Source: Acetofilamentum sp.
GTDB taxonomy: Bacteria; CAIWAD01
NCBI GenBank assembly: GCA_020726405.1
Contig: DYSB01000003.1
Location: 1 to 54,066 of the forward strand
Direction of reading: 5' to 3'
Length of the DNA: 54,066 nucleotides
Below are positions 1 to 54,066 of the stretch, piece by piece. The notes beneath the pieces were generated by a model, which had not been told where the DNA came from, made no database searches, and was given only the letters and a program-made list of their open reading frames with translations. Positions within the stretch are counted from its first letter, which is position 1. Each line of letters begins with the position of its first letter. Both the position numbers and the translations under genes were made by a program.

Positions 1-99
1 AGTGCCAGAGCAGTGCCAGAGCAGTGCCAGAGCAGTGCCAGAGCAGTGCCAGAGCGGTGCCAGAGCAGTGCCAGAGCAGTGCCAGAGCAGTGCCAGAGC
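1..99. repeat. 11-bp tandem repeat (AGTGCCAGAGC) x9, possibly truncated by the window start
   Basis: Nine consecutive 11-mers; copy 6 has an A>G variant; no spacers. Confidence 0.95.
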
Positions 100-105
100 A
101 CTCGC

Positions 106-279
106 TCAACACAGAGACACAGAGACACAGTAATGGACTTTCCTTGGAATGATTTATAATTAAAAGATAATCAGTTCTTCAAGTAATTAGGTACGACGAA
201 ATTCATAAATTGAATAATCAGCGAAATAATTGTTAAACCGACAATAATTCTTCATTGGATAACTGTGCCTCTGTGGTGA
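106..279. repeat. Inverted-repeat-bounded intergenic element (CACAGAG family) with AT-rich core
   Basis: Left arm TCAACACAGAGACACAG, right arm CTGTGCCTCTGTGGTGA; interior much more AT-rich than flanking genes. Confidence 0.7.
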
Positions 280-354
280 TTTCCCCGTCCCCGGCAGCGG
301 TTTACAGGTCGGGGCGCATGCGCCACATTGCCTGCGGCACTGGAAGGAGGCGAG

Positions 355-711
355 ATGAGCGTGATTTGGCGAAGCGTTGGCCTGCTGGCGCTCAGCAACA
401 TCTTCATGACCTTCGCCTGGTACGCCCACCTGAAGAACCTCAGCCACAAGCCTTGGATCGTGGCCGCATTGGTGAGTTGGGGGATCGCGCTGTTCGAGTA
501 CCTGCTGCAGGTGCCGGCCAACCGCATCGGCCACCAGGTGCTCAGCGTACCCCAACTGAAGATCCTCCAAGAGGTCATCACGCTGACGGTCTTCGTGCCC
601 TTCTCGCTGTTCTACCTGAAAGAACCTGTCAAGCTGGACTATCTCTGGGCCGCGCTCTGCATCCTGGGGGCCGTGTTCTTCATGTTCCGCGAGCGGCTGT
701 TCAGCGCCTGA
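355..711 (+). CDS. DMT family small membrane protein (DUF486)
   Basis: SNIFMTFAWYAHLK...SWGIALFEYLLQVPANRIG...QLKILQEVITL signature; AGGAGG RBS before ATG 355. Confidence 0.9.
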   Translation: MSVIWRSVGLLALSNIFMTFAWYAHLKNLSHKPWIVAALVSWGIALFEYLLQVPANRIGHQVLSVPQLKILQEVITLTVFVPFSLFYLKEPVKLDYLWAALCILGAVFFMFRERLFSA

Positions 712-735
712 GGCCGCGCAACTTCCGGAGTCACC

Positions 736-2094
736 ATGCCCGATCTCCACGGACAGGACCTGCTGCTCAGCGGACGTCAGATCTGGCTGGACGGCGCGCT
801 GCGGTCCGCCGAGCTGGAAGTGCGCGCCGGCCGCGTGATCCGCGTCGGCCGGCCGGGCGAGGGAGCGGCCACCGACCTGCCGCGGCTGGAGCTTAAGGAC
901 CTCTGGGTGCTGCCGGGCATGGTGGACACCCAGGTGCATTTCCGCGAGCCCGGTTTCCCCGAGAAGGAAGACCTGGAGAGTGGCAGCCGCGCGGCGGTGG
1001 CCGGCGGGATGACGGCCTTCCTGGAGATGCCCAACACCAAACCCCTCACCATCACGGCGGAGGCGTTGGCTGACAAAGTGACCCGGGCCACGGCGCGCTG
1101 CTGGTGCGACTTCGGCTTCTTCATGGGCGCTTCGCCCGAGAACGTGGAGCAGCTGCCGGAGCTGGAGCGGCTGCCCGGCTGCTGCGGCGTCAAGATCTTC
1201 ATGGGCTCGTCCACGGGCGCGCTGCTGCTGCCCGACGACGACGGCCTGCGGCGGGCCCTCGCCCGCGGTGTCTCACGCGTGTCCGTGCACGCGGAGGACG
1301 AGCCGCGCCTGAAAGCGCTGAAGGCCACCCACCCGGAGGCGGACCACCCGCGCTGGCACCCCGTGCTGCGCGATCCCGAGTGTGCCCGGCTGGCCGTGGC
1401 CCGGCTGCTGGCCGCCTCGGAGGAGACCGGCCGGCCCGTGCACATCCTGCACATGAACAGCGCAGAGGAGATGGACCTGCTGCGCGCCCTGCCTGCGGGC
1501 GTGCTGGGCGGGCGTGTCACGGCGGAGCTGACGCCCCAGCACCTGCTGCTGGCCGCGCCGGACTGCTATGAAAAACTGGGCTCGCGGGTGGTGATGAATC
1601 CGCCGATCCGCGAAGAGCGGCACCGCGCGGCGCTCTGGCAGGCCTTGCAGGCCGGGTTGATCCACGTGCTGGGCAGCGATCACGCCCCGCACACGCGGAC
1701 CCAGAAAGGCGTGCCCTACCCGGGCGCCCCCAGCGGCATGCCGGGCACGGAGACCCTGCTGCCCCTCCTGCTGGATCAGGTACTGCAGGGCGCCATCAGT
1801 CTGGAACGATTGGTGGCCGTGCTGGCGGAAGGTCCTGCCCGCGCGTTCGGGATGGAAGGCAAAGGGCGGATCGAGCCGGGGGCGCGCGGCGATTTCACCG
1901 TGCTGGACCCGGCTGCCGAGTGGATCGTGGACGATGGCGGACTGCAGAGCCGCTGTGGCTGGAGTCCGTTCCACGGCCGCCGGCTGCGCGGTCGGGTGAG
2001 TCGCACCATCATCCGTGGACGCGTGGTCTATGCGGAGGGCGCGCTGCTGGGGCCACCCCGGGGCCGCGCGCTGGAATTCGCCCACGCCCGTTGA
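736..2094 (+). CDS. pyrC: Dihydroorotase (cyclic amidohydrolase family)
   Basis: PGMVDTQVHFREPG, EMPNT, GVKIFMGSSTG, HAED, MNPPIR, GSDHAPH, PSGMPG motifs. Confidence 0.85.
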   Translation: MPDLHGQDLLLSGRQIWLDGALRSAELEVRAGRVIRVGRPGEGAATDLPRLELKDLWVLPGMVDTQVHFREPGFPEKEDLESGSRAAVAGGMTAFLEMPNTKPLTITAEALADKVTRATARCWCDFGFFMGASPENVEQLPELERLPGCCGVKIFMGSSTGALLLPDDDGLRRALARGVSRVSVHAEDEPRLKALKATHPEADHPRWHPVLRDPECARLAVARLLAASEETGRPVHILHMNSAEEMDLLRALPAGVLGGRVTAELTPQHLLLAAPDCYEKLGSRVVMNPPIREERHRAALWQALQAGLIHVLGSDHAPHTRTQKGVPYPGAPSGMPGTETLLPLLLDQVLQGAISLERLVAVLAEGPARAFGMEGKGRIEPGARGDFTVLDPAAEWIVDDGGLQSRCGWSPFHGRRLRGRVSRTIIRGRVVYAEGALLGPPRGRALEFAHAR

Positions 2095-2187
2095 TGCAGT
2101 GCAACATTCCGCTCCGTTGTCCGTTGTTCTGAGAGGTCGGTTCCGCAGGGCGCGGAGCTGGCCTACACCGCCTGTCCGGGAGTCCAC

Positions 2188-4566
2188 ATGTCCAAGCTTT
2201 CCCTTCTCTTCATTCTGCTGTTGACCGGCGCCACCGCCGCACCCGCCGCGCTGGAGCCGCCCGCGCACCCGCTGTTCACCGGGGACGCCGTCCACGAGAT
2301 CCAGCTGGACTTCCCCCAGCCCGACTGGTGGGAGCAGCTCACCTTCAATTTCGAGACCTACGAGGATCCGCCGGATATCCCGGCCACGTTTAGCTGGAAC
2401 GGCACGGTGCTGGATTCCGTGGGCGTGCGGTTCAAGGGCAACAGCAGCTACTGGAGCTACTACGGGCCGAAGAAGTCCTTCAAGCTGGATCTGAATTCCT
2501 TCCTCTCCGGACAAGAGCTGGCCGGCCTGGACAAGCTGAGCCTCAACAACTGCTTCCTGGACCCCAGCTATCTGCGGGAGAAGTGCGCCTATGAAGTGTG
2601 TGCCGCCGCAGGCCTGCCGACGGGGCGGAGCAATTTCGCCGCCCTCTATCTCAACGGGCAGTACTGGGGCCTCTACTTGCTGGTGGAGCAGGTGGACCAG
2701 GAGTTCATCGAGAGCCGCTTCGGCGCAGGCGAGGCGGGCAATCTGTGGAAGGGCGACCCCCACGGCACGCTGGAGTTCCAGGGGACGGATCCCGCCGCCT
2801 ATCAAGACGACTACGAGTTGAAGACCAACGAGGAAGAGAACGACTGGTCGGCGCTGGTGGATTTCACGGCGGCCTTGGGCAGCACGCCGACGGCAGCGCT
2901 GCGGGACAGCCTGCACAACCGCGTGGACATCAGCTCCGCCCTGGCCATGCTGGCCGTGGACAACCTGCTGGTCAACCTGGACTCCTACCTGGGCAGCGGG
3001 CACAACTTCTACCTGTATCACCGCGACCTGGACAGCCGGATGGTCTTCATTCCCTGGGACTTGAACGAGGCCTGGGGCGTCTTCAACATGGGGCTTGGTC
3101 TCACGCAGCTGCGGCAACTGAATCCACACTGGCTGCCCGGCGGCCAGCCGCGACCGCTGGCGGCGCGGCCCTGGCAGTTGTCGGAACTGGACCAGGTCTA
3201 TCTGGGCCATCTGCGCCGGTTGATGGCCGGCCCGGCTCAGCCGGACACGCTGCTGGCCCGCATGGAGGCCTTGCACGAGCTGGTCCGGCCCTGGGCCCTG
3301 GCGGACACGAACACCATGTTCACGAACGCCCAGTTTGAGGCTTCGCTGGAATCCGACCTCAACGCCCCGGGTGGTCCGCCACCGGGCCGGCTGATACCCG
3401 GCCTGCGCTCCTTCATCACGAGGCGGGACAGTTGGCTGCGCCAGCAGATCGGCTCCTGGAGCCCCATCGGCCAACTGGTGCTGAACGAGGTTCTGGCTGA
3501 CAACGGCGGCACGCTGGCGGACGAGGCCGGCGACTTCGACGACTGGATCGAGGTGCTCAACGCGGGCCCGACGCCGCTGCATCTGGCGGGCCTGCAGCTC
3601 ACGGACCACTGGGAGGGCGAGGCGGATTTCAGCTTCCCGGACCTTCTGCTGGAGCCGGGCGAACGCGTGCTGGTGTGGGCCGACGAGGAGCCCGGCGAGG
3701 GGCTGCTCCACGCACCCTTCAAGCTGGACGCCGATGGCGAAGGGCTCTATCTAGTGCAGGACGGATCCATCCTGCAGCAGGTGGACTGGCCCGCCGTGGG
3801 CGAGGATCAGGCCTGGGGGCGCTGGCCGGACGGCACGGGCGCCTGGACCCGACTGAGCGTGGCCACTCCTGAGGCGGAGAACCAGAACCCCAGCGGCGGC
3901 ACTGACCCTGTGTTGGTCCTGAACGAATTTCTCGCTTCCAACGACGGCGGGCTGCCGGACGAGACCGGCACGCCCGAGGACTGGCTGGAGTTGTTCAATC
4001 CAGGTTCGGCGGCCGTGGAGCTGGGCGGGCTGTATCTGACGGACGATCTGACCCGCCCCACCCAATGGGTCCTGCCCGACACCAGCCTGGCTGCCGGCGG
4101 TTTCCTGCTGGTGTGGTGCGACGACGATCCCCAGGACGGCCCGTTGCACGCCACGTTCAAGCTCAGCGCCGGCGGGGAGGAGATCGGACTGTTCGGGCGG
4201 CTGGAAGCCGGCAACCACGCCCTGGACACCCACGAGTTCGGGCCGCAGCTGACAGACCAGAGCGAAGGCCGGCTGCCGGATGGCATGGGTGCCTGGTCGG
4301 CGCTCTTCGTCCCCAGCCCGGGCGCGCCCAACCTCTCCGCTGTGACGGATCTGGCCATCGACTATGCCTCTGCCACGGGCCAAGTCACACTGGGTTGGAG
4401 TACCGTGCCCGGTGCGCTCACCTATGCCGTGCTGGCGACGGAGGACCTGACGGCGCCCTTCCCGGAGGGTTGGACCCGCCTGGCGGAGGGCCTGTCGGAG
4501 CCCGGCTGGAGCGGTCCGGCCGGGTCGGGGCGGCGCCTCTACCGGGTGGTGGCCGTCACGCCCTGA
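2188..4566 (+). CDS. Secreted CotH kinase family protein with two lamin-tail domains
   Basis: Signal peptide; VGVRFKGNSS, KKSFKLD, GLYLLVEQVD, HNFYLY, IPWDLNEAW; two LNE..A.N....DE.G...DW.E..N repeats. Confidence 0.85.
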   Translation: MSKLSLLFILLLTGATAAPAALEPPAHPLFTGDAVHEIQLDFPQPDWWEQLTFNFETYEDPPDIPATFSWNGTVLDSVGVRFKGNSSYWSYYGPKKSFKLDLNSFLSGQELAGLDKLSLNNCFLDPSYLREKCAYEVCAAAGLPTGRSNFAALYLNGQYWGLYLLVEQVDQEFIESRFGAGEAGNLWKGDPHGTLEFQGTDPAAYQDDYELKTNEEENDWSALVDFTAALGSTPTAALRDSLHNRVDISSALAMLAVDNLLVNLDSYLGSGHNFYLYHRDLDSRMVFIPWDLNEAWGVFNMGLGLTQLRQLNPHWLPGGQPRPLAARPWQLSELDQVYLGHLRRLMAGPAQPDTLLARMEALHELVRPWALADTNTMFTNAQFEASLESDLNAPGGPPPGRLIPGLRSFITRRDSWLRQQIGSWSPIGQLVLNEVLADNGGTLADEAGDFDDWIEVLNAGPTPLHLAGLQLTDHWEGEADFSFPDLLLEPGERVLVWADEEPGEGLLHAPFKLDADGEGLYLVQDGSILQQVDWPAVGEDQAWGRWPDGTGAWTRLSVATPEAENQNPSGGTDPVLVLNEFLASNDGGLPDETGTPEDWLELFNPGSAAVELGGLYLTDDLTRPTQWVLPDTSLAAGGFLLVWCDDDPQDGPLHATFKLSAGGEEIGLFGRLEAGNHALDTHEFGPQLTDQSEGRLPDGMGAWSALFVPSPGAPNLSAVTDLAIDYASATGQVTLGWSTVPGALTYAVLATEDLTAPFPEGWTRLAEGLSEPGWSGPAGSGRRLYRVVAVTP

Positions 4567-4659
4567 GCTGGCGGCGCGCTTTGTAGATTGACTCCCGAAG
4601 CGGGTCCCGCGCGAAGTGGGGCCCGCACGGAGCGCGGTCCCACAGACGGGAGACGGATC

Positions 4660-6519
4660 ATGACCGAGCTGTTGCAACGCAACGAGATATTCCAGGTGCT
4701 CACACCCGAGGAAGCCGTGCTGCTGGCCGGCCTGCTGAAGGAGGAGCGCCTGCACGCTGGCGACGTGGTCTTCCGGCAGGGTGAGAAGCGCCGGCGCCTG
4801 ATTCTGGTGCAGAGCGGGGCCATCCGGGTGAGCGAGCGCACGCCCCGGGGCGAGCAGGTGCTGGTCACGTACCACGCCGGCCATTTCCTTGGCGAGGCGG
4901 CGCTGCTGGACGACACGCCGCACAGCACCACGGCGACGGCCGCGCTGGATTCGGTGCTGCTCACGCTGGAGCGCGGGCGCTTCCAGAAGTTCCTGGAGGA
5001 GCATCCGCAGTTGGCCGCCCGGGTGCTGGGGCAGGTGGCCCGCGTGGTGTTCGGGCGGATGAAGCTCGGGCTGGCTGCGGCGGGCGGAGCCGCCCAGTAC
5101 CGCACCGGTGCCGTGCGCGTGGAGCACGACCTGTTGGGGGACCGCGAGGTGCCGCGCGACGTGTATTACGGCGTGCAGACCCTGCGGGCGCTGGAGAATT
5201 TCGACATCACGGGGATTCCCCTGCACCATTTCCCTTTCTTCATCAAGGCGCTGGCCATGGTGAAGAAGGCCGCGGCCCAGGCCAACACGAGGCTGGGCCT
5301 GCTGCCGGAGGACCTCTCCACTGCAATCCAGCAGGCCTGCGACGAGATCATCGACGGCCAGCTCCACAACCAGTTCGTGGTGGACATGGTGCAGGGCGGG
5401 GCGGGCACCAGCACCAACATGAATGCCAACGAGGTGATCGCCAACCGCGCGCTGGAACTGCTGGGCGAGGAGATGGGCTGTCACACGCGCCTGCATCCCA
5501 ACGACCACGTCAACCTCTCCCAGAGCACCAACGACGCCTATCCCACCGCCATCCACCTGGCCATGCTGCTCAGCGTGCGGCCCCTGGTCTCGGAGATGGA
5601 GGAACTGGTGGAGGCCCTGCGGGTCAAGGCGCGGGAGTTCTCGCGGGTCATCAAGATGGGCCGCACCCAGCTCCAGGATGCCGTGCCCATGACCCTGGGC
5701 CAGGAATTCGCCGCCTGGGCCCAGTCCGTGGAAGAGGACATCGACCGCCTGAAGGAGAACGCCCTGCTCTTCCTGGAAGTGAATCTGGGCGGCACGGCCA
5801 TCGGCACGGGCATCTGCGCCGACCCCTCCTATCCGCGCGAGGCCATCAAGGCCTTGCGCCGGGTCTCGGGCTTCGAGTTCATCCTGGCCAAGGATCTGGT
5901 GGAGGCCTCCAGCGACACGGGCAGCCTGCTGATCTTCAGCGGCATCCTGAAGCGCGTGGCCGTCAAGACCAGCAAGATCTGCAACGACCTGCGCCTGCTC
6001 TCCAGCGGCCCGCGCTGCGGCTTCGGGGAGATCAACCTGCCGGCGCGCCAGCCGGGCAGCAGCATCATGCCCGGCAAGGTCAACCCGGTGATCCCCGAGG
6101 TGATGAACCAGGTGGCCTTCCAGGTCATCGGCAATGACCTGACGGTGACCATGGCCGCCGAGGCGGGCCAGCTGGAGCTGAACGTGATGGAGCCGGTCAT
6201 CGTGTTCAACCTGTTCCAGAGCATGAGCATGCTCGAACGGGGTTTCCGCACGCTACGCCGCTTCTGCGTGGAAGGGATCACGGCCAACGAGGAGCGCTGC
6301 CGCAGTCTGGTGGACAGTTCCATCGGGATCGTCACGGCCTTGCTCCCCTGGATCGGCTACACGGCGGCCACCACGGTAGCGCGGCGGGCGCTGGAGTCGG
6401 GCATTCCGGTGCGCGACATCGTGCTGGAGATGGGTCTGCTCTCCCCGGCGGAGCTGGAGGACGTGCTGCAGCCCGAGCGCATGGTGGCCCCGGTGCGGCT
6501 CTCGGCTGATCGCGGCTGA
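4660..6519 (+). CDS. aspA: Aspartate ammonia-lyase with N-terminal cyclic-nucleotide-binding domain
   Basis: N-terminal VFRQGE...GHFLGEAALLDDTPHSTTATA; then YYGVQTLRA, QGGAGTSTNMNANEV, KMGRTQLQDA, GSSIMPGKVNP. Confidence 0.9.
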   Translation: MTELLQRNEIFQVLTPEEAVLLAGLLKEERLHAGDVVFRQGEKRRRLILVQSGAIRVSERTPRGEQVLVTYHAGHFLGEAALLDDTPHSTTATAALDSVLLTLERGRFQKFLEEHPQLAARVLGQVARVVFGRMKLGLAAAGGAAQYRTGAVRVEHDLLGDREVPRDVYYGVQTLRALENFDITGIPLHHFPFFIKALAMVKKAAAQANTRLGLLPEDLSTAIQQACDEIIDGQLHNQFVVDMVQGGAGTSTNMNANEVIANRALELLGEEMGCHTRLHPNDHVNLSQSTNDAYPTAIHLAMLLSVRPLVSEMEELVEALRVKAREFSRVIKMGRTQLQDAVPMTLGQEFAAWAQSVEEDIDRLKENALLFLEVNLGGTAIGTGICADPSYPREAIKALRRVSGFEFILAKDLVEASSDTGSLLIFSGILKRVAVKTSKICNDLRLLSSGPRCGFGEINLPARQPGSSIMPGKVNPVIPEVMNQVAFQVIGNDLTVTMAAEAGQLELNVMEPVIVFNLFQSMSMLERGFRTLRRFCVEGITANEERCRSLVDSSIGIVTALLPWIGYTAATTVARRALESGIPVRDIVLEMGLLSPAELEDVLQPERMVAPVRLSADRG

Positions 6520-6537
6520 TCACTCTCGTGCAGGATC

Positions 6538-6645
6538 TCAACACAGAGGCACGGAGGCACAGAGACGGAATTGGATATAGCGGGCCGCTGATGGCGGGTT
6601 CCTGGTCAATCCAATTTTATCTTTGTGTCTCTGTGATTCTTTGGT
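6538..6645. repeat. Inverted-repeat intergenic element (CACAGAG family)
   Basis: CAACACAGAGGCACGGAGGCACAGAG..AATTGGAT / ATCCAATT..CTTTGTGTCTCTGTG. Confidence 0.75.
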
Positions 6646-6721
6646 CCCCTCTCCGCGGGGCGCAGGTTGCACCCGGGCCGGGATTGTTCGATTTTTGGGC
6701 GGTCACACAAGGAAACTCTTC

Positions 6722-7315
6722 ATGACCCTCGCCAACTGGCTGACCTCCGTGCGTCTGCTGCTCAGCCCCGTGTTCGTCCTCGTCTTTCTTCAGGAGGGAC
6801 TGTGGGCGCGCATCATGGCGCTGGCCATCGTGGTGGTGTCGGAGTTGACGGACGCCTTCGACGGCCACCTGGCCCGCTCCCGGGGCGAGGTGACGGATTT
6901 CGGCAAGCTGTTGGATCCCCTGGCCGACTCCGTCAGCCGGATCAGCGTATTCGTGGCTTTCCTGGTGCAGGGCCTGATTCCCTGGTGGATGCTGGTGGTC
7001 TTCATCTACCGGGACAGCCTGATCAGCACCATGCGCACGGTCTGCGCCTACCGCGGCGAAGTGGTGGCCGCGCGCTCCAGCGGCAAAATCAAAGCTATCA
7101 TCCAGGCCACGGCGATCATCGCCATTCTGGTGGGCCGCAGCGCCAGCGCGCTGTTTCCCGCCCTGCTGCCCGAGCCCCTGCTGAACCAGATCGCCTGGTG
7201 GCTGGTGCTGGTGGCGGCTGTCTACACCTTCTACTCCCTCTACGAGTACCTCTCCGCCAACTGGGACATTGTCTCCAGCGCCGGGCGCGGCAAGCCGAGG
7301 CGCGAGACGGCGTGA
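6722..7315 (+). CDS. pgsA: CDP-diacylglycerol--glycerol-3-phosphate 3-phosphatidyltransferase
   Basis: ANWLTSVR, TDAFDGHLARSRGEVTDFGKLLDPLAD CDP-alcohol motif, GKIKA. Confidence 0.9.
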   Translation: MTLANWLTSVRLLLSPVFVLVFLQEGLWARIMALAIVVVSELTDAFDGHLARSRGEVTDFGKLLDPLADSVSRISVFVAFLVQGLIPWWMLVVFIYRDSLISTMRTVCAYRGEVVAARSSGKIKAIIQATAIIAILVGRSASALFPALLPEPLLNQIAWWLVLVAAVYTFYSLYEYLSANWDIVSSAGRGKPRRETA

Positions 7316-8121
7316 CCGGGCGCCTGAAACCCCTGGCCCTCTGGCCGGGGGAGCTGGCCCGCGGGCTCAAGGTCCTGTTCACCGACATCGACGACACCGT
7401 TTCCAGCGAGGGTCGCATTCCGGCGGAGGCCTATGCCGCGCTCTGGCAGGCCCGGGAGTGCGGGCTTAAGGTGGTTCCCGTCACCGGCCGGCCGGCGGGC
7501 TGGTGCGACCTGATCGGTCGCATGTGGCCCGTGGACGGTGTGATCGGTGAGAACGGCGGCCTGGTCTTTCGGATGGAACACGGCCGTCTGGCCCACCATT
7601 TCCTCTACGACGACGCCACCCGGGCCGGCTTCCGAGCCGCCCTGGCGGATGTGCAGGCGGACATCCTGCGCCGGGTGCCGGGCGCGGGCATCGCCAGCGA
7701 CCAGGCCTACCGCGAGTACGACCTGGCCGTGGATTTCTGCGAGGACGTGCCGCGGCTGCCCCTGGCGGAGGCCCAGCGCATCCAGGCCATTTTCGAGGAG
7801 CACGGCGCCACGGCCAAGATCAGCTCCATCCACGTGAACGGCTGGTTCGGGGATTTCGACAAGGTGCGCGCCGCGCGCGCCTATCTGCGGGACTTCCTGG
7901 ATCTGGATCCCGAGCGGGACCGCGAGTGCTGCGCGTTCAGCGGGGACAGCCCCAACGACGAGCCCATGTTCGGCTGGCTGGAAGAGACCAGCGTGGGGGT
8001 GGCCAACCTGCGCGACTTCCTGCAGCTGGTCAAGCGCCAGCCAGCCTTCCTCACCCAAGCCCGCAGCGGTGCGGGCTTCGCCGAATTCGTCGCGCGGCTG
8101 GTGGAGCTGCGCTCGGCCTGA
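7312..8121 (+). CDS. HAD-IIB family hydrolase
   Basis: FTDIDDT, VTGRP, ENGG, SSIHVNGW, GDSPND motifs; GTGA overlap with pgsA. Confidence 0.85.
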   Translation: MTGRLKPLALWPGELARGLKVLFTDIDDTVSSEGRIPAEAYAALWQARECGLKVVPVTGRPAGWCDLIGRMWPVDGVIGENGGLVFRMEHGRLAHHFLYDDATRAGFRAALADVQADILRRVPGAGIASDQAYREYDLAVDFCEDVPRLPLAEAQRIQAIFEEHGATAKISSIHVNGWFGDFDKVRAARAYLRDFLDLDPERDRECCAFSGDSPNDEPMFGWLEETSVGVANLRDFLQLVKRQPAFLTQARSGAGFAEFVARLVELRSA

Positions 8122-8134
8122 ATCTCCGGATTCT

Positions 8135-8231
8135 CACGAAGACACCAAGACTCAAAGACACACAGGGTGAGATAGAGGAGTCAAGTCGTCATTCTTGCCC
8201 AGAGGGTTCTTTGAGTCTTCGAGTCTTCGTG
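8135..8231. repeat. Inverted-repeat intergenic element (CACGAAG variant) between convergent genes
   Basis: CACGAAGACACCAAGACTCAAAGA / TCTTTGAGTCTTCGAGTCTTCGTG. Confidence 0.75.
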
Positions 8232-8251
8232 CTACAAGGATCATCGGTGGG

Positions 8252-8989
8252 TCAGGGGGCGAGGTCGCCCAGGAAGGCGGGGCCGCCCAGTTGGGACATC
8301 TGGCCCTGGATCCAGGCGCTGCGCTCCTGCATGTAGGGTCCCGGGCGTGCCGCCGAGTACCGGCGCGGCGAGGGCAACACGGCGGCCAGCCGCGCAGCCT
8401 GTGAGCGGGTAACGCGATCGGGACGGGTGCGCAGCAGGTGGCGCGAGGCCGCGCCCACACCGTAGACGCCGTCGCCGAACTGGGCGATGTTGAGATAGAC
8501 CTCCAGGATCCGCCGTTTGGGCCAGGTCACTTCCAGCAGCACGGTGATCCCGGCCTCCAGCCCCTTGCGCAGCCAATTGCGTCCCGGCCAGAGGAAGAGA
8601 TTCTTGGCCACCTGCTGGCTCAGCGTGCTAGCCCCGCGGATCCGGCGGCTGCGTCCGTTGTGTTGCAGGGCCTTGCCGATGGACTCCAGATCAAAACCCC
8701 AGTGGTCGGGGAAGCGTTGATCCTCGGCGGCGATCACGGCCAGGGGCAGCTGGGCTGACATGTCATCCAGGTCCACCCACTGGTAACGCAGCGGCGGGGC
8801 GTCCTCCCGGAACAGGCCCTCCACCCGGCGCTGGAGCATGACGGAGCTGGTGGGCGGCGGGGCCCAGCGCAGCACCAGCACGAGCAGCAGCAACAGGGCC
8901 GTCAGGGCGCCCAGCACGTAGAGAGTCCGGCGCAGCCAGAGCCGCGCCCAGGCCAGCCGTCCGCCGGCCGGCTTCCGCTCTTGTCTCAC
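8252..8989 (-). CDS. mtgA: Monofunctional biosynthetic peptidoglycan transglycosylase
   Basis: AAEDQRFPDHWGFD, RGASTLSQQVAKNLFLW, RKGLEA, KRRILEVYLN; GTG start overlaps the upstream stop. Confidence 0.92.
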   Translation of the reverse strand: MRQERKPAGGRLAWARLWLRRTLYVLGALTALLLLLVLVLRWAPPPTSSVMLQRRVEGLFREDAPPLRYQWVDLDDMSAQLPLAVIAAEDQRFPDHWGFDLESIGKALQHNGRSRRIRGASTLSQQVAKNLFLWPGRNWLRKGLEAGITVLLEVTWPKRRILEVYLNIAQFGDGVYGVGAASRHLLRTRPDRVTRSQAARLAAVLPSPRRYSAARPGPYMQERSAWIQGQMSQLGGPAFLGDLAP

Positions 8990-11900
8990 GCCATCCCCAG
9001 GAAATCGTAGCTGGTTTTCTTGCGCAGGTTCCCCAGCAGCGTGAAGAAACGTTTGAGCATGGCCTCCTCGGGCGCGCTCCATTCCTGGGGCGTGATCAGG
9101 TTCGACGGGTCGCGGCTTTCCAGCACGGCTGCCGTCTGCCGGGAGAGGCGTAGCCGCAGGATATCCTCGTAGTCCTGCGTCAACTCTCCGTGGCTCTCTT
9201 GGCTCAGACCGCCCAGTTCGTGCAGGCGGGCCAACCGGTCCAGCGTGTGGGTCTCATCGAGACCGTGCTTGAGTGCGTAGAGGCGCCCCGTGTTGACCAC
9301 GGGCAGCAGGGCCTCCTTCAGGTCCAGCGCCCGGACCCCCGCCGGCGTGGACGAACTGAGCAGCAGGTTGCCCCGCAGGCCCAGTGCCGGCTTGCTCAAT
9401 AGCGTGTTCTGAGCCAGGTGCAACAGGAAGGGCGGGTGCTGGCGGATCTCGTCCAGCACGAAGCCGCGCAGTTCGTGGGCCAGGGCGGGATCGCCGCCCA
9501 CGGCGCGGAAGTCGAAGGCGATGTTTAAGTCGAGCAATTCCTGGGGGCCGGCCTCGCGGATCCAGCGCGAGAAGCGCGCGCGCCAGTCCGCGGCGGACTG
9601 GTTCCAGCGCGCCTGGGAGGCCATCACGCCACCCGTGCATTCACGGTAACCGGCCGTGGCCAGGCCGGCGCAGACGCGGCGGCCCAGTTCGAGGAAGTAG
9701 GCCGTGCAGGCCTCGCGCTCCTCGGCGGGCGGGTCCTCGTAGAGCAGGCCGTTGTCCTGGTCGGTGAGCAGCGTCTGCTCCTGGCGGCCCTCGCTGCCCA
9801 TGGCCAGGAAGACAAAGCGCGCCGGCGGCGGGCCCATCTGCTCCACGGCCAGGGCCAGCAGGCGCTGCAGCGCGCCGTCCGCCACGCTGCTGATCAGGCG
9901 GTTGATTGCCCGCATGCGTGTGCCGGAGACCAGCAGGGCCTGGACCAGCCGCGGCAGGCGGCCCACGGCCTCGGCCAGTTCCCCGGCGTTGGCGGCCTGG
10001 CCCAGGGAGTGGGTCAGGATCACGGCGCTGTAGTGGCGGAAGTGCACGAGGTTGCGGTCCCGCAGCACGCCCGCCAGCCGGCCCGCGTCATCCAGGGCCA
10101 CCAGGTGGCCGATGTGCCGGTTCTGCATCTGCAGGATGGCCTCGTAGACCAGGGCGTGGACGGAGATGGTGGCCAGTGGCGCGCTCATGATCTCGCGCAC
10201 GGGCCGCGAGGCCTCCAGCCGTCCGGCGGTGACCCGGGCCCGGAAATCGCGGTCGGTCACCAGGCCGATGGGCTCGCCCTGCTCCGTCACCACCACCAGG
10301 GCGCTGGAGTCCGCCAGACTCATGCACTGGGCGGCCTCGGCGATGGAATGCCCCGGGGTGAGCGCGGGCACGGGCCGCACGGCGGGCGTGACAGGCTCCT
10401 GCAGGTAGAACAGCGAACTCTGCAGTTGGCCAATGAGCTCCTCGCGCCGGGCCTCCTCGCGCACTTGTTCGCTCATGTCCTCGAGCACGCCATCGCAAAC
10501 CGTCCGGCCCTCCTCGCGCACCAGCACGGCGAAGAGCCGCACCTCGGCGCGCGAACCATCGGCGCGGCGCAGGGCCAGCCGCGGCCACTCTGCGCTCTCC
10601 TCGCGCTCCAGGCGTTCCACCAGCTCGCGCCGGACCGGCTCCTCGGCCACGTGCTCGAGCCAGTCCACCCCGTCCACGGCGACCTCGGGCTCCAGACCCA
10701 GCAGGCGGCGCATGGCTGGATTGGCATCCAGCAGGAAGGCGCCGTCCTGCCAGGAGCTGCGGAAGACACCCATCCGGATGGAGCGCGTGAGCTTGCGGTA
10801 GTGCCCGCGGCTGCGCCGCAGCGCGGCGGTGAGTTCCTTGTGGCGGCCGATGTCCCGGGCCACCAGGATGAAGCCGCGCCGGCCCTCGAAAGCGATGGGC
10901 GAGGCAGAGAGCAGGACCTCGGCGTATCCCCCGTCCGGCCGTTTAAGCCGCGCCTCGCCGCCCGGCGGGACGGCGCCGCCGTGCAGCAGGGCCTCCAGCC
11001 ACTCCAGAGCGCGCCGATCGGCCGGACGGTCGTCGGCGAACAGATCCCGCACGTGCCGGCCGGCCAGCTCGCCCACGCCCGCGCCGCAGAGCAGCTCCAT
11101 GGGCCGGTTGGCGTAGGCACAGTCCCCGTCCAGCACCATCAGCGTGCCCTCGCTGCCGGCCTCCGCCAGGGAGCGGTACTTCTCGCGGCTGCTCTTGAGT
11201 TCGCGCTCGGCCCGTGCCCGGCGTGTCTCCAGGGCCAGGCTCTGGCGCATCACATAGAGCAGCAGCAGGCCCACCAAGGCGGCGATGAGCAGCGTGATCC
11301 AGACCAGCCGGCCGCGGACCCGGGCCATCTCGGCCTGGACGTCCTGGGTGTAGATGCCTGTGCCGATCACCCAGCCCCAGGGCCGGAAGGCCTGCACGTA
11401 GGAGAGCTTGGGGACGATCTGGCCCGGGTTGTCTTTCCACTGCCAGTCGTATTCCACATAGCCGGCGTCGCGCTCGCGCACCGCCTCCACGAACTCCACG
11501 AACACGCGTCGGCCGTGGGGGTCGCGGAATTCCGAGACGTCGCGACCGTTCAGGTCCGTGCGCCAGGGGTGCATGATCATCACGGGACGCAGGTCGGTGA
11601 TCCAGAAGTAATCCTTGCCCTCCGGACCGTAACGCAACCGCTCGATGCGGCCGGCAGCCTCCCGGCGGGCGCGCTCCGGCGCCAGATGTCCGCTGGCCGC
11701 TTCGTCCGCGTACTCCTGCAGGATGCTGGCCGCTGTGCGCGTCAGTTCGCGGATGGTCTCCTTTTTCCGCTCCAGCAGCTGGGCTTCCATCATGGGGATG
11801 AAGACGCCGAAGATGGCCAGCAGGAAGAGCACGCCGGCCAGCGCCACGGGCAACCCGATGTGGAGTAGGAAGCCGCGCCAGTTGCGCTCGCCACCCAGGG

Positions 11901-12654
11901 ACTTCCGGCCCCGACCCACGCGCAGGAAGTCGCGGCCCGCCCAGCCCAGCACGCGTGCCAGGGGCAGCCAGGCTTCCTCGGGTAGCTCCAGGCCGGGAGC
12001 GGGGGCGCCCAGGCCACTGCCCGGGCCGTGGTAGTCGCTGCCGCCGCTCACCAGCAGGTCGTGCTGCGCGGCCAGCCCGGCCAAGGCCGCGCGGGTCGCC
12101 TCGTCATAGCTGAGATAGTGGGCCTCCAACCCGTCCAGGCCGCGGGCTTTCCAGTCGGGCAGTCGGGCCGCCAGCTCCTCCAGTCCGGCCAGCCCGGCCA
12201 GCGGATGGGCGGCGAAGGTCAGGCCGCCGGCCTCGTGCACAAGGCGGCAGACGGTCTCCAGAGGCAGCGCGCCTTGACCGGGTCCCAGGGCGACGGCGCC
12301 CGGCTGCCGGCCGCCGCGCAGGGCTCCGGCCACCTGGGCCACGTGCGGATGCCGATTGGAATCCAGGGCCTGCAGCAGGGCCGGGTTGCGCTCGTTGAAG
12401 TGGTAGGCCAGCACGTGCAGGGTGCCCTCGGGGGTCAGGGCGTCGATCTCCGCGCCGCTGACCACGTGGATGCCGCGCGGCTCCAGGGTGCCGCGGAAGC
12501 GCTCCAGTCCGGCGACGGTGTTGTGGTCGGTAAGGGCCGCGTAGCGCACGCCGGCGTCCGCCAATTCCTCCGCCAGCTGCTCGGGCGAGAGCACGCCATC
12601 ACTGAAGGAACTGTGGCAGTGCAGGTCGATACGCCAGGCGCGCGCCGGACTCAT
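8986..12654 (-). CDS. Multidomain membrane sensor-enzyme: PHP - TM - sCache_2 - TM - PAS - PAS - CBS pair - DUF294 nucleotidyltransferase - DUF294_C
   Basis: PHP: DLHCHSSFSDG, TDHNT, GAEI, AAHP, GGSDYHG; Cache: YFWI..MHP..DPHG..VEY.W..KLSYV..PWGWVIGTGIY; PAS: YANRPM, DANPAM; CBS: IGLVTDRDFR..IMSAP; NTase: MGSEGRQEQTLLTDQDN; DLKEALLPVV..RLYAL. Confidence 0.85.
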   Translation of the reverse strand: MSPARAWRIDLHCHSSFSDGVLSPEQLAEELADAGVRYAALTDHNTVAGLERFRGTLEPRGIHVVSGAEIDALTPEGTLHVLAYHFNERNPALLQALDSNRHPHVAQVAGALRGGRQPGAVALGPGQGALPLETVCRLVHEAGGLTFAAHPLAGLAGLEELAARLPDWKARGLDGLEAHYLSYDEATRAALAGLAAQHDLLVSGGSDYHGPGSGLGAPAPGLELPEEAWLPLARVLGWAGRDFLRVGRGRKSLGGERNWRGFLLHIGLPVALAGVLFLLAIFGVFIPMMEAQLLERKKETIRELTRTAASILQEYADEAASGHLAPERARREAAGRIERLRYGPEGKDYFWITDLRPVMIMHPWRTDLNGRDVSEFRDPHGRRVFVEFVEAVRERDAGYVEYDWQWKDNPGQIVPKLSYVQAFRPWGWVIGTGIYTQDVQAEMARVRGRLVWITLLIAALVGLLLLYVMRQSLALETRRARAERELKSSREKYRSLAEAGSEGTLMVLDGDCAYANRPMELLCGAGVGELAGRHVRDLFADDRPADRRALEWLEALLHGGAVPPGGEARLKRPDGGYAEVLLSASPIAFEGRRGFILVARDIGRHKELTAALRRSRGHYRKLTRSIRMGVFRSSWQDGAFLLDANPAMRRLLGLEPEVAVDGVDWLEHVAEEPVRRELVERLEREESAEWPRLALRRADGSRAEVRLFAVLVREEGRTVCDGVLEDMSEQVREEARREELIGQLQSSLFYLQEPVTPAVRPVPALTPGHSIAEAAQCMSLADSSALVVVTEQGEPIGLVTDRDFRARVTAGRLEASRPVREIMSAPLATISVHALVYEAILQMQNRHIGHLVALDDAGRLAGVLRDRNLVHFRHYSAVILTHSLGQAANAGELAEAVGRLPRLVQALLVSGTRMRAINRLISSVADGALQRLLALAVEQMGPPPARFVFLAMGSEGRQEQTLLTDQDNGLLYEDPPAEEREACTAYFLELGRRVCAGLATAGYRECTGGVMASQARWNQSAADWRARFSRWIREAGPQELLDLNIAFDFRAVGGDPALAHELRGFVLDEIRQHPPFLLHLAQNTLLSKPALGLRGNLLLSSSTPAGVRALDLKEALLPVVNTGRLYALKHGLDETHTLDRLARLHELGGLSQESHGELTQDYEDILRLRLSRQTAAVLESRDPSNLITPQEWSAPEEAMLKRFFTLLGNLRKKTSYDFLGMA

Positions 12655-12775
12655 GCGGAATCCTCCCGGGTGAGTGCAGGGTCAACTTCGGAAACGAAGG
12701 GCTCTCCTAGCCCGCAAAGGGCCGGCGCAGGTCCCTGACCGCGCCGGCCCCCACGATGTCACACGGATGATTCGA

Positions 12776-14683
12776 CTAGTGCTCCACCCCCGTCGTGGTG
12801 CGCGTGGTCAGCAGCGAGACCATGATCAGGGCCAGGAAACTCAGCGGGATGGAGATCACGCCGGGGTTGTCCAGCGGGAAGGGGGCCGTGGACGGGTCCA
12901 GTCCGTATTTCTCATACAAACTGGGGGAGAAGAGGATCAAGCCCACCGAACTGAGGATGCCCACCGTGATGCCCGCCGTGATGCCCTTGGCCGTTGTTCG
13001 TTTCCAGAACAGCATCATCAGGATGGCCGGCAGGTTGGCGCTGGCCGCCACGGCGAAGGCCAGACCCACCAGGAAGGAGACGTTCATGCCCTTGAACAGG
13101 ATGCCCAGCACGATGGCCAGGATGCCCACGGCGAAGGCGGCCACCTTGCCGGCGTGGACCTTCTGCGCCTCGTTCATGTTGCGGCCCGCGTAGCGGTCCA
13201 TCAGGTCGTGGGCCACGGCGCCGGAGGCGGCGATGATCAGCCCGCTCACGGTGCCCAGCACGGTGGAGAAGGCGATGGCCGAGATGACCGCGAAGAGCAG
13301 TTCGCCGAAGGAGCGCGCCAGGAGCGGCGCCGACATGTTGTTGTCCAGTGGATTCACCACGCCGCTGGTCATGGCGCCCAGGCCCATGTAGAGCGTGAGC
13401 ACGTAGAAGGCGCCGATGGCCGCGATGGCCACGATGGTGGACTTGCGTGCCGAGGTGGGGCTGGGCACCGTGTAGTAGCGGATGAGGATGTGGGGCAGCG
13501 CGGCGGTGCCGAAAAAGAGGGCCAGCATCAGCGAGATGAAGTCCAGCTTCTCCAGCGGCGTGCCTTCCACTTTGAACTTGAGACCAGGACGCATCACGCG
13601 GTTGCCCGGGGTTTCCTGGGGGTAGATCACCTTGACCTTGGCGCCGTCTTCCGCCGTGAAGGAGACATCCTTCCAGCGGCGCACCACGGTCTCCTTGTCC
13701 GACATCAGCGAGAGATACTCGAGGGGTCCCGCCGGGCCCGACAGGGCCGCATCGCCCGTGCGGCCGGCCACGCGGACCAGATTGCCCACTTGGCGAAACT
13801 TGTTCTCCGGCGAGGCGGGCGCGCCGTTGATCACATGCGTGCCGTCCGCGCTCTTGGCCTCCCACTGGGCCTGGGTCAGTGTCACACGGCCGTCATCCCC
13901 TTCCTCCACGTGCCACCAGCCCTCGCCGGCGGGACCGGCGAGGCGCACGAAGCGCGCCTGCTTCACCGCGGCGTTCTCCAGCACGGCGAAGGTGCTGTCC
14001 AGGGGCAGCACCGCGTCGCCGGCCAGCGTGGCCTGCAGCACGGCGGGCTCCACGAAGGGGACCTTGCCGCCCTGATCCGGGGCCGGGTTGAAGCCGCGCA
14101 CCAGCACGGCGATCACCAGCGCCAGGGAGAAGATCACCAGCAGGGCGCCCTTGATGAACTGCACGTAGGTGGTGGAGGTCATGCCGGCGGTGGCCACGAT
14201 GGTGATCACGATGGCGCCGACCATGATCACGCCCCAGGCGTGGGGGATGCCCAGCAGGGGTTCCACCAGCACGCCGGCGCCCACCATTTGCGGGATCAGG
14301 TAGAAGATCGAGACGATGAGCGTGCTGATGGCCGCGGCCAGCTTGATCCCGCGGGAGTCGAACTTGGCGTCCAGCGCATCGGTGAACGTGTACTTGCCCA
14401 GTCGCTTCATGGGCTCGGCTACGATGAACAGCGCCACGATCCAGCCGGCCAGGTAGCCGATGGAATAGAGGAAGCCGTCGTAGCCGGCGGTGGCGATCAT
14501 GCCGCAGATGCCCAGGAAGGAGGCGGCGCTGAGGTAGTCGCCGGCGAAGGCGATGCCGTTCACCGACCAGTGGATGGTGCCGCCGGCCGCGTAGTAGGCG
14601 CTGGCCGAGGTCGTGCGACGGGCCAGCCAGAACGAGAGCCCCAGCACGCTGGCCACAAAGAAGAGGAAGACCGTGATCGCCAT
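12776..14683 (-). CDS. actP: Cation/acetate (monocarboxylate) symporter, SSS family, with large loop insertion
   Basis: NGIAFAGDYLSAASFLGI, YLIPQMVGAG, GMTSTTYVQFIKG, GTAALPHILIRYYTVP, AFAVAASANLP. Confidence 0.85.
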   Translation of the reverse strand: MAITVFLFFVASVLGLSFWLARRTTSASAYYAAGGTIHWSVNGIAFAGDYLSAASFLGICGMIATAGYDGFLYSIGYLAGWIVALFIVAEPMKRLGKYTFTDALDAKFDSRGIKLAAAISTLIVSIFYLIPQMVGAGVLVEPLLGIPHAWGVIMVGAIVITIVATAGMTSTTYVQFIKGALLVIFSLALVIAVLVRGFNPAPDQGGKVPFVEPAVLQATLAGDAVLPLDSTFAVLENAAVKQARFVRLAGPAGEGWWHVEEGDDGRVTLTQAQWEAKSADGTHVINGAPASPENKFRQVGNLVRVAGRTGDAALSGPAGPLEYLSLMSDKETVVRRWKDVSFTAEDGAKVKVIYPQETPGNRVMRPGLKFKVEGTPLEKLDFISLMLALFFGTAALPHILIRYYTVPSPTSARKSTIVAIAAIGAFYVLTLYMGLGAMTSGVVNPLDNNMSAPLLARSFGELLFAVISAIAFSTVLGTVSGLIIAASGAVAHDLMDRYAGRNMNEAQKVHAGKVAAFAVGILAIVLGILFKGMNVSFLVGLAFAVAASANLPAILMMLFWKRTTAKGITAGITVGILSSVGLILFSPSLYEKYGLDPSTAPFPLDNPGVISIPLSFLALIMVSLLTTRTTTGVEH

Positions 14684-14967
14684 CAGTTCCTCCCCTCTTT
14701 GGACGCCAGCAGCCGCTCGCGCACGGAGCAGATCCGGTCATAGATCAGCGCCAGCACCAGGGCCACCAGGATCAGGCCCATGCCGTAGACCACCGCCAGA
14801 TTGAGTCCGGCGAAGACCGTGCGCTCCATGGCCAGGGGATCGGCGATGTTGATGGCCACGAACCCGATGTAGATCAGGGCGTAGACGGCGAACATCCAGA
14901 CGCCCAGTCGGGCTTTGAAGGCGGAGCTTGGGTCTTTGCCCGTGGGGGCAGCGGGTTTGTGCAGCAT
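14683..14967 (-). CDS. DUF485 (YjcH-like) small membrane partner of ActP
   Basis: Two TM helices, GLNLAVVYGMGLI; stop overlaps the actP start; AGGAGG RBS. Confidence 0.85.
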   Translation of the reverse strand: MLHKPAAPTGKDPSSAFKARLGVWMFAVYALIYIGFVAINIADPLAMERTVFAGLNLAVVYGMGLILVALVLALIYDRICSVRERLLASKEGRN

Positions 14968-15195
14968 GGAGACCTCCTAGTCCTGGTTGACTGCGCGAGT
15001 GTATTGGGTGAAGACAATTGACGCATCGGGGCGCGACCTCACGCCACCGAGAATTGTGCTGAGCTTCCATTGTGACAAGCGAACACCGCGGACCCGCCGA
15101 CAGGGCCCGACTGGTGTTCAGCTCCAAAATAGGAGAGGCTCCGCCGGGCGACAACCCAATTTTGGCGGCGGTGACATCCCGCCCGTGAAAAGCTG

Positions 15196-16062
15196 CTATG
15201 CCTCGGGCGGCGCGGGAGGCAACTTGGCCAGCCAACGCCGGCGGCGCCATTCACGGATTGCGTCCAGCCACTGATCGGCCTTCAGGTGGAAGGCCGGCAC
15301 CACCAGCAGGCTGAGCGCCGTGGAGACCGCCAGGCCCGTCAGGATGCCGATGGCCATGGGCGAGCGGATCTCCGAGCCCGGACCCAGTTCCAGGGCGGAA
15401 GGCAGCGCGGCCATCATGGTGGCCGTGCTCGTCATCAGGATGGGCCGCAGACGCTTGGGACCGGCCTCCAGCAGGGCATCCCGGGCCGCCAGTCCGCGCG
15501 CCTGGGCCTGACGCGCGTAGTCCACCAGGATGATGGAGTTCTTCTTGACGATGCCCAGCAGCAGCAGGCCGATCATCGAGAAGATGTTCAGGCTCTTGCC
15601 CGCCAGCCAAAGTCCGCCCGCCGCGCCCGCCACGGAGAGCGGCAGGATGGTGAGCACGGTGATGGGACGCAGCAGGGAGTTGAACTGGGAGGCCAGCACC
15701 ATGTAGGCCACGGCGATGCCCAGGAAGAGCGTCATCAGCAGGCTGCCCATGGATTCCTTGACGGCCACGCTGGCTCCGCCCAGCACCAGCCGGTGCCCGC
15801 CGGGCAGATCACGGCCCATCTCCTCCACCGCGGCCAGCACCTCCTGCTGGGCGTGGCCGGGCGCCACGTTGGCCGTGATGGTGATGGCGCGTTCGCGATC
15901 CCGGCGGGTGATGGCCTGGAGGGCGGGGCGTTCCTCGGTGACCACCACGCTGGAGAGTGGCACCAGTTCGCCGGCCGCCGTGCGAACCCGCAGGCGCATC
16001 AGGTCCTCGGGGCGCGAGCGCTGGCTCGCCAGCAGGCGCATGCGCACGTCCAGGTGCCGGCC
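15196..16062 (-). pseudogene. C-terminal fragment of an AcrB/RND efflux permease
   Basis: ITRRDRER, YMVLASQFNS, IFSMIGLLLLGIVKKNSIILVD, RLRPILMTS; most of the ~1000-aa protein is missing. Confidence 0.85.
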
Positions 16063-16712
16063 ACGTCCTCAACGGGAATACCCAGATCGGCGCAGCGTGC
16101 CCGGTCCGGCATGACACGCAATTCGGGCATGCCCACCTGGTAGTCCGTGTCCACGTCCACGGCCAGGCCGCTGGCCTGCACCCACTCGCGCTCGGTGCTG
16201 GCCAGTTCCAGCTCGGCGCGGGTCAGGTCGTTGCTGCCCACCAGACCGGCCTCGCGCCGCACCTGGATCTCCGTCAAAGAGCGGATAGCCAGCTCCCGGC
16301 GTTCCACGGCGGCCCAGCTGTCATGTCGCGCCTGGCCCACCAGCGGCAGCGCCTGGGCGTCGAAGAGCAGCTGGCTGGCGCCTGCCCGGGCCTCCCAGCC
16401 CTCGTAGCTGGAACTGCCCGAGGCGCCGCCCTCGCTGGCGTATTCGCTGCGGTCCAGGTCCAGCCTGAGGCTGGGCAGCAGAACGGACCAGGCCTGGCCC
16501 ACCCGCGCGGAAGCGGCCTGGCGCCCGGCCCGGGCGATGGCCGCGCGTTCATGATGCTCCAGGGCGGCCTGGATGGCCTGCTCCAGGCTGAGGGACGTCG
16601 CGGCCTGCGCCGGCAGGGCGGCGGCCAGCCCGAGTGTGAGAAAAAGCCCCACGCGGGGCCAACAGGAGCGGAAGGGCTCGGAGCGCCTGGCTCGGTCGGG
16701 TCTGGTTGTCAT
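16063..16712 (-). pseudogene. Truncated TolC-family outer-membrane factor fused by deletion to an AcrB fragment
   Basis: LSLEQAIQAALEH, LLPSLRL, QLLFD, DLTRAELELA, then an abrupt switch to AcrB-like VDVDTDYQVGMPELRVMPDRAR. Confidence 0.75.
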
Positions 16713-16818
16713 GGATGGTCCCGGAATACTCTCGACAGGGCTAGGTAGCACCGCGAATGCAGGGCACCTGCGGCAAGCCTGGCGGGAAGGCGGGATGTGA
16801 ATTCTTGAGCACCCGGGC

Positions 16819-17627
16819 TCAGCGCGCGGGTGCCGGCAACGCCCCCAGGCCGACCAGGGCGTGCCGGACGAGTTCCTGGCGCAGTGGCAGGTCGGCCTCG
16901 TCGCGCAGGTTCAGGATGAGGGCGAAGACCAGTGTGCGGCCCTCGCGCTCCAGCCAGCCCACCCACCAGCCGTGGCCAGGTGTGGAGCGGGCGGCCCAGC
17001 CGGTCTTGGCGCGCAGCACGTACTCCGGCGCGGCCTCCACGATCAGCGCCTCGCGCAGGATGCGCTGGCTGCGCTCAGAGAGTGGCAGCTCCAGCCGGGC
17101 CAGCCGGGCCAGGAAGCGCACCTGTTCCACGGGGGAGATGGCCAGGGCCCCGTCCAGCCAGAAGTGGTCGATGCCGCCGCCGCAGTCGGCGTTGCTGTAG
17201 TCCAGCGAATCCAGCCAGGCTCGCATTTGCGCCTCGCCGATCCGTCGGGCGAAGTCCTGGTAGACGGGCACGACGGAGACGCCCAGAGCACTGCGCAGCG
17301 TGTGGTCGCGGTTCCAGGCGGCAATGGGGTGTGTCACGCCATTCCAGGGCAGCCGCTGGCGCTCGTCCCGCAAGACGCCGGTCTCCAGCGCGATCAGGCT
17401 GTTGGGAATCTTGAAGGTGGAGGCGGGCAGCCGGCGCTCCCGGGTCCGGACGGTGTCGCTGGCCAGCCAGTGGCCACTCTCCAGCTCCTGCATCACCAAG
17501 GTGCCCGTCGCCCCGGCCTCGCGGAACAGCGCCAGCCAGTCCGGCGCAGCTCGGGTTTTCAGGGTTCGGCGGCCCGCAGCCCGTTGGTCCAGCCACCCAG
17601 CAGCAGGAGCAGCAGCAGGTATCTCAT
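16819..17627 (-). pseudogene. Class D (OXA-like) beta-lactamase; signal peptide disconnected by a stop and a frameshift
   Basis: PASTFK, SVV, YSN, FWLDG, KTG intact in 16819-17499; leader MRYLLLLLLLGG...AAEP* lies in another frame. Confidence 0.8.
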
Positions 17628-17629
17628 GT

Positions 17630-17995
17630 TCACTCCCGTTCCGGCGGACAGACGGGTCCGCAGCTCAGGGCCAGGCTGCCGGAGTCCAGCGCTTCCACGG
17701 TCTCGGGCTCCCAGCTGAAGGGCGGCTGCGGGTCCTGGAAGAAAGGTGCCCAACCCTCGACCACGGCGGCACGCCCACGCAGCAGCGTGCGGCCGAAGAA
17801 CAGGGCTTCCGTGGAGACGAACCCGGCAAGGGCCGAGAGATCGCGCGCGGCCATGCTGGCGGCAAAGGCCGTTTCGGCGGCCCGTACGTCCACGACCGCC
17901 AGTGCGGCGGGGTCGGGCGTCGCGCCACCGTCCGGCTCGCCAGCCTGAGCGCAGAGCGCGCCGGCGAGCAGGACTCCCAGTCTCAAGTGAGTCAT
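17630..17995 (-). pseudogene. SnoaL/NTF2-like DUF4440 protein, C-terminally truncated
   Basis: VRAAETAFAASMAARD...FSWEPETVEALDSGSLALSCGPV, then an early stop; the expected terminal SIWR...W..VFD strands are absent. Confidence 0.65.
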
Positions 17996-18037
17996 GTTCG
18001 ACCTCCTATGTTGGGACGACTCGACCTGCGATACCTT

Positions 18038-18125
18038 TCACCACAGAGGCACGGCTGAAGCAAGTGAAGAATTGGATTCCCCGCTCAGAAGATCCTGTTG
18101 TGACGTGGCTGTGTCTCCATGGTGA
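18038..18125. repeat. Inverted-repeat intergenic element (CACAGAG family)
   Basis: TCACCACAGAGGCACGG / CTGTGTCTCCATGGTGA; also contains AATTGGAT as in the 6538 copy. Confidence 0.65.
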
Positions 18126-18154
18126 TTTCAGCTGGAGATGGCGGTGGGGAACGC

Positions 18155-18180
18155 AAAGGGGTCCGCCGTGGCGGACCCCC
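18155..18180 (-). terminator. Probable intrinsic terminator after hppA
   Basis: GGGGTCCGCC-AC-GGCGGACCCC hairpin followed by TTT on the minus strand. Confidence 0.65.
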
Positions 18181-18213
18181 TGCGAAAGCCGTGCGCTCCT
18201 GCGTCGACAGCTG

Positions 18214-20265
<2,052 letters not shown>

Positions 20266-20495
20266 GGGTCTCCTCTCTGTCAGCTAGTCTTCTATGAATT
20301 GGACACGTCGGACGGCACGCGGGGCGGGATTCCTGCCAACCGGTGGGAACCGGTGACACATCGTGCACTGCGGGCAGGGCCAGGCAGGCCAGCTGCTCGT
20401 CAGGGGCGGATGAAAGCGGGAACGTCCGGCGCGACGCTGCACAAGAAAGGGCTTTTCCCCTTTTGTCGCAATCAGATCGCCTGTGGGCGAGCTGG

Positions 20496-20714
20496 CTACT
20501 TCGCCAGCCAGATGGCGTAGTAGATCACATAGAACCAGGAGAAAATGCCGTGCAGGATGGCCCAGAGCAGGGACTTGTTCAGGCTCCAGGAGATGGTCAC
20601 CGCCAGGGCCGTGCCCAGGCCAATGCCCGCCTTGGCCGCGCCGCCGCCCCGGTTCCAGCGCGACCGGCAGGCCGCGCCTTGGGAGACTTCGACGTGAATG
20701 GTGTCGTCGCTCAT
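20496..20714 (-). CDS. Small conserved hypothetical membrane protein
   Basis: GIGLGTALAVTISWSLNKSLLWAILHGIFSWFYVIYY; GGAGG RBS. Confidence 0.75.
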   Translation of the reverse strand: MSDDTIHVEVSQGAACRSRWNRGGGAAKAGIGLGTALAVTISWSLNKSLLWAILHGIFSWFYVIYYAIWLAK

Positions 20715-20745
20715 GCGTCCTCCAGTTTCGGCCGGAGTGGCCGGG

Positions 20746-20952
20746 TCAATGCTCGAATTTCCAGGCCACCGCCCCCAGCAACAGGCTGATCGCCACCAGC
20801 AGCAGCGCGTTGGCGACGAATTAGGGCATCAGCATCAGGGCCACGCCGCCGATGGTGGGCAGCCATTCTTTCTGCCGGCGGCCGTATCCGAACCAGAACA
20901 TGCCCACCACGCTGACCAGGATCTTCCACAGGATGGGAAAGGGAAGTTCCAT
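20746..20952 (-). pseudogene. Small membrane protein interrupted by an in-frame TAA
   Basis: MELPFPILWKILVSVVGMFWFGYGRRQKEWLPTIGGVALMLMP*FVANALLLVAISLLLGAVAWKFEH*; TAA at 20821-20823; not in the ORF track. Confidence 0.7.
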
Positions 20953-20953
20953 C

Positions 20954-23113
20954 TCAACGCACCAGCAGCAATTTGATGGTTTCCCGCCGGCCACCCGCTT
21001 CCAGGCTGGTCACGTACAGGCCGCTGGGCCAGCCCTCCGCCTGGAGGCCTGTCAAGTGGCGGCCGGCGGGCAGGGCTCCCAGCTCCCGGAGCAAAACCTG
21101 TCGGCCGGCCACGTCATGCACCGTCAACCGGGCGCAGGAAACGGGGGTGGCAAGGGTGAAGGACAGGCGCGTGGCCGGGTTGAAGGGATTGGGCGCGGCC
21201 ACCAACTCCAGTTTGTCGGGCCGCTGGGGGCCGGGGTCGACGGCGATCTCGCGCACCACCGCGAGGCGCAACAGGTCCCCGTTCTCCAGGCCCAGCAAGG
21301 CGTGGTAGCCGCTGCCGTCGCTCAGGCAGCGGGCCAGGGCGCTGGGGGCGGCGGACAGGTTCTGCTCGTCGAAGCTGTAAAGGGGAGAGTCCCAATAGGA
21401 CTGGCTGAAATCAAAAACCACGTGGGGATCCCGGGTGGCGGCCAGGCCATAGCCCGTGAAGGAGCAGCGGACCACCGGGCCCTCCATCCACAACGAATCC
21501 ATCAACTGGAAGGGTGTCTGTCCGCTGCGCCGCAGCGCGTACAAAGCCCCCGCCGCGGCGAAGACGTGGTTCTCCTCCCAGGGGCTGGCGGAGAGGTCCT
21601 CCACGGGGCCCGACAGTTGCAGGACGCCGGCCAGCACGGGATGCGCCAAGTCCGTGGCGTCGATGTCGAACAAGCGTCCGTCGGCGCTGCCCACCAGCAG
21701 ATGGCGGCCCGCCCACTTGGCGCAGAGTGGCTCGGCTTGCAGATTGATTGTGCCGTGGTGCAGCAGGAACCATGGACTGCGGTTGGCCTGCTTGAGGGCT
21801 ACGAAGGCATCGGGCGTGACGTAGGCGATGAGGTCGTCGGGGCCCCAGGCCAGCAGCTTGACGGGGTCGGTGGGATGGATGCCGCGCAGCTGCACGCCGC
21901 TCTCCGTCTCCTCATAGAACCGCAGGCCCGCGCCGTAGTGGTTGCCGGCGAACAACAGGGGCTCGCCGGTCCCCCATTCGTGGGTGATGTCCCCGCCGTC
22001 CACGGGCAGGGGAAGAGGGATGCCGGCGGTCTCCCGCGGCTCCTCCTCCTGGGGCCAACGATTCCACCAGAAGATGCGGCGGTAGCCCTGTTTCTGATCC
22101 AGGCACCAGAAGGACGGGTCCTCGTTCTGGCCCACCCAGGGAATGGAGAGCAGGCGGGGCCGCGTGGCATGACGGGCCAGCAGGTCCAGCCGCGGGGCGC
22201 CGGCCTCCTGGCGCAGCACGTGCAGACTGACGCCGTCGGGCCCCTCGGCCACCAGCAGGCTGTCGTTTTGCAGGGCCAGGCGCCGGGCGGATTCCACCGT
22301 GCGCCAGCGACCCACCAGCAGCGGCGCGGCGGTGTTGGACAGATCCGCCACGGCCAGCCCGCTGTCCCCGCAGGCCAGCACGAAGAGGCCATCGCGCCAG
22401 GCCGCCGCATCCAACACAGGCAGGCCCGGTGACCAGGCGGGTCCGACGGTGGGGGAGAAGGGATCGGCCATGTCCACCGCACGCAGTCCATCGTCGCCCA
22501 GGCAGGCGGCCAGCCGCCCGCTCCCACCAGCCAAGCGGATCGCGCCCGAGAGCGCCAGCCGGCCCAACGGAACAGGCGGGTCACCCAGGCCCACGCCACG
22601 CAGGCTATCGGTGTCCGTCCACCACACACCACCCGTGACACAAATGGCCGTCGGCGAGGCGGGAAGATTGCCCAGCACGGGAGTCAGGTTTGGATCTGCG
22701 AGGTCCAGCCGCCCGCGCCAGAGCAGGTCGGCCGTGACGGCCACCAGCAAGTCGCCCTCCACCGCTAGTGCGCGTACCCCGGCCAACTGGGCGACGGGCT
22801 GTTCTCCGCCGCGCTCGCGCAGCAGCAGCCGCTCCCCTTCATCCAGCACGGCGCTCAGCCGACTTCCCGCCGCCAGGTCCACGCCAGCGGACTCCATCGT
22901 CTGACGCTGCTCCAGCAGCATGCCGCCCAAGGGACTCCGGCCCAGCCAGCGGAGGTCACCGGCACTCAAGAGGCAGGGGGCGTTTGCCTGCCAACCCACG
23001 GCCCGCACGTCCACGCCGGGCAGCGTGCCGATGATCTCCACGGCCCGGGCGGGTGCGGCCAGTGCCAGGGTTGCCAGGGCGGCGAGGGCCGACAGCGGAT
23101 TCCAGCGTCTCAT
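20954..23113 (-). CDS. Secreted LVIVD/beta-propeller-like protein with C-terminal FlgD-Ig/T9SS-like sorting domain
   Basis: Signal peptide; GLRAVDMADP and GLAVADLSN repeats; C-terminal APNPFNPATRLSFTL...HDVAGR...WPSGLY...KLLLVR. Confidence 0.8.
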   Translation of the reverse strand: MRRWNPLSALAALATLALAAPARAVEIIGTLPGVDVRAVGWQANAPCLLSAGDLRWLGRSPLGGMLLEQRQTMESAGVDLAAGSRLSAVLDEGERLLLRERGGEQPVAQLAGVRALAVEGDLLVAVTADLLWRGRLDLADPNLTPVLGNLPASPTAICVTGGVWWTDTDSLRGVGLGDPPVPLGRLALSGAIRLAGGSGRLAACLGDDGLRAVDMADPFSPTVGPAWSPGLPVLDAAAWRDGLFVLACGDSGLAVADLSNTAAPLLVGRWRTVESARRLALQNDSLLVAEGPDGVSLHVLRQEAGAPRLDLLARHATRPRLLSIPWVGQNEDPSFWCLDQKQGYRRIFWWNRWPQEEEPRETAGIPLPLPVDGGDITHEWGTGEPLLFAGNHYGAGLRFYEETESGVQLRGIHPTDPVKLLAWGPDDLIAYVTPDAFVALKQANRSPWFLLHHGTINLQAEPLCAKWAGRHLLVGSADGRLFDIDATDLAHPVLAGVLQLSGPVEDLSASPWEENHVFAAAGALYALRRSGQTPFQLMDSLWMEGPVVRCSFTGYGLAATRDPHVVFDFSQSYWDSPLYSFDEQNLSAAPSALARCLSDGSGYHALLGLENGDLLRLAVVREIAVDPGPQRPDKLELVAAPNPFNPATRLSFTLATPVSCARLTVHDVAGRQVLLRELGALPAGRHLTGLQAEGWPSGLYVTSLEAGGRRETIKLLLVR

Positions 23114-23162
23114 GTCGTGCCTTCCAAATTGCGGGTCGCGTCACAGGGTGGCCAATTCCGAC

Positions 23163-25622
23163 TCAATCCAGATTGATCCGCGCCAGCAACGAAGCTCCGG
23201 GCGCCACCTCCAAACCCGTCAATTCAGCCGGGTCCAGGGGCAGCACGAACTGTTCCTCCTGCGCCGTGGCCCGCAGGCTGTAGGCTGTGAAACCCTGTGT
23301 TGTGCGGGTCAGCACGGGGAGTACGGTGGAGGGTGCCGGGGGCGCACTCCAGTCCACGCGCAGGGCCAGGCGCGGGCCTTCCGCCGTCTCCACCCTGCCT
23401 GTGCGCACGCGGAGCTCCGGCACGACGGACTCGCGCCACTGCGCGTCCAGCCAGGCCCAGAGGGCGCGGGCATCGCCGAAGCCGCTGCTCTCCAGCAGAT
23501 CGTTGGCCACCAGGAAGTCGGCCAGCGCGCGCTTCACCTCCTGCAGCGGCTCGCGCGGACTGAGTGGCTCGCGCAGGCGCAGCGCCAGTTCACGCAGGCA
23601 GAGCCGGTAGGCGCTGTCCTCCAGGCTCTGCGGATTCCGCAGCCGCCAGCGCAGGTGCTCCAGCAGCAGGGCGAAGCGCCAAGCCAGCAGATCCTGGGTC
23701 TCCGCCGAGTGCCAGTCGCCCTCGGCCCGCTCGCCCAGGGCGGGCAGGCTGGCGAACGCGTTGGGCCGGAAGAGGGAAAGTTGCCGATTGAGGGCCGCCT
23801 GGCGTAGGCGGTGCGCCCGTGGCGCCCCCTGGCGTTCCTCCAGCAGCAGCAGGGCACAGGCCCGGGCCGCGCCGTGGCGGATCCAACGCGGCGCGGCCGC
23901 GGCCTCCGCCGGTCCCGGTCGCCACCAACCGCGGCAGAGAGTCTCCAGCCGCGCCAAGCGGGCGTCCGCCGTGGCCTCGCGCAGCTCCCGCGCGCCAATC
24001 TCCAGCGGTTCGTCCGGGGCCAGATCATGGCCCCGCAGCTGATCCTCCTCCTCGCGGCGGTCGGCTGGATTCCCCGTGCGCTCCAGCAACAGGACGGGCT
24101 CCGGCGCCGGCCCCAGCCAGGCTTCCAGTCGCGCGGCGGCGTCCGCCAGTTCCGTCAGCACCTGCTCCTCGCCCAGGATGCCCAGCGAGAGCGTGTCCTG
24201 CCCCTGGCTGAGGTCCACGGGTTCGGCAGGCTCTTCATGGCTGGGCGTTCGCACCTCGCGCTCCCGCGGCAAGTCCAGATTCTCGATCCCGGCGGTCTGG
24301 CGGCGCACCCGGGCCGGCTGCGGAACCTGGAAGGCCGCGCGCTGGCGCAGGGGCATCCAACAGAGGGCCGCACCACCGCCCAAGGGCAGCAGAGCGCGGG
24401 TCTCGGGCAGTAGGCGCTGGGGAGCCAGGGCGTCCAGCCGGGTCAGCCCCGGTTGCTCCAGACTGTCCGGCCAGACGGGTAGCAGCTGTCCGGGATCCAG
24501 CAGCCGCGCGGGCCGGGCGGCTTCCCACCAGGGCAGGCGGGGAAACCAGTTGCCGCGCACGGCATGGCGGGAGCCCGGCGCCTCGGCCGTCACCAGCGCG
24601 GCCGGGCTGTCGCCCTGCAGGCGCAGGATTGTGGACCCCGGCAGGGCCTCCACCAGCAGCCAGGGGCCGGGGTTGGCCGATCCGGCGCGCCGGTTGTGGG
24701 CGGCGGGCCGGCGCGTGCCGTCCGGCAGGGACCACTCGGCCGCCGTCAGGCGGGCCGCCGGATCCAGCAGCAGCCAGAGCGGCTCCGTCCGCGGCGGACC
24801 GGCCAGCTCCAGCGTCCAGTGCAGGCGGCCACCCCGGCGGTCCAGTTCCAGGACCAAACTGTCCACGGCCAGCGCGGGCGTGGCCAGGGTGGGCGGCAAC
24901 CAGGCGGGGTCCCGTGGCGGGGCCAGGGAATCACCCAGGCTGCGCAGCACGCCGCTCACTGGCACGTGCAGACTGCTGCCTGAGTGCAGCGAGCGCAGCC
25001 AGCGGGCGGCGTCCCCCTGCCGCTCCCAGAGCAGGCCGTCGGGCTCGGCCAGTAGCCAATCGGGCTCTGTGCCGATCGGACTCTGCAGTAGTGGATGATC
25101 TGGACTCAGGCGTCCCAGGGCGCGCTGCACGTTGAATCCGGGCCGGGCGAGAAAAGGCAGACGCGGTTTGAGCGGGCGCCAGTCCAGGCGGGCCAGCTGG
25201 GGCGGCAGCTGCGCGCAGAGCCAGGTGACCTGCCGCAGGCGCTTGTCCTCCGCATGGCGTCCCAGGGCGGCCCGGGCAGCCAGGGTCTCCAGCTCGCCAG
25301 GCAGCGCCGGATCCAGCCGGCCCCGGCCGGTCAGTTCCACCACGAAGAGGCTGTCACCGTTCACGAGCAGCGGCAGCACGCGGCAGTGGCCGCGCTCCCA
25401 GCCCAAGGTTCCCAGCTCGAAGGACAGGACCAGGTCCTCCACCGGGGCGCGGCGGGCCCGGACGGGCTCCCGCAGGTCGGCCAGGGCGCGCTCCCAATCA
25501 TCCAGCACACCGGCCCGGGCGGAAGACAAGAGCGCCAACAGGAGGACCAGCCGGCCCCAGGGTTGCGCCACCCGGACCTGACTGGACCGTAAATGCGGAA
25601 AAGCAGGATAGGTGCGGTTCAT
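23163..25622 (-). CDS. Large hypothetical exported protein, possible degenerate M1 (gluzincin) peptidase fold
   Basis: Hydrophobic leader; NWFPRLP; RLETLCRGWW...WIRHGAA spacing resembles HExxH.WW...WLxEG without the metal ligands. Confidence 0.55.
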   Translation of the reverse strand: MNRTYPAFPHLRSSQVRVAQPWGRLVLLLALLSSARAGVLDDWERALADLREPVRARRAPVEDLVLSFELGTLGWERGHCRVLPLLVNGDSLFVVELTGRGRLDPALPGELETLAARAALGRHAEDKRLRQVTWLCAQLPPQLARLDWRPLKPRLPFLARPGFNVQRALGRLSPDHPLLQSPIGTEPDWLLAEPDGLLWERQGDAARWLRSLHSGSSLHVPVSGVLRSLGDSLAPPRDPAWLPPTLATPALAVDSLVLELDRRGGRLHWTLELAGPPRTEPLWLLLDPAARLTAAEWSLPDGTRRPAAHNRRAGSANPGPWLLVEALPGSTILRLQGDSPAALVTAEAPGSRHAVRGNWFPRLPWWEAARPARLLDPGQLLPVWPDSLEQPGLTRLDALAPQRLLPETRALLPLGGGAALCWMPLRQRAAFQVPQPARVRRQTAGIENLDLPREREVRTPSHEEPAEPVDLSQGQDTLSLGILGEEQVLTELADAAARLEAWLGPAPEPVLLLERTGNPADRREEEDQLRGHDLAPDEPLEIGARELREATADARLARLETLCRGWWRPGPAEAAAAPRWIRHGAARACALLLLEERQGAPRAHRLRQAALNRQLSLFRPNAFASLPALGERAEGDWHSAETQDLLAWRFALLLEHLRWRLRNPQSLEDSAYRLCLRELALRLREPLSPREPLQEVKRALADFLVANDLLESSGFGDARALWAWLDAQWRESVVPELRVRTGRVETAEGPRLALRVDWSAPPAPSTVLPVLTRTTQGFTAYSLRATAQEEQFVLPLDPAELTGLEVAPGASLLARINLD

Positions 25623-25730
25623 GCGGGGACTCCCTGGAATGGCGTGCCGCAGCAAGATGAGCGCCGGGTCCGGATGATGCAAGCAAAAGCCGGTCGGTTA
25701 GCGGTGGATTCCCTATGTTGCCGGCCATTC

Positions 25731-26083
25731 GGGGACGTTCGTGGGATTCGACGGGATGGTCGGGACCCCGGGCTGCATGTCGTGGACGTGTCGGAGCACC
25801 ACGTTAAAAGTTTCGACAACAACATAATCGGCAACGATTACGCTCTCGCCGCCTAGTAACTAGGCAGCCGAAGACCCTGAGCATGCTCACTGCCCAGGGA
25901 CCCTTCGTCATCTTGTGAGCTGGCCCCAAGGATGTGGTTGAGTCGGCGGGGCGAGATCTTTCAACCTGGGGGCGCCGCAGCGTGACCGTTCGCGTCGGTG
26001 TCCTGAGATCAAACAACGGTCTACACATGTAGAAGCCCAGGGAAGCGCTGTTTCGGACGAGGGTTCAACTCCCTCCGTCTCCA
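25731..26083 (+). ncRNA. ssrA: tmRNA (transfer-messenger RNA), tag (A)GNDYALAA
   Basis: 5' GGGGACG..GGATTCGAC; 3' GAGGGTTCAACTCCCTC-CGTCTCCA; tag ORF 25830-25856 after ATAATC, ending TAG TAA. Confidence 0.95.
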
Positions 26084-26095
26084 TGAACCCGGATG

Positions 26096-26122
26096 AGGCC
26101 GGCCTGCGGGCCGGCCTTTTTT
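26096..26122 (+). terminator. Intrinsic terminator of ssrA
   Basis: AGGCCGGCC-TGCG-GGCCGGCCT hairpin plus T-tract. Confidence 0.9.
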
Positions 26123-26215
26123 GTCACACGCGACCGCACCGGCATTCGCTCTTGCGTCCATCACTTCAGGCCCAGCCGCAGCGGCTTCGGGTCCGCGACC
26201 AGTTCGGGAGTTTCC

Positions 26216-28045
26216 ATGTCCCTTAGCGCACGTGACCTGGATGTCCGCCTGGCGGCGGCCCGTGAGGCCGCCACGGAAGCGGCGCGCCTGCTCTGGGTGG
26301 AATACCATCGCCCGGGCGGGCCGCGGGGCGCGGGCAGCCATGCCGACGTGGACGAGGAGGTGGAGGCGCGCATCCAGGAGATCCTGGGCCGGCACTGCCC
26401 GGGGGACGGCTGTCTGGGCGAGGAGCTGCACGCCCGCGTGCTGGGGGATGGGCCGCGCGTGGGCGGCCACCTGTGGATCGTGGATCCCAACGACGGCACC
26501 TCGCCCTTCCTGAAAGGCTGCCGCGGCTCGGCGGTCTCCATCGGGCTGGTGGAGGAGGGGCGGCCCGTGCTGGGCGTTGTCATGGCCTGGGATGGACCGG
26601 AAGGGGCGGGCGAACAATTGGCCTGGCGCGCCGGCGGACCCCTGCTGCGCAACGGGGTGGAGACGCGGCGGGAGTGGCCCGGCAGTGCGGACGGTGCCCT
26701 GGCCCTGATCTCCCACGAGGCCGACCGCAAGAACTCGCTGGCCAACGCCCAGGCCGTGGCGCCCTTGCGCTACGTGACACTGCCCAGCATCGCCCTGCGC
26801 ATGGCCCTGGTGGCCGCAGGCGAGGGCGACGTGGCGGTCTCCCTGGGCGGGCCGGAATCCTGGGACCTGGCCGGCGGACACGCCCTGCTGCTGGGCGTCG
26901 GCGGGGAACTGGTGAACGGTGCGGGCGAGCCCATCCGCTACGGGGCGGACGGGAGCTGCAACAACGACGGCCGCGCCTTCGGCGGAGCGCCTGTCCTGGT
27001 GCGCGAACTGGCCGCCCGGGATTGGAGTGGCGTGGACGTGCGGACCCCGGCGGAAACGGGCCTGGACCTGGCCTTCCCCATGGCAAGGGTCACTCGCCCG
27101 GACTGGGGCCGCCTGCGACGCGCCCAGGGCTGTCTGCTGGGCCTGCTGGCGGGGGACTCGCTGGGTGGACTGGTGGAATTCCGCGACCCGGCCTGGATCC
27201 GCGAGAACTTCCCCGCGGGCCTGCGCGAGCTGGAGGACGGCGGCCAGTGGAATACGCTGGCCGGCCAGCCCACCGACGACGGCGAGATGGCCCTGCACCT
27301 GGCGCGCACTTTGGTGCGGGACGGCGCTTTCCAGCCCGAGGCCGTGCTGGAGTCCTACCGCGGCTGGCTGCACTCGGGACCCTTCGACGTGGGAACCACC
27401 ACGCGCCTGGGGCTGAGGGCGCGTCCCGACGCCCAGAGCCAGGCCAACGGGGCCCTGATGCGCGTCGCACCGCTGGGGATCTTCGCGGCGGGCCAGCCGC
27501 GGGAGCGGGCCGAGGAGTGGGCGGCTCAAGACGCGGGGCTGACCCATCCGCACCCCGTCTGCCGCCAGGCCTCCGCGCTGTTCGCCGGAGCGATCGCCTC
27601 CGCCGTGAGCCGCGGCCACGGGCCGGAGCGGATCTATGCCGGCCTGCTGGGCCGCGCCGCCGCGCTGGGTGTGGACACTTCGCTCCTGGAGGTCCTGCGC
27701 GCGGCCCGCACGGCGCCGCCCGCGGATTACCACGCCCAGATGGGCTGGGTGCTGGTGGCTTTCCAGAACGCTGTCTGGCAACTGCTGCACGCGCCCAGCC
27801 TGGAGGAGGCCCTGGTGGACACGGTGGGGCGTGGCGGTGACACGGACACCAACGCGGCCATTGCGGGCGCACTGCTGGGGGCCGTCCACGGTTTGGACGC
27901 GCTGCCGGCCCGCTGGTGCCTGCGACTGATGGCCTGTCGGCCGCTGACGGGAATGCCGGACGTGGATCACCCGCGCCCCCGGGCCTGCTGGCCGGTGGAC
28001 GCCCTGGTGCTGGCCGAGCGCTTGCTGACGGCCGCCCGGGACTGA
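26216..28045 (+). CDS. Inositol monophosphatase (FIG/CysQ-like) - ADP-ribosylglycohydrolase fusion
   Basis: IMPase: LGEE, WIVDPNDGT, SWDLAGG; ARH: GDSLG, GQPTDDGEMA, NGALMRVAP, THP, GGDTDTNAAIAGALLGA. Confidence 0.88.
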   Translation: MSLSARDLDVRLAAAREAATEAARLLWVEYHRPGGPRGAGSHADVDEEVEARIQEILGRHCPGDGCLGEELHARVLGDGPRVGGHLWIVDPNDGTSPFLKGCRGSAVSIGLVEEGRPVLGVVMAWDGPEGAGEQLAWRAGGPLLRNGVETRREWPGSADGALALISHEADRKNSLANAQAVAPLRYVTLPSIALRMALVAAGEGDVAVSLGGPESWDLAGGHALLLGVGGELVNGAGEPIRYGADGSCNNDGRAFGGAPVLVRELAARDWSGVDVRTPAETGLDLAFPMARVTRPDWGRLRRAQGCLLGLLAGDSLGGLVEFRDPAWIRENFPAGLRELEDGGQWNTLAGQPTDDGEMALHLARTLVRDGAFQPEAVLESYRGWLHSGPFDVGTTTRLGLRARPDAQSQANGALMRVAPLGIFAAGQPRERAEEWAAQDAGLTHPHPVCRQASALFAGAIASAVSRGHGPERIYAGLLGRAAALGVDTSLLEVLRAARTAPPADYHAQMGWVLVAFQNAVWQLLHAPSLEEALVDTVGRGGDTDTNAAIAGALLGAVHGLDALPARWCLRLMACRPLTGMPDVDHPRPRACWPVDALVLAERLLTAARD

Positions 28046-28069
28046 GAGCCGCCGCTTACGGGGGAATGC

Positions 28070-28096
28070 TCACCACTGAGTCACAGAGGCACAGAG
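28070..28096. repeat. Single arm of the CACAGAG-family repeat
   Basis: TCACCACTGAGTCACAGAGGCACAGAG between convergent genes. Confidence 0.6.
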
Positions 28097-28151
28097 CCAA
28101 GAGATAGATCGGCGTCGGCGGGGATGGGAACAAGATGAATCCGCGCGCTGC

Positions 28152-28520
28152 TTAGGTTGCGGCGTTGCCCCGATCCTCGTGGAACACGAACACCGTGCCG
28201 CAGTGATAACTCCCCTGATAGAGCGGCGAGACGCTGACCCGGCGCTCCAGGGTCTCCCCCCAGCGGGCCCGCAGGCGGCAGGGCTGGTTGACCAGGCACT
28301 CGCCGGAGTGGAGTAGTTCCTGCCAGACGGTGTCCGCCAGCACGCCCTCCGGATCCAGGATCTCCTGCACGGGCTGGCTCACCGCCTCCCAGAGCGGCCA
28401 GCCGATCAGGCGCTCGGCCGCGGGGTTCATGTACTGCACCATGCCGGTGGCGTCGCTGGCCAGGACGGGTTCCATCAGGTGGTCCAGGATGGCCCGGTGG
28501 AATTGCATCCGATCCAACAT
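28152..28520 (-). CDS. Stand-alone PAS domain protein
   Basis: ILDHLMEPVLASDATGMVQYMNPAAERLIGW...GTVFVFHE; GGAGG RBS. Confidence 0.8.
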   Translation of the reverse strand: MLDRMQFHRAILDHLMEPVLASDATGMVQYMNPAAERLIGWPLWEAVSQPVQEILDPEGVLADTVWQELLHSGECLVNQPCRLRARWGETLERRVSVSPLYQGSYHCGTVFVFHEDRGNAAT

Positions 28521-28639
28521 GCGCCTCCCCCCTCGTTGGGAATCAGGCCCGGCGCCGGGGAAGGGCGCCGCGCGGCTTCTCGCTTCACGCAGCATGAATC
28601 GACAAGTTGCAGCCGGATCTCAAGCGGAAGGGAAAGAAA

Positions 28640-29113
28640 ATGGCCTTGACGCCCGGTGAGAGCGTGCCTGGATTCCTGCTGGAAGACGAGCAGCAGCGAC
28701 TGGTGCGACCGGAGGATTTCCGCGGTCGCTGGTGGGTCTGCTACGCCTATCCCAAGGACAACACCCCAGGCTGCACGCAGGAGGCCCGGGATTTCAGCTG
28801 CCTGCTGGAGGACTTTCGGGCCTTGGGGGCCGAGATCGTGGGCGTCAGTCCGGACAAGCCCGCCAGCCACCGCAAGTTCATCGATGGACAGGGCCTGGGC
28901 CTGCGCCTGCTCAGCGACCCGGAACACGTCCTGCTGGAGTCCTGGGGCGCCTGGGGCCTGAAGAAGCTCATGGGACGCGAGTTCCAGGGCGTCAAGCGCA
29001 GTACGTGGCTGGTGGATCCCGCCGGCACGTTGGCCGAGGTCTGGACGGGCGTCAAGGTCAAGGGTCACGCCGAGGCCGTGCTGGCCAGCCTGCGCGCCCG
29101 GCTGGGCCGCTGA
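28640..29113 (+). CDS. bcp: Peroxiredoxin BCP/PrxQ
   Basis: YPKDNTPGCTQEA, GVSPD, RSTWLVD, VKVKGHA. Confidence 0.92.
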   Translation: MALTPGESVPGFLLEDEQQRLVRPEDFRGRWWVCYAYPKDNTPGCTQEARDFSCLLEDFRALGAEIVGVSPDKPASHRKFIDGQGLGLRLLSDPEHVLLESWGAWGLKKLMGREFQGVKRSTWLVDPAGTLAEVWTGVKVKGHAEAVLASLRARLGR

Positions 29114-29120
29114 GGTCGTC

Positions 29121-29930
29121 GTGCCCGAGTTGCCCGAGGTCGAGACCATCGTGCGGCAGTTGGATCGGCTCCTTTCCGGTCGGATCCTGCGCGGCCTGCA
29201 GGTGCGGGATCCCAAACTGGCCCACCTGGAACCCCTGGCCGGGAGTCTGGCTGGCACACGACTGGGGCGGATCCGGCGCAGCGGCAAGCGCGTGATCCTG
29301 CCGTTGGAGGACGGAGAGGCAGTCCGGGGTTGGCTGGCCGTGCACTTGCGCATGACTGGACGCCTGCTGCTGGTGGAGGAGGGCGAACCCGAGCCCGCCC
29401 CCGCCCGCCTCTGTCTGGAGCTGGACCGCGGCCGGCTGCTGTTCGCGGACACACGCCGGTTCGGCACAGTGGACTGGCTCACTGGGCCTGCCGAGCTGGC
29501 CCCGCCGGGGCTGGACCCCTTCGACCCCGCCTGCACGCCCGCCGCCCTGGCGGAATTGGCCCGCGCCGCGCGTGCTCCGCTCAAGAGCTGGCTGCTGGAC
29601 CAGACGCGCATCTGCGGACTGGGCAACATCTACGTCTGTGAGATCCTGCACGCCAGCCGCCTGTCGCCCTGGCGGGCCGCGGGCAACCTGGAGCTGGCGC
29701 AGTGGCGGCTCCTGCACCGGGAGATGCGGCGCATCCTGCGCCTGGCCATCAAGAACTGTGGCACCACCTTTTCGGACTTCCAGGACAGCCGCGGGCTGGA
29801 GGGTTCCTTCGGCCGCATGCTGCAGGTCTACGGCCGTGCCGGCGCGGCTTGCCCGCGCTGCGGCGCCATCGTGCAACGCGAGACCCAGGCCCAGCGCGGC
29901 AGCTGGTGGTGCCCGGGCTGCCAAGAATAG
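29121..29930 (+). CDS. mutM: Formamidopyrimidine-DNA glycosylase
   Basis: N-terminal PELPEVE, HLRMTG, GLGNIY, C-terminal CPRC...CPGCQ zinc finger. Confidence 0.95.
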
Positions 29931-29976
29931 AATGGAACGTCGCCGGGCACGGCCTGGCCGGCTGAAGGAGGAAGGG

Positions 29977-30407
29977 ATGGAGAGCCTGGATTTCCGCTCG
30001 GACACGCTGACCCGCCCGGACGAGGGCATGCGGCGCGCCATGGCCGCGGCCGACGTGGGCGACGACGTCTTCGGCGAGGACCCCACCGTGCGCCGGCTGG
30101 AGGAGCGCGTGGCCGGGCTGTTCGGGCGCGAGGCGGCCCTGCTTACGCCCAGCGGCACCATGTCCAACCTGATCGCCGTGGGCCTGCACTGCGCAGACTG
30201 CTGGACGAATCCGTCGTCGTGCAGGAGCCCGAGAGCAACATGATCCTGCTGCACACCGCCGAGCCCGCGCTGACGAAACACCTGCTGGCAGAGTGGGAGC
30301 GGCGCGGCGTGCGCGCCCTGGCGCTGGGGGAGACGCGCATCCGGCTGGTCACCCATCACGACCTGCCGGCGGACATCGGCACCCAGCTGGAGGCGCGGCT
30401 GGGCTGA
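29977..30407 (+). pseudogene. ltaE: Low-specificity threonine aldolase with large internal deletion and frameshift
   Basis: [28 protein letters not shown] joined near 30192 to the C-terminal ESNMI..IRLVTHHD in another frame; PLP-lysine region absent. Confidence 0.85.
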
Positions 30408-30543
30408 AAATGACGCCCGGCCTGCTTGCCCAGCAGCAGGTTGATCCGGAACAGCTTCTGGCGGATGCGCAGGTCGTCGTAATTCCGACTCATCAAAGGG
30501 AGGTGAGCTTGATCGACCAGAACTCCAGGGCGGCGGAGTAATG

Positions 30544-30563
30544 AAAAGGGGGCCGCAGCCCCC
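30544..30563 (-). terminator. Intrinsic terminator of ilvE
   Basis: GGGGGC-TGCG-GCCCCC hairpin + TTTT on the minus strand. Confidence 0.75.
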
Positions 30564-30586
30564 GGTCGATTCACGCTGAAACGCGC

Positions 30587-31657
30587 TCAGCAGACCTCGA
30601 CGATCCAGCCGAAGGGATCCGCCAGCTCGCCGTAGTGGATGCCTGTGATGGTGTCGTAGAGCTTCTGGGCCATGGGGCCGATCTGCTTGCCGTTGATCTG
30701 GATCGTCTCGTTGTTGTACTGGATCTCCCCGACCGGGCTGATCACGGCGGCCGTGCCCGTGCCGAAGACTTCCTCCAACTCACCGGAGTGGGCGGCCTCG
30801 TAGAGCTGCTGGATGCTCACCCGCTGCTCGTGGACGGGCGTGCCCCAGGAGCGGCAGAGTTCGATCACGCTCATGCGCGTGATGCCCGAGAGGATGGTGT
30901 CGCCGTCCAGCGGCGGGGTGAAAAGTTCGCCGTTGATCTTGAAGAAGATGTTCATGGTGCCCACTTCTTCGATGTACTTGTGCTCCGTGGCGTCCAGCCA
31001 GAGCACCTGGGTGAAGCCCTTCTCCTTGGCGCGCTTGGCCGGCAGCAGGCTGGCGGCGTAGTTGGCCGGGGTCTTGGCCATGCCCAGGCCGCCCTTGGCG
31101 GCGCGGCTGTGGTGCTGGGCCACGTGCAGGCTGACGGGCTTCATGCCTTCGGCATAGTAGTTGGCCACCGGGCTGAGCAGCACGATCAGGCGGAAAGTCT
31201 GGCTGGACTGTACGCCCAGGGTGTTGTCCATGGCGATGACGAAGGGCCGGATGTAAAGGCTATGGCCGCGCTGGGCGGGGACGAAGTCGCGCTCCTCGCG
31301 GATCAGCTGGGTCAGGCCGGCCAGCACCACGTCCTCGGCGACTTCCGGGATGCAGAGGGCGCGGCAGGAGCGGTTCAGGCGGGAGGCGTGGCGATCCGGC
31401 CGGAAGAGCACGATCCGTCCGTTGACCTGCCGGAAGGCCTTCAGGCCCTCGAACACGGCCTGGCCGTAGTGGAAGGTCATGTTGGCCGGCGAAATGGCCA
31501 TCGGCTCGTTGGGCTCGATGCGCGGGCTGTGCCAGGCGCCGTTGCTGTAATCCATCACGAACATGTGGTCCGTGAAGTAGACCCCGAAACGCAGGTTGCT
31601 GAAGTCGATGCTGTCTTTGCGGCTGGTGGTGATCCGGGTGACGGGAAATGCTCCCAT
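30587..31657 (-). CDS. ilvE: Branched-chain amino acid aminotransferase
   Basis: HYGQAVFEGLKA, LYIRP, AKTPANYAAS, EEVGTMN, ILSGITR, EVFGTGTAAVISPV. Confidence 0.95.
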   Translation of the reverse strand: MGAFPVTRITTSRKDSIDFSNLRFGVYFTDHMFVMDYSNGAWHSPRIEPNEPMAISPANMTFHYGQAVFEGLKAFRQVNGRIVLFRPDRHASRLNRSCRALCIPEVAEDVVLAGLTQLIREERDFVPAQRGHSLYIRPFVIAMDNTLGVQSSQTFRLIVLLSPVANYYAEGMKPVSLHVAQHHSRAAKGGLGMAKTPANYAASLLPAKRAKEKGFTQVLWLDATEHKYIEEVGTMNIFFKINGELFTPPLDGDTILSGITRMSVIELCRSWGTPVHEQRVSIQQLYEAAHSGELEEVFGTGTAAVISPVGEIQYNNETIQINGKQIGPMAQKLYDTITGIHYGELADPFGWIVEVC

Positions 31658-31834
31658 GCGGTCCTCCTTTATCCTGAAGTCTGCCGGGTTGGCAGCCCGC
31701 GGCCCCGCTTCGGGACTCCTGCGGCGAGCGGCAATGTGTTAAAAAAACCGGCGGCCCACCCGGCGGCCCACCCGGGGGCGGACGGTGCGGGGGAGAATTC
31801 CCGCCTGCCGTCGGTCGGTGGGTCAAATTGGTTT

Positions 31835-31859
31835 GATCAGATTGAGGGACAATCTGATC
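31835..31859. promoter_or_regulatory. Perfect 10-bp inverted repeat upstream of ilvE, possible operator
   Basis: GATCAGATTG-N5-CAATCTGATC in an AT-rich patch; no U-tract. Confidence 0.45.
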
Positions 31860-31875
31860 TGCTTGCCGGAGCGGG

Positions 31876-33375
31876 CTACTCCAGGCCGTAGATCTCGCCG
31901 TACTTCTCCCGCACATAGTGGAGGAAGGGCTGGGGCGAGAGTTCGCGCCCGGTGGCCTGGCGCAGGATTTCCGCCGGGTCCTGCGAGCGGCCGTGCCGGT
32001 AGACTTTCTCCGTCAGCCAGTCCTTCAAGGGGGCCAGCTGGCCGGAGGAGATCTGCTCGTCCAGGTCGGGCAGCTCCTGCCGCGCCTGGTTGAAGATCAT
32101 CACGCCGTAGAGGTTGCCCAGGGCGTAGGTGGGGAAGTAGCCGACGGAGGCGTCCGCCCAGTGCATGTCCTGCATGCAGCCTTCGGCCACCGTGGGCGGG
32201 GTGATGCCCAAGGTATCGCGCATCTTCTGGTTCCAGGCCTCGGGCAGGTCGCGGACAGCCAGCCGGCCGGAGAGCAGCTCCAGCTCCAACTCGAAGCGCA
32301 CGAAAATGTGCAGGCTGTACGTGACCTCGTCGGCCTCGATGCGGATCAGGCTGGGCTTGACCCGGTTGATGGCCTCGTGGAAGCGCTGGAACTCCACGCC
32401 CTCAAGCGGGGCCGGGAAGCGGTGCTTGACCTCGCCGAACCAGCGATTCCAGAAGGGCCGGGAGCGGCCCACCAGGTTCTCCCACAGGCGGCTCTGGCTC
32501 TCGTGGATGCCCAGGCTGCTGCCCTGGGCCAGCGGTCCGCGGTCGAAGGCGGGGTTGATGTTCTGCTCGTAGAGGGCGTGTCCGCCCTCGTGCAGGCTGC
32601 CGAACAGGCCGGCGCGGAAGTCGCGCTCGTGGATGCGCGTGGTCACCCGCACGTCGGGGATGCCGAAGCCCGTGGTGAAGGGATGCGGGCTCTTGTCCTG
32701 GCGGCCCTGGTTGAAGTCGTAGCCCAGGGCGCCGAGGAGCTCGACGGTGAAGTCCCACTGGGCCTGGGGATCGAAGGCCTGGTAGAGGAAGGCGTCGTCC
32801 ACGCGCTCGGCGCGTTCGAAGAGCTGGCGCGCCAGCGGCACCAGTCCCGCGCCCAGCTCGGCGAAAATGGCCTGCAGGCGGCTGGTGAGCAGGCCGGGCT
32901 CGTAGCGGTTGAGCAGGGCGTCGTAGGGCTGCTCGGGGTAGCCCAGGGCGTCGGCCTCCTCGCGCACGATGGTGAAGATCTCCTCCAGGTGCGGCCGGTA
33001 AGCCTCGAAATTGTTGAGGGGTTTGTTGATCATCCAGCTGTCCAGGGCGCGTCCGGTGGCTTCGGACTTGCGCTGGACCAGCTCGCCGGGCAGGCGCACG
33101 GCCTGGTCCAGGTCGCGCCGGGTCACCACCACCAACCGGGCGTCCAGGGGCTCCAACTCGCCCAGCCGGGCCTCCAGGGCGCTCACCAGTTCCGAGGTCT
33201 CCGGCGCGGCCAGCAACTCGTGGGAGAGGCGCTGGAGCGTGGCCATCTGGCGCACGCGGGGCTCCAGTCCGCCCCGGGGCATGTAGGTGTGCTGATCCCA
33301 GCCCAGCAGGGCCTGCGCGGAATCCAAATCGTTGATGGTGGCCAGCCGGGCCTTGAGGCGGTTGAGCGTGTCCAT
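31876..33375 (-). CDS. Carboxypeptidase Taq (M32 family)
   Basis: HPF, DVRVTTR, HEGGHALYEQ, HESQSRLWEN, IRIEADE, QDMHW, GYFPTY. Confidence 0.95.
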   Translation of the reverse strand: MDTLNRLKARLATINDLDSAQALLGWDQHTYMPRGGLEPRVRQMATLQRLSHELLAAPETSELVSALEARLGELEPLDARLVVVTRRDLDQAVRLPGELVQRKSEATGRALDSWMINKPLNNFEAYRPHLEEIFTIVREEADALGYPEQPYDALLNRYEPGLLTSRLQAIFAELGAGLVPLARQLFERAERVDDAFLYQAFDPQAQWDFTVELLGALGYDFNQGRQDKSPHPFTTGFGIPDVRVTTRIHERDFRAGLFGSLHEGGHALYEQNINPAFDRGPLAQGSSLGIHESQSRLWENLVGRSRPFWNRWFGEVKHRFPAPLEGVEFQRFHEAINRVKPSLIRIEADEVTYSLHIFVRFELELELLSGRLAVRDLPEAWNQKMRDTLGITPPTVAEGCMQDMHWADASVGYFPTYALGNLYGVMIFNQARQELPDLDEQISSGQLAPLKDWLTEKVYRHGRSQDPAEILRQATGRELSPQPFLHYVREKYGEIYGLE

Positions 33376-33447
33376 GGGGAACCTCGTTGTGTTGCCGGGC
33401 GGCAAGGTAAGGATCGGAACGGCTGGGGGACTCGCGGTTCAGGGTTT

Positions 33448-33474
33448 TCAACACAGAGACACGGAGGCACAGAG
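33448..33474. repeat. Single arm of the CACAGAG-family repeat
   Basis: TCAACACAGAGACACGGAGGCACAGAG, nearly identical to 6538-6564. Confidence 0.7.
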
Positions 33475-33617
33475 GTGGAAGACGGAGGAGAGTTGTGTCA
33501 CGGATGGACCTACATCCCGACCCTGGTCCAGTTTGGTGATGGGTACTGCCGGAGTGGCCGTTCTGGGGAGGTGACGCCGGTTTTGCCTCATTGTCTCCAG
33601 CAACGAAGGAGACGGAA

Positions 33618-34385
33618 ATGACGATGGCCCTGGTCACCGGCGCCTCAGCCGGCATCGGACGCGAGATCTGCCGAGTGCTGGCCGAACAAGGCCTGGACAT
33701 CGTGGCTGTGGCTCGGCGCACGGAACGGCTGGAGAGTCTGGGAGGAGAGATCCGCGCCCTGGGACGGCGCTTCCTGCCGCTGGCCCTGGATCTGACCGAC
33801 CGCGCGGCCCTGGCCGCCTTGCCGGACCGGCTGCCGGCGGAATGGGCCGAGGTGGACCTGCTGGTGAACAATGCCGGGCTGGCCCTGGGCGTGGATCCGC
33901 TCCAGGCCGGGAATCCGGCCGAGTGGGACCAGGTGCTGGACACCAACGTGCGCGCCTTGCTGACGCTGATCCGCCACTTCGTGCCCGGCATGGTGGCTCG
34001 CGGGCGCGGGCAGGTGATCAGCCTGGGCAGCGTGGCCGGCCGCCAGCCCTATCCCGGCGGCGCCGTCTACTGCGCCAGCAAGGCTGCCGAGCTGGCCCTC
34101 AGCCGCGCCTTGGCGATGGATCTGGTGAACACGCCCGTGCGGGTCTGCAGCGTCGATCCCGGGCTGGTGCAGACGGAATTCTCCGTGGTGCGCTTCCACG
34201 GCGACGCGGACCGCGCGGCCCAGGTCTACCAGGACATCCAGCCACTGACGCCCCGCGACGTGGCCGAGGCCGTGGGCTGGGTGGCCAGCCGGCCCGCGCA
34301 CGTGCAGGTCAGCGAGCTGGTGCTGCTGCCCACCTGCCAGGCCAGCGCGTATCACGTCCACCGCGGCCCCTTCCCCGGCGCGTGA
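33618..34385 (+). CDS. SDR oxidoreductase, YdfG-like NADP-dependent 3-hydroxy acid dehydrogenase
   Basis: TGASAGIG, NNAGLALG, YCASK, TEFSVVRFHGD. Confidence 0.9.
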   Translation: MTMALVTGASAGIGREICRVLAEQGLDIVAVARRTERLESLGGEIRALGRRFLPLALDLTDRAALAALPDRLPAEWAEVDLLVNNAGLALGVDPLQAGNPAEWDQVLDTNVRALLTLIRHFVPGMVARGRGQVISLGSVAGRQPYPGGAVYCASKAAELALSRALAMDLVNTPVRVCSVDPGLVQTEFSVVRFHGDADRAAQVYQDIQPLTPRDVAEAVGWVASRPAHVQVSELVLLPTCQASAYHVHRGPFPGA

Positions 34386-35611
34386 GAGCGCCGCGAACTC
34401 AGCCCTCCGACGCCCGGTCCGAGCGGCGCCCGGCCCCGGCCCCCGCACCAGGCCGCGAGCAGAAGCTGGCGGCCTGGCTGCGCGAGTTGGCGCAGTCCGT
34501 CGAGCGCGGCCAGCGCCCCGACCTGGAACTCTCCCGCCTGCTCCGGCGCGACCAGCCCGAGCCGGCCCTGCGCCGCCGGCTGGTGGCGGCCTCGGCGGCC
34601 TGGTTCCGCTGGTCGTCCTGGTTGGGAGCAGCGGCGGATCCCCTGCGCGACCTGGCGCGCGCCACGCGGTTGGAGGAGCTGGCGGGCGGGGAGGACGGGC
34701 CGGATGCCGCGCTGCGGGAATTGGCGGAGACCGCGAACGGAGCGCTGAGCGCGGCCGCCCACCTGCCCGAGTGGCTGCGTGCGGGTCTGCCCGCCGGGCT
34801 GGACGTCGAGGGATTGGCGCGGGCCTTCCTGCGTCCGCCCTCGCTCTGGCTGCGGGCCTACTCCGAAGAACAGTTGCGTGAAGGCCTGGGCGAACTGGCC
34901 ACCGGGTTGGAGGCGCATGCCCGGCTGGCCGGCGCTTGGCGGCTGCGAACGCGCGAGGACCTCTACGGCACGCCGGGCTTTCGGCTGGGTCATTTCGTGT
35001 TACAAGACCCGGCCAGTCAGGCCATCGGCGCCGTCTGCCAGGCGCAACCTGGCGATCACTGGCTGGACCTCTGCGCCGGAGCGGGCGGCAAGAGCCTGCA
35101 GCTGGCGGCCGCCATGGCCGGCAAGGGGCTGGTGCACGCCTTTGACATCCACCTGGGTCGGCTGGAGGAACTGAAGCGCCGCGCCCGCCGCCAGGGCGTC
35201 TTCAATCTGCAGACCCGCGCCTGGGACGGCCGCATCCTGCCCGCGCTGCCCCGGCTGGACGGCGTGCTGGTGGACGCGCCCTGCACCAACAGCGGCACGT
35301 TGCGCCGCAATCCCGACCTCTGGCGGCGGCGGGCGCCGGACCTGGCCGGACTGGCTGACCTGCAGGACAGTCTGTTGGACCAGGGCGCGCGCCAGCTGCG
35401 CCCCGGTGGCCGGCTGGTCTACGCTACTTGCAGCGTCCTGGAAGTGGAGAACGAGGCGCGGGTGGCGGCCTTTCTCGCGCGGCAGCCCGGCTTCCGCCTG
35501 CTGGACTTCGAGAATCCGCTGGACGGCCGCCCGGCGCCGGGCCAGCTGCGGGTCAGCCCGCTGGACGGCGACCAGGACGGCACCTTCATGGCCATCTTCC
35601 GCAAGGAGTGA
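34382..35611 (+). CDS. RsmB/NOP family RNA m5C methyltransferase
   Basis: QDPASQ, DLCAGAGGKS, DAPCTNSGTLRRNPD, YATCS..ENE; GTGA overlap. Confidence 0.88.
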   Translation: MRAPRTQPSDARSERRPAPAPAPGREQKLAAWLRELAQSVERGQRPDLELSRLLRRDQPEPALRRRLVAASAAWFRWSSWLGAAADPLRDLARATRLEELAGGEDGPDAALRELAETANGALSAAAHLPEWLRAGLPAGLDVEGLARAFLRPPSLWLRAYSEEQLREGLGELATGLEAHARLAGAWRLRTREDLYGTPGFRLGHFVLQDPASQAIGAVCQAQPGDHWLDLCAGAGGKSLQLAAAMAGKGLVHAFDIHLGRLEELKRRARRQGVFNLQTRAWDGRILPALPRLDGVLVDAPCTNSGTLRRNPDLWRRRAPDLAGLADLQDSLLDQGARQLRPGGRLVYATCSVLEVENEARVAAFLARQPGFRLLDFENPLDGRPAPGQLRVSPLDGDQDGTFMAIFRKE

Positions 35612-35622
35612 CGCGCGGTGGG

Positions 35623-36378
35623 CTACCCCTCTGCCAGGGTGCTGCCGCCCTCGTCCCGCAGCCGGAAGTAGAGCAGCGTGCCCAGGATGCCTTGGAAGGG
35701 TCCCAGCAATCCCATTCCCAGCAGGTAGGGCACCCACTGCACCCAACCCGGCTCCTGCTGGGTCAGCAGGCTGCGCAGGGTGGGCAGCGCCAGCAAAACC
35801 TGGAGCAGCGCCAACATGAGGAGCAGCAGGGCCACGGCCAGCGGGCGGCGTCGCACCAGCCGGGCGCTGGCCCCCAGGCTGCGGAGTGGATCGCGTCCCT
35901 CCAGCAGCAGGACCTGGGCCGCGACGGCGTAGAAGAGCGAGGCCGCCAGGACCAGCAGCACGCCCGGGACGGCCAGCAGGGGAATGGCCTGGGCCCAGCC
36001 CCGGGCTGTCAGCCAGGGCGCCGCGCCGCTCACCAGCAGCCAGCTGGAAACGCCCAGCAGGGGCACGATCAGGGCCAGGGTGGCCAGCCCGAAGGCCCGG
36101 CGCACGCCCTGGAACCCGCCCAGGAAGTCCTCGCGTGTGGGCCGCTCGTGGAGCAGGACGCTGCGCGTGGCCAGGATCAGGCCGCCGGCCAGCGGGCCCT
36201 CCACGGCCAGTGTGAGCACCAGCCCCACCAGGGGCAGCTGGCCCACCGTGAGGCCGGCCAGCAGCATGAACAGGCCGTAAAGCAGGAAGGCCGGGGACTC
36301 CAGGCTCCAGGTCTCCATGGCCTGGCGCAGCAGTGGTCGCAGCAGGGCCGGACGGCGGGCGAAGGAGCTTTTCATCAA
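35623..36378 (-). CDS. Hypothetical integral membrane protein
   Basis: About 5-6 hydrophobic segments; GC-rich codon usage. Confidence 0.65.
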   Translation of the reverse strand: MMKSSFARRPALLRPLLRQAMETWSLESPAFLLYGLFMLLAGLTVGQLPLVGLVLTLAVEGPLAGGLILATRSVLLHERPTREDFLGGFQGVRRAFGLATLALIVPLLGVSSWLLVSGAAPWLTARGWAQAIPLLAVPGVLLVLAASLFYAVAAQVLLLEGRDPLRSLGASARLVRRRPLAVALLLLMLALLQVLLALPTLRSLLTQQEPGWVQWVPYLLGMGLLGPFQGILGTLLYFRLRDEGGSTLAEG

Positions 36379-36461
36379 TCATTTCCCCGTCTGTTGGTCG
36401 GCGGAGCGGATTCCCGCACGCCCTCTCCCTATATTAGCGCGTTCTATTGTGAACTGGGCAC

Positions 36462-37175
36462 GTGCGCACAGATGCCGAACATGTCGCCGCCCGGCTGGCG
36501 GCCATCCAAGCCCGCATCGGAGCCGCCCGGCTGGAGGCGGAGCCCTCCGTGCGGGCCGACCGGGTTCGGGTGGTGGCGGTGACCAAGTATCTGGAAACCG
36601 AGCAGATGCTGGAGCTGCGGGCCGCCGGGCTGGAGCTGTTCGGCGAGAACCGCGCCCAGGCCGCGCTGGCCAAACTGGAGGCCTTCGCCACTCAGCCCCC
36701 GGAGCGGCAGCCGTTGGAGTGGCACTTCATCGGCACGCTGCAGGGCAACAAGGTGCGGCAGGTGGTGGGGCGCTTCCAGCTGATCCACAGCGTGGACCGG
36801 CTGGAACTGGCCGAGGAGCTCTCCCGGGAGGCCGGGAATCGCGGCTTGGTTCAGCCCGTGCTGCTGCAGGTGAATGTCTCCGGCGAGGCCAGCAAGCACG
36901 GCTTCACGGAGGACGGGTTGACGGAACTCTGGCCGCGGCTGCGCCGCCTGGAGGGCCTGCGCCTGGACGGGCTGATGGGCATGGCCGCGGCGGAGGGCGA
37001 CGCGGGCGCGGAGTTCCGCCGCCTGCGCCAGCTGCGGGACCGGCTGGATCCGGAGCGCGGGCAGTTGCGCGAACTTTCGATGGGCATGAGTGGGGACTTC
37101 GGGGAGGCGGTCCACGAGGGCGCTTCCCTGGTGCGCATCGGTACGTATCTCTTCAGCGAGGAAGCGGGGACCTGA
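36462..37175 (+). CDS. yggS: PLP homeostasis protein (YggS/PLPBP)
   Basis: VAVTK, FGENRAQ, WHFIGTLQGNK, LSMGMSGDF, VRIGT. Confidence 0.95.
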   Translation: MRTDAEHVAARLAAIQARIGAARLEAEPSVRADRVRVVAVTKYLETEQMLELRAAGLELFGENRAQAALAKLEAFATQPPERQPLEWHFIGTLQGNKVRQVVGRFQLIHSVDRLELAEELSREAGNRGLVQPVLLQVNVSGEASKHGFTEDGLTELWPRLRRLEGLRLDGLMGMAAAEGDAGAEFRRLRQLRDRLDPERGQLRELSMGMSGDFGEAVHEGASLVRIGTYLFSEEAGT

Positions 37176-37417
37176 TGGACGAGCTGATCACCCTGGCGGC
37201 GCAGATCTACATCCTGATCATCATCGCGGCGGCCATCGTCAGTTGGATCGAGGTGGACCGGCAGCATCCGCTGGTCAAGTTCCTCCACAAGGCCACCGAG
37301 CCCGTGTTCCGGCCCATCCGCGAACTGGTGCCGCCCATCAACGGGCTGGACCTCTCGCCCTTGTTCGCCCTGCTGCTGGTCAAGCTGGCGGAGAAACTGC
37401 TGAACTTGCTGCTCTAG
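37175..37417 (+). CDS. yggT: YggT family membrane protein
   Basis: SWI...TEPVFRPIR..PPINGLDLSP. Confidence 0.9.
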   Translation: MDELITLAAQIYILIIIAAAIVSWIEVDRQHPLVKFLHKATEPVFRPIRELVPPINGLDLSPLFALLLVKLAEKLLNLLL

Positions 37418-37429
37418 GAACCGGGACCC

Positions 37430-37942
37430 ATGAAGTACACGTCGAACGACATTCGCGGGGCGACCTTCAGCCGCCGGCTGCGGGGCGCGGACGAGTCCGA
37501 GCTGCGGGCCTTTTTGGACGGCGTGGCCGGCCAGCTGGAGCAGCTGGAGCGCGAGTTCTCCGCCTCCCAGGCCCGCTGCGCCCAGCTGGAGCGCGAGCTG
37601 GAGCGCTACCGCAGCCTGGACCAGGGGCTGCGTGACACACTGCTTGAAGTGAAGACTACCAGCGAAGGCGCCCGGGAGGCGGCCCGCAAGGAGGCCGAGC
37701 TGATCGTGCGCGAGGCCGAGTTCAAGGCCGGCCAATTGTTGGCCGGCGGCCGCGAGGAGCAGCGCCGCCTGCGCTCCGATCTGGAGACGCTGCGCGAGCG
37801 CCGGGACAGTTTCACGCGGCGGATCCGCCACCTGCTGGAGCAGCAGCTGGAACTGGTGGACTTGTTGTCGCAGAGCGAACCGTCGGCGGATGCGCCGGCC
37901 GACCAGGAGGAACACCGTGCCGGACCCCCGTCCGACCATTGA
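37430..37942 (+). CDS. divIVA: DivIVA domain protein
   Basis: TSNDIRGATFSRRLRG..E..AFLD N-terminus, coiled coil, AELIVREAE. Confidence 0.85.
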   Translation: MKYTSNDIRGATFSRRLRGADESELRAFLDGVAGQLEQLEREFSASQARCAQLERELERYRSLDQGLRDTLLEVKTTSEGAREAARKEAELIVREAEFKAGQLLAGGREEQRRLRSDLETLRERRDSFTRRIRHLLEQQLELVDLLSQSEPSADAPADQEEHRAGPPSDH

Positions 37943-38774
37943 GCAGATGCGCGAATGCGCAGACTACCTGAAGTCTTGGTTGGGCGCCCACGCGCCGCGG
38001 ACGCTGGTGATCCTGGGCACGGGCCTGGGCGCCCTGGCCCGCGAGGCGGAGATCCTGGCCCGGCTGGACTACGAGGAGATCCCCCACTTCCCCGTCAGCA
38101 CGGTGGAGAGCCACCACGGCCGGCTGCTGCTGGCGCGCCTGGCGCCGGACACGGCGCCCGTGCTGGTGATGCAGGGGCGCTTCCACTACTACGAAGGGTG
38201 GAGCATGCAGCAGATCACCTTTCCCGTGCGGGTCTGCGGCCTGCTGGGAGTGGACCTGCTGGTGATCTCCAACGCCTGCGGCTGCGTGAATCCGCAGTTC
38301 CGCAAGGGCCGGTTGATGGTGATGGAGGATCACATCAACCTGTTGGGCGACAATCCGCTCATCGGCGCCAACCTGGATGAGCTGGGTCCGCGCTTCCCCG
38401 ACATGAGTGCGCCCTATGATCGGGAGCTGATTGCCCTGACCGAGGAACTGGCCCTGGATGCGCGCATTCCCCTGCACAAGGGCGTCTACGTCGCCGTGGC
38501 CGGACCCAACCTGGAGACCCGCGCCGAATACCGCTTCCTGCGCGCCGTGGGCGCCGACGTGGTGGGCATGAGCACGGTGCCCGAGGTGATCGTCGCGCGG
38601 CACCAGGGCATGCGCGTGCTGGGCTTTTCCATCATCACGGACGAGGGCTTCCCCGAGGCCCTGCAGCCCGTGCGGCTGGACGAGATCCTGGCGGCCGCCG
38701 CCCTGGTGGAGCCGCAGCTGACCATCTTGGTACGCGCCGTCCTGCGCCGCCTGGCCCCTTCCCCCGCCGCCTGA
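37917..38774 (+). CDS. punA: Purine nucleoside phosphorylase (trimeric type)
   Basis: ILGTGLG, STVESHHG, GRFHYYEG, GPNLETRAE, GMSTVPE; AGGAGG before GTG. Confidence 0.92.
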   Translation: MPDPRPTIEQMRECADYLKSWLGAHAPRTLVILGTGLGALAREAEILARLDYEEIPHFPVSTVESHHGRLLLARLAPDTAPVLVMQGRFHYYEGWSMQQITFPVRVCGLLGVDLLVISNACGCVNPQFRKGRLMVMEDHINLLGDNPLIGANLDELGPRFPDMSAPYDRELIALTEELALDARIPLHKGVYVAVAGPNLETRAEYRFLRAVGADVVGMSTVPEVIVARHQGMRVLGFSIITDEGFPEALQPVRLDEILAAAALVEPQLTILVRAVLRRLAPSPAA

Positions 38775-38788
38775 AGCCTGGAGTCCCC

Positions 38789-41700
38789 GTGAGCCGATTC
38801 GATCCCATCCCGCCCAACGTGAGCTTCCCCGCCCTGGAACTGGAGACCCTCCGCTTCTGGGAGGAGCGCGGGATTTTCCGCCGCAGCCTGGAGCAGCGCG
38901 CCGAGGCTCCCGACTGGGTGTTCTACGACGGCCCTCCCGGCACCAACGGCTCGCCGCACATGGGCCACATGCTGCACTCGGCCCTCAAGGATCTCTGGCC
39001 GCGCTACAAGACCATGAAGGGCTACCGCGTGCTGCGCCGGGCCGGCTGGGACACCCACGGGCTGCCCGTTGAGCTGGCCACGGAGAAGGCGCTGGGCCTG
39101 GCCGACAAGAGCGAGATCCCGGGCTACGGCGTGGAGGCCTTCCAGGGCAAGTGCCGGGAGACTGTACAGCGTTTCAAGGCGGAGTGGGAGCAGAGCATCC
39201 GGCGCATCGGGCGCTTCCTGGATCTCGAGGACAGCTACGCCACGCTGACCCCGGACTACATCCAGAGCGACTGGTGGGTGATCCGGCAGATCTGGGACAA
39301 GGGCCTGCTCTACCGCGACGTGAAGATCATGCCCTATTGCGCGCGCTGCGGGACCAGCCTGTCCAACCACGAGGTGGCCCAGGGCTACAAGGACGTCACG
39401 GACCTGACGCTCACCGCGCGCTTCCGCCTGAAAGGCGAGGACTCCACCTACTTCCTGGCCTGGACCACCACGCCCTGGACCCTGTTGGGCAACGTGGCGC
39501 TGGCTCTGGGGCCGGAGGTGGAGTACGCCTTCGTCCGCCGCGGCGGCGACGTGTTGATCCTGGCCGTGGACCGGCTGGAGGCTGTCCTGGGCGCCGGTCC
39601 GCACGAGGTGCTGCGCCGGGTGCCCGGCCAGCAGCTCGATGGCCTGGAGTACGAGCCGCCCTGGGACTTCTTCCAAGGCCCGGACGCCGAAGGCCGCACG
39701 CCCCACTTGACCGTGGCCGACAGCTACGTCACCGCGGCGGATGGCACGGGCATCGTGCACCTGGCGCTCTACGGCGAGGACGACTTCCGGCTGATCCGGG
39801 CCAACAACCTGCCCCGCGTGCAGCACGTGGACGACACGGGCCACTTCACGCCGTCCTGCGGGGACTACGCCGGCCGCTACTTCAAGGCCCCGGGCCTGGA
39901 CGTGGAGATCATCCGCGACCTGGCCGCCCGCGGCCTGCTGCACGACAAGCACCGCCACGAGCACAGCTATCCGCACTGCTACAAGTGCGAGAATCCGCTC
40001 ATGTATCACGCCAAGCCGTCCTGGTTCATCCGGACCACGGCCGTGCGCGAGGACATGTTGCGGGCCAACCGCGAGATCAACTGGATCCCGGCCAGCGCGG
40101 GCGAAGGCCGCTTCGGCGCCTGGCTGGAGAACAATGTGGACTGGGCGGTCTCCCGGGAGCGCTACTGGGGCAGCCCGCTGCCCATCTGGACCTGCGAGGA
40201 GGCCGACGGCTGCGGACACAAGCTCTGCGTGGAGAGCCTGGCCGACCTGCAGGCCCACTGCGCCGAACCCATCGGGGCGGACTTCGACCCGCACATCCCG
40301 TGGATCGATGCGCTGGCCGTCACTTGCCCGACCTGCGGCCGGCCCATGAAGCGCGAGCCCTACGTGCTGGACTGCTGGTTCAACGCCGGCCTGATGCCCT
40401 GGGGCCAGTTCGGCTACCCGGCCACGCCGGGCTCCCGCGAGCGCTTCGCCAGCCAGTACCCGGCGGACTTCATCAGCGAGGGCCTGGACCAGACCCGCGG
40501 CTGGTTCTACACCATGCTGGCCGTCTCCACGATCCTCACCGGCACCAGCAGCTACCGCAACGTGATCTGCACGGGCCTGGTGGGCGACAAGGACGGCCGC
40601 AAGATGTCCAAGACGCTGGGGAACGTGATCCACCCGGCGGCGGTCATCGAGGCCTATGGCGCCGACGCCGTGCGCTGGACCTTCTACAACAGCCATCCCT
40701 GGAACTCCAAGCGCTATAGCGAGGAGGTGATCCGGGACGCCGTGAAGGAGATCCTGCTGCCCTACTGGAACATCTACGCCTTCTTCACAACCTACGCCAA
40801 CCTGGACGGCTGGACGCCGGACACCGGGTTGTCGGAGCCCAGGAGCGAGCTGGACCGCTGGATCCTCTCCGCCACGGAGCGGCTCAATGAGCGGGTAAGC
40901 ACGGCCCTCGACGCCTTCGATGTGTTCACGGCCAGCGAGGCCATCGTGGACCACCTGGACGAGCTGTCCAACTGGTACATCCGCCGCAGCCGGGCCCGCT
41001 TCTGGAAGAGCGAGGACGACGACGACAAGCGCCGGGCCTACGACACGCTCTACCGCTGCCTGGGCGACCTGACCCGCATGCTGGCGCCCTTCCTGCCCTT
41101 CGTGACGGAGCACGTGCACCAGCACCTGCTGCGCCTGGCGGAGCCCGGGCTGCCGGAGTCCGTCCACCTTTGCGACTGGCCGGTCCTGGAGCAGGGGTGG
41201 CGCGACTCGCTGCTGGAGCGGGAGATGGATCTGGTCTACCACGCGGTGAAACTGGGCCGCACGCTGCGTTCCCAGCACCAGATCAAGACCCGCCAGCCGC
41301 TGGCCAAGATGCTGGTGGTGGTGGGCCGCGAGGAGGACGACGGCTGCCTGCGCCGGATGGCCGAGCTGATCCGCGAGGAGCTCAACGTGCGCGACATCGA
41401 GATCAGCCGCGACGAGCACGAGCTGGTGGAGATCACGGTGAAGCCCAATTTCCGCACGCTGGGCAAACGTTTCGGCGGGTCCATGAAGGAGGCCGCCGAG
41501 ATCATCGGGGCCTGGGGCACGGCGGAGATCAGCGAGCTGGAGCACGGCCAGATGCTGGACGTGCTGGGCCAGGAGGTGCGGTTGGAGGACCTGCTGATCC
41601 AACGCACGGAGCGCGAGGGTCTGAAGGTCATCACCGAGCACGGCTTCACCATCGCGCTGGACACGGAACTGACCCCGGATCTGCTGCTGGAGGGTCTGGC

Positions 41701-41950
41701 CCGGGAACTGATCAACCGCGTGCAGAACCTGCGCAAGGAGAGCGGGCTGGCGATCAGCGACCGCATCGAGCTGCTGCTCCTGGACGGCCCGGAACTGCGC
41801 GAATTGCTGGAGGTCCACGGGGAGCGGGTGGCCCGGGAAACCCTGGCCGTGGACATCCGGCTCGTCAATGACGATACTCAGGAGCAGCTCAAAGACGTTA
41901 CGTTGAACGAGGTGCGCACCGCCGTGGGCTTGCGAAGGGCGGAGCGCTGA
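38789..41950 (+). CDS. ileS: Isoleucine--tRNA ligase, type 2 (eukaryote/archaea-like)
   Basis: DGPPGTNGSPHMGH, GWDTHGLP, WTTTPWTL, DQTRGWFY, KMSKT; no C-terminal zinc finger. Confidence 0.95.
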   Translation: MSRFDPIPPNVSFPALELETLRFWEERGIFRRSLEQRAEAPDWVFYDGPPGTNGSPHMGHMLHSALKDLWPRYKTMKGYRVLRRAGWDTHGLPVELATEKALGLADKSEIPGYGVEAFQGKCRETVQRFKAEWEQSIRRIGRFLDLEDSYATLTPDYIQSDWWVIRQIWDKGLLYRDVKIMPYCARCGTSLSNHEVAQGYKDVTDLTLTARFRLKGEDSTYFLAWTTTPWTLLGNVALALGPEVEYAFVRRGGDVLILAVDRLEAVLGAGPHEVLRRVPGQQLDGLEYEPPWDFFQGPDAEGRTPHLTVADSYVTAADGTGIVHLALYGEDDFRLIRANNLPRVQHVDDTGHFTPSCGDYAGRYFKAPGLDVEIIRDLAARGLLHDKHRHEHSYPHCYKCENPLMYHAKPSWFIRTTAVREDMLRANREINWIPASAGEGRFGAWLENNVDWAVSRERYWGSPLPIWTCEEADGCGHKLCVESLADLQAHCAEPIGADFDPHIPWIDALAVTCPTCGRPMKREPYVLDCWFNAGLMPWGQFGYPATPGSRERFASQYPADFISEGLDQTRGWFYTMLAVSTILTGTSSYRNVICTGLVGDKDGRKMSKTLGNVIHPAAVIEAYGADAVRWTFYNSHPWNSKRYSEEVIRDAVKEILLPYWNIYAFFTTYANLDGWTPDTGLSEPRSELDRWILSATERLNERVSTALDAFDVFTASEAIVDHLDELSNWYIRRSRARFWKSEDDDDKRRAYDTLYRCLGDLTRMLAPFLPFVTEHVHQHLLRLAEPGLPESVHLCDWPVLEQGWRDSLLEREMDLVYHAVKLGRTLRSQHQIKTRQPLAKMLVVVGREEDDGCLRRMAELIREELNVRDIEISRDEHELVEITVKPNFRTLGKRFGGSMKEAAEIIGAWGTAEISELEHGQMLDVLGQEVRLEDLLIQRTEREGLKVITEHGFTIALDTELTPDLLLEGLARELINRVQNLRKESGLAISDRIELLLLDGPELRELLEVHGERVARETLAVDIRLVNDDTQEQLKDVTLNEVRTAVGLRRAER

Positions 41951-41981
41951 GGGTGGGTTGCCGGCAGGCGACAGGGAGGGT

Positions 41982-42365
41982 ATGATGTCCCAGAACCAGT
42001 ATTACACGACGGAGCAGCTCGAGGCCTTCCGGGAGATCCTGCTGGAGAAGCGTCGGGAAGCGCTGGAGGAATTGGACTACTGCAAGAAGGAGCTGGAGGA
42101 GGGTCTCTCCCAGGCCTCCGGCGACACCAGCACCTATTCCTTCCACATGGCCGACCAGGGCACGGACGCCCAGGAGCAGGAGAAGACCTTCATGTTCGCC
42201 TCGCGCCAGGGGAAGTTCCTGCAAACCGTGGATGCCGCCCTGGAACGCATCGAGAAAGGCCGCTACGGGGTCTGCTCCGTCTGCAGCGGCAAGATCGACG
42301 AAGGCCGCCTGCGCATCGTGCCCACTGCCAAACTCTGCATCAATTGCAAATCCCCGGAAGAATAG
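41982..42365 (+). CDS. dksA: TraR/DksA C4-type zinc finger protein
   Basis: HMADQGTD, ALERIEKGRYGVCSVC...RL..P.AKLCINC. Confidence 0.85.
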   Translation: MMSQNQYYTTEQLEAFREILLEKRREALEELDYCKKELEEGLSQASGDTSTYSFHMADQGTDAQEQEKTFMFASRQGKFLQTVDAALERIEKGRYGVCSVCSGKIDEGRLRIVPTAKLCINCKSPEE

Positions 42366-42378
42366 TCGGAGTCGTCCC

Positions 42379-42945
42379 ATCACACGCAGTCGAGCCCTTT
42401 GGATCCTTGGTGGCTGTTTCGTCAGCGACCAGCTTCTCAAGCTGGCCGTGCGCTCCTCCCTGTCCCCCGGGGAATCCGTCCGCGTGCTGGGGGAATTCCT
42501 GCGCCTCAGCCATGTGGAAAACCGCGCCGGCGTGATGGGCATCTCGCTACTGCCCATGTGGGTGCTCACGCTGCTCAGCCTGCCCGCCGTGCTGTTCATG
42601 GGCTGGTGGCTCTGGCGCCAGCTGCCCTCGCAGAGCTGGCTGGCCCGCCTGCTGCCCTGGATCCTGGGCGGCGCCGCGGGCAACCTCTGGGACCGCGTGG
42701 TGCGACACCGGGTCACCGACATGTTCGACGTGAACATCCCCGACCTGCACGTGCCGGCCTTCCAACTGCTGGGTCTGCGCTTCGACGGCCTCTTCCTGGA
42801 ACGCTGGTGGGTCTTCAACCTGGCGGACAGCTTCATCTTCGTCTGCATGATCTGGCTGCTGATCCTGGGCTTCACGGGCCGTCTGGAAGACGAACCGGCC
42901 GCCGCGCCGGACTCGGCAGGGCCCGCGGACGGGAGTCAGGGGTGA
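42379..42945 (+). CDS. lspA: Lipoprotein signal peptidase (start uncertain, probably ATC)
   Basis: DQLLK, ENRAG, GGAAGNLWDR, VTDMF, VFNLADS. Confidence 0.88.
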   Translation: MTRSRALWILGGCFVSDQLLKLAVRSSLSPGESVRVLGEFLRLSHVENRAGVMGISLLPMWVLTLLSLPAVLFMGWWLWRQLPSQSWLARLLPWILGGAAGNLWDRVVRHRVTDMFDVNIPDLHVPAFQLLGLRFDGLFLERWWVFNLADSFIFVCMIWLLILGFTGRLEDEPAAAPDSAGPADGSQG

Positions 42946-44132
42946 GCCCGCGAGGCCGGGCATCCTTCGTGCGCTACGTTGGTCCGGGCAGTGCCCCCGC
43001 CCAGCCGGATGAGAATCCAGTGGAAGAGATCCGCCTGACCATCGGCGCCAACCAGAGCCCGGAGCGCGTGGATCTTTGGCTGGCCCGCCAGATCCGCTTT
43101 GTCTCACGGACCTTCATCCAGCACATCATCGAGGAGGGCATGGTCCTGGCGGACGGCCAGCCCGTCGCCAAGCCCAGCCAACGCATCGGCCCGGGGGACG
43201 AGCTAGTGGTGCGCGTGCCGCGGCGGCCGCGGCCGCAGATCCTGGCCGAGGACATCCCGCTCAGCGTCGTGCACGAGGACGAGCACCTGATGGTGATCGA
43301 CAAACCCGCGGGCATGGTGGTGCATCCGGCGCGGGGCAATTTCAGTGGCACGCTGGTCAACGCGCTGATGAACTACCTCGACGACCTGCCCGAGGAGGCC
43401 GGCGAGGAGTTTCGCCCGGGCATCGTCCACCGGCTGGACCGTGACACCACCGGGCTGATGGTGATCGGCAAGACGCCCGAGGCCGTGCGCGAGCTGAGCC
43501 GCATGTTTCACGACCGGGAGATCCACCGCATCTACCGGGCGTTGGTCTGGGGAAGTCCGCGCCAGTTGCAGGGCACGGTGACCACGGGCATCGGGCGGGA
43601 TCCGCGGGATAGGCTGAAGATGGCCGTGCTCTCGGAGCCTCTGGGCCGCCACGCCGTGACACATTACAAGACCACGGCGCGCTTCGATTTCCTGTCCCTG
43701 CTGGAACTGAAACTGGAGACCGGGCGCACGCACCAGATCCGTGTCCACTTGCTGCACCTGGGGCACCCGGTCTTCGGCGACACGGACTACGGCGGCCGTG
43801 ACCCGCGCCGGGCCGGGTTCACGGGGGACCGCCAGAGCCGGGCCCATCGCTACTTGGACCTGATCCAGCGCCAGGCCCTGCACAGCTGGCGGATGGGTTT
43901 CCGGCATCCCGTCAGCGGGCTGGAACTGGAATTCGAAGCCCCCTTGCCGCCGGACATGGCCGCCGTGTTGCGGGGCGAATCTCTGCAGGCCGGCCACGTG
44001 CCGGTCTCCTCAAGCTCGGCCTGGACCTGGGCGGAAGGCCATCACGGCCTGCCCGATTCCGGCCGGACCCCGCTGCCGGACCCGGAACGGCCCAGCGAGA
44101 ATCGCATCCGGGCGCGCCGTGGCCGCGTGTGA
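42942..44132 (+). CDS. rluD: RluA/RluD family pseudouridine synthase with S4 domain (alternative start 43020)
   Basis: DKPAGMVVHP, GIVHRLDRDTTG, ETGRTHQIRVH, QALH. Confidence 0.92.
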   Translation: MSPRGRASFVRYVGPGSAPAQPDENPVEEIRLTIGANQSPERVDLWLARQIRFVSRTFIQHIIEEGMVLADGQPVAKPSQRIGPGDELVVRVPRRPRPQILAEDIPLSVVHEDEHLMVIDKPAGMVVHPARGNFSGTLVNALMNYLDDLPEEAGEEFRPGIVHRLDRDTTGLMVIGKTPEAVRELSRMFHDREIHRIYRALVWGSPRQLQGTVTTGIGRDPRDRLKMAVLSEPLGRHAVTHYKTTARFDFLSLLELKLETGRTHQIRVHLLHLGHPVFGDTDYGGRDPRRAGFTGDRQSRAHRYLDLIQRQALHSWRMGFRHPVSGLELEFEAPLPPDMAAVLRGESLQAGHVPVSSSSAWTWAEGHHGLPDSGRTPLPDPERPSENRIRARRGRV

Positions 44133-44217
44133 GCCGCACGCCGCGCGCCCCACGGCCCGCGGCACCCATTTTGTCGGCCCGGAGATCCCGCGGCCACCCA
44201 TTGGAAGGAACCCAACC

Positions 44218-44988
44218 ATGAACTTGAACCAGCGCAACCTGGCCCTCTACATCGACTTCGACAACATCGCCATCGGCTTCAAATCCAAGAATGGCGCCAA
44301 GCTGGACATCCGCATGGTGCTTAACCGCCTGCTGGAGAAGGGGCGGATCATCACCAAGCGCGCCTACGCCGACTGGCACTTCTACAGCAAGTACAAGGAC
44401 GAGCTGCACGCCCATGGCATCGAGCTGATCGAGATCCCCAAGCGCAGCATGACGGGCAAGAACAGCGCGGACATCCGCCTGGTGGTGGACGCCATCGACC
44501 TTTGTCACACGAACCCGCACATCGACACCTTCGTGATCTTCTCCGGCGACAGCGACTTCAGCCCGCTGGTGAGCAAGCTGCGGGAGAACAACAAGACCAT
44601 CATCGGCGTGGGCATGCGCGAGAGCAGCTCCAACCTGCTGGTGGACAACTGCGACGAGTTCCTGTTCTACGAGAACCTGGGCGCCGAGGTGCAGCGCCAG
44701 GAGAGCACGCTGGGCAAGACCATCCCCAAGGACAAGCTGCCCAGCATGAAGCAGCTGGTCTCCGCCGTCAACGCCCTGCTGCGGGAGGACACGGAGGTCC
44801 TGCTGGCCAGCCTGGTCAAGGATACGATCAAGCGCAAGAACCCCTCCTTCAGCGAGAGCAGCCTGGGCTACGCCAACTTCGGCGAGTTCCTGGAGGACGC
44901 GGCGCGCTTCGACATCCTGGAGGTCACCCGCGACAAGACCCGCGGCGGCACCTGGGTGGTGACCAAGCTCAAGGGACTTACCAAGTAG
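44218..44988 (+). CDS. NYN (LabA/DUF88) domain protein with C-terminal OST-HTH/LOTUS
   Basis: YIDFDN, KNSADIRLVVDAID, SGDSDFSPLV, KRKNPSFSESSLGYANF. Confidence 0.9.
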   Translation: MNLNQRNLALYIDFDNIAIGFKSKNGAKLDIRMVLNRLLEKGRIITKRAYADWHFYSKYKDELHAHGIELIEIPKRSMTGKNSADIRLVVDAIDLCHTNPHIDTFVIFSGDSDFSPLVSKLRENNKTIIGVGMRESSSNLLVDNCDEFLFYENLGAEVQRQESTLGKTIPKDKLPSMKQLVSAVNALLREDTEVLLASLVKDTIKRKNPSFSESSLGYANFGEFLEDAARFDILEVTRDKTRGGTWVVTKLKGLTK

Positions 44989-45001
44989 TTTTCGGACAGG
45001 T

Positions 45002-45219
45002 CACGAAGAGCACGAAGGCAGGGGAAGAGCACGGAGATGGTTTGGGACTGTCAGCGCGCGCTGAGTCCTCCACAATTCTCTCTTCGGGTCCTTCTCGAGT
45101 CTTCGTGCCCTTCGTGTCCATGTGTGAGTGTGACACAGAAAGGGGGGACTGCCACCGCGCGGCGACAGTCCCCTTTTCAAGTGTCTTCGTGTCCTTCTCC
45201 GGCCTTCGTGATCTTCGTG
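45002..45219. repeat. Composite CACGAAG-type inverted-repeat element between convergent genes
   Basis: CACGAAGAGCACGAAGG left arm; CTTCGTGCCCTTCGTG and CCTTCGTGATCTTCGTG right arms. Confidence 0.7.
45139..45177. terminator. Probable bidirectional terminator
   Basis: AAAGGGGGGACTG...CAGTCCCCTTTT. Confidence 0.7.
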
Positions 45220-45246
45220 TCCAAGTGGAAAAATCCCGCGAGAGAT

Positions 45247-46686
45247 TTAGCGCAGCTGGAAGACGGTCTCCACCAGGAAGGTGCGGTCGCTTTCGGCGTC
45301 GCCGTGGATCTCGCCGTCGCCGTCGCGGTCGGCGTAGGTGGTGCGCCAGTCCAGGCGCATCACGGCGCCGGGCGCCAGCTCGTAGCCGATGCGGTAGCCG
45401 TGGATGGTCTGCGGCGTCTTCAGGTCGAAGAGTGACTCGGCGCCCACCTGGGTGTAGTAGGCGGACAGCTCCTTGAGCTTGGGCACCTTGGCCATGTTCA
45501 GGCCGGCGTCCGCCCAGAGGCTGTTCCAGTCGTCCACGCTGCCGTCGTCGGGCTTCATGGTGTTCCAGGCGACGTTGGCCGTGATGATGTTGAAGAGCGA
45601 AAGGCGCGCGTCGGCGTAGAGACCCTTCATGGCCGGCGCGTTCTTCAGCATCTCCTCCTTGGTGAACAGGCTGTCAACGAAGAGCTGGGTGCGCTCCACG
45701 TCATAAGTGCGATTGAAGAAATCGCCGATGAACTGCTCGCCCCAGACCCGGTACTCGGCGCCCGCGGTGAGCCAGTTGAAAGGCCGCCAGGAGACGCCCG
45801 GCGCCCAGCCGCTGCCGTAGCCCGTGAACTTGGCCACCTGGAAGTAGGCGTCCAGCTTGGGCAGGAGCTCGTAGCTCACATCCGCGCCCATGGCCTGCAG
45901 ACTCTCCTCGGCCTTGCTGTAGTCGATGGGCGGCTGGGTCAGCCACTCGTCGCCCGGATAGCCGGCGGATTGGCGCATACGCTCCCAGAGGTCGGGGTTC
46001 GAGGCCAGTTCCGTCTGCAGCTCGTGCCAGGTGTCGTACTCCGCGCCGTCGTCGTGATCCAGATAGCGGTCCAGCTGGTCGGGCACGTGGTCGTCGTCGG
46101 CGTCGGCCATCCCGGCGTAGAGGTTGCCGTCCTGCACGAAGGAGGCGCCCACCCGCAGTTTGCCGATCACCGGATAGCTGGCGCGCAGGCCCAGCAGGCC
46201 CGGGCTGTCCAGCTCGCGGAAGTTGGCCAGGAAGCCCTCGATCTGCGGCTTGCCGATGCGGATGTCGAACTCGCCGCCCACCCGGCGGATGGACGGGTAC
46301 TGCACGCTGTTGGCGTAGTGGCGCACCAGCATGCCGTAGCCCAGGGTCACGTCGTCCAGGGAGCCGGCCTTGAGGTAGAGTGGGTCGCCTTTATGCGCCC
46401 AGCGCAGGTAGTAGATCTTGTCGATCAGGTCCTTGCCCTCGTCCCAGTCCGACTTGCGGATCTTGCCGTCCTGATCGAAGAAAAGGGTCAGGTCCAGGGC
46501 GATGCCCAGCTTGCCGATGGGGATCTCGGGGCGCAGGGCGATCTGGGTCCAGGTCTGGCCGTCCATGGTGACGGCGCCGATTCCCATGGCCGCGCCCCAG
46601 GAATCGCCCGCCGGAGCCGGCGCGGCGTCCTGGGCCAGCAGGGGCAGGACCCCGCCGAGCAGCGGAAGCAACCAAGTGTGTCTCAT
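45247..46686 (-). CDS. Hypothetical exported protein, probable outer-membrane beta-barrel with acidic insertions
   Basis: Signal peptide MRHTWLLPLLGGVLPLLAQD; alternating beta strands; DADDDHVPDQLD and DRDGDGEI motifs. Confidence 0.65.
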   Translation of the reverse strand: MRHTWLLPLLGGVLPLLAQDAAPAPAGDSWGAAMGIGAVTMDGQTWTQIALRPEIPIGKLGIALDLTLFFDQDGKIRKSDWDEGKDLIDKIYYLRWAHKGDPLYLKAGSLDDVTLGYGMLVRHYANSVQYPSIRRVGGEFDIRIGKPQIEGFLANFRELDSPGLLGLRASYPVIGKLRVGASFVQDGNLYAGMADADDDHVPDQLDRYLDHDDGAEYDTWHELQTELASNPDLWERMRQSAGYPGDEWLTQPPIDYSKAEESLQAMGADVSYELLPKLDAYFQVAKFTGYGSGWAPGVSWRPFNWLTAGAEYRVWGEQFIGDFFNRTYDVERTQLFVDSLFTKEEMLKNAPAMKGLYADARLSLFNIITANVAWNTMKPDDGSVDDWNSLWADAGLNMAKVPKLKELSAYYTQVGAESLFDLKTPQTIHGYRIGYELAPGAVMRLDWRTTYADRDGDGEIHGDAESDRTFLVETVFQLR

Positions 46687-46906
46687 TGTGGCCTCGCGAT
46701 TTATCCGCCTTGTGTGTGGCGGTCGGCAAGATACCTCACGCCCGACGCAATGCGAAGCCGCGTGGATCGCTGCACTGTGGGGGAACAGGTGGCGCCGGGG
46801 AGGGCGGAGAAAAACGCAACCTGCCGCAGGAGCAGCCACCTTGGGGAAGGGACCGTTCGCGCGGCAGGTCACGGGTGTCACATCAATTCGGGTCGAAGGG
46901 GTCTTG

Positions 46907-47221
46907 TCAGAAGCTGATGTTCCAGAGGCGGTCCATCAGGCGCTCGCTGATCTGCTCGGCCAGCTCGCGCTGGAAGTAGCGGCCCTCGTCCACCTTGGCG
47001 AAGATTTCCACCAGGCGGCTGTCCTTCTCTTGGTCCAGCAGGGGCTGCTGCTTGGCGCGGGGGTTCACCGGGATGCGCACCAAGTGGCGCAGGTCGTCCC
47101 GTTCCTGCCGCACGGCCTGCAGCCGGGCTTCCAGGGTGCGCTTCTGCAGTTTGAATCGGCGCAGGGTGCTGGACAATTGCTGGGAGTCGGTCGTCGTGGG
47201 CGAGGGCGTGATGCGGACCAT
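46907..47221 (-). CDS. Small coiled-coil protein with FlgM (anti-sigma-28)-like C-terminus
   Basis: RLVEIFAKVDEGRYF..ELAEQISERLM resembles the FlgM V..IK..I..G.Y.....IA..L pattern; AGGAGG RBS. Confidence 0.5.
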   Translation of the reverse strand: MVRITPSPTTTDSQQLSSTLRRFKLQKRTLEARLQAVRQERDDLRHLVRIPVNPRAKQQPLLDQEKDSRLVEIFAKVDEGRYFQRELAEQISERLMDRLWNISF

Positions 47222-47255
47222 TTTTCCTCCTGCTGCTTTGGCGAAGAACCGTTAG

Positions 47256-47271
47256 TGCAAGGTCCATGCCA
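47256..47271 (-). promoter_or_regulatory. Sigma-54 (-24/-12) promoter
   Basis: TGGCATGGACCTTGCA versus consensus TGGCACG-N4-TTGCW; correct spacing; 35 bp before the ATG at 47221. Confidence 0.75.
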
Positions 47272-47558
47272 GCAATTCGAAACTTCGGAAGTTCGGGGGT
47301 TGCTGGAGTGCCAAGTGCAAGGGGAATAACAAGATCGCCACATCTCCGCCTCACCTCCCGCTGGCCCGCTTGCCGTGTCCCCCGGCTCCGCTCCCGCCCG
47401 CTCCCCGGGAGTGACACCCAGGCGTAGCAGCCCAGCCCCGAAATGCGGTCATCCCTGCCGCCCCGGCCCGCGGGGCCCGCGCGGACGACTGAACGCGGCC
47501 CCCCCGCTTGCCGATCACTACGTTGCGGCCCGGGCTGATCTCCATCCACGGAAGGACG

Positions 47559-48446
47559 ATGGGCGAACCCTTTCGCGACTACTATCAATTGTTGGGTGTG
47601 GAGGCCTTCGCCGGCGTGGAGGAGCTGAAGCGCGCCTGGCATCGGCTGGCCAAGCAGCTCCATCCGGACCGCAACCCGGAGGATCCGCTGACCGAGCAGC
47701 GCTTCAAACAGGTGCAGGCGGCTTATCGCACTCTGACGGAGCCGGAGTTGCGCGTGCGCTACGACGAGATCTACTCGCGGCGCAGTCGGCGCGCCCGGCC
47801 CACCACGCCTCCGCCCAAGCGCGGCCAGGCGGACAACCCGGCGGGCCCGCGCCCCGGGATGGGCAGTCCGCCGCCTCCGCCGCCGGAGGAGCGCGCCCGG
47901 CCCCGGGAGACCCTGCGGCCCCAGCCCGGCGCGGATCTGCGGATAGTGGTCCAGCTGCCGCTGGAGCGCTTCAACGGTGGCGGACGGCTGAGCATCCAGC
48001 CGCTGGGCCAGTCGCCGTTCGAGCTCACGCTGCCCCTGAGCCTGCTGGTGGGCGACGAACTGGTGGTCCCCGGCCGGGGGTCTCCCGGTCTTCACGGCGG
48101 CGCGCCTGGCCGCCTGATCGTGGAGATCCGGCCCCAGCTGCCCGAGGGTTGCCGGCTGGAAGGCACGGACCTGGTGCTGGAACTGGAATTGGACGCCCTG
48201 CTGCTGATGACGGGCGGCACGGCCCGACTCAAGCACCCGGTCGGCCGAAACCTGGAACTGCGGCTGCCCGCGGGCGTCCAGGTGGGGCAGCGGCTGCGCC
48301 TGCGCGGCCAGGGACTGCAAGACCGGCAGGGCCGGGGGGATCTGGTGGTGGAATTGAAAGTGCTGATCCGCCCGGCCACGGGCTTCCGCACGCGGCGGCT
48401 GGCGGAAAAACTGCGGCGGCTGCTGGACGACGGGACGGAGGATTGA
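47559..48446 (+). CDS. DnaJ/CbpA-like J-domain protein lacking the zinc finger
   Basis: DYYQLLGV, HPDRNP, FKQVQAAY; DnaJ C-terminal LRLRGQG...GDLVV. Confidence 0.85.
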   Translation: MGEPFRDYYQLLGVEAFAGVEELKRAWHRLAKQLHPDRNPEDPLTEQRFKQVQAAYRTLTEPELRVRYDEIYSRRSRRARPTTPPPKRGQADNPAGPRPGMGSPPPPPPEERARPRETLRPQPGADLRIVVQLPLERFNGGGRLSIQPLGQSPFELTLPLSLLVGDELVVPGRGSPGLHGGAPGRLIVEIRPQLPEGCRLEGTDLVLELELDALLLMTGGTARLKHPVGRNLELRLPAGVQVGQRLRLRGQGLQDRQGRGDLVVELKVLIRPATGFRTRRLAEKLRRLLDDGTED

Positions 48447-48490
48447 TCGGCCATACTCGGCCGACCATCACCGGAATCGTCGCCGACGGC

Positions 48491-48793
48491 TCAGCCGAAC
48501 AGCTTGCTCGAGAGCGGATAGCGCCGGATGATCCACAGGTAGGCCAAGTGGTAGACTGGCCAGATCAGGTTGTAGGCCAGCACCTCCGCCAGCAGGCCCA
48601 ACCGGTGGCTGCCCGTGCGCAGCTCCACCCATTCGTGCAGCGCCAGGCCGGGGACCATCCAACTGGGGAAGATGTCGGCGATCCAGATCTCGTCGGGTGC
48701 GCCCGTGACGCTGCCCACCCCGGGCATGCCGGAACCCGGCACGCCGTAGCAGTGGAAGCGGTAGGGATTCCAGGCGAACACGCGGATGACCAT
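48491..48793 (-). CDS. Small hypothetical protein with an HExxE motif
   Basis: DEIWIAD...LALHEWVELRTGSH; start uncertain. Confidence 0.45.
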   Translation of the reverse strand: MVIRVFAWNPYRFHCYGVPGSGMPGVGSVTGAPDEIWIADIFPSWMVPGLALHEWVELRTGSHRLGLLAEVLAYNLIWPVYHLAYLWIIRRYPLSSKLFG

Positions 48794-48954
48794 GAGGCAA
48801 TGTCGGCAAGCCCGGGCAGCATCTTCAACCTGATTGCGTCCGGAGGGCGCCCTGGCTACATTGAAAACCCGCTCCAGCCTGCCCCGCCACTCCGCGGGCG
48901 CTCCTTCAGTGGAAGCGGAGACAGACTCCTTATTCCAGGGAGACCCCCCCGGTC

Positions 48955-50400
48955 ATGACGGTACCGCGCTTGAGCATCCTGGTGGTGGACGACGAGCGCG
49001 CCGTGCGCGAAGTGGTCGGCGACCTACTGCGGGAAATGGGCCATGCGGTGGTGCTGGCCGGGGACGGCGAAGAGGCCCTGCGCAAGCTGGACGAGCAGGA
49101 TTTCCAGTTGGTGCTCTCCGACGTGCGCATGCCCAAGCTGGACGGCCTCCAGCTGTTGGACGCAGTGATCGACCGCCATCCCGGCACGCGCATCTTGCTG
49201 TTCACCGGCTACGGGACCATCCAGGACGCGGTGGCGGCGATCAAACGCGGCGCCATCGGCTACATCACGAAGCCGGTGAACTTCCCCGCCCTGGTGGAGG
49301 AGATCACCCGGCTGGCCCATGACCTCAGCCTGACCTCCAGCGGCGCCCAGCTGATGAACGAAATGCTGCGCCGGCATCAGGAGGGCCTGCCCCTCAGCCG
49401 CAACCGGCACATGAACAACCTGGTGCAGCTCACCGTGAGCCGGATCGCCGAATCCCAAGCCAGCGTGCTGATCAGCGGGGAGTCCGGCACGGGCAAGGAG
49501 CTGATGGCGGCGCTGATCCACCGCTTCTCGCCGCGCCGGGATGGCCCCTTCGTCAAGCTCAGCGCCGCCGCCATTCCCGAGAGCTTGTTGGAGAGCGAGC
49601 TCTTCGGGCACGTCAAAGGCGCATTCACCGGAGCCGTGCGCGACCGCCGGGGCCGGGTGGCGGAGGCCGACGGCGGCACGCTGTTCCTGGACGAGATCGG
49701 CGAGATCCGGCCGGCCCTGCAGGCCAAGCTGCTGCGCGTGCTGCAGGAGCGCGAATTCGAACCCGTGGGCAGCACGCGCACGTGTCGCGTGGACCTGCGC
49801 CTGATCACGGCCACCAACCGCGACCTGCCCGCCGAGATCGCTGCCGGCAACTTCCGCCCCGACCTCTACTACCGGCTGAACGTGCTGGACATCCACCTGC
49901 CGCCTTTGCGCGAGCGCCGGGAGGATCTGCCCGAACTGGTGGACTTCATCCTGGAGCGTCTCTGCCGCCGGGCGGAGCGCCCGCTGCCGCGACCCACGGA
50001 GGCCCTGCTGACCCGGCTGGCGGAACTGGATTGGCCGGGCAACATCCGCGAACTGGAAAACGTGCTCGAACGCTGCCTGCTGCTGGGCCGGGAGGAGCAG
50101 CTGGACCTTAAGCATCTGCCCGAGGATTACCGGCTGAACGCCCGCTCGGGCCGCAACGCCTCGACTTCGCTGGCGCAGTTGGCGCAGTTGGCGCAGCTGA
50201 CCCTGGATGAGGCCCGCGAGCACTTCGAGCACGGATTGCTGCTGCGGGTGCTGGAAGAGGAGAATGGCAATGTCTCGGCCTGCGCGCGCCGGCTGGGGAT
50301 TGCCCGGAAGAACTTGCAGATCAAGCTGAAACGCTTGGGAATTGAAGCGCTGGGCTTTCGCGCGGGGCGGGAATCCGGCCGCCCGACCCAGGAGCGCTGA
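48955..50400 (+). CDS. NtrC-family sigma-54-dependent response regulator (REC-AAA+-HTH)
   Basis: VVDDE, SDVRMP, GESGTGKE, GAFTGA, FLDEIGE, WPGNIRELEN, GNVSACARRLGI. Confidence 0.95.
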   Translation: MTVPRLSILVVDDERAVREVVGDLLREMGHAVVLAGDGEEALRKLDEQDFQLVLSDVRMPKLDGLQLLDAVIDRHPGTRILLFTGYGTIQDAVAAIKRGAIGYITKPVNFPALVEEITRLAHDLSLTSSGAQLMNEMLRRHQEGLPLSRNRHMNNLVQLTVSRIAESQASVLISGESGTGKELMAALIHRFSPRRDGPFVKLSAAAIPESLLESELFGHVKGAFTGAVRDRRGRVAEADGGTLFLDEIGEIRPALQAKLLRVLQEREFEPVGSTRTCRVDLRLITATNRDLPAEIAAGNFRPDLYYRLNVLDIHLPPLRERREDLPELVDFILERLCRRAERPLPRPTEALLTRLAELDWPGNIRELENVLERCLLLGREEQLDLKHLPEDYRLNARSGRNASTSLAQLAQLAQLTLDEAREHFEHGLLLRVLEEENGNVSACARRLGIARKNLQIKLKRLGIEALGFRAGRESGRPTQER

Positions 50401-50468
50401 AGGTCCGCCTCCGGGTTGCCGATAGGCCGAGTTGTCTCCTACGTCACCCCGCTTGAAGCAGGATCAGA

Positions 50469-51743
50469 TTGACTGTGGCACAAACACGGATCTACCTCAT
50501 CAGTAGCGACGCCGCCTGGGCGGATCGGATGGCCGGCTTGGTCCATGACGAAGGACTGGGGAAGGCGCTGTTTTTCCCGGTGGGCAAGGGCGCCCTGGCC
50601 GCCTACTGCGAGGCGCTGCCCGAGGTGGTGATTTTCGATCTGCGCCAGGAGAGACGTGACTCCACGGTGGCCCTGACCATGATCCGCGAGATTTTCCCGC
50701 GGATGGCGACGGGCGGCGTGGTGGTGATCGGTGCGGCGGACCCGGCGGACCGGGATTCCCTGCGTCAGGAGCGCGAACAACTCAACCGCATTCAGCTGGC
50801 CGAGTACCTGCCGCGCAACACGCCCGAGGACTTCCTGCTGGAGCGCCTGCACGCCCTCACGCAGCGGGCGGAGGAAAACCAGCGCCAGGAGGTGCCGATT
50901 CCTGCGCAGCGCGAGGTTCCGGAACCCTTCGTGACGGACGTGCCCGCCCCGCCCCGCCCGGCCCCCGTGCGGCAGACGGCGCCGCCGGCCCCCGGCGAAC
51001 CGGTACCCTGCCTGGTAAAGGTGCTGCTCAGCCGCGCGGATCAGCAGGCGGACCTGCTGCTGGACCTGGCGGATCTGGGCGCCGAGGCGCTGGTGGTGGA
51101 TGATTCGCGCAACGTCGCCACCCTGGGCACCCTGCCGGACTTCCTCATCGTGGACGGTAGCAGCGCGGAACAGCACGTCAGTTTCCTGACCCAGCTGCGT
51201 CGCCAGTATCCCGGCTTGCGGATCATCCAACTGCCCGATGAGGGCGACAAGTCCCTGCGCCGCCTCTCCAAGGACATCAGCGCCCTGCTGACCCCTCCGA
51301 GCGTGCCCCATGGCGGGCTGGACCAGCTGGCCCAGGCCATTCGCCGGCGCGTGTTACCCGACGAGGGCCCGGGCAACGTGCCCATCCTGCTGCTGGTGGA
51401 GGATGAGCAGAACATCCGCGAGCTGACCGCCCACTATCTGCTGCTGCAGGGCTACGAGGTCTACCAGGCCGAGGACGGCCAGGAGGCCATGACCGTCTTC
51501 CGGGCCCGCCCGCCGGACATGATCCTCAGCGATGTCTACATGCCGCGCATGAACGGATTCAAGTTCCTGCTGGAGGTCAAGAACTGGGCGCCCGACCTGC
51601 CCATGCTGATGATGACCGGCTACAGCTCCGCAACCCAGGTGCTCAACACCTCGAAATACCGCAACGTGACCTTCCTGCCCAAACCCTTCCGCTTGAGCGA
51701 ACTGGGAGAGCGCATTCGGGCCATGCTGGGAGCTTTCCGATGA
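50469..51743 (+). CDS. Response regulator with degenerate N-terminal receiver-like regions and an intact C-terminal REC
   Basis: C-terminal LLVEDE, SDVYMP, MTGY, LPKPF; TTG start uncertain. Confidence 0.8.
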   Translation: MTVAQTRIYLISSDAAWADRMAGLVHDEGLGKALFFPVGKGALAAYCEALPEVVIFDLRQERRDSTVALTMIREIFPRMATGGVVVIGAADPADRDSLRQEREQLNRIQLAEYLPRNTPEDFLLERLHALTQRAEENQRQEVPIPAQREVPEPFVTDVPAPPRPAPVRQTAPPAPGEPVPCLVKVLLSRADQQADLLLDLADLGAEALVVDDSRNVATLGTLPDFLIVDGSSAEQHVSFLTQLRRQYPGLRIIQLPDEGDKSLRRLSKDISALLTPPSVPHGGLDQLAQAIRRRVLPDEGPGNVPILLLVEDEQNIRELTAHYLLLQGYEVYQAEDGQEAMTVFRARPPDMILSDVYMPRMNGFKFLLEVKNWAPDLPMLMMTGYSSATQVLNTSKYRNVTFLPKPFRLSELGERIRAMLGAFR

Positions 51744-52660
51744 TCGAGAGCCGCAAGCTGGACCACGAGCGCCGCCAGCGGATCCTGGAGCGCATCGCCA
51801 CGCTGGACACGCTGCCCTCGCTGCCCCGGGTGGTGTCCGAGATGCTGCGCCTGCTGGCGGAGGATGACTACAGCATGGAAGAGCTGATGGAGCTGGTCCA
51901 GCAGGATCCGGCCCTGACGGCGCGCGTGCTGAAACTGGCCAACAGCGCCATTTACGGGCGGCCACGGCAGATCGACAGCCTGCAACAGGCCATGGTGGTC
52001 CTGGGCGGCAAAGAGCTGCACCGGCTGGTCACCACCATCGCGGTGATGCGTTCCTTCGACGACGTTTTCGCCCGGGACCGCATCCTGGACAAGGAGCTCT
52101 TCTGGTCGCACTCCGTGGGCACGGGGGAACTCACCCACCGGGTGGCCAGCTATTTCAACCTGGAGTTCCGCGGAGTGGACTTCACCGCCGGCCTGCTCCA
52201 CGACGTGGGCAAGGTCGTGCTGGACCAGCATTTCCACGCCGAGTTCCGGGACTGCCTGGAATTGGCCAACCGCCGCGGGCTGCCGCTCTTCGAGGCGGAG
52301 ACCAAGCTGTTGGGGCTGGATCACGCCGAAGTGGGCGCCGTGCTGGCCGCCAAGTGGGAGCTGCCTGGCAGCCTGCTCTCGGCCATCCGCAACCACCACT
52401 GCATGGATCCCAAGGACCCCCACGCCTTGTTGGTGGCCTGCGTGCGCCTGGCCAATCACCTGGTGAAGGACGAGGCCATGAGCTGCCTGGGCGAGGACAA
52501 TCTCTGGCAGATCGAACTGGACTCGGCCTGGCAGATCCTGAGCGAGGCCCGGCACCAGCAGGAGATGCAGGAGCGCACCTCCGCCCTGGAACAGATCCGC
52601 GAGGGCATCCAGGCCGCCCGGGACCGGGTGCGCAGCCTGGTGGGCGAGATCACGCGCTGA
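51740..52660 (+). CDS. HDOD domain protein
   Basis: LPSLP, DPALTARVLKLANSA, FWSHS, GLLHDVGK, DHAEVGA..W.LP. Confidence 0.92.
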   Translation: MIESRKLDHERRQRILERIATLDTLPSLPRVVSEMLRLLAEDDYSMEELMELVQQDPALTARVLKLANSAIYGRPRQIDSLQQAMVVLGGKELHRLVTTIAVMRSFDDVFARDRILDKELFWSHSVGTGELTHRVASYFNLEFRGVDFTAGLLHDVGKVVLDQHFHAEFRDCLELANRRGLPLFEAETKLLGLDHAEVGAVLAAKWELPGSLLSAIRNHHCMDPKDPHALLVACVRLANHLVKDEAMSCLGEDNLWQIELDSAWQILSEARHQQEMQERTSALEQIREGIQAARDRVRSLVGEITR

Positions 52661-52661
52661 C

Positions 52662-53711
52662 GTGTCCGCGCCCGATCCGAACAATCCCTGGGCCGCCCGT
52701 GCGGCCCTTCCTCATTCCAGCGGCGGCCTGCTACCTTGGGCCATGTACCCTCCGCTTGTCCTGCAATCCCCCTATCTACTGGCGCCCATGGCAGGCTTCA
52801 CCACGTCCGGCGTGCGGCGTCTGCTGCTCGGGCAGGGTGCGGGCGCGGCCAGCACGGGACTGGTGGACGCCGAGGGATTGGCCCGCCAGTCCCCGGGGAG
52901 CCTGCGCCGGGCCGCGCGGGAGGCTGCGCCGGGTCCGCAGATCCTCCAGCTCTTCGCCAACCAGCCCGAGATCCTCGGGCAGGCCGCGGCCCTGGCCGCG
53001 CCGCTGGGCTTCCAGGGCGTGGAGCTGAACCTGGGCTGTCCGGCCGCGCCACTGGTGGCCCGGGGCTGCGGCGGGGCGCTGCTGGGCCGCTGGCCCGAGT
53101 TGCGTGCCCTGCTCAAGGTGTTGCGCGAAGCCTCCCCCCTGCCGGCCGGGATCAAATGCCGCAGCGGCCAGCTGCCCGGCGACGGACAGTTCCTGATCCT
53201 GCACGAACTGGCCGCCGAGGCCGGACTGGACTGGTTCTGCCTGCATCCGCGCTCGCTGTCGGGGGCCTATGTGGAACAACCAGACTGGAGTCTGGTGGAC
53301 CGCCTGCCGGCCGGCGGACCGCGGCTCTGGGCCGTGGGCGATCTGCGCACGGCGGCGGAGGCCCGGGCAGCCCTGGCCGCGCATCCGGGCCTCGAGGCCG
53401 TGCTGATCGGCCGGGCCGCCCTGACCCTGCCCTGGATCTTCCGGCTCTGCCGGGGCGAGGTGGCGCCGGCTCCGCGGGAGGGGGCCGCGCTGCTGGCCGC
53501 GCTGCTGCGCTCCCTGGTGGCGGACCTGGATTGGCAGGAGGCCCGCCGCCTGCTGCCCGGACTGCTGGGCCATCTGGGGCTGCCCGCCGACGAGGCTGCC
53601 GCCTTCCGGCTGGCCGACCGGCGCCGTCTGCCCGAGTGGATCGACCTCCTGGAGCGGCAATTGATCGCCGGGCCGCCGCCGGCCATCACGGGCAATCCCT
53701 TCCTGCGCTAA
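52662..53711 (+). CDS. tRNA-dihydrouridine synthase family protein (start possibly 52743)
   Basis: LAPMAGFT, QLF, LNLGCP, GGALL, K.R.G, HPR, IGRAAL..PWIF. Confidence 0.8.
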   Translation: MSAPDPNNPWAARAALPHSSGGLLPWAMYPPLVLQSPYLLAPMAGFTTSGVRRLLLGQGAGAASTGLVDAEGLARQSPGSLRRAAREAAPGPQILQLFANQPEILGQAAALAAPLGFQGVELNLGCPAAPLVARGCGGALLGRWPELRALLKVLREASPLPAGIKCRSGQLPGDGQFLILHELAAEAGLDWFCLHPRSLSGAYVEQPDWSLVDRLPAGGPRLWAVGDLRTAAEARAALAAHPGLEAVLIGRAALTLPWIFRLCRGEVAPAPREGAALLAALLRSLVADLDWQEARRLLPGLLGHLGLPADEAAAFRLADRRRLPEWIDLLERQLIAGPPPAITGNPFLR

Positions 53712-53844
53712 CCTGGGAGTCTGTCGGGAAGCGCGAGGTTGCATTGAATCTCCGGTTCGTTTCGGCCGATCATAAATCTTGCCGCCCGGACGACTCCGCG
53801 GCGGGGAACGGGTTCCGGATCCATCAGCCATGACAGGAGCTCAC

Positions 53845-54066
53845 ATGCACGTCTTTGATCGTCGACAATTGGAGCAGATGCGCGGCATGAATCCGGAGCT
53901 CGAGCGGAGATTCAAGCAGCTGCTGGCGGGACACGACGAGACCAGCGAGGGCGGCGGCGCCTTCGTGCCGGCCGCCGATGTGGTGATGGGCCGCGGCGAG
54001 CTGGTGGTGGTGATGGAGCTGGCCGGCCTGCGGCGGGAGGACATCCGCCTGGGCGCCGGCGAGGGC
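53845..54066 (+). CDS. Hsp20/alpha-crystallin family protein, truncated by the window end
   Basis: FVPAADVV...LVVVMELAGLRREDI; AGGAG RBS. Confidence 0.75.
   Translation, partial: MHVFDRRQLEQMRGMNPELERRFKQLLAGHDETSEGGGAFVPAADVVMGRGELVVVMELAGLRREDIRLGAGEG

Follow-up and report, generated by a model that had tools for sequence, protein, structure and literature searches.

A transmembrane Cache-PAS-CBS sensor that joins a PHP phosphoesterase to a DUF294 nucleotidyltransferase and is encoded behind an acetate-transporter gene

The classical members of the COG2905/DUF294 family are soluble proteins with the architecture cNMP-binding-CBS-CBS-DUF294-DUF294_C, and their genes adjoin genes annotated as 3'-5' exonucleases of the RNase T-like type, as in the pairs PP_0354/PP_0353 of Pseudomonas putida and PA3233/PA3232 of P. 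aeruginosa. They are tied to acetate, propionate or pyruvate metabolism and adjoin monocarboxylate symporters in many bacteria, and in the available portions of the literature they rank, within the pseudomonad acetate/short-chain fatty acid regulon, among the genes with the strongest induction. As to their biochemistry, the literature searched offers speculation only, the supplements, which may hold fitness data for Sama_1525 and Psest_0349, lying outside the search. A parallel is GlnD, a single chain that comprises a writer nucleotidyltransferase (NTase), an HD eraser and domains that sense ligands. In the portion available of a family survey, DUF294_C is grouped with the C-terminal domains of GlnD and GlnE (PMC3710099).

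The window analysed here, a stretch of 54,066 nucleotides from Acetofilamentum sp., contains a relative of these proteins, P0001, a genuine and widely conserved membrane sensor whose gene follows that of an acetate transporter. With the classical COG2905 systems it has in common the core of CBS pair, DUF294 and DUF294_C, a paired metal-dependent hydrolase, and the association of its gene with that of an SSF symporter that has a small membrane subunit (in the classical systems, DUF485 or DUF4212). It differs in two respects: a transmembrane sCache_2 domain and two PAS domains take the place of the cNMP-binding domain, for which P0001 has no Pfam match at E <= 0.1, and a PHP domain is fused into the same polypeptide, whereas the classical DEDDh exonuclease has a separate gene. 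The features of the locus, in the order of transcription, are as follows.

14683..14967, (-) strand: small membrane protein of 94 aa, DUF485 family (YjcH-like), whose gene opens the unit
12776..14683, (-) strand: ActP-like sodium:solute symporter, 635 aa, directly upstream of the sensor on the same strand
12699..12750, (-) strand: two GC-rich hairpins within the actP-sensor spacer, from folding energy
8986..12654, (-) strand: sensor gene P0001, a single ATG-to-stop reading frame of 1222 aa
11950..12633, (-) strand: cytoplasmic PHP phosphoesterase of the TrpH/YciV (RNase AM) type, residues ~8-235, from profiles, AF2 and Foldseek
11791..11871, (-) strand: TM helix 1, residues ~262-288, from hydropathy
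11320..11781, (-) strand: extracytoplasmic sCache_2 domain, residues 292-445, with a predicted PscD-type pocket for C2/C3 carboxylates
11251..11310, (-) strand: TM helix 2, residues ~449-468, from hydropathy
10849..11181, (-) strand: PAS domain 1, residues 492-602, from Pfam PAS
10450..10800, (-) strand: PAS domain 2, residues ~619-735; Pfam PAS_8 covers 619-674 only and the C-terminal limit is estimated
10039..10371, (-) strand: CBS pair, residues ~762-872, from Pfam (two CBS domains, 65 bits)
9544..9960, (-) strand: DUF294 pol-beta-type nucleotidyltransferase, residues 899-1037, from Pfam, motif and homologues
9001..9432, (-) strand: DUF294_C helical 'substrate-binding' domain, residues 1075-1218, from Pfam, the AF2 model and the available text of PMC3710099

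The initial annotation had described one uninterrupted frame of 1222 aa with a set of named motifs and without a kinase, GGDEF or HTH output, and this description stands: the frame lies on the (-) strand, a GGGAGGA Shine-Dalgarno sequence is found 7 nt 5' of its ATG, all the named motifs are present and conserved in homologues, and a Pfam scan of P0001 at E <= 0.1 gave no kinase, GGDEF or HTH domain. Along the chain the domains follow one another as PHP, TM, sCache_2, TM, two PAS, the CBS pair, DUF294 and DUF294_C. On the (-) strand the sensor forms an operon with the genes that precede it, in the order DUF485, ActP, sensor. The spacer between actP and the sensor measures 121 nt and is structured (MFE -40.2 kcal/mol, z -2.9); its hairpins are possibly an internal attenuator or a partial terminator. 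A profile search of the contigs found a single DUF294 gene in the genome, at 164 bits.

The receptor half of P0001 is bounded by exactly two hydrophobic segments, at residues 260-295 and 446-475 by hydropathy, in agreement with the two TM helices proposed earlier around sCache_2. K/R-rich flanks lie N-terminal to the first and C-terminal to the second, which places the PHP domain and the part from PAS to NTase in the cytoplasm and the Cache domain outside. The sCache_2 domain (Pfam, residues 295-445, 123 bits) matches structures 4k08 and 5g4y at E ~1e-37, and its motif residues M361-H362-P363, Y402 and K416, which the earlier reading had singled out, are invariant in 41/41 sequences. In its periplasmic position between two TM helices it resembles PscD (5g4y/5g4z), Adeh_3718 (4k08) and McpP; the output of P0001, however, is an enzyme pair and not an MCP signalling domain. 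Seven residues contact propionate in PscD, namely Y90, W92, H103, F126, Y143, W145 and K156 (PMC5062169). In a HMMER alignment all seven are identical in P0001 (Y349, W351, H362, F385, Y402, W404 and K416), again without exception in the 41 sequences, and this identity strengthens the prediction, made from sequence, that the domain binds a carboxylate. The two PAS domains and the CBS pair that had been proposed are all matched by Pfam. In the AF2 model the CBS region resembles many CBS-pair (Bateman) structures (TMt 0.76-0.85), structures of AcuB among them. In Bacillus, according to the accessible part of one report, energy-charge sensing by the CBS protein AcuB of acuABC is tied to the control of acetate assimilation (PMC13121692); the output of that system differs, being lysine acetylation of AcsA, and the two proteins have in common the generic CBS fold alone.

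At the N-terminus, the Pfam PHP match covers residues 10-75 (43 bits), and the metal site announced in the initial annotation is a complete trinuclear one. Its nine ligands are H12, H14, D19, H44, E69, H80, H150, D207 and H209, and 32-33 of 33 homologues that bear PHP, at 39-75% identity, retain them. This conservation of ligands, together with that of the NTase and Cache motifs, indicates that all three sets of residues are under selection. Structure prediction had been suggested as a check, and the AF2 models of the PHP domain (pLDDT 91) and of the CBS-NTase part are both confident. Residues 1-250 best match RNase AM (7ug9, at E 4.6e-17 and TMt 0.81, and 9etk), the Cv1693-type 3',5'-nucleoside bisphosphate phosphatase (2yb1) and BAD_1165 (3e0f). 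The top NCBIfam match is a pAp phosphatase model. Identity to the TrpH/YciV enzymes is ~25%, with scores far under the equivalog cut-offs (NF041577, 105 bits vs 400; NF047791, 78.6 vs 375), and P0001 differs from these enzymes also in its fusion to a membrane sensor. DNA polymerase PHP domains are also among the structural matches; these accessory domains have been proposed to clear PPi. Together with the low equivalog scores, they lend some colour to the idea that the PHP domain does not erase the NTase product at all and instead removes a by-product (PPi, pAp or nanoRNA), has a separate output or is mainly structural. We consider this quite improbable: the conservation of all nine ligands argues against a purely structural role, PPi is not hydrolysed by DEDDh enzymes, and the mutually exclusive replacement of PHP by Metallophos or DEDDh partners, described below, is hard to explain unless a hydrolase activity is needed with the NTase.

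The catalytic core at the other end of the chain scores well above the Pfam cut-offs, with 159 bits vs 21 for DUF294 (PF03445) and 99 bits vs 22.5 for DUF294_C (PF10335). The predicted NTase motif is intact, reading G953-S954-x10-D965-Q966-D967 at nt 9754-9798. These five residues and D1048 are invariant in 41/41 sequences, and in a set of 50 that includes PHP-less and soluble forms G953, S954, D965, D967 and D1048 are each either invariant or conserved to at least 90%. In the AF2 model of residues 751-1222 (pLDDT 91.8), and with CBS matches set aside, the structures that Foldseek places nearest to the NTase part are GlnE (1v4a, at E 1.2e-8, TMq 0.51 and TMt 0.56, and 3k7d) and DrrA (6yx5_B), all of them protein AMPylases, aligned at 12-15% identity and TM ~0.5. 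Kinship with the protein AMPylases is a matter of predicted fold at TM ~0.5; on that model, P0001 would resemble GlnE, GlnD and DrrA in its NTase and helical fold. Its sequence has the G-x11-D-x-D motif, and it differs from them in being membrane-bound and in having PHP, not HD or a second NTase domain, as candidate eraser. The Pfam families GlnE (PF03710) and GlnD_UR_UTase (PF08335) gave no match to P0001 at E <= 0.1. One homologue, P0069, has a precomputed PF03710 entry.

How general is this architecture? A precomputed PHP match is present in 77 of the best 120 database homologues. The comparison covered the best 80 of at least 597 loci, which with the present locus gives 41 PHP-positive and 40 PHP-less cases. 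Of the 41 PHP-positive loci, 37 encode PHP and sensor in a single open frame, spread over about ten phyla: Actinomycetota, Chloroflexota, Armatimonadota, Planctomycetota, Spirochaetota, Gemmatimonadota, Sumerlaeota, NC10, Lentisphaerota and Aminicenantes. A separate PHP gene, which if general would have pointed to a chance fusion, occurs in only three of the 41 (L004, L006 and L007, all Actinomycetota), and there it encodes 255 aa and still lies directly upstream of the sensor. The source genome is fragmented, in 281 contigs, and an assembly artefact or chance fusion peculiar to such a metagenome-type genome was considered for that reason. It is refuted, and we give it practically no credence: conservation of the fusion across phyla excludes both, the full-length architecture recurring in independent assemblies at 39-75% identity, and GC is even along the gene (0.68-0.72).

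Linkage of the sensor to ActP/DUF485 is conserved in the relatives as well. An ActP of at least 40% identity is found in 32/41 PHP-positive loci (22 of the 26 with full flanks, the other four lacking it), and in 24/41 it lies upstream on the same strand, 68-1490 nt from the sensor. Across the loci, no target candidate besides ActP/DUF485 is conserved in the neighbourhood. ActP itself has a hydrophilic insert of ~190 residues (197-385) after its sixth hydrophobic segment. SSF symporters have an N-out topology, given which the insert is probably extracytoplasmic, and it was set aside as a modification target.

The PHP-less sensors are accompanied by other hydrolases. A calcineurin-like phosphoesterase (Metallophos) of ~250 aa adjoins 29 of the 40, vs none of the 41 PHP-positive ones, and keeps its DxH, GD, GNH, H and GHxH motifs in 27-28 of 28 sequences. 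At L013 a DEDDh-like frame lies directly upstream of the PHP-less sensor, the only locus matched by a weak DEDDh HMM built from three sequences. A partner hydrolase is absent at 6/40 PHP-less loci, three of them with full flanks. The initial annotation had expected PHP-fused loci to lack the DEDDh gene, and this was borne out: no DEDDh/RNase_T protein was found among the sensor's neighbours in the window, and RNase_T was absent from 145 neighbour ORFs of the 40 other PHP-positive loci (~4.5 kb) and from six further ORFs. The only RNase_T (DEDDh) domains of the genome lie in two frames of ~880 aa on other contigs, C225 and C237. A quick tree places the PHP-less sensors in a single clade (SH-aLRT 98) that lies within the PHP forms, which indicates that the change of partner took place inside one lineage of sensors. 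Since Metallophos or DEDDh genes stand beside PHP-less sensors and none beside PHP-positive ones, the hydrolase has been kept but exchanged between unrelated folds; the partner is obligatory, its fold interchangeable. The available text of one study agrees in that the PHP-type RNase AM can stand in for the DEDDh enzyme Orn (PMC11528712). Such mutual exclusivity is what the earlier proposal that PHP replaces the exonuclease predicts, and that part of it is supported by the comparison; its other part, a common adduct and target, belongs to the conditional model that follows.

In that model P0001 would be a one-component transmembrane receptor-enzyme, functionally part of the DUF485-ActP monocarboxylate uptake unit. 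The outward sCache_2 domain would read a C2/C3 carboxylate, for example acetate, propionate, pyruvate or glycolate, while the PAS domains and the CBS pair would bring in internal signals, probably adenine-nucleotide status, and these inputs would shift the balance between two opposed catalytic domains at the cytoplasmic face. The writer, the C-terminal DUF294 domain with its GlnE/DrrA-like fold, would attach an NMP by a phosphodiester bond, which the eraser, the N-terminal PHP domain, would hydrolyse again. As substrate we favour a protein that belongs to the uptake/activation system (ActP or the DUF485 subunit), or another encoded elsewhere; in the favoured polarity the mark would turn uptake off and the eraser would turn it back on, by analogy with GlnE acting on glutamine synthetase or with GlnD/GlnK gating AmtB. 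We infer that writer and eraser share one adduct and that it sits on protein, and likewise which target and NTP are used, the direction of regulation and the ligands. Taken as a whole, the idea that monocarboxylate uptake is throttled by a nucleotidyl writer/eraser under signal control, probably by way of nucleotidylylation of a protein, seems to us a serious possibility that stops somewhat short of being probable. The genetics of P. putida fit the proposed polarity, although the phenotypes are mild and were obtained with a soluble protein only distantly related to P0001. Loss of the exonuclease gene pp_0353 gives a defect on pyruvate; in the portion available of the study, deletion of pp_0354 (DUF294) caused no defect on acetate or succinate (PMC9927547), and the accessible part of a later preprint gives only moderate effects for both P. 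putida genes (10.64898/2026.09.07.749794).

A counterpoint comes from the partners themselves. Those PHP-clade enzymes that have been characterised cleave the 3'-phosphoesters of 5'-nucleotides and of short RNAs, and DEDDh enzymes are nucleases; for such a set of partners, an oligonucleotide or nucleotide substrate is no less natural a fit than a protein-NMP adduct. DUF294 might then make a free nucleotide signal, a linear or cyclic di- or oligonucleotide or an unusual nucleotide, that PHP, Metallophos, DEDDh or HD-GYP proteins degrade and that steers the transporter or its expression, with a logic like that of GGDEF-EAL or RelA/SpoT proteins. Enzymes that degrade small nucleotides occur in every partner family, RNase AM and Orn both being diribonucleases in the available text of PMC11528712, and the pAp phosphatase model is the top NCBIfam match of the PHP domain. 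At L027 a GAF-HD protein whose best match is a c-di-GMP phosphodiesterase model is encoded directly upstream of the sensor, a single case; Crp-type cNMP-binding regulators lie near the sensor in 8/81 loci, and classical DUF294 proteins have a cNMP-binding domain. In P0001, however, Cache-PAS takes the place of that domain, which suggests that a cNMP is an input and not a product. The nearest NTase structures are moreover all protein AMPylases, no cyclase or CD-NTase ranking higher, and no dedicated receptor gene is conserved across the loci. Turnover of a second messenger is thus a possible account, if on the unlikely side.

RNA has also been invoked. In the text available from each source, Price et al. 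raised the speculation that the neighbouring symporter depends on COG2905 for its expression (10.1101/072470), and mRNA degradation was speculated upon by the P. putida authors (PMC9927547). The NTase might add untemplated nucleotides to an RNA end (of actP mRNA, a small RNA or tRNA) and the nuclease trim them, setting transporter expression, and the structured actP-sensor spacer and the RNase T-like DEDDh and RNase AM-like PHP partners, both RNA exonucleases, would suit such a scheme. We find it improbable: the predicted fold is nearer GlnE/DrrA than poly(A)- or CCA-adding enzymes, and YfcE-like Metallophos, HD-GYP-like and TIM-barrel partners are untypical RNases. RNase AM works 5'-to-3' and DEDDh enzymes 3'-to-5', so the two would not trim the same end. 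Bacterial 3' tails usually promote decay, so that loss of the nuclease should raise, not lower, transporter function, and the P. putida phenotype is opposite to this expectation.

A stricter form of the protein-nucleotidylylation reading holds that P0001 represents an undescribed class of one-component transmembrane receptors that gate the ActP/DUF485 permease itself by reversible nucleotidylylation, external acetate (Cache) and the adenylate status inside the cell (CBS) switching them between NMP writing (DUF294) and NMP erasing (PHP). This we judge doubtful. If true, it would be the carboxylate counterpart of the GlnD-GlnK-AmtB circuit, with an eraser slot that three or more unrelated phosphoesterase folds (DEDDh, PHP and calcineurin-like) have come to fill in the course of evolution, and it would assign a function to the whole DUF294/COG2905 family. 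The fused form is of value in its own right, since it combines in a single polypeptide the writer, the candidate eraser and a sensor whose ligand can be predicted, and indicates that a metal-dependent phosphoesterase is required in the system whatever its fold. It offers a testable model of post-translational or nucleotide-based throttling of acetate uptake; such a model, if true, would add a new output type to bacterial one-component signalling and explain a long-standing gap in acetate physiology.

Some further hydrolases were seen at individual loci. An AP_endonuc_2 TIM-barrel protein (L022, L023 and L024) and an HD/HD_assoc protein (L050) were weighed as erasers and kept as candidates only, the evidence being thin: their genes lie on the opposite strand, and the best NCBIfam match, the CbiR phosphodiesterase, is well below cut-off. 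Scans of the PHP-positive neighbourhoods also brought up one non-adjacent, unrelated Metallophos protein (L072) and one FEN-type 5'-3' exonuclease (L009).

The sensor P0001 is encoded by a single uninterrupted ORF (window 8986..12654, minus strand; 1222 aa), with a GGGAGGA ribosome-binding site 7 nt 5′ of its ATG and an even GC content along its whole length. It comes third in the following minus-strand unit:

14683-14967, minus strand: DUF485 protein
12776-14683, minus strand: ActP-like SSF symporter
8986..12654, minus strand: sensor

Its modular architecture, as given by Pfam, includes the following domains:

Residues 10-75: PHP
Residues 295-445: sCache_2
Residues 492-602: PAS
Residues 619-674: PAS_8
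Two domains: CBS
Residues 899-1037: DUF294 (159 bits, cut-off 21)
Residues 1075-1218: DUF294_C

The PHP motifs are H12-x-H14...D19-G20, T42-D43-H44, E69, H80, H150 and S206-D207-x-H209; the Cache residues are M361-H362-P363, Y402 and K416; and the nucleotidyltransferase (NTase) motif is G953-S954-x10-D965-Q-D967 (nt 9754-9798). By hydropathy, the protein has two hydrophobic segments and no more (260-295 and 446-475), with K/R-rich flanks ahead of the first and behind the second, a pattern that predicts an outward Cache domain, with PHP and the PAS-CBS-NTase part both in the cytoplasm. The initial annotation was thus right about the ORF, every motif it named and the two transmembrane helices around sCache_2, as well as about the output: Pfam finds no kinase, GGDEF or HTH domain in the sensor.

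A homologue search in a collection of 5.8 billion proteins yielded 889 relatives out of 8000 scored candidates. Among the best 120 of these 889, 77 are proteins of 1100-1280 aa with a precomputed PHP match plus Cache, PAS, CBS and DUF294 (PAS is missing from some ~1100-aa PHP-bearing relatives among the matches listed), while 43, most of them ~970-1060 aa, carry no precomputed PHP match. When 41 proteins from the same best 120 are aligned, the NTase motif is invariant (41/41), and the nine PHP metal ligands are conserved in 32-33 of the 33 homologues that include the N-terminal region (39-75% identity to the query). A locus scan with one genome per species gave at least 597 loci. Only the 80 most similar were analysed, so this sample, referred to below with the window as the best 80 of at least 597 loci, is biased to close relatives. 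It contains a PHP region in 41 loci, the window included. In 37 of the 41, a single open frame covers both PHP and sensor; at one relative's locus (L070) the frame is broken near the 3′ end, and three Actinomycetota loci (L004, L006, L007) encode PHP on its own, in a 255-aa gene immediately upstream of the sensor. Fusion in most lineages and adjacency elsewhere are classic evidence of functional coupling, and the fusion noted initially is borne out, PHP being separate in just 3 of 41 loci and still adjacent there. An assembly artefact is excluded by the recurrence of the fusion in most PHP-positive loci and by the even GC of the window gene.

The main new result, as read from gene neighbourhoods, is that the partner hydrolase is kept while its fold changes. 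PHP-less Cache-PAS-CBS-DUF294 sensors are adjoined by a ~250-aa gene for a calcineurin-like phosphoesterase (Metallophos): upstream, on the same strand, all 17 ORFs of this size that were scanned are Metallophos, and downstream five of eight are, the other three being Crp-like regulators. An HMM built from 28 such sequences, and circular for their 28 source loci, detects the partner in 29/40 PHP-less vs 0/41 PHP-positive loci (best 80 of at least 597, plus window). The DxH, GD, GNH, H and GHxH motifs are kept in 27-28 of the 28 sequences. At L013, a DEDDh-like ORF lies directly upstream of the Cache sensor, after a second, soluble cNMP-CBS-DUF294 gene. Weaker candidates are a GAF-HD protein directly upstream of the sensor at L027 (best match, a c-di-GMP phosphodiesterase model) and, at L022, L023 and L024, a TIM-barrel gene of the AP_endonuc_2 type that lies downstream and on the other strand. 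Six of the 40 PHP-less loci have no candidate partner hydrolase, and three of these six are short-flanked.

At 40 PHP-positive loci within the best 80, the 145 neighbour ORFs include no RNase_T, and the single Metallophos protein among them is not adjacent and falls outside the partner family; six further ORFs scanned at PHP-positive loci yielded the same result. In the window's genome DUF294 occurs in one gene, and RNase_T matches are confined to two frames of ~880 aa located on other contigs. As anticipated, then, the PHP-fused loci of this sample go without a neighbouring DEDDh gene, and the initial interpretation is partly supported: good comparative support exists for PHP having taken the exonuclease's place. 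A quick tree (50 rows, CBS-DUF294 region) groups the PHP-less sensors in one clade (SH-aLRT 98) nested among PHP forms and puts the window protein with Actinomycetota (support 87). By this nesting, the hydrolase was replaced by an unrelated fold inside one and the same sensor lineage, which argues that hydrolase activity as such is required alongside the NTase. That PHP merely clears a by-product or acts independently is very improbable, for it leaves the mutually exclusive partners unexplained.

The classical pairing is borne out by annotated plasmids of Hymenobacter, Vibrio pelagius and Paracoccus, where a soluble DUF294 goes with a 3′-5′ exonuclease gene, the Paracoccus pair sitting inside an acs-DUF4212-SSF-DUF294 cluster. 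Plasmids of Skermanella (L084 6410-6991) and Paracoccus (L086 6370-6867) carry a 165-193-aa “hypothetical protein” directly 3′ of DUF294, in the exonuclease's place in other genomes. The L013 region (7563-13000, a Myxococcales MAG) has tandem DUF294 genes, in the order soluble cNMP-CBS-DUF294, DEDDh-like ORF, Cache-PAS-CBS-DUF294, DUF485-ActP.

Structurally, the AF2 model of PHP (pLDDT 91.1) has its nearest matches in RNase AM (7ug9, E 5e-17, TMt 0.81; 9etk), BAD_1165 (3e0f) and an AMP- and phosphate-bound Cv1693 structure (2yb1), and sequence searches agree. NCBIfam scores are far under the equivalog cut-offs, so the domain is a divergent TrpH/YciV-clade member and no orthologue of RNase AM or Cv1693. 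RNase AM is reported to be a diribonuclease able to take over from Orn, a DEDDh enzyme (PMC11528712); PHP/DEDDh equivalence thus has a direct precedent. By the same token, the substrate shared by the erasers may be a small nucleotide or oligonucleotide in place of a protein adduct, a reading that the eraser identities favour but that we hold unlikely. The AF2 model of residues 751-1222 (pLDDT 91.8) matches CBS pairs in its first part, and its NTase-plus-helical part is closest to both GlnE halves (1v4a, E 1e-8; 3k7d) and to Rab8a-bound DrrA (6yx5_B), all protein AMPylases. With a TM of just ~0.5, identity of 12-15% and no Pfam GlnE or GlnD match in P0001, this modelled likeness suggests at most a GlnE/DrrA-like working, short of family membership.

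For the Cache domain, the matches are PscD (5g4y) and the Adeh_3718 domain with bound acetate (4k08), both at E ~1e-37. The PscD residues Y90, W92, H103, F126, Y143, W145 and K156 are reported to contact its ligands glycolate, acetate, propionate and pyruvate (PMC5062169). All seven contacts are identical in the sensor (Y349, W351, H362, F385, Y402, W404, K416) and invariant across the 41 aligned proteins, and a C2/C3 carboxylate is therefore strongly inferred as the ligand. The MHP/Y/K residues noted initially are likewise kept.

Within the best 80 of at least 597 loci plus the window, ActP (at least 40% identity) is present in 32/41 PHP-positive loci, in 22/26 of those having at least 4 kb on both sides, and in 23/40 PHP-less loci. 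It lies upstream on the sensor's strand, 68-1490 nt off, in 24 PHP-positive loci, and is transcribed divergently in Aminicenantes-type loci. Only ActP and DUF485 are conserved as neighbours.

The sensor has the anatomy of a bifunctional enzyme switched by signals. PHP and NTase, two phosphoryl-transfer domains of opposed action, would occupy the cytoplasmic face, and the stretch between them comprises the outward ligand sensor, the two PAS domains and, immediately ahead of the NTase, the CBS pair. Our tentative reading is that the sensor reversibly nucleotidylylates a protein of the uptake system, the writer inhibiting uptake and the eraser relieving the inhibition. It is favoured because all the closest NTase structures are protein AMPylases, because ActP and DUF485 are the sole conserved neighbours in this sample, and because Pseudomonas putida genetics fit an inhibiting writer and a relieving eraser. 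There, loss of the exonuclease pp_0353 reportedly impairs growth on pyruvate, as does loss of actP-I, and deleting the DUF294 gene pp_0354 left growth on acetate and on succinate unimpaired (PMC9927547). Price et al. report cofitness of the system with the adjacent DUF4212/SSF symporter, the cofit gene, an “RNase T domain protein,” being possibly either member of the pair (10.1101/072470). RNA end remodelling agrees with the partners' nuclease names; it is improbable, since the fold, the mutant phenotypes and those partners that are not nucleases fit it less well. The function of the DUF294/exonuclease pair was still called unknown in September 2026 (10.64898/2026.09.07.749794).

Public databases already list proteins built in this way, with generic names (“PAS domain S-box protein,” “cache domain-containing protein,” [quoted passage not shown]); the sequence itself is therefore not new. 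Searches of the open-access literature turned up no account of PHP fused to the sensor, of the Metallophos partner or of activity in any DUF294 protein.

The 121-nt spacer between the ActP stop and the sensor start (MFE -40.2 kcal/mol, z -2.9) holds hairpins at 12699-12750 (minus strand), a GC-rich stem of ~15 pairs plus UUUG, then a 5-bp hairpin plus a U-rich run; these could form an internal attenuator that keeps the sensor expressed below the transporter. The symporter (12776-14683, minus strand) has a ~190-residue hydrophilic insert (residues ~197-385) after its sixth hydrophobic segment, probably extracytoplasmic; in Ignavibacteria-type loci, tblastn matches to the SSF genes (515 aa) omit ~residues 200-357. 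In three Actinomycetota loci a 351-aa SatP/YaaH (GPR1/FUN34) acetate-channel protein, with an RsbRD_N-like C-terminal extension, lies between ActP and PHP:

L002 6744-7799, minus strand: SatP/YaaH
L004 6713-7768, minus strand: SatP/YaaH
L007 6720-7775, minus strand: SatP/YaaH

In 16 loci of the best 80 plus window, a cluster of ~420-aa proteins adjoins PHP-less sensors or their ActP genes (examples: L033 6675-7940, L036 6641-7912, L037 5862-7163, L028 13001-14218). It has no significant Pfam match, its L022 and L062 members match a DcaP porin model weakly, under its cut-off, and it may be an outer-membrane carboxylate channel. A Crp-type regulator (cNMP_binding plus HTH_Crp_2) lies within a few kb of the sensor in 8/81 loci of the same sample (L046, L047, L048, L051, L059, L060, L004, L006).

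Other genes of the window are as follows:

2188-4566, plus strand: 792-aa protein with CotH kinase and lamin-tail domains
4588-6519, plus strand: 643-aa ORF, N-terminal cyclic-nucleotide-binding domain and class II fumarase/aspartase (Lyase_1, FumaraseC_C)
8252-9082, minus strand: 276-aa monofunctional transglycosylase (Transgly)
15196-16047, minus strand: 283-aa ORF, last quarter of AcrB only (profile positions 761-1018 of 1021)
15999-16751, minus strand: 250-aa ORF, partial OEP match, overlapping the AcrB fragment

Just upstream of DUF485, the two fragments seem to be what is left of an RND efflux operon. Taken from its first ATG, the transglycosylase ORF overlaps the sensor's 3′ end by 97 nt, and the real start may be later. 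The cNMP-fumarase/aspartase ORF, 2.4 kb from the sensor on the opposite strand, is an unusual regulatory fusion.

Follow-up and report, generated by a model that had tools for sequence, protein, structure and literature searches.

A membrane-bound Cache–DUF294 protein with a fused phosphoesterase domain, linked to a DUF485/ActP transporter: a candidate carboxylate-gated nucleotidylylation switch

What does a putative nucleotidyltransferase with the architecture of a membrane receptor do beside a carboxylate symporter? We investigated this question at a locus in a 54,066-nucleotide stretch of Acetofilamentum sp. DNA (contig DYSB01000003.1; referred to here as the window), in which genes for a DUF485 protein, an ActP-like symporter with a long insert (ActP-long), a DUF294 protein (the sensor) and MtgA follow one another (Table 1). 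The initial annotation of this DNA had suggested, by analogy with GlnD-GlnK-AmtB, that the sensor modifies ActP or the DUF485 protein. The gene order, shared minus strand, overlaps and 121-nt gap on which that idea was built all agree with our coordinates.

Table 1. Positions in the window of the genes and features of the locus
Feature	Coordinates	Strand	Details
DUF485 (YjcH-like) gene	14683..14967	(-)	94 aa, two-TM
ActP-like sodium:solute symporter gene (ActP-long)	12776..14683	(-)	635 aa
ActP insert, ~180 aa (residues about 197-375)	13559..14095	(-)	between TM6 and TM7
GC-rich hairpins in the 121-nt actP-sensor gap	12686..12755	(-)	MFE -56.8 kcal/mol for the gap, z -2.14
Sensor gene	8986..12654	(-)	1222 aa, single open frame
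PHP phosphoesterase domain (residues about 1-240)	11935..12654	(-)	cytoplasmic, TrpH/YciV-like; PF02811, 43 bits
TM1 (268-286), sCache_2 (about 290-445), TM2 (450-468)	11251..11853	(-)	PF17200 E 1.9e-35; TM scan
Two PAS domains (residues about 488-720)	10495..11193	(-)	PF00989, PF13426, PF13188; TIGR00229 with 2 stretches
CBS pair (residues about 755-880)	10015..10392	(-)	PF00571, 2 stretches
DUF294 nucleotidyltransferase (899-1037) and DUF294_C (1075-1218)	9001..9960	(-)	PF03445 E 8e-47; PF10335 E 3e-28
mtgA (monofunctional peptidoglycan glycosyltransferase)	8252..8989	(-)	TIGR02070

The stop codon of the DUF485 gene (TGA, 14685-14683), whose ATG is preceded by the ribosome-binding site GGAGG, has one base in common with the actP ATG (14683-14681), giving the 1-nt overlap TGATG. 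Between the end of the actP stop codon at 12776 and the sensor ATG at 12654, which is preceded by GGGAGG, lie 121 nt. At the other end of the sensor gene the stop codon (TGA, 8988-8986) overlaps a GTG (8989-8987) in frame with mtgA, and this GTGA junction is repeated in a 96%-identical relative (G002). Contigs from other metagenomes span the junctions: a 6160-nt contig of run X3 covers 11765-17600, another contig of this run covers 7500-9116 and a contig of run X2 covers 8123-9123. The actP-sensor gap contains one terminator-like site (12713-12699). Its hairpins may act as a partial terminator or stabilise the RNA, and a stable hairpin at this position could end transcription before the sensor. 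The length of the gap is not conserved, varying from about 6 to 244 nt among relatives. None of the RNA runs searched contains this stretch.

The sensor is the sole DUF294 gene in the genome. The protein comprises, in order, a PHP phosphoesterase domain, a TM helix, an sCache_2 domain, a second TM helix, two PAS domains, a CBS pair, the DUF294 nucleotidyltransferase and DUF294_C; it is larger than first described, the PHP, TM, sCache_2 and PAS segments having gone unmentioned earlier. K/R-rich segments flank both helices in the TM scan, and the predicted topology places an extracytoplasmic domain between two TM helices, as in PscD. The CBS part of the structural model matches CBS pairs with Z 15-17.6.

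The sCache_2 domain resembles those of the chemoreceptors PscD (5G4Y/5G4Z), McpP and Adeh_3718 (4K08), with alignments of the periplasmic domain at E about 1e-37 (9e-38 for 4k08 and 1.6e-37 for 5g4y). A published account describes the 4k08 domain as acetate-bound and gives Y90, W92, H103, F126, Y143, W145 and K156 as the ligand contacts of PscD (PMC5062169). All seven are identical in the sensor (7/7 in the alignment; Y349, W351, H362, F385, Y402, W404 and K416), and they are invariant in 19/19 sequences of our alignment A1 and 34/34 of alignment A5. Because the pocket is fully conserved, we infer that the Cache ligand is probably a C2/C3 monocarboxylate (acetate, propionate, pyruvate or glycolate). 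The carboxylate sensing attributed to the sensor on first inspection is thus backed by its match to all seven PscD residues named in that account. The resemblance ends at the output, which in PscD, McpP and Adeh_3718 is an MCP signalling domain or kinase and in the sensor a predicted nucleotidyltransferase together with a phosphoesterase.

Both parts of the transferase module score far above their family cut-offs (PF03445, 159 bits against 21; PF10335, 99 bits against 22.5). The sensor contains the pol-beta catalytic motif G[SG]...DxD with a third acidic residue: alignments A1 (19 sequences) and A2 (65 sequences) show no variation at G953, S954, D965 and D1048; D967 likewise never varies in A1, and its conservation in A2 is 90% or more. 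We assume catalytic roles for these residues from the pol-beta superfamily. The predicted model of the module (pLDDT 91.2) has GlnE and DrrA as its top Foldseek matches (E 1.6e-8 to 9e-8), and VIA-align superimposes it on the GlnE N-domain (1v4a, Z 27.2, 317 residues aligned at 3.3 A), the GlnE C-domain (3k7d, Z 25.1) and DrrA (6yx5, Z 24.5); the 50 matches listed, mostly CBS matches, include no transferases other than these. As in GlnE, GlnD and DrrA/SidM, the pol-beta type transferase is followed by an alpha-helical C-terminal domain in the model, although identity to GlnE and DrrA is only 9-14%. The proposal that the sensor is a protein-modifying enzyme draws support from this predicted fold, which does not by itself fix the substrate. 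In GlnD the transferase is accompanied by an HD hydrolase, and the sensor would have this writer/eraser logic in common with GlnD-type systems. Unlike GlnE, GlnD and DrrA, however, it takes its input from a periplasmic Cache domain and has no HD or ACT domains. We saw no PII-like gene or intermediary near the module, so the GlnD-GlnK-AmtB analogy is a loose one. The literature searched yielded no biochemical data on any DUF294 protein.

The N-terminal PHP domain is a relative, not an equivalog, of the TrpH/YciV type (pAp phosphatase or RNase AM), judging from its scores of 105 bits against the nucleoside bisphosphate phosphatase family NF041577 (cut-off 400) and 78.6 bits against the RNase RNM family NF047791 (cut-off 375). 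Its matches in the PDB are 3e0f, 7ug9 and 2yb1. H12, H14, D19, H44, E69, H150 and D207 are identical in 44/44 sequences and H80 and H209 in 43/44; we take these conserved residues to be metal ligands. Among 80 sensor loci sampled across phyla, the PHP domain occurs at 39, fused in 35 cases and as a separate upstream piece in 4. At 20 of the 40 PHP-less loci a gene for a metallophosphoesterase of ~250 aa adjoins the sensor relative, an arrangement found at 0/39 PHP-bearing loci. In the tree of the CBS-transferase region the exchange of PHP for metallophosphoesterase amounts to one change only, the tree having two clades supported at SH-aLRT 99. A further three PHP-less loci have an upstream GAF-HD gene, whose HD domain resembles c-di-GMP phosphodiesterases, and one has a nearby RNase_T protein. 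A phosphoesterase neighbour is absent at 15/40 PHP-less loci, several of them on short contigs; at five (L027, L033, L034, L056 and L064) it is lacking with the flanks present.

The absence of acs and of an exonuclease gene from the window, remarked on in the initial annotation, held for all 40 ORFs scanned. In the whole genome RNase_T matches are confined to contigs C225 and C237, with none on the window's contig. The sensor's fused PHP domain most likely takes over the role of the 'missing' exonuclease.

The symporter belongs to the sodium:solute symporter (SSF) family (PF00474, E 6e-67). Its best NCBIfam matches are MctC and ActP families, all below cut-off (NF058657, MctC, 454 bits against 670; NF006903, ActP, 404 against 750; TIGR02711, 325 against 1099), and each match is broken in two by the insert. 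The model (pLDDT 82.6) has SMCT1 as its best match among solved structures (Z 32.1), and the protein combines the SSF fold with an adjoining, 1-nt-overlapping DUF485 gene, as expected of an ActP; it is 52-87% identical to the ActP-long copies at related loci, where a DUF485 gene also adjoins. The order of TM helices predicts a periplasmic insert. In the model the insert is beta-rich, with strands over residues 215-359 and a block pLDDT of about 85-94, and this predicted structure led to no fold identification. Single tblastn alignments cross the insert in relatives, and in two genome samples it occurs only where the full-length sensor does. The DUF485 protein (PF04341, 34 bits against a cut-off of 28) has TM helices at residues 21-39 and 57-75 and K/R-rich termini. 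It is presumably the small subunit of the symporter, and DUF485 proteins have been reported as required for ActP-like permeases (10.1101/072470). E. coli YjcH-ActP and the DUF4212-SSF systems (VC_2705-type) likewise combine an SSF symporter with a small protein of two TM helices, and monocarboxylates are the substrates expected of all of them; the window ActP differs in falling under the ActP/MctC cut-offs and in its predicted periplasmic beta-rich insert.

A gene-neighbourhood survey confirmed that the association of sensor and transporter is conserved across phyla. Relatives of the sensor are present in at least 598 species genomes, and an ActP-like symporter lies within 7 kb of the sensor at 57/80 loci (42 ActP-long and 15 other ActP-like SSF proteins), or at 35/41 when counting is restricted to loci flanked on each side by at least 7 kb. 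No such symporter was present within 7 kb at the other 6/41, so the link is not obligatory. It is kept by three types of symporter, namely ActP-long with DUF485, a shorter ActP-like protein with DUF485, and SSF with DUF4212. Across phyla, conservation of neighbouring genes is limited to the symporter, its small subunit and the phosphoesterase. In a set of 31 relatives, the 6 genomes that encode the full-length sensor are also precisely the ones with ActP-long, and gains and losses of sensor and ActP-long coincide among relatives. In a 121-genome sample from another phylum the two occur only in the genome chosen as its centre (G031) and in G071, in which the two genes are neighbours. Relative to the sensor, ActP-long is upstream and co-oriented at 28 loci, divergent at 4, convergent at 6, and downstream and co-oriented at 4. 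In the divergent and convergent arrangements sensor and ActP cannot share a transcript, which fits a regulator-target pair and also plain co-regulation.

The link to mtgA, which had been singled out as unexpected, stood as far as the junction itself is concerned: the GTGA overlap is real, MtgA scores 271.6 bits against the TIGR02070 cut-off of 182.65, and its gene adjoins the sensor in 3/3 genomes of the genus (G001, G002 and G003). The overlap and the gene order kept within the genus would suit a single functional operon of all four genes that ties carboxylate sensing to cell-wall synthesis. However, mtgA is next to the orthologous sensor in 0/2 genomes of the same family (G005 and G006), and an MtgA homologue occurs at 0/80 loci across phyla. 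We regard such an operon as highly improbable; mtgA is a lineage-specific bystander, not part of the module.

Set beside its closest known relatives, the sensor is a membrane-bound version of the COG2905 (DUF294)/exonuclease pairs, so far uncharacterised, that occur in Pseudomonas actP operons. In P. alloputida (PP_0354/PP_0353) and P. aeruginosa (PA3233/PA3232) a COG2905 protein is encoded next to an exonuclease resembling RNase T/DnaQ, within actP or SSF loci. Common to both forms are the CBS-DUF294-DUF294_C core, a dedicated phosphoesterase partner and a neighbourhood of carboxylate symporter and small two-TM subunit (the symporter in the window and at 57/80 loci). COG2905-type proteins begin with a cNMP-binding domain ahead of the CBS pair, DUF294 and DUF294_C, whereas the window protein is a membrane receptor with TM, sCache_2, TM and two PAS domains in its place, preceded by PHP, and gives no match to PF00027 (cyclic-nucleotide-binding). 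The window also differs in having a fused PHP domain rather than a separate DEDD exonuclease as partner, and in the ~180-aa symporter insert. Phenotypes of the Pseudomonas pair are only mild. COG2905 and RNase T-like gene mutants are reported to cofit with DUF4212-SSF transporters (10.1101/072470), PP_0353/PP_0354 are listed as targets of the acetate regulator MxtR/ErdR (10.64898/2026.09.07.749794), and PA3232-PA3235 are described as rising together on propionate (10.1101/2022.08.25.505149).

The gene order, domain architecture, conserved catalytic and ligand residues, fold similarity, linkage and co-occurrence are established directly. We favour, at a little under an even chance, a reading in which they make up a writer/eraser nucleotidylylation switch that is gated by carboxylate and tied to the DUF485/ActP transporter; this presumes the ligand, a protein (not nucleic-acid) substrate, PHP as eraser and the transporter as target. 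The periplasmic sCache_2 domain of a two-TM receptor would bind a C2/C3 monocarboxylate, and the signal would pass via TM2 and the PAS domains, with the CBS pair perhaps adding a signal of its own, to set the balance of two cytoplasmic activities on the same polypeptide. As writer, the GlnE/DrrA-like nucleotidyltransferase would attach AMP, or a different NMP, to the side chain of a protein; as eraser, the N-terminal PHP phosphoesterase would hydrolyse that phosphodiester. The target would most likely be the transporter complex or a factor that the transporter needs, so that uptake would follow both external supply and internal state. In a stricter form, which we consider somewhat unlikely, the sensor is a receptor AMPylase whose transferase and PHP domains, gated by external acetate-type acids, place a nucleotidyl mark directly on ActP/DUF485 and take it off again. 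If true, this would be a third mode of bacterial transmembrane signalling beside kinases and cyclases, acting on a transporter without any transcription step.

The partner phosphoesterase families (TrpH/YciV-type PHP proteins, DEDD exonucleases, HD-GYP-like proteins and metallophosphoesterases) are chiefly associated with nucleotide or oligonucleotide substrates, and a nucleotide or RNA would suit them no less well than a protein. The transferase and phosphoesterase could act on nucleotide or RNA and affect expression of the transporter: DUF294 would produce a small signalling nucleotide or extend an RNA, such as the symporter mRNA, with a 3' tail, and PHP, metallophosphoesterase, HD or exonuclease would degrade the product. 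The families nearest to PHP (3',5'-nucleoside bisphosphate phosphatase and RNase RNM), the 5'-3' exoribonuclease 7ug9 among its nearest PDB entries, the DEDD 3'-5' exonuclease as canonical partner (as at locus L052) and the c-di-GMP phosphodiesterase-like HD partner all point this way. However, the best transferase matches are the protein adenylyltransferases GlnE and DrrA (Z 24-27), no conserved RNA element was found when looked for in the region, and, as weak evidence from a CBS-dominated list, the 50 matches listed contain none of the transferases that polymerise RNA or nucleotides. We judge this explanation unlikely.

Less probable still, in our view, is that the sensor modifies a target encoded elsewhere, such as acetyl-CoA synthetase or another acetate-metabolism enzyme, with the transporter merely in the same acetate-responsive unit. 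Acs is encoded on another contig of the genome (C155), AMP-binding ligase genes lie near the module at 3 loci and SatP-type channels at 4, and the full-flank loci without a symporter point in the same direction, as does a preprint whose authors liken PP_0354 to systems modifying Acs and PII (10.64898/2026.09.07.749794). Against this stand the restriction of cross-phylum neighbours to symporter, small subunit and phosphoesterase, the retention of the link by three symporter/small-subunit types, and the strict co-occurrence of sensor and ActP-long in the sampled genomes.

DUF294 proteins are widespread, and none has a shown substrate in the literature searched. The membrane form offers three things missing from the cytoplasmic form: it allows a confident ligand prediction, its pocket being identical to those of solved acetate/propionate sensors; the list of candidate targets is short, since conserved neighbours are limited to ActP, DUF485 and the phosphoesterase; and the putative writer and eraser sit on one polypeptide. 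Together these features make a clean biochemical test possible. If the switch model holds, the sensor would stand for a class of receptor output new to bacteria, and many uncultured phyla would control their uptake of organic acids post-translationally.

The window (68.6% G+C) carries four consecutive minus-strand ORFs with GC3 of the coding type, and the arrangement described for them in the initial annotation is confirmed. The DUF485 and symporter genes overlap by 1 nt (reading TGATG), the sensor gene follows the symporter after a gap of 121 nt that ends in GGGAGG-N7-ATG, and the sensor gene overlaps mtgA at GTGA. All these junctions are bridged by contigs of other public metagenomes with at most a few differences: a 6160-nt contig of the independent run X3 spans 11765-17600 and a second spans 7500-9116, and a contig of run X2 spans 8123-9123. 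As stated previously, the window contains neither acs nor a 3'-5' exonuclease gene. The genome to which the window belongs, as contig C60, has a size of 3.06 Mb (281 contigs, 91.65% complete), and the sensor is its sole DUF294 gene.

Genes of the four-gene stretch (window coordinates) and domains of the sensor protein (residue numbers)
Feature	Position	Strand	Length
DUF485	14967-14683	-	94 aa
SSF symporter	14683-12776	-	635 aa
Sensor	12654-8986	-	1222 aa
mtgA	8989-8252	-	245 aa counted from GTG
Sensor, PHP phosphoesterase	residues ~1-240
Sensor, TM1	residues 268-286
Sensor, sCache_2	residues ~290-445
Sensor, TM2	residues 450-468
Sensor, two PAS domains	residues ~488-720
Sensor, CBS pair	residues ~755-880
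Sensor, DUF294	residues 899-1037
Sensor, DUF294_C	residues 1075-1218

The gap between the symporter and sensor genes contains hairpins (-56.8 kcal/mol, z -2.14), together with one terminator-like site, and these could reduce transcription from the symporter into the sensor gene. A sigma-70 scan of 8000-15400 gave no promoter-like site, and the Rfam search gave a single sub-threshold match, within mtgA on the opposite strand. Given the gap hairpins and a gap length that ranges from ~6 to ~244 nt in relatives, the two genes may or may not be co-transcribed in this genome.

Upstream of these genes lie only fragments of two efflux genes, which encode the C-terminal ~280 residues of an AcrB-type pump (15196-16047, minus strand) and part of an outer-membrane factor (15999-16751, minus strand); between them the same-genus genomes G001 and G002 have ~3.9 kb more. 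Misassembly was ruled out as the cause, since the junction has the same form as in the window in contigs that span it in two other metagenomes; it is therefore a real deletion. Elsewhere, the window encodes a 643-aa fusion of a cyclic-nucleotide-binding domain with a class II fumarase/aspartase (Lyase_1 and FumaraseC_C; 4588-6519, plus strand) that is 98.7% identical in G002, a 650-aa fusion of inositol-monophosphatase-family and ADP-ribosylglycohydrolase domains (26093-28045, plus strand) and a 792-aa protein that combines a CotH kinase domain with lamin-tail domains (2188-4566, plus strand). Two long minus-strand ORFs with coding-type GC3 (719 aa, 20954-23113; 839 aa, 23163-25682) have no Pfam match at E 1e-5.

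We assigned the domain order of the sensor from Pfam and NCBIfam and its transmembrane helices from a hydropathy scan. The earlier label 'sensor/NTase' understates a protein that also has a PHP domain, two transmembrane helices and PAS domains. Segments rich in K and R flank both helices on their PHP and PAS sides, which places the Cache domain outside the cell and both enzymes inside.

The Cache domain matches the solved chemoreceptor domain 4K08 (E 9e-38) and PscD (5G4Y/5G4Z; E 1.6e-37). Passages of the PscD study (PMC5062169) report that this protein binds glycolate, acetate, propionate and pyruvate through contact residues Y90, W92, H103, F126, Y143, W145 and K156, and that the 4K08 crystals contained bound acetate. 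By alignment, the seven PscD contacts correspond to Y349, W351, H362, F385, Y402, W404 and K416 of the window sensor, and none of the seven varies across 19 full-length relatives or across 34 TM-Cache-TM segments. The PHP domain is closest to TrpH/YciV-type enzymes, with 3e0f, 7ug9 and 2yb1 as its closest PDB entries; its NCBIfam matches, to nucleoside bisphosphate phosphatase and RNase RNM, are both far below the cut-offs. At the His/Asp/Glu positions of the domain, 43-44 of 44 PHP-bearing relatives have the same residue. The transferase retains G953-S954...D965-x-D967 and D1048. We modelled residues 740-1222 from 65 sequences (the window sensor and 64 of 68 qualifying segments; pLDDT 91.2), and the top non-CBS Foldseek matches of the model are GlnE (1v4a, 3k7d) and DrrA (6yx5). 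A search independent of Foldseek gave Z scores of 27.2 for 1v4a (317 residues, 3.3 A), 25.1 for 3k7d and 24.5 for 6yx5. All three entries are protein adenylyltransferases or close domain relatives of them.

The sensor architecture is common in uncultured bacteria, with 889 matches among 8000 candidates scored; the best 120 of the 889 include both the PHP-bearing form (~1200 aa) and a PHP-less form (~980 aa). At least 598 stretches on contigs from one genome per species encode a relative of the sensor, and we analysed the best 80 of these, which are drawn from many phyla, using simple longest-ORF calls that may miss small neighbours. A PHP domain is present at 39 of the 80 loci, within one alignment from the N-terminus in 35 and as a separate upstream piece in four, and one locus is truncated by the contig end. 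Half of the remaining 40, PHP-less loci have a ~250-aa metallophosphoesterase gene, usually 0-110 nt from the sensor gene, an association seen at none of the 39 PHP-bearing loci. Three further PHP-less loci have a GAF-HD gene directly upstream of the sensor, one (L052, from an isolate of Desulfobacter latus) has an RNase_T-domain protein beside it, and one has an HD/HD_assoc gene downstream that may be incidental; at the other 15, longest-ORF calling revealed no phosphoesterase neighbour. For the neighbours of the PHP-less sensors at L030 (256 aa) and L033 (250 aa), neither Pfam nor NCBIfam gave a match, and a profile made from the 20 metallophosphoesterases did not match them either.

In a quick maximum-likelihood tree calculated from 65 rows of the CBS-transferase region, the family falls into two clades, each with an SH-aLRT of 99, one holding 37 PHP rows and one partnerless row and the other all 17 metallophosphoesterase rows. 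Thus, the distribution of PHP versus metallophosphoesterase needs one change only. Counting the DEDD exonuclease that accompanies the cytoplasmic, canonical form, four unrelated phosphoesterase folds occupy the same position by one transferase. This is how a dedicated reverse enzyme would be expected to look, and the partnership appears obligate. The gene for a conserved ~421-aa protein without a Pfam or NCBIfam match separates the symporter from the metallophosphoesterase-sensor pair at L039 (8675-9940) and 13 other loci from Bacteroidota, Ignavibacteria and Chlorobi; in six loci a TPR protein is also encoded there.

Among described systems, the COG2905/exonuclease pair encoded at actP and SSF loci, itself uncharacterised, comes closest; the window sensor has in common with it a CBS-DUF294-DUF294_C core, a phosphoesterase partner and a transporter neighbourhood. 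Unlike that pair, the window sensor has no cNMP domain and no separate exonuclease, and is instead a membrane receptor for which a ligand is predicted and to which a putative eraser is fused. Our literature search, with most subscription journals outside its scope, returned no paper on the Cache/PHP form or on any DUF294 substrate.

Transporter neighbours at the best 80 loci were identified by tblastn with the window proteins. The window's symporter type, with its insert, is present at 42 loci, nearly always alongside DUF485, and a different ActP-like SSF with DUF485 or DUF4212 at 15; the 23 loci with no ActP-like symporter include many short contigs. The neighbourhood survey proposed in the initial annotation shows the symporter-sensor linkage to be conserved: where at least 7 kb is available on both sides, 35 of 41 loci among the best 80 have a symporter (25 the window's type, 10 another SSF) and six have none. 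The window's type lies upstream on the same strand, as in the window, at 28 loci, and is divergent at four, convergent at six and downstream on the same strand at four. The link thus persists through rearrangements and is independent of a shared transcript. At four Actinomycetota loci (L005, L008, L012 and L022), a gene for a GPR1/FUN34/YaaH (SatP-type) acetate channel lies between the window's symporter type and the sensor gene, on the opposite strand.

Among genomes of the window's relatives, G000-G003, G005 and G006 encode the full-length sensor, which is absent from the same-family G004, G007 and G008 (95-98% complete), and the window's symporter type is confined to exactly those six. In a sample of 121 genomes of the phylum of locus L024, the ActP insert and a full-length sensor are found only in the centre genome and G071, adjoining there, and two further genomes have short CBS-DUF294 proteins only. 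This co-occurrence is supportive rather than statistical, because related genomes do not count as independent cases and possession of both was the reason for choosing the centre genome. The insert itself (~180 aa, residues ~197-375; 13559-14095, minus strand) lies between TM6 and TM7, is beta-rich, confidently folded in the model and kept across phyla, and is predicted to be periplasmic, on the same side of the membrane as the predicted position of the Cache domain. An ESM Atlas search with the insert gave only scores below 0.8, and when the whole ActP model was used in a wide structure search, matches covered the transporter core alone.

The inclusion of mtgA in a functional unit with the sensor and transporter did not hold up. 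The gene is 3' of the sensor in three same-genus genomes, yet it does not follow the sensor in two same-family genomes with the DUF485-ActP-sensor order and a homologue occurs at none of the best 80 loci. We therefore exclude it from the module as a lineage-specific neighbour; its overlap with the sensor gene makes co-translation plausible here and has no bearing on the module.

We propose that the Cache domain would capture a C2/C3 carboxylate outside the cell and that the PAS domains would pass the signal on, to which the CBS pair may contribute its own. The transferase would then add an NMP mark to a protein, either the transporter complex or a factor that it requires, and the PHP domain would take the mark off. 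The earlier interpretation is partly supported, with ActP or DUF485 a candidate target of the putative carboxylate-sensing enzyme. A positive role agrees with published fitness data: passages of one study link COG2905 and RNase T-like genes to DUF4212-SSF transporters by cofitness and report that ActP-like permeases need DUF485 (10.1101/072470). Excerpts of two others place the canonical Pseudomonas pair within the actP cluster, under the acetate regulator MxtR/ErdR, and describe mild phenotypes only (10.64898/2026.09.07.749794; 10.1101/2022.08.25.505149).

As the main alternative, the transferase may have a nucleotide or an RNA as its substrate. Substrates of this kind are those for which all four partner folds are best known, and expression control was considered by Price et al. 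However, the GlnE/DrrA-like fold of the model speaks for a protein substrate, without deciding the matter. As a second alternative, the target may be the product of a gene outside this locus; Acs, on contig C155 of the same genome, is one example. In a cultured Desulfobacter latus strain, the genes for a DUF294 sensor of the Cache type, for a short CBS-DUF294 protein and for a 681-aa protein with a C-terminal DEDD exonuclease domain lie side by side (L052, 6094-12523), which makes this strain a possible experimental system.
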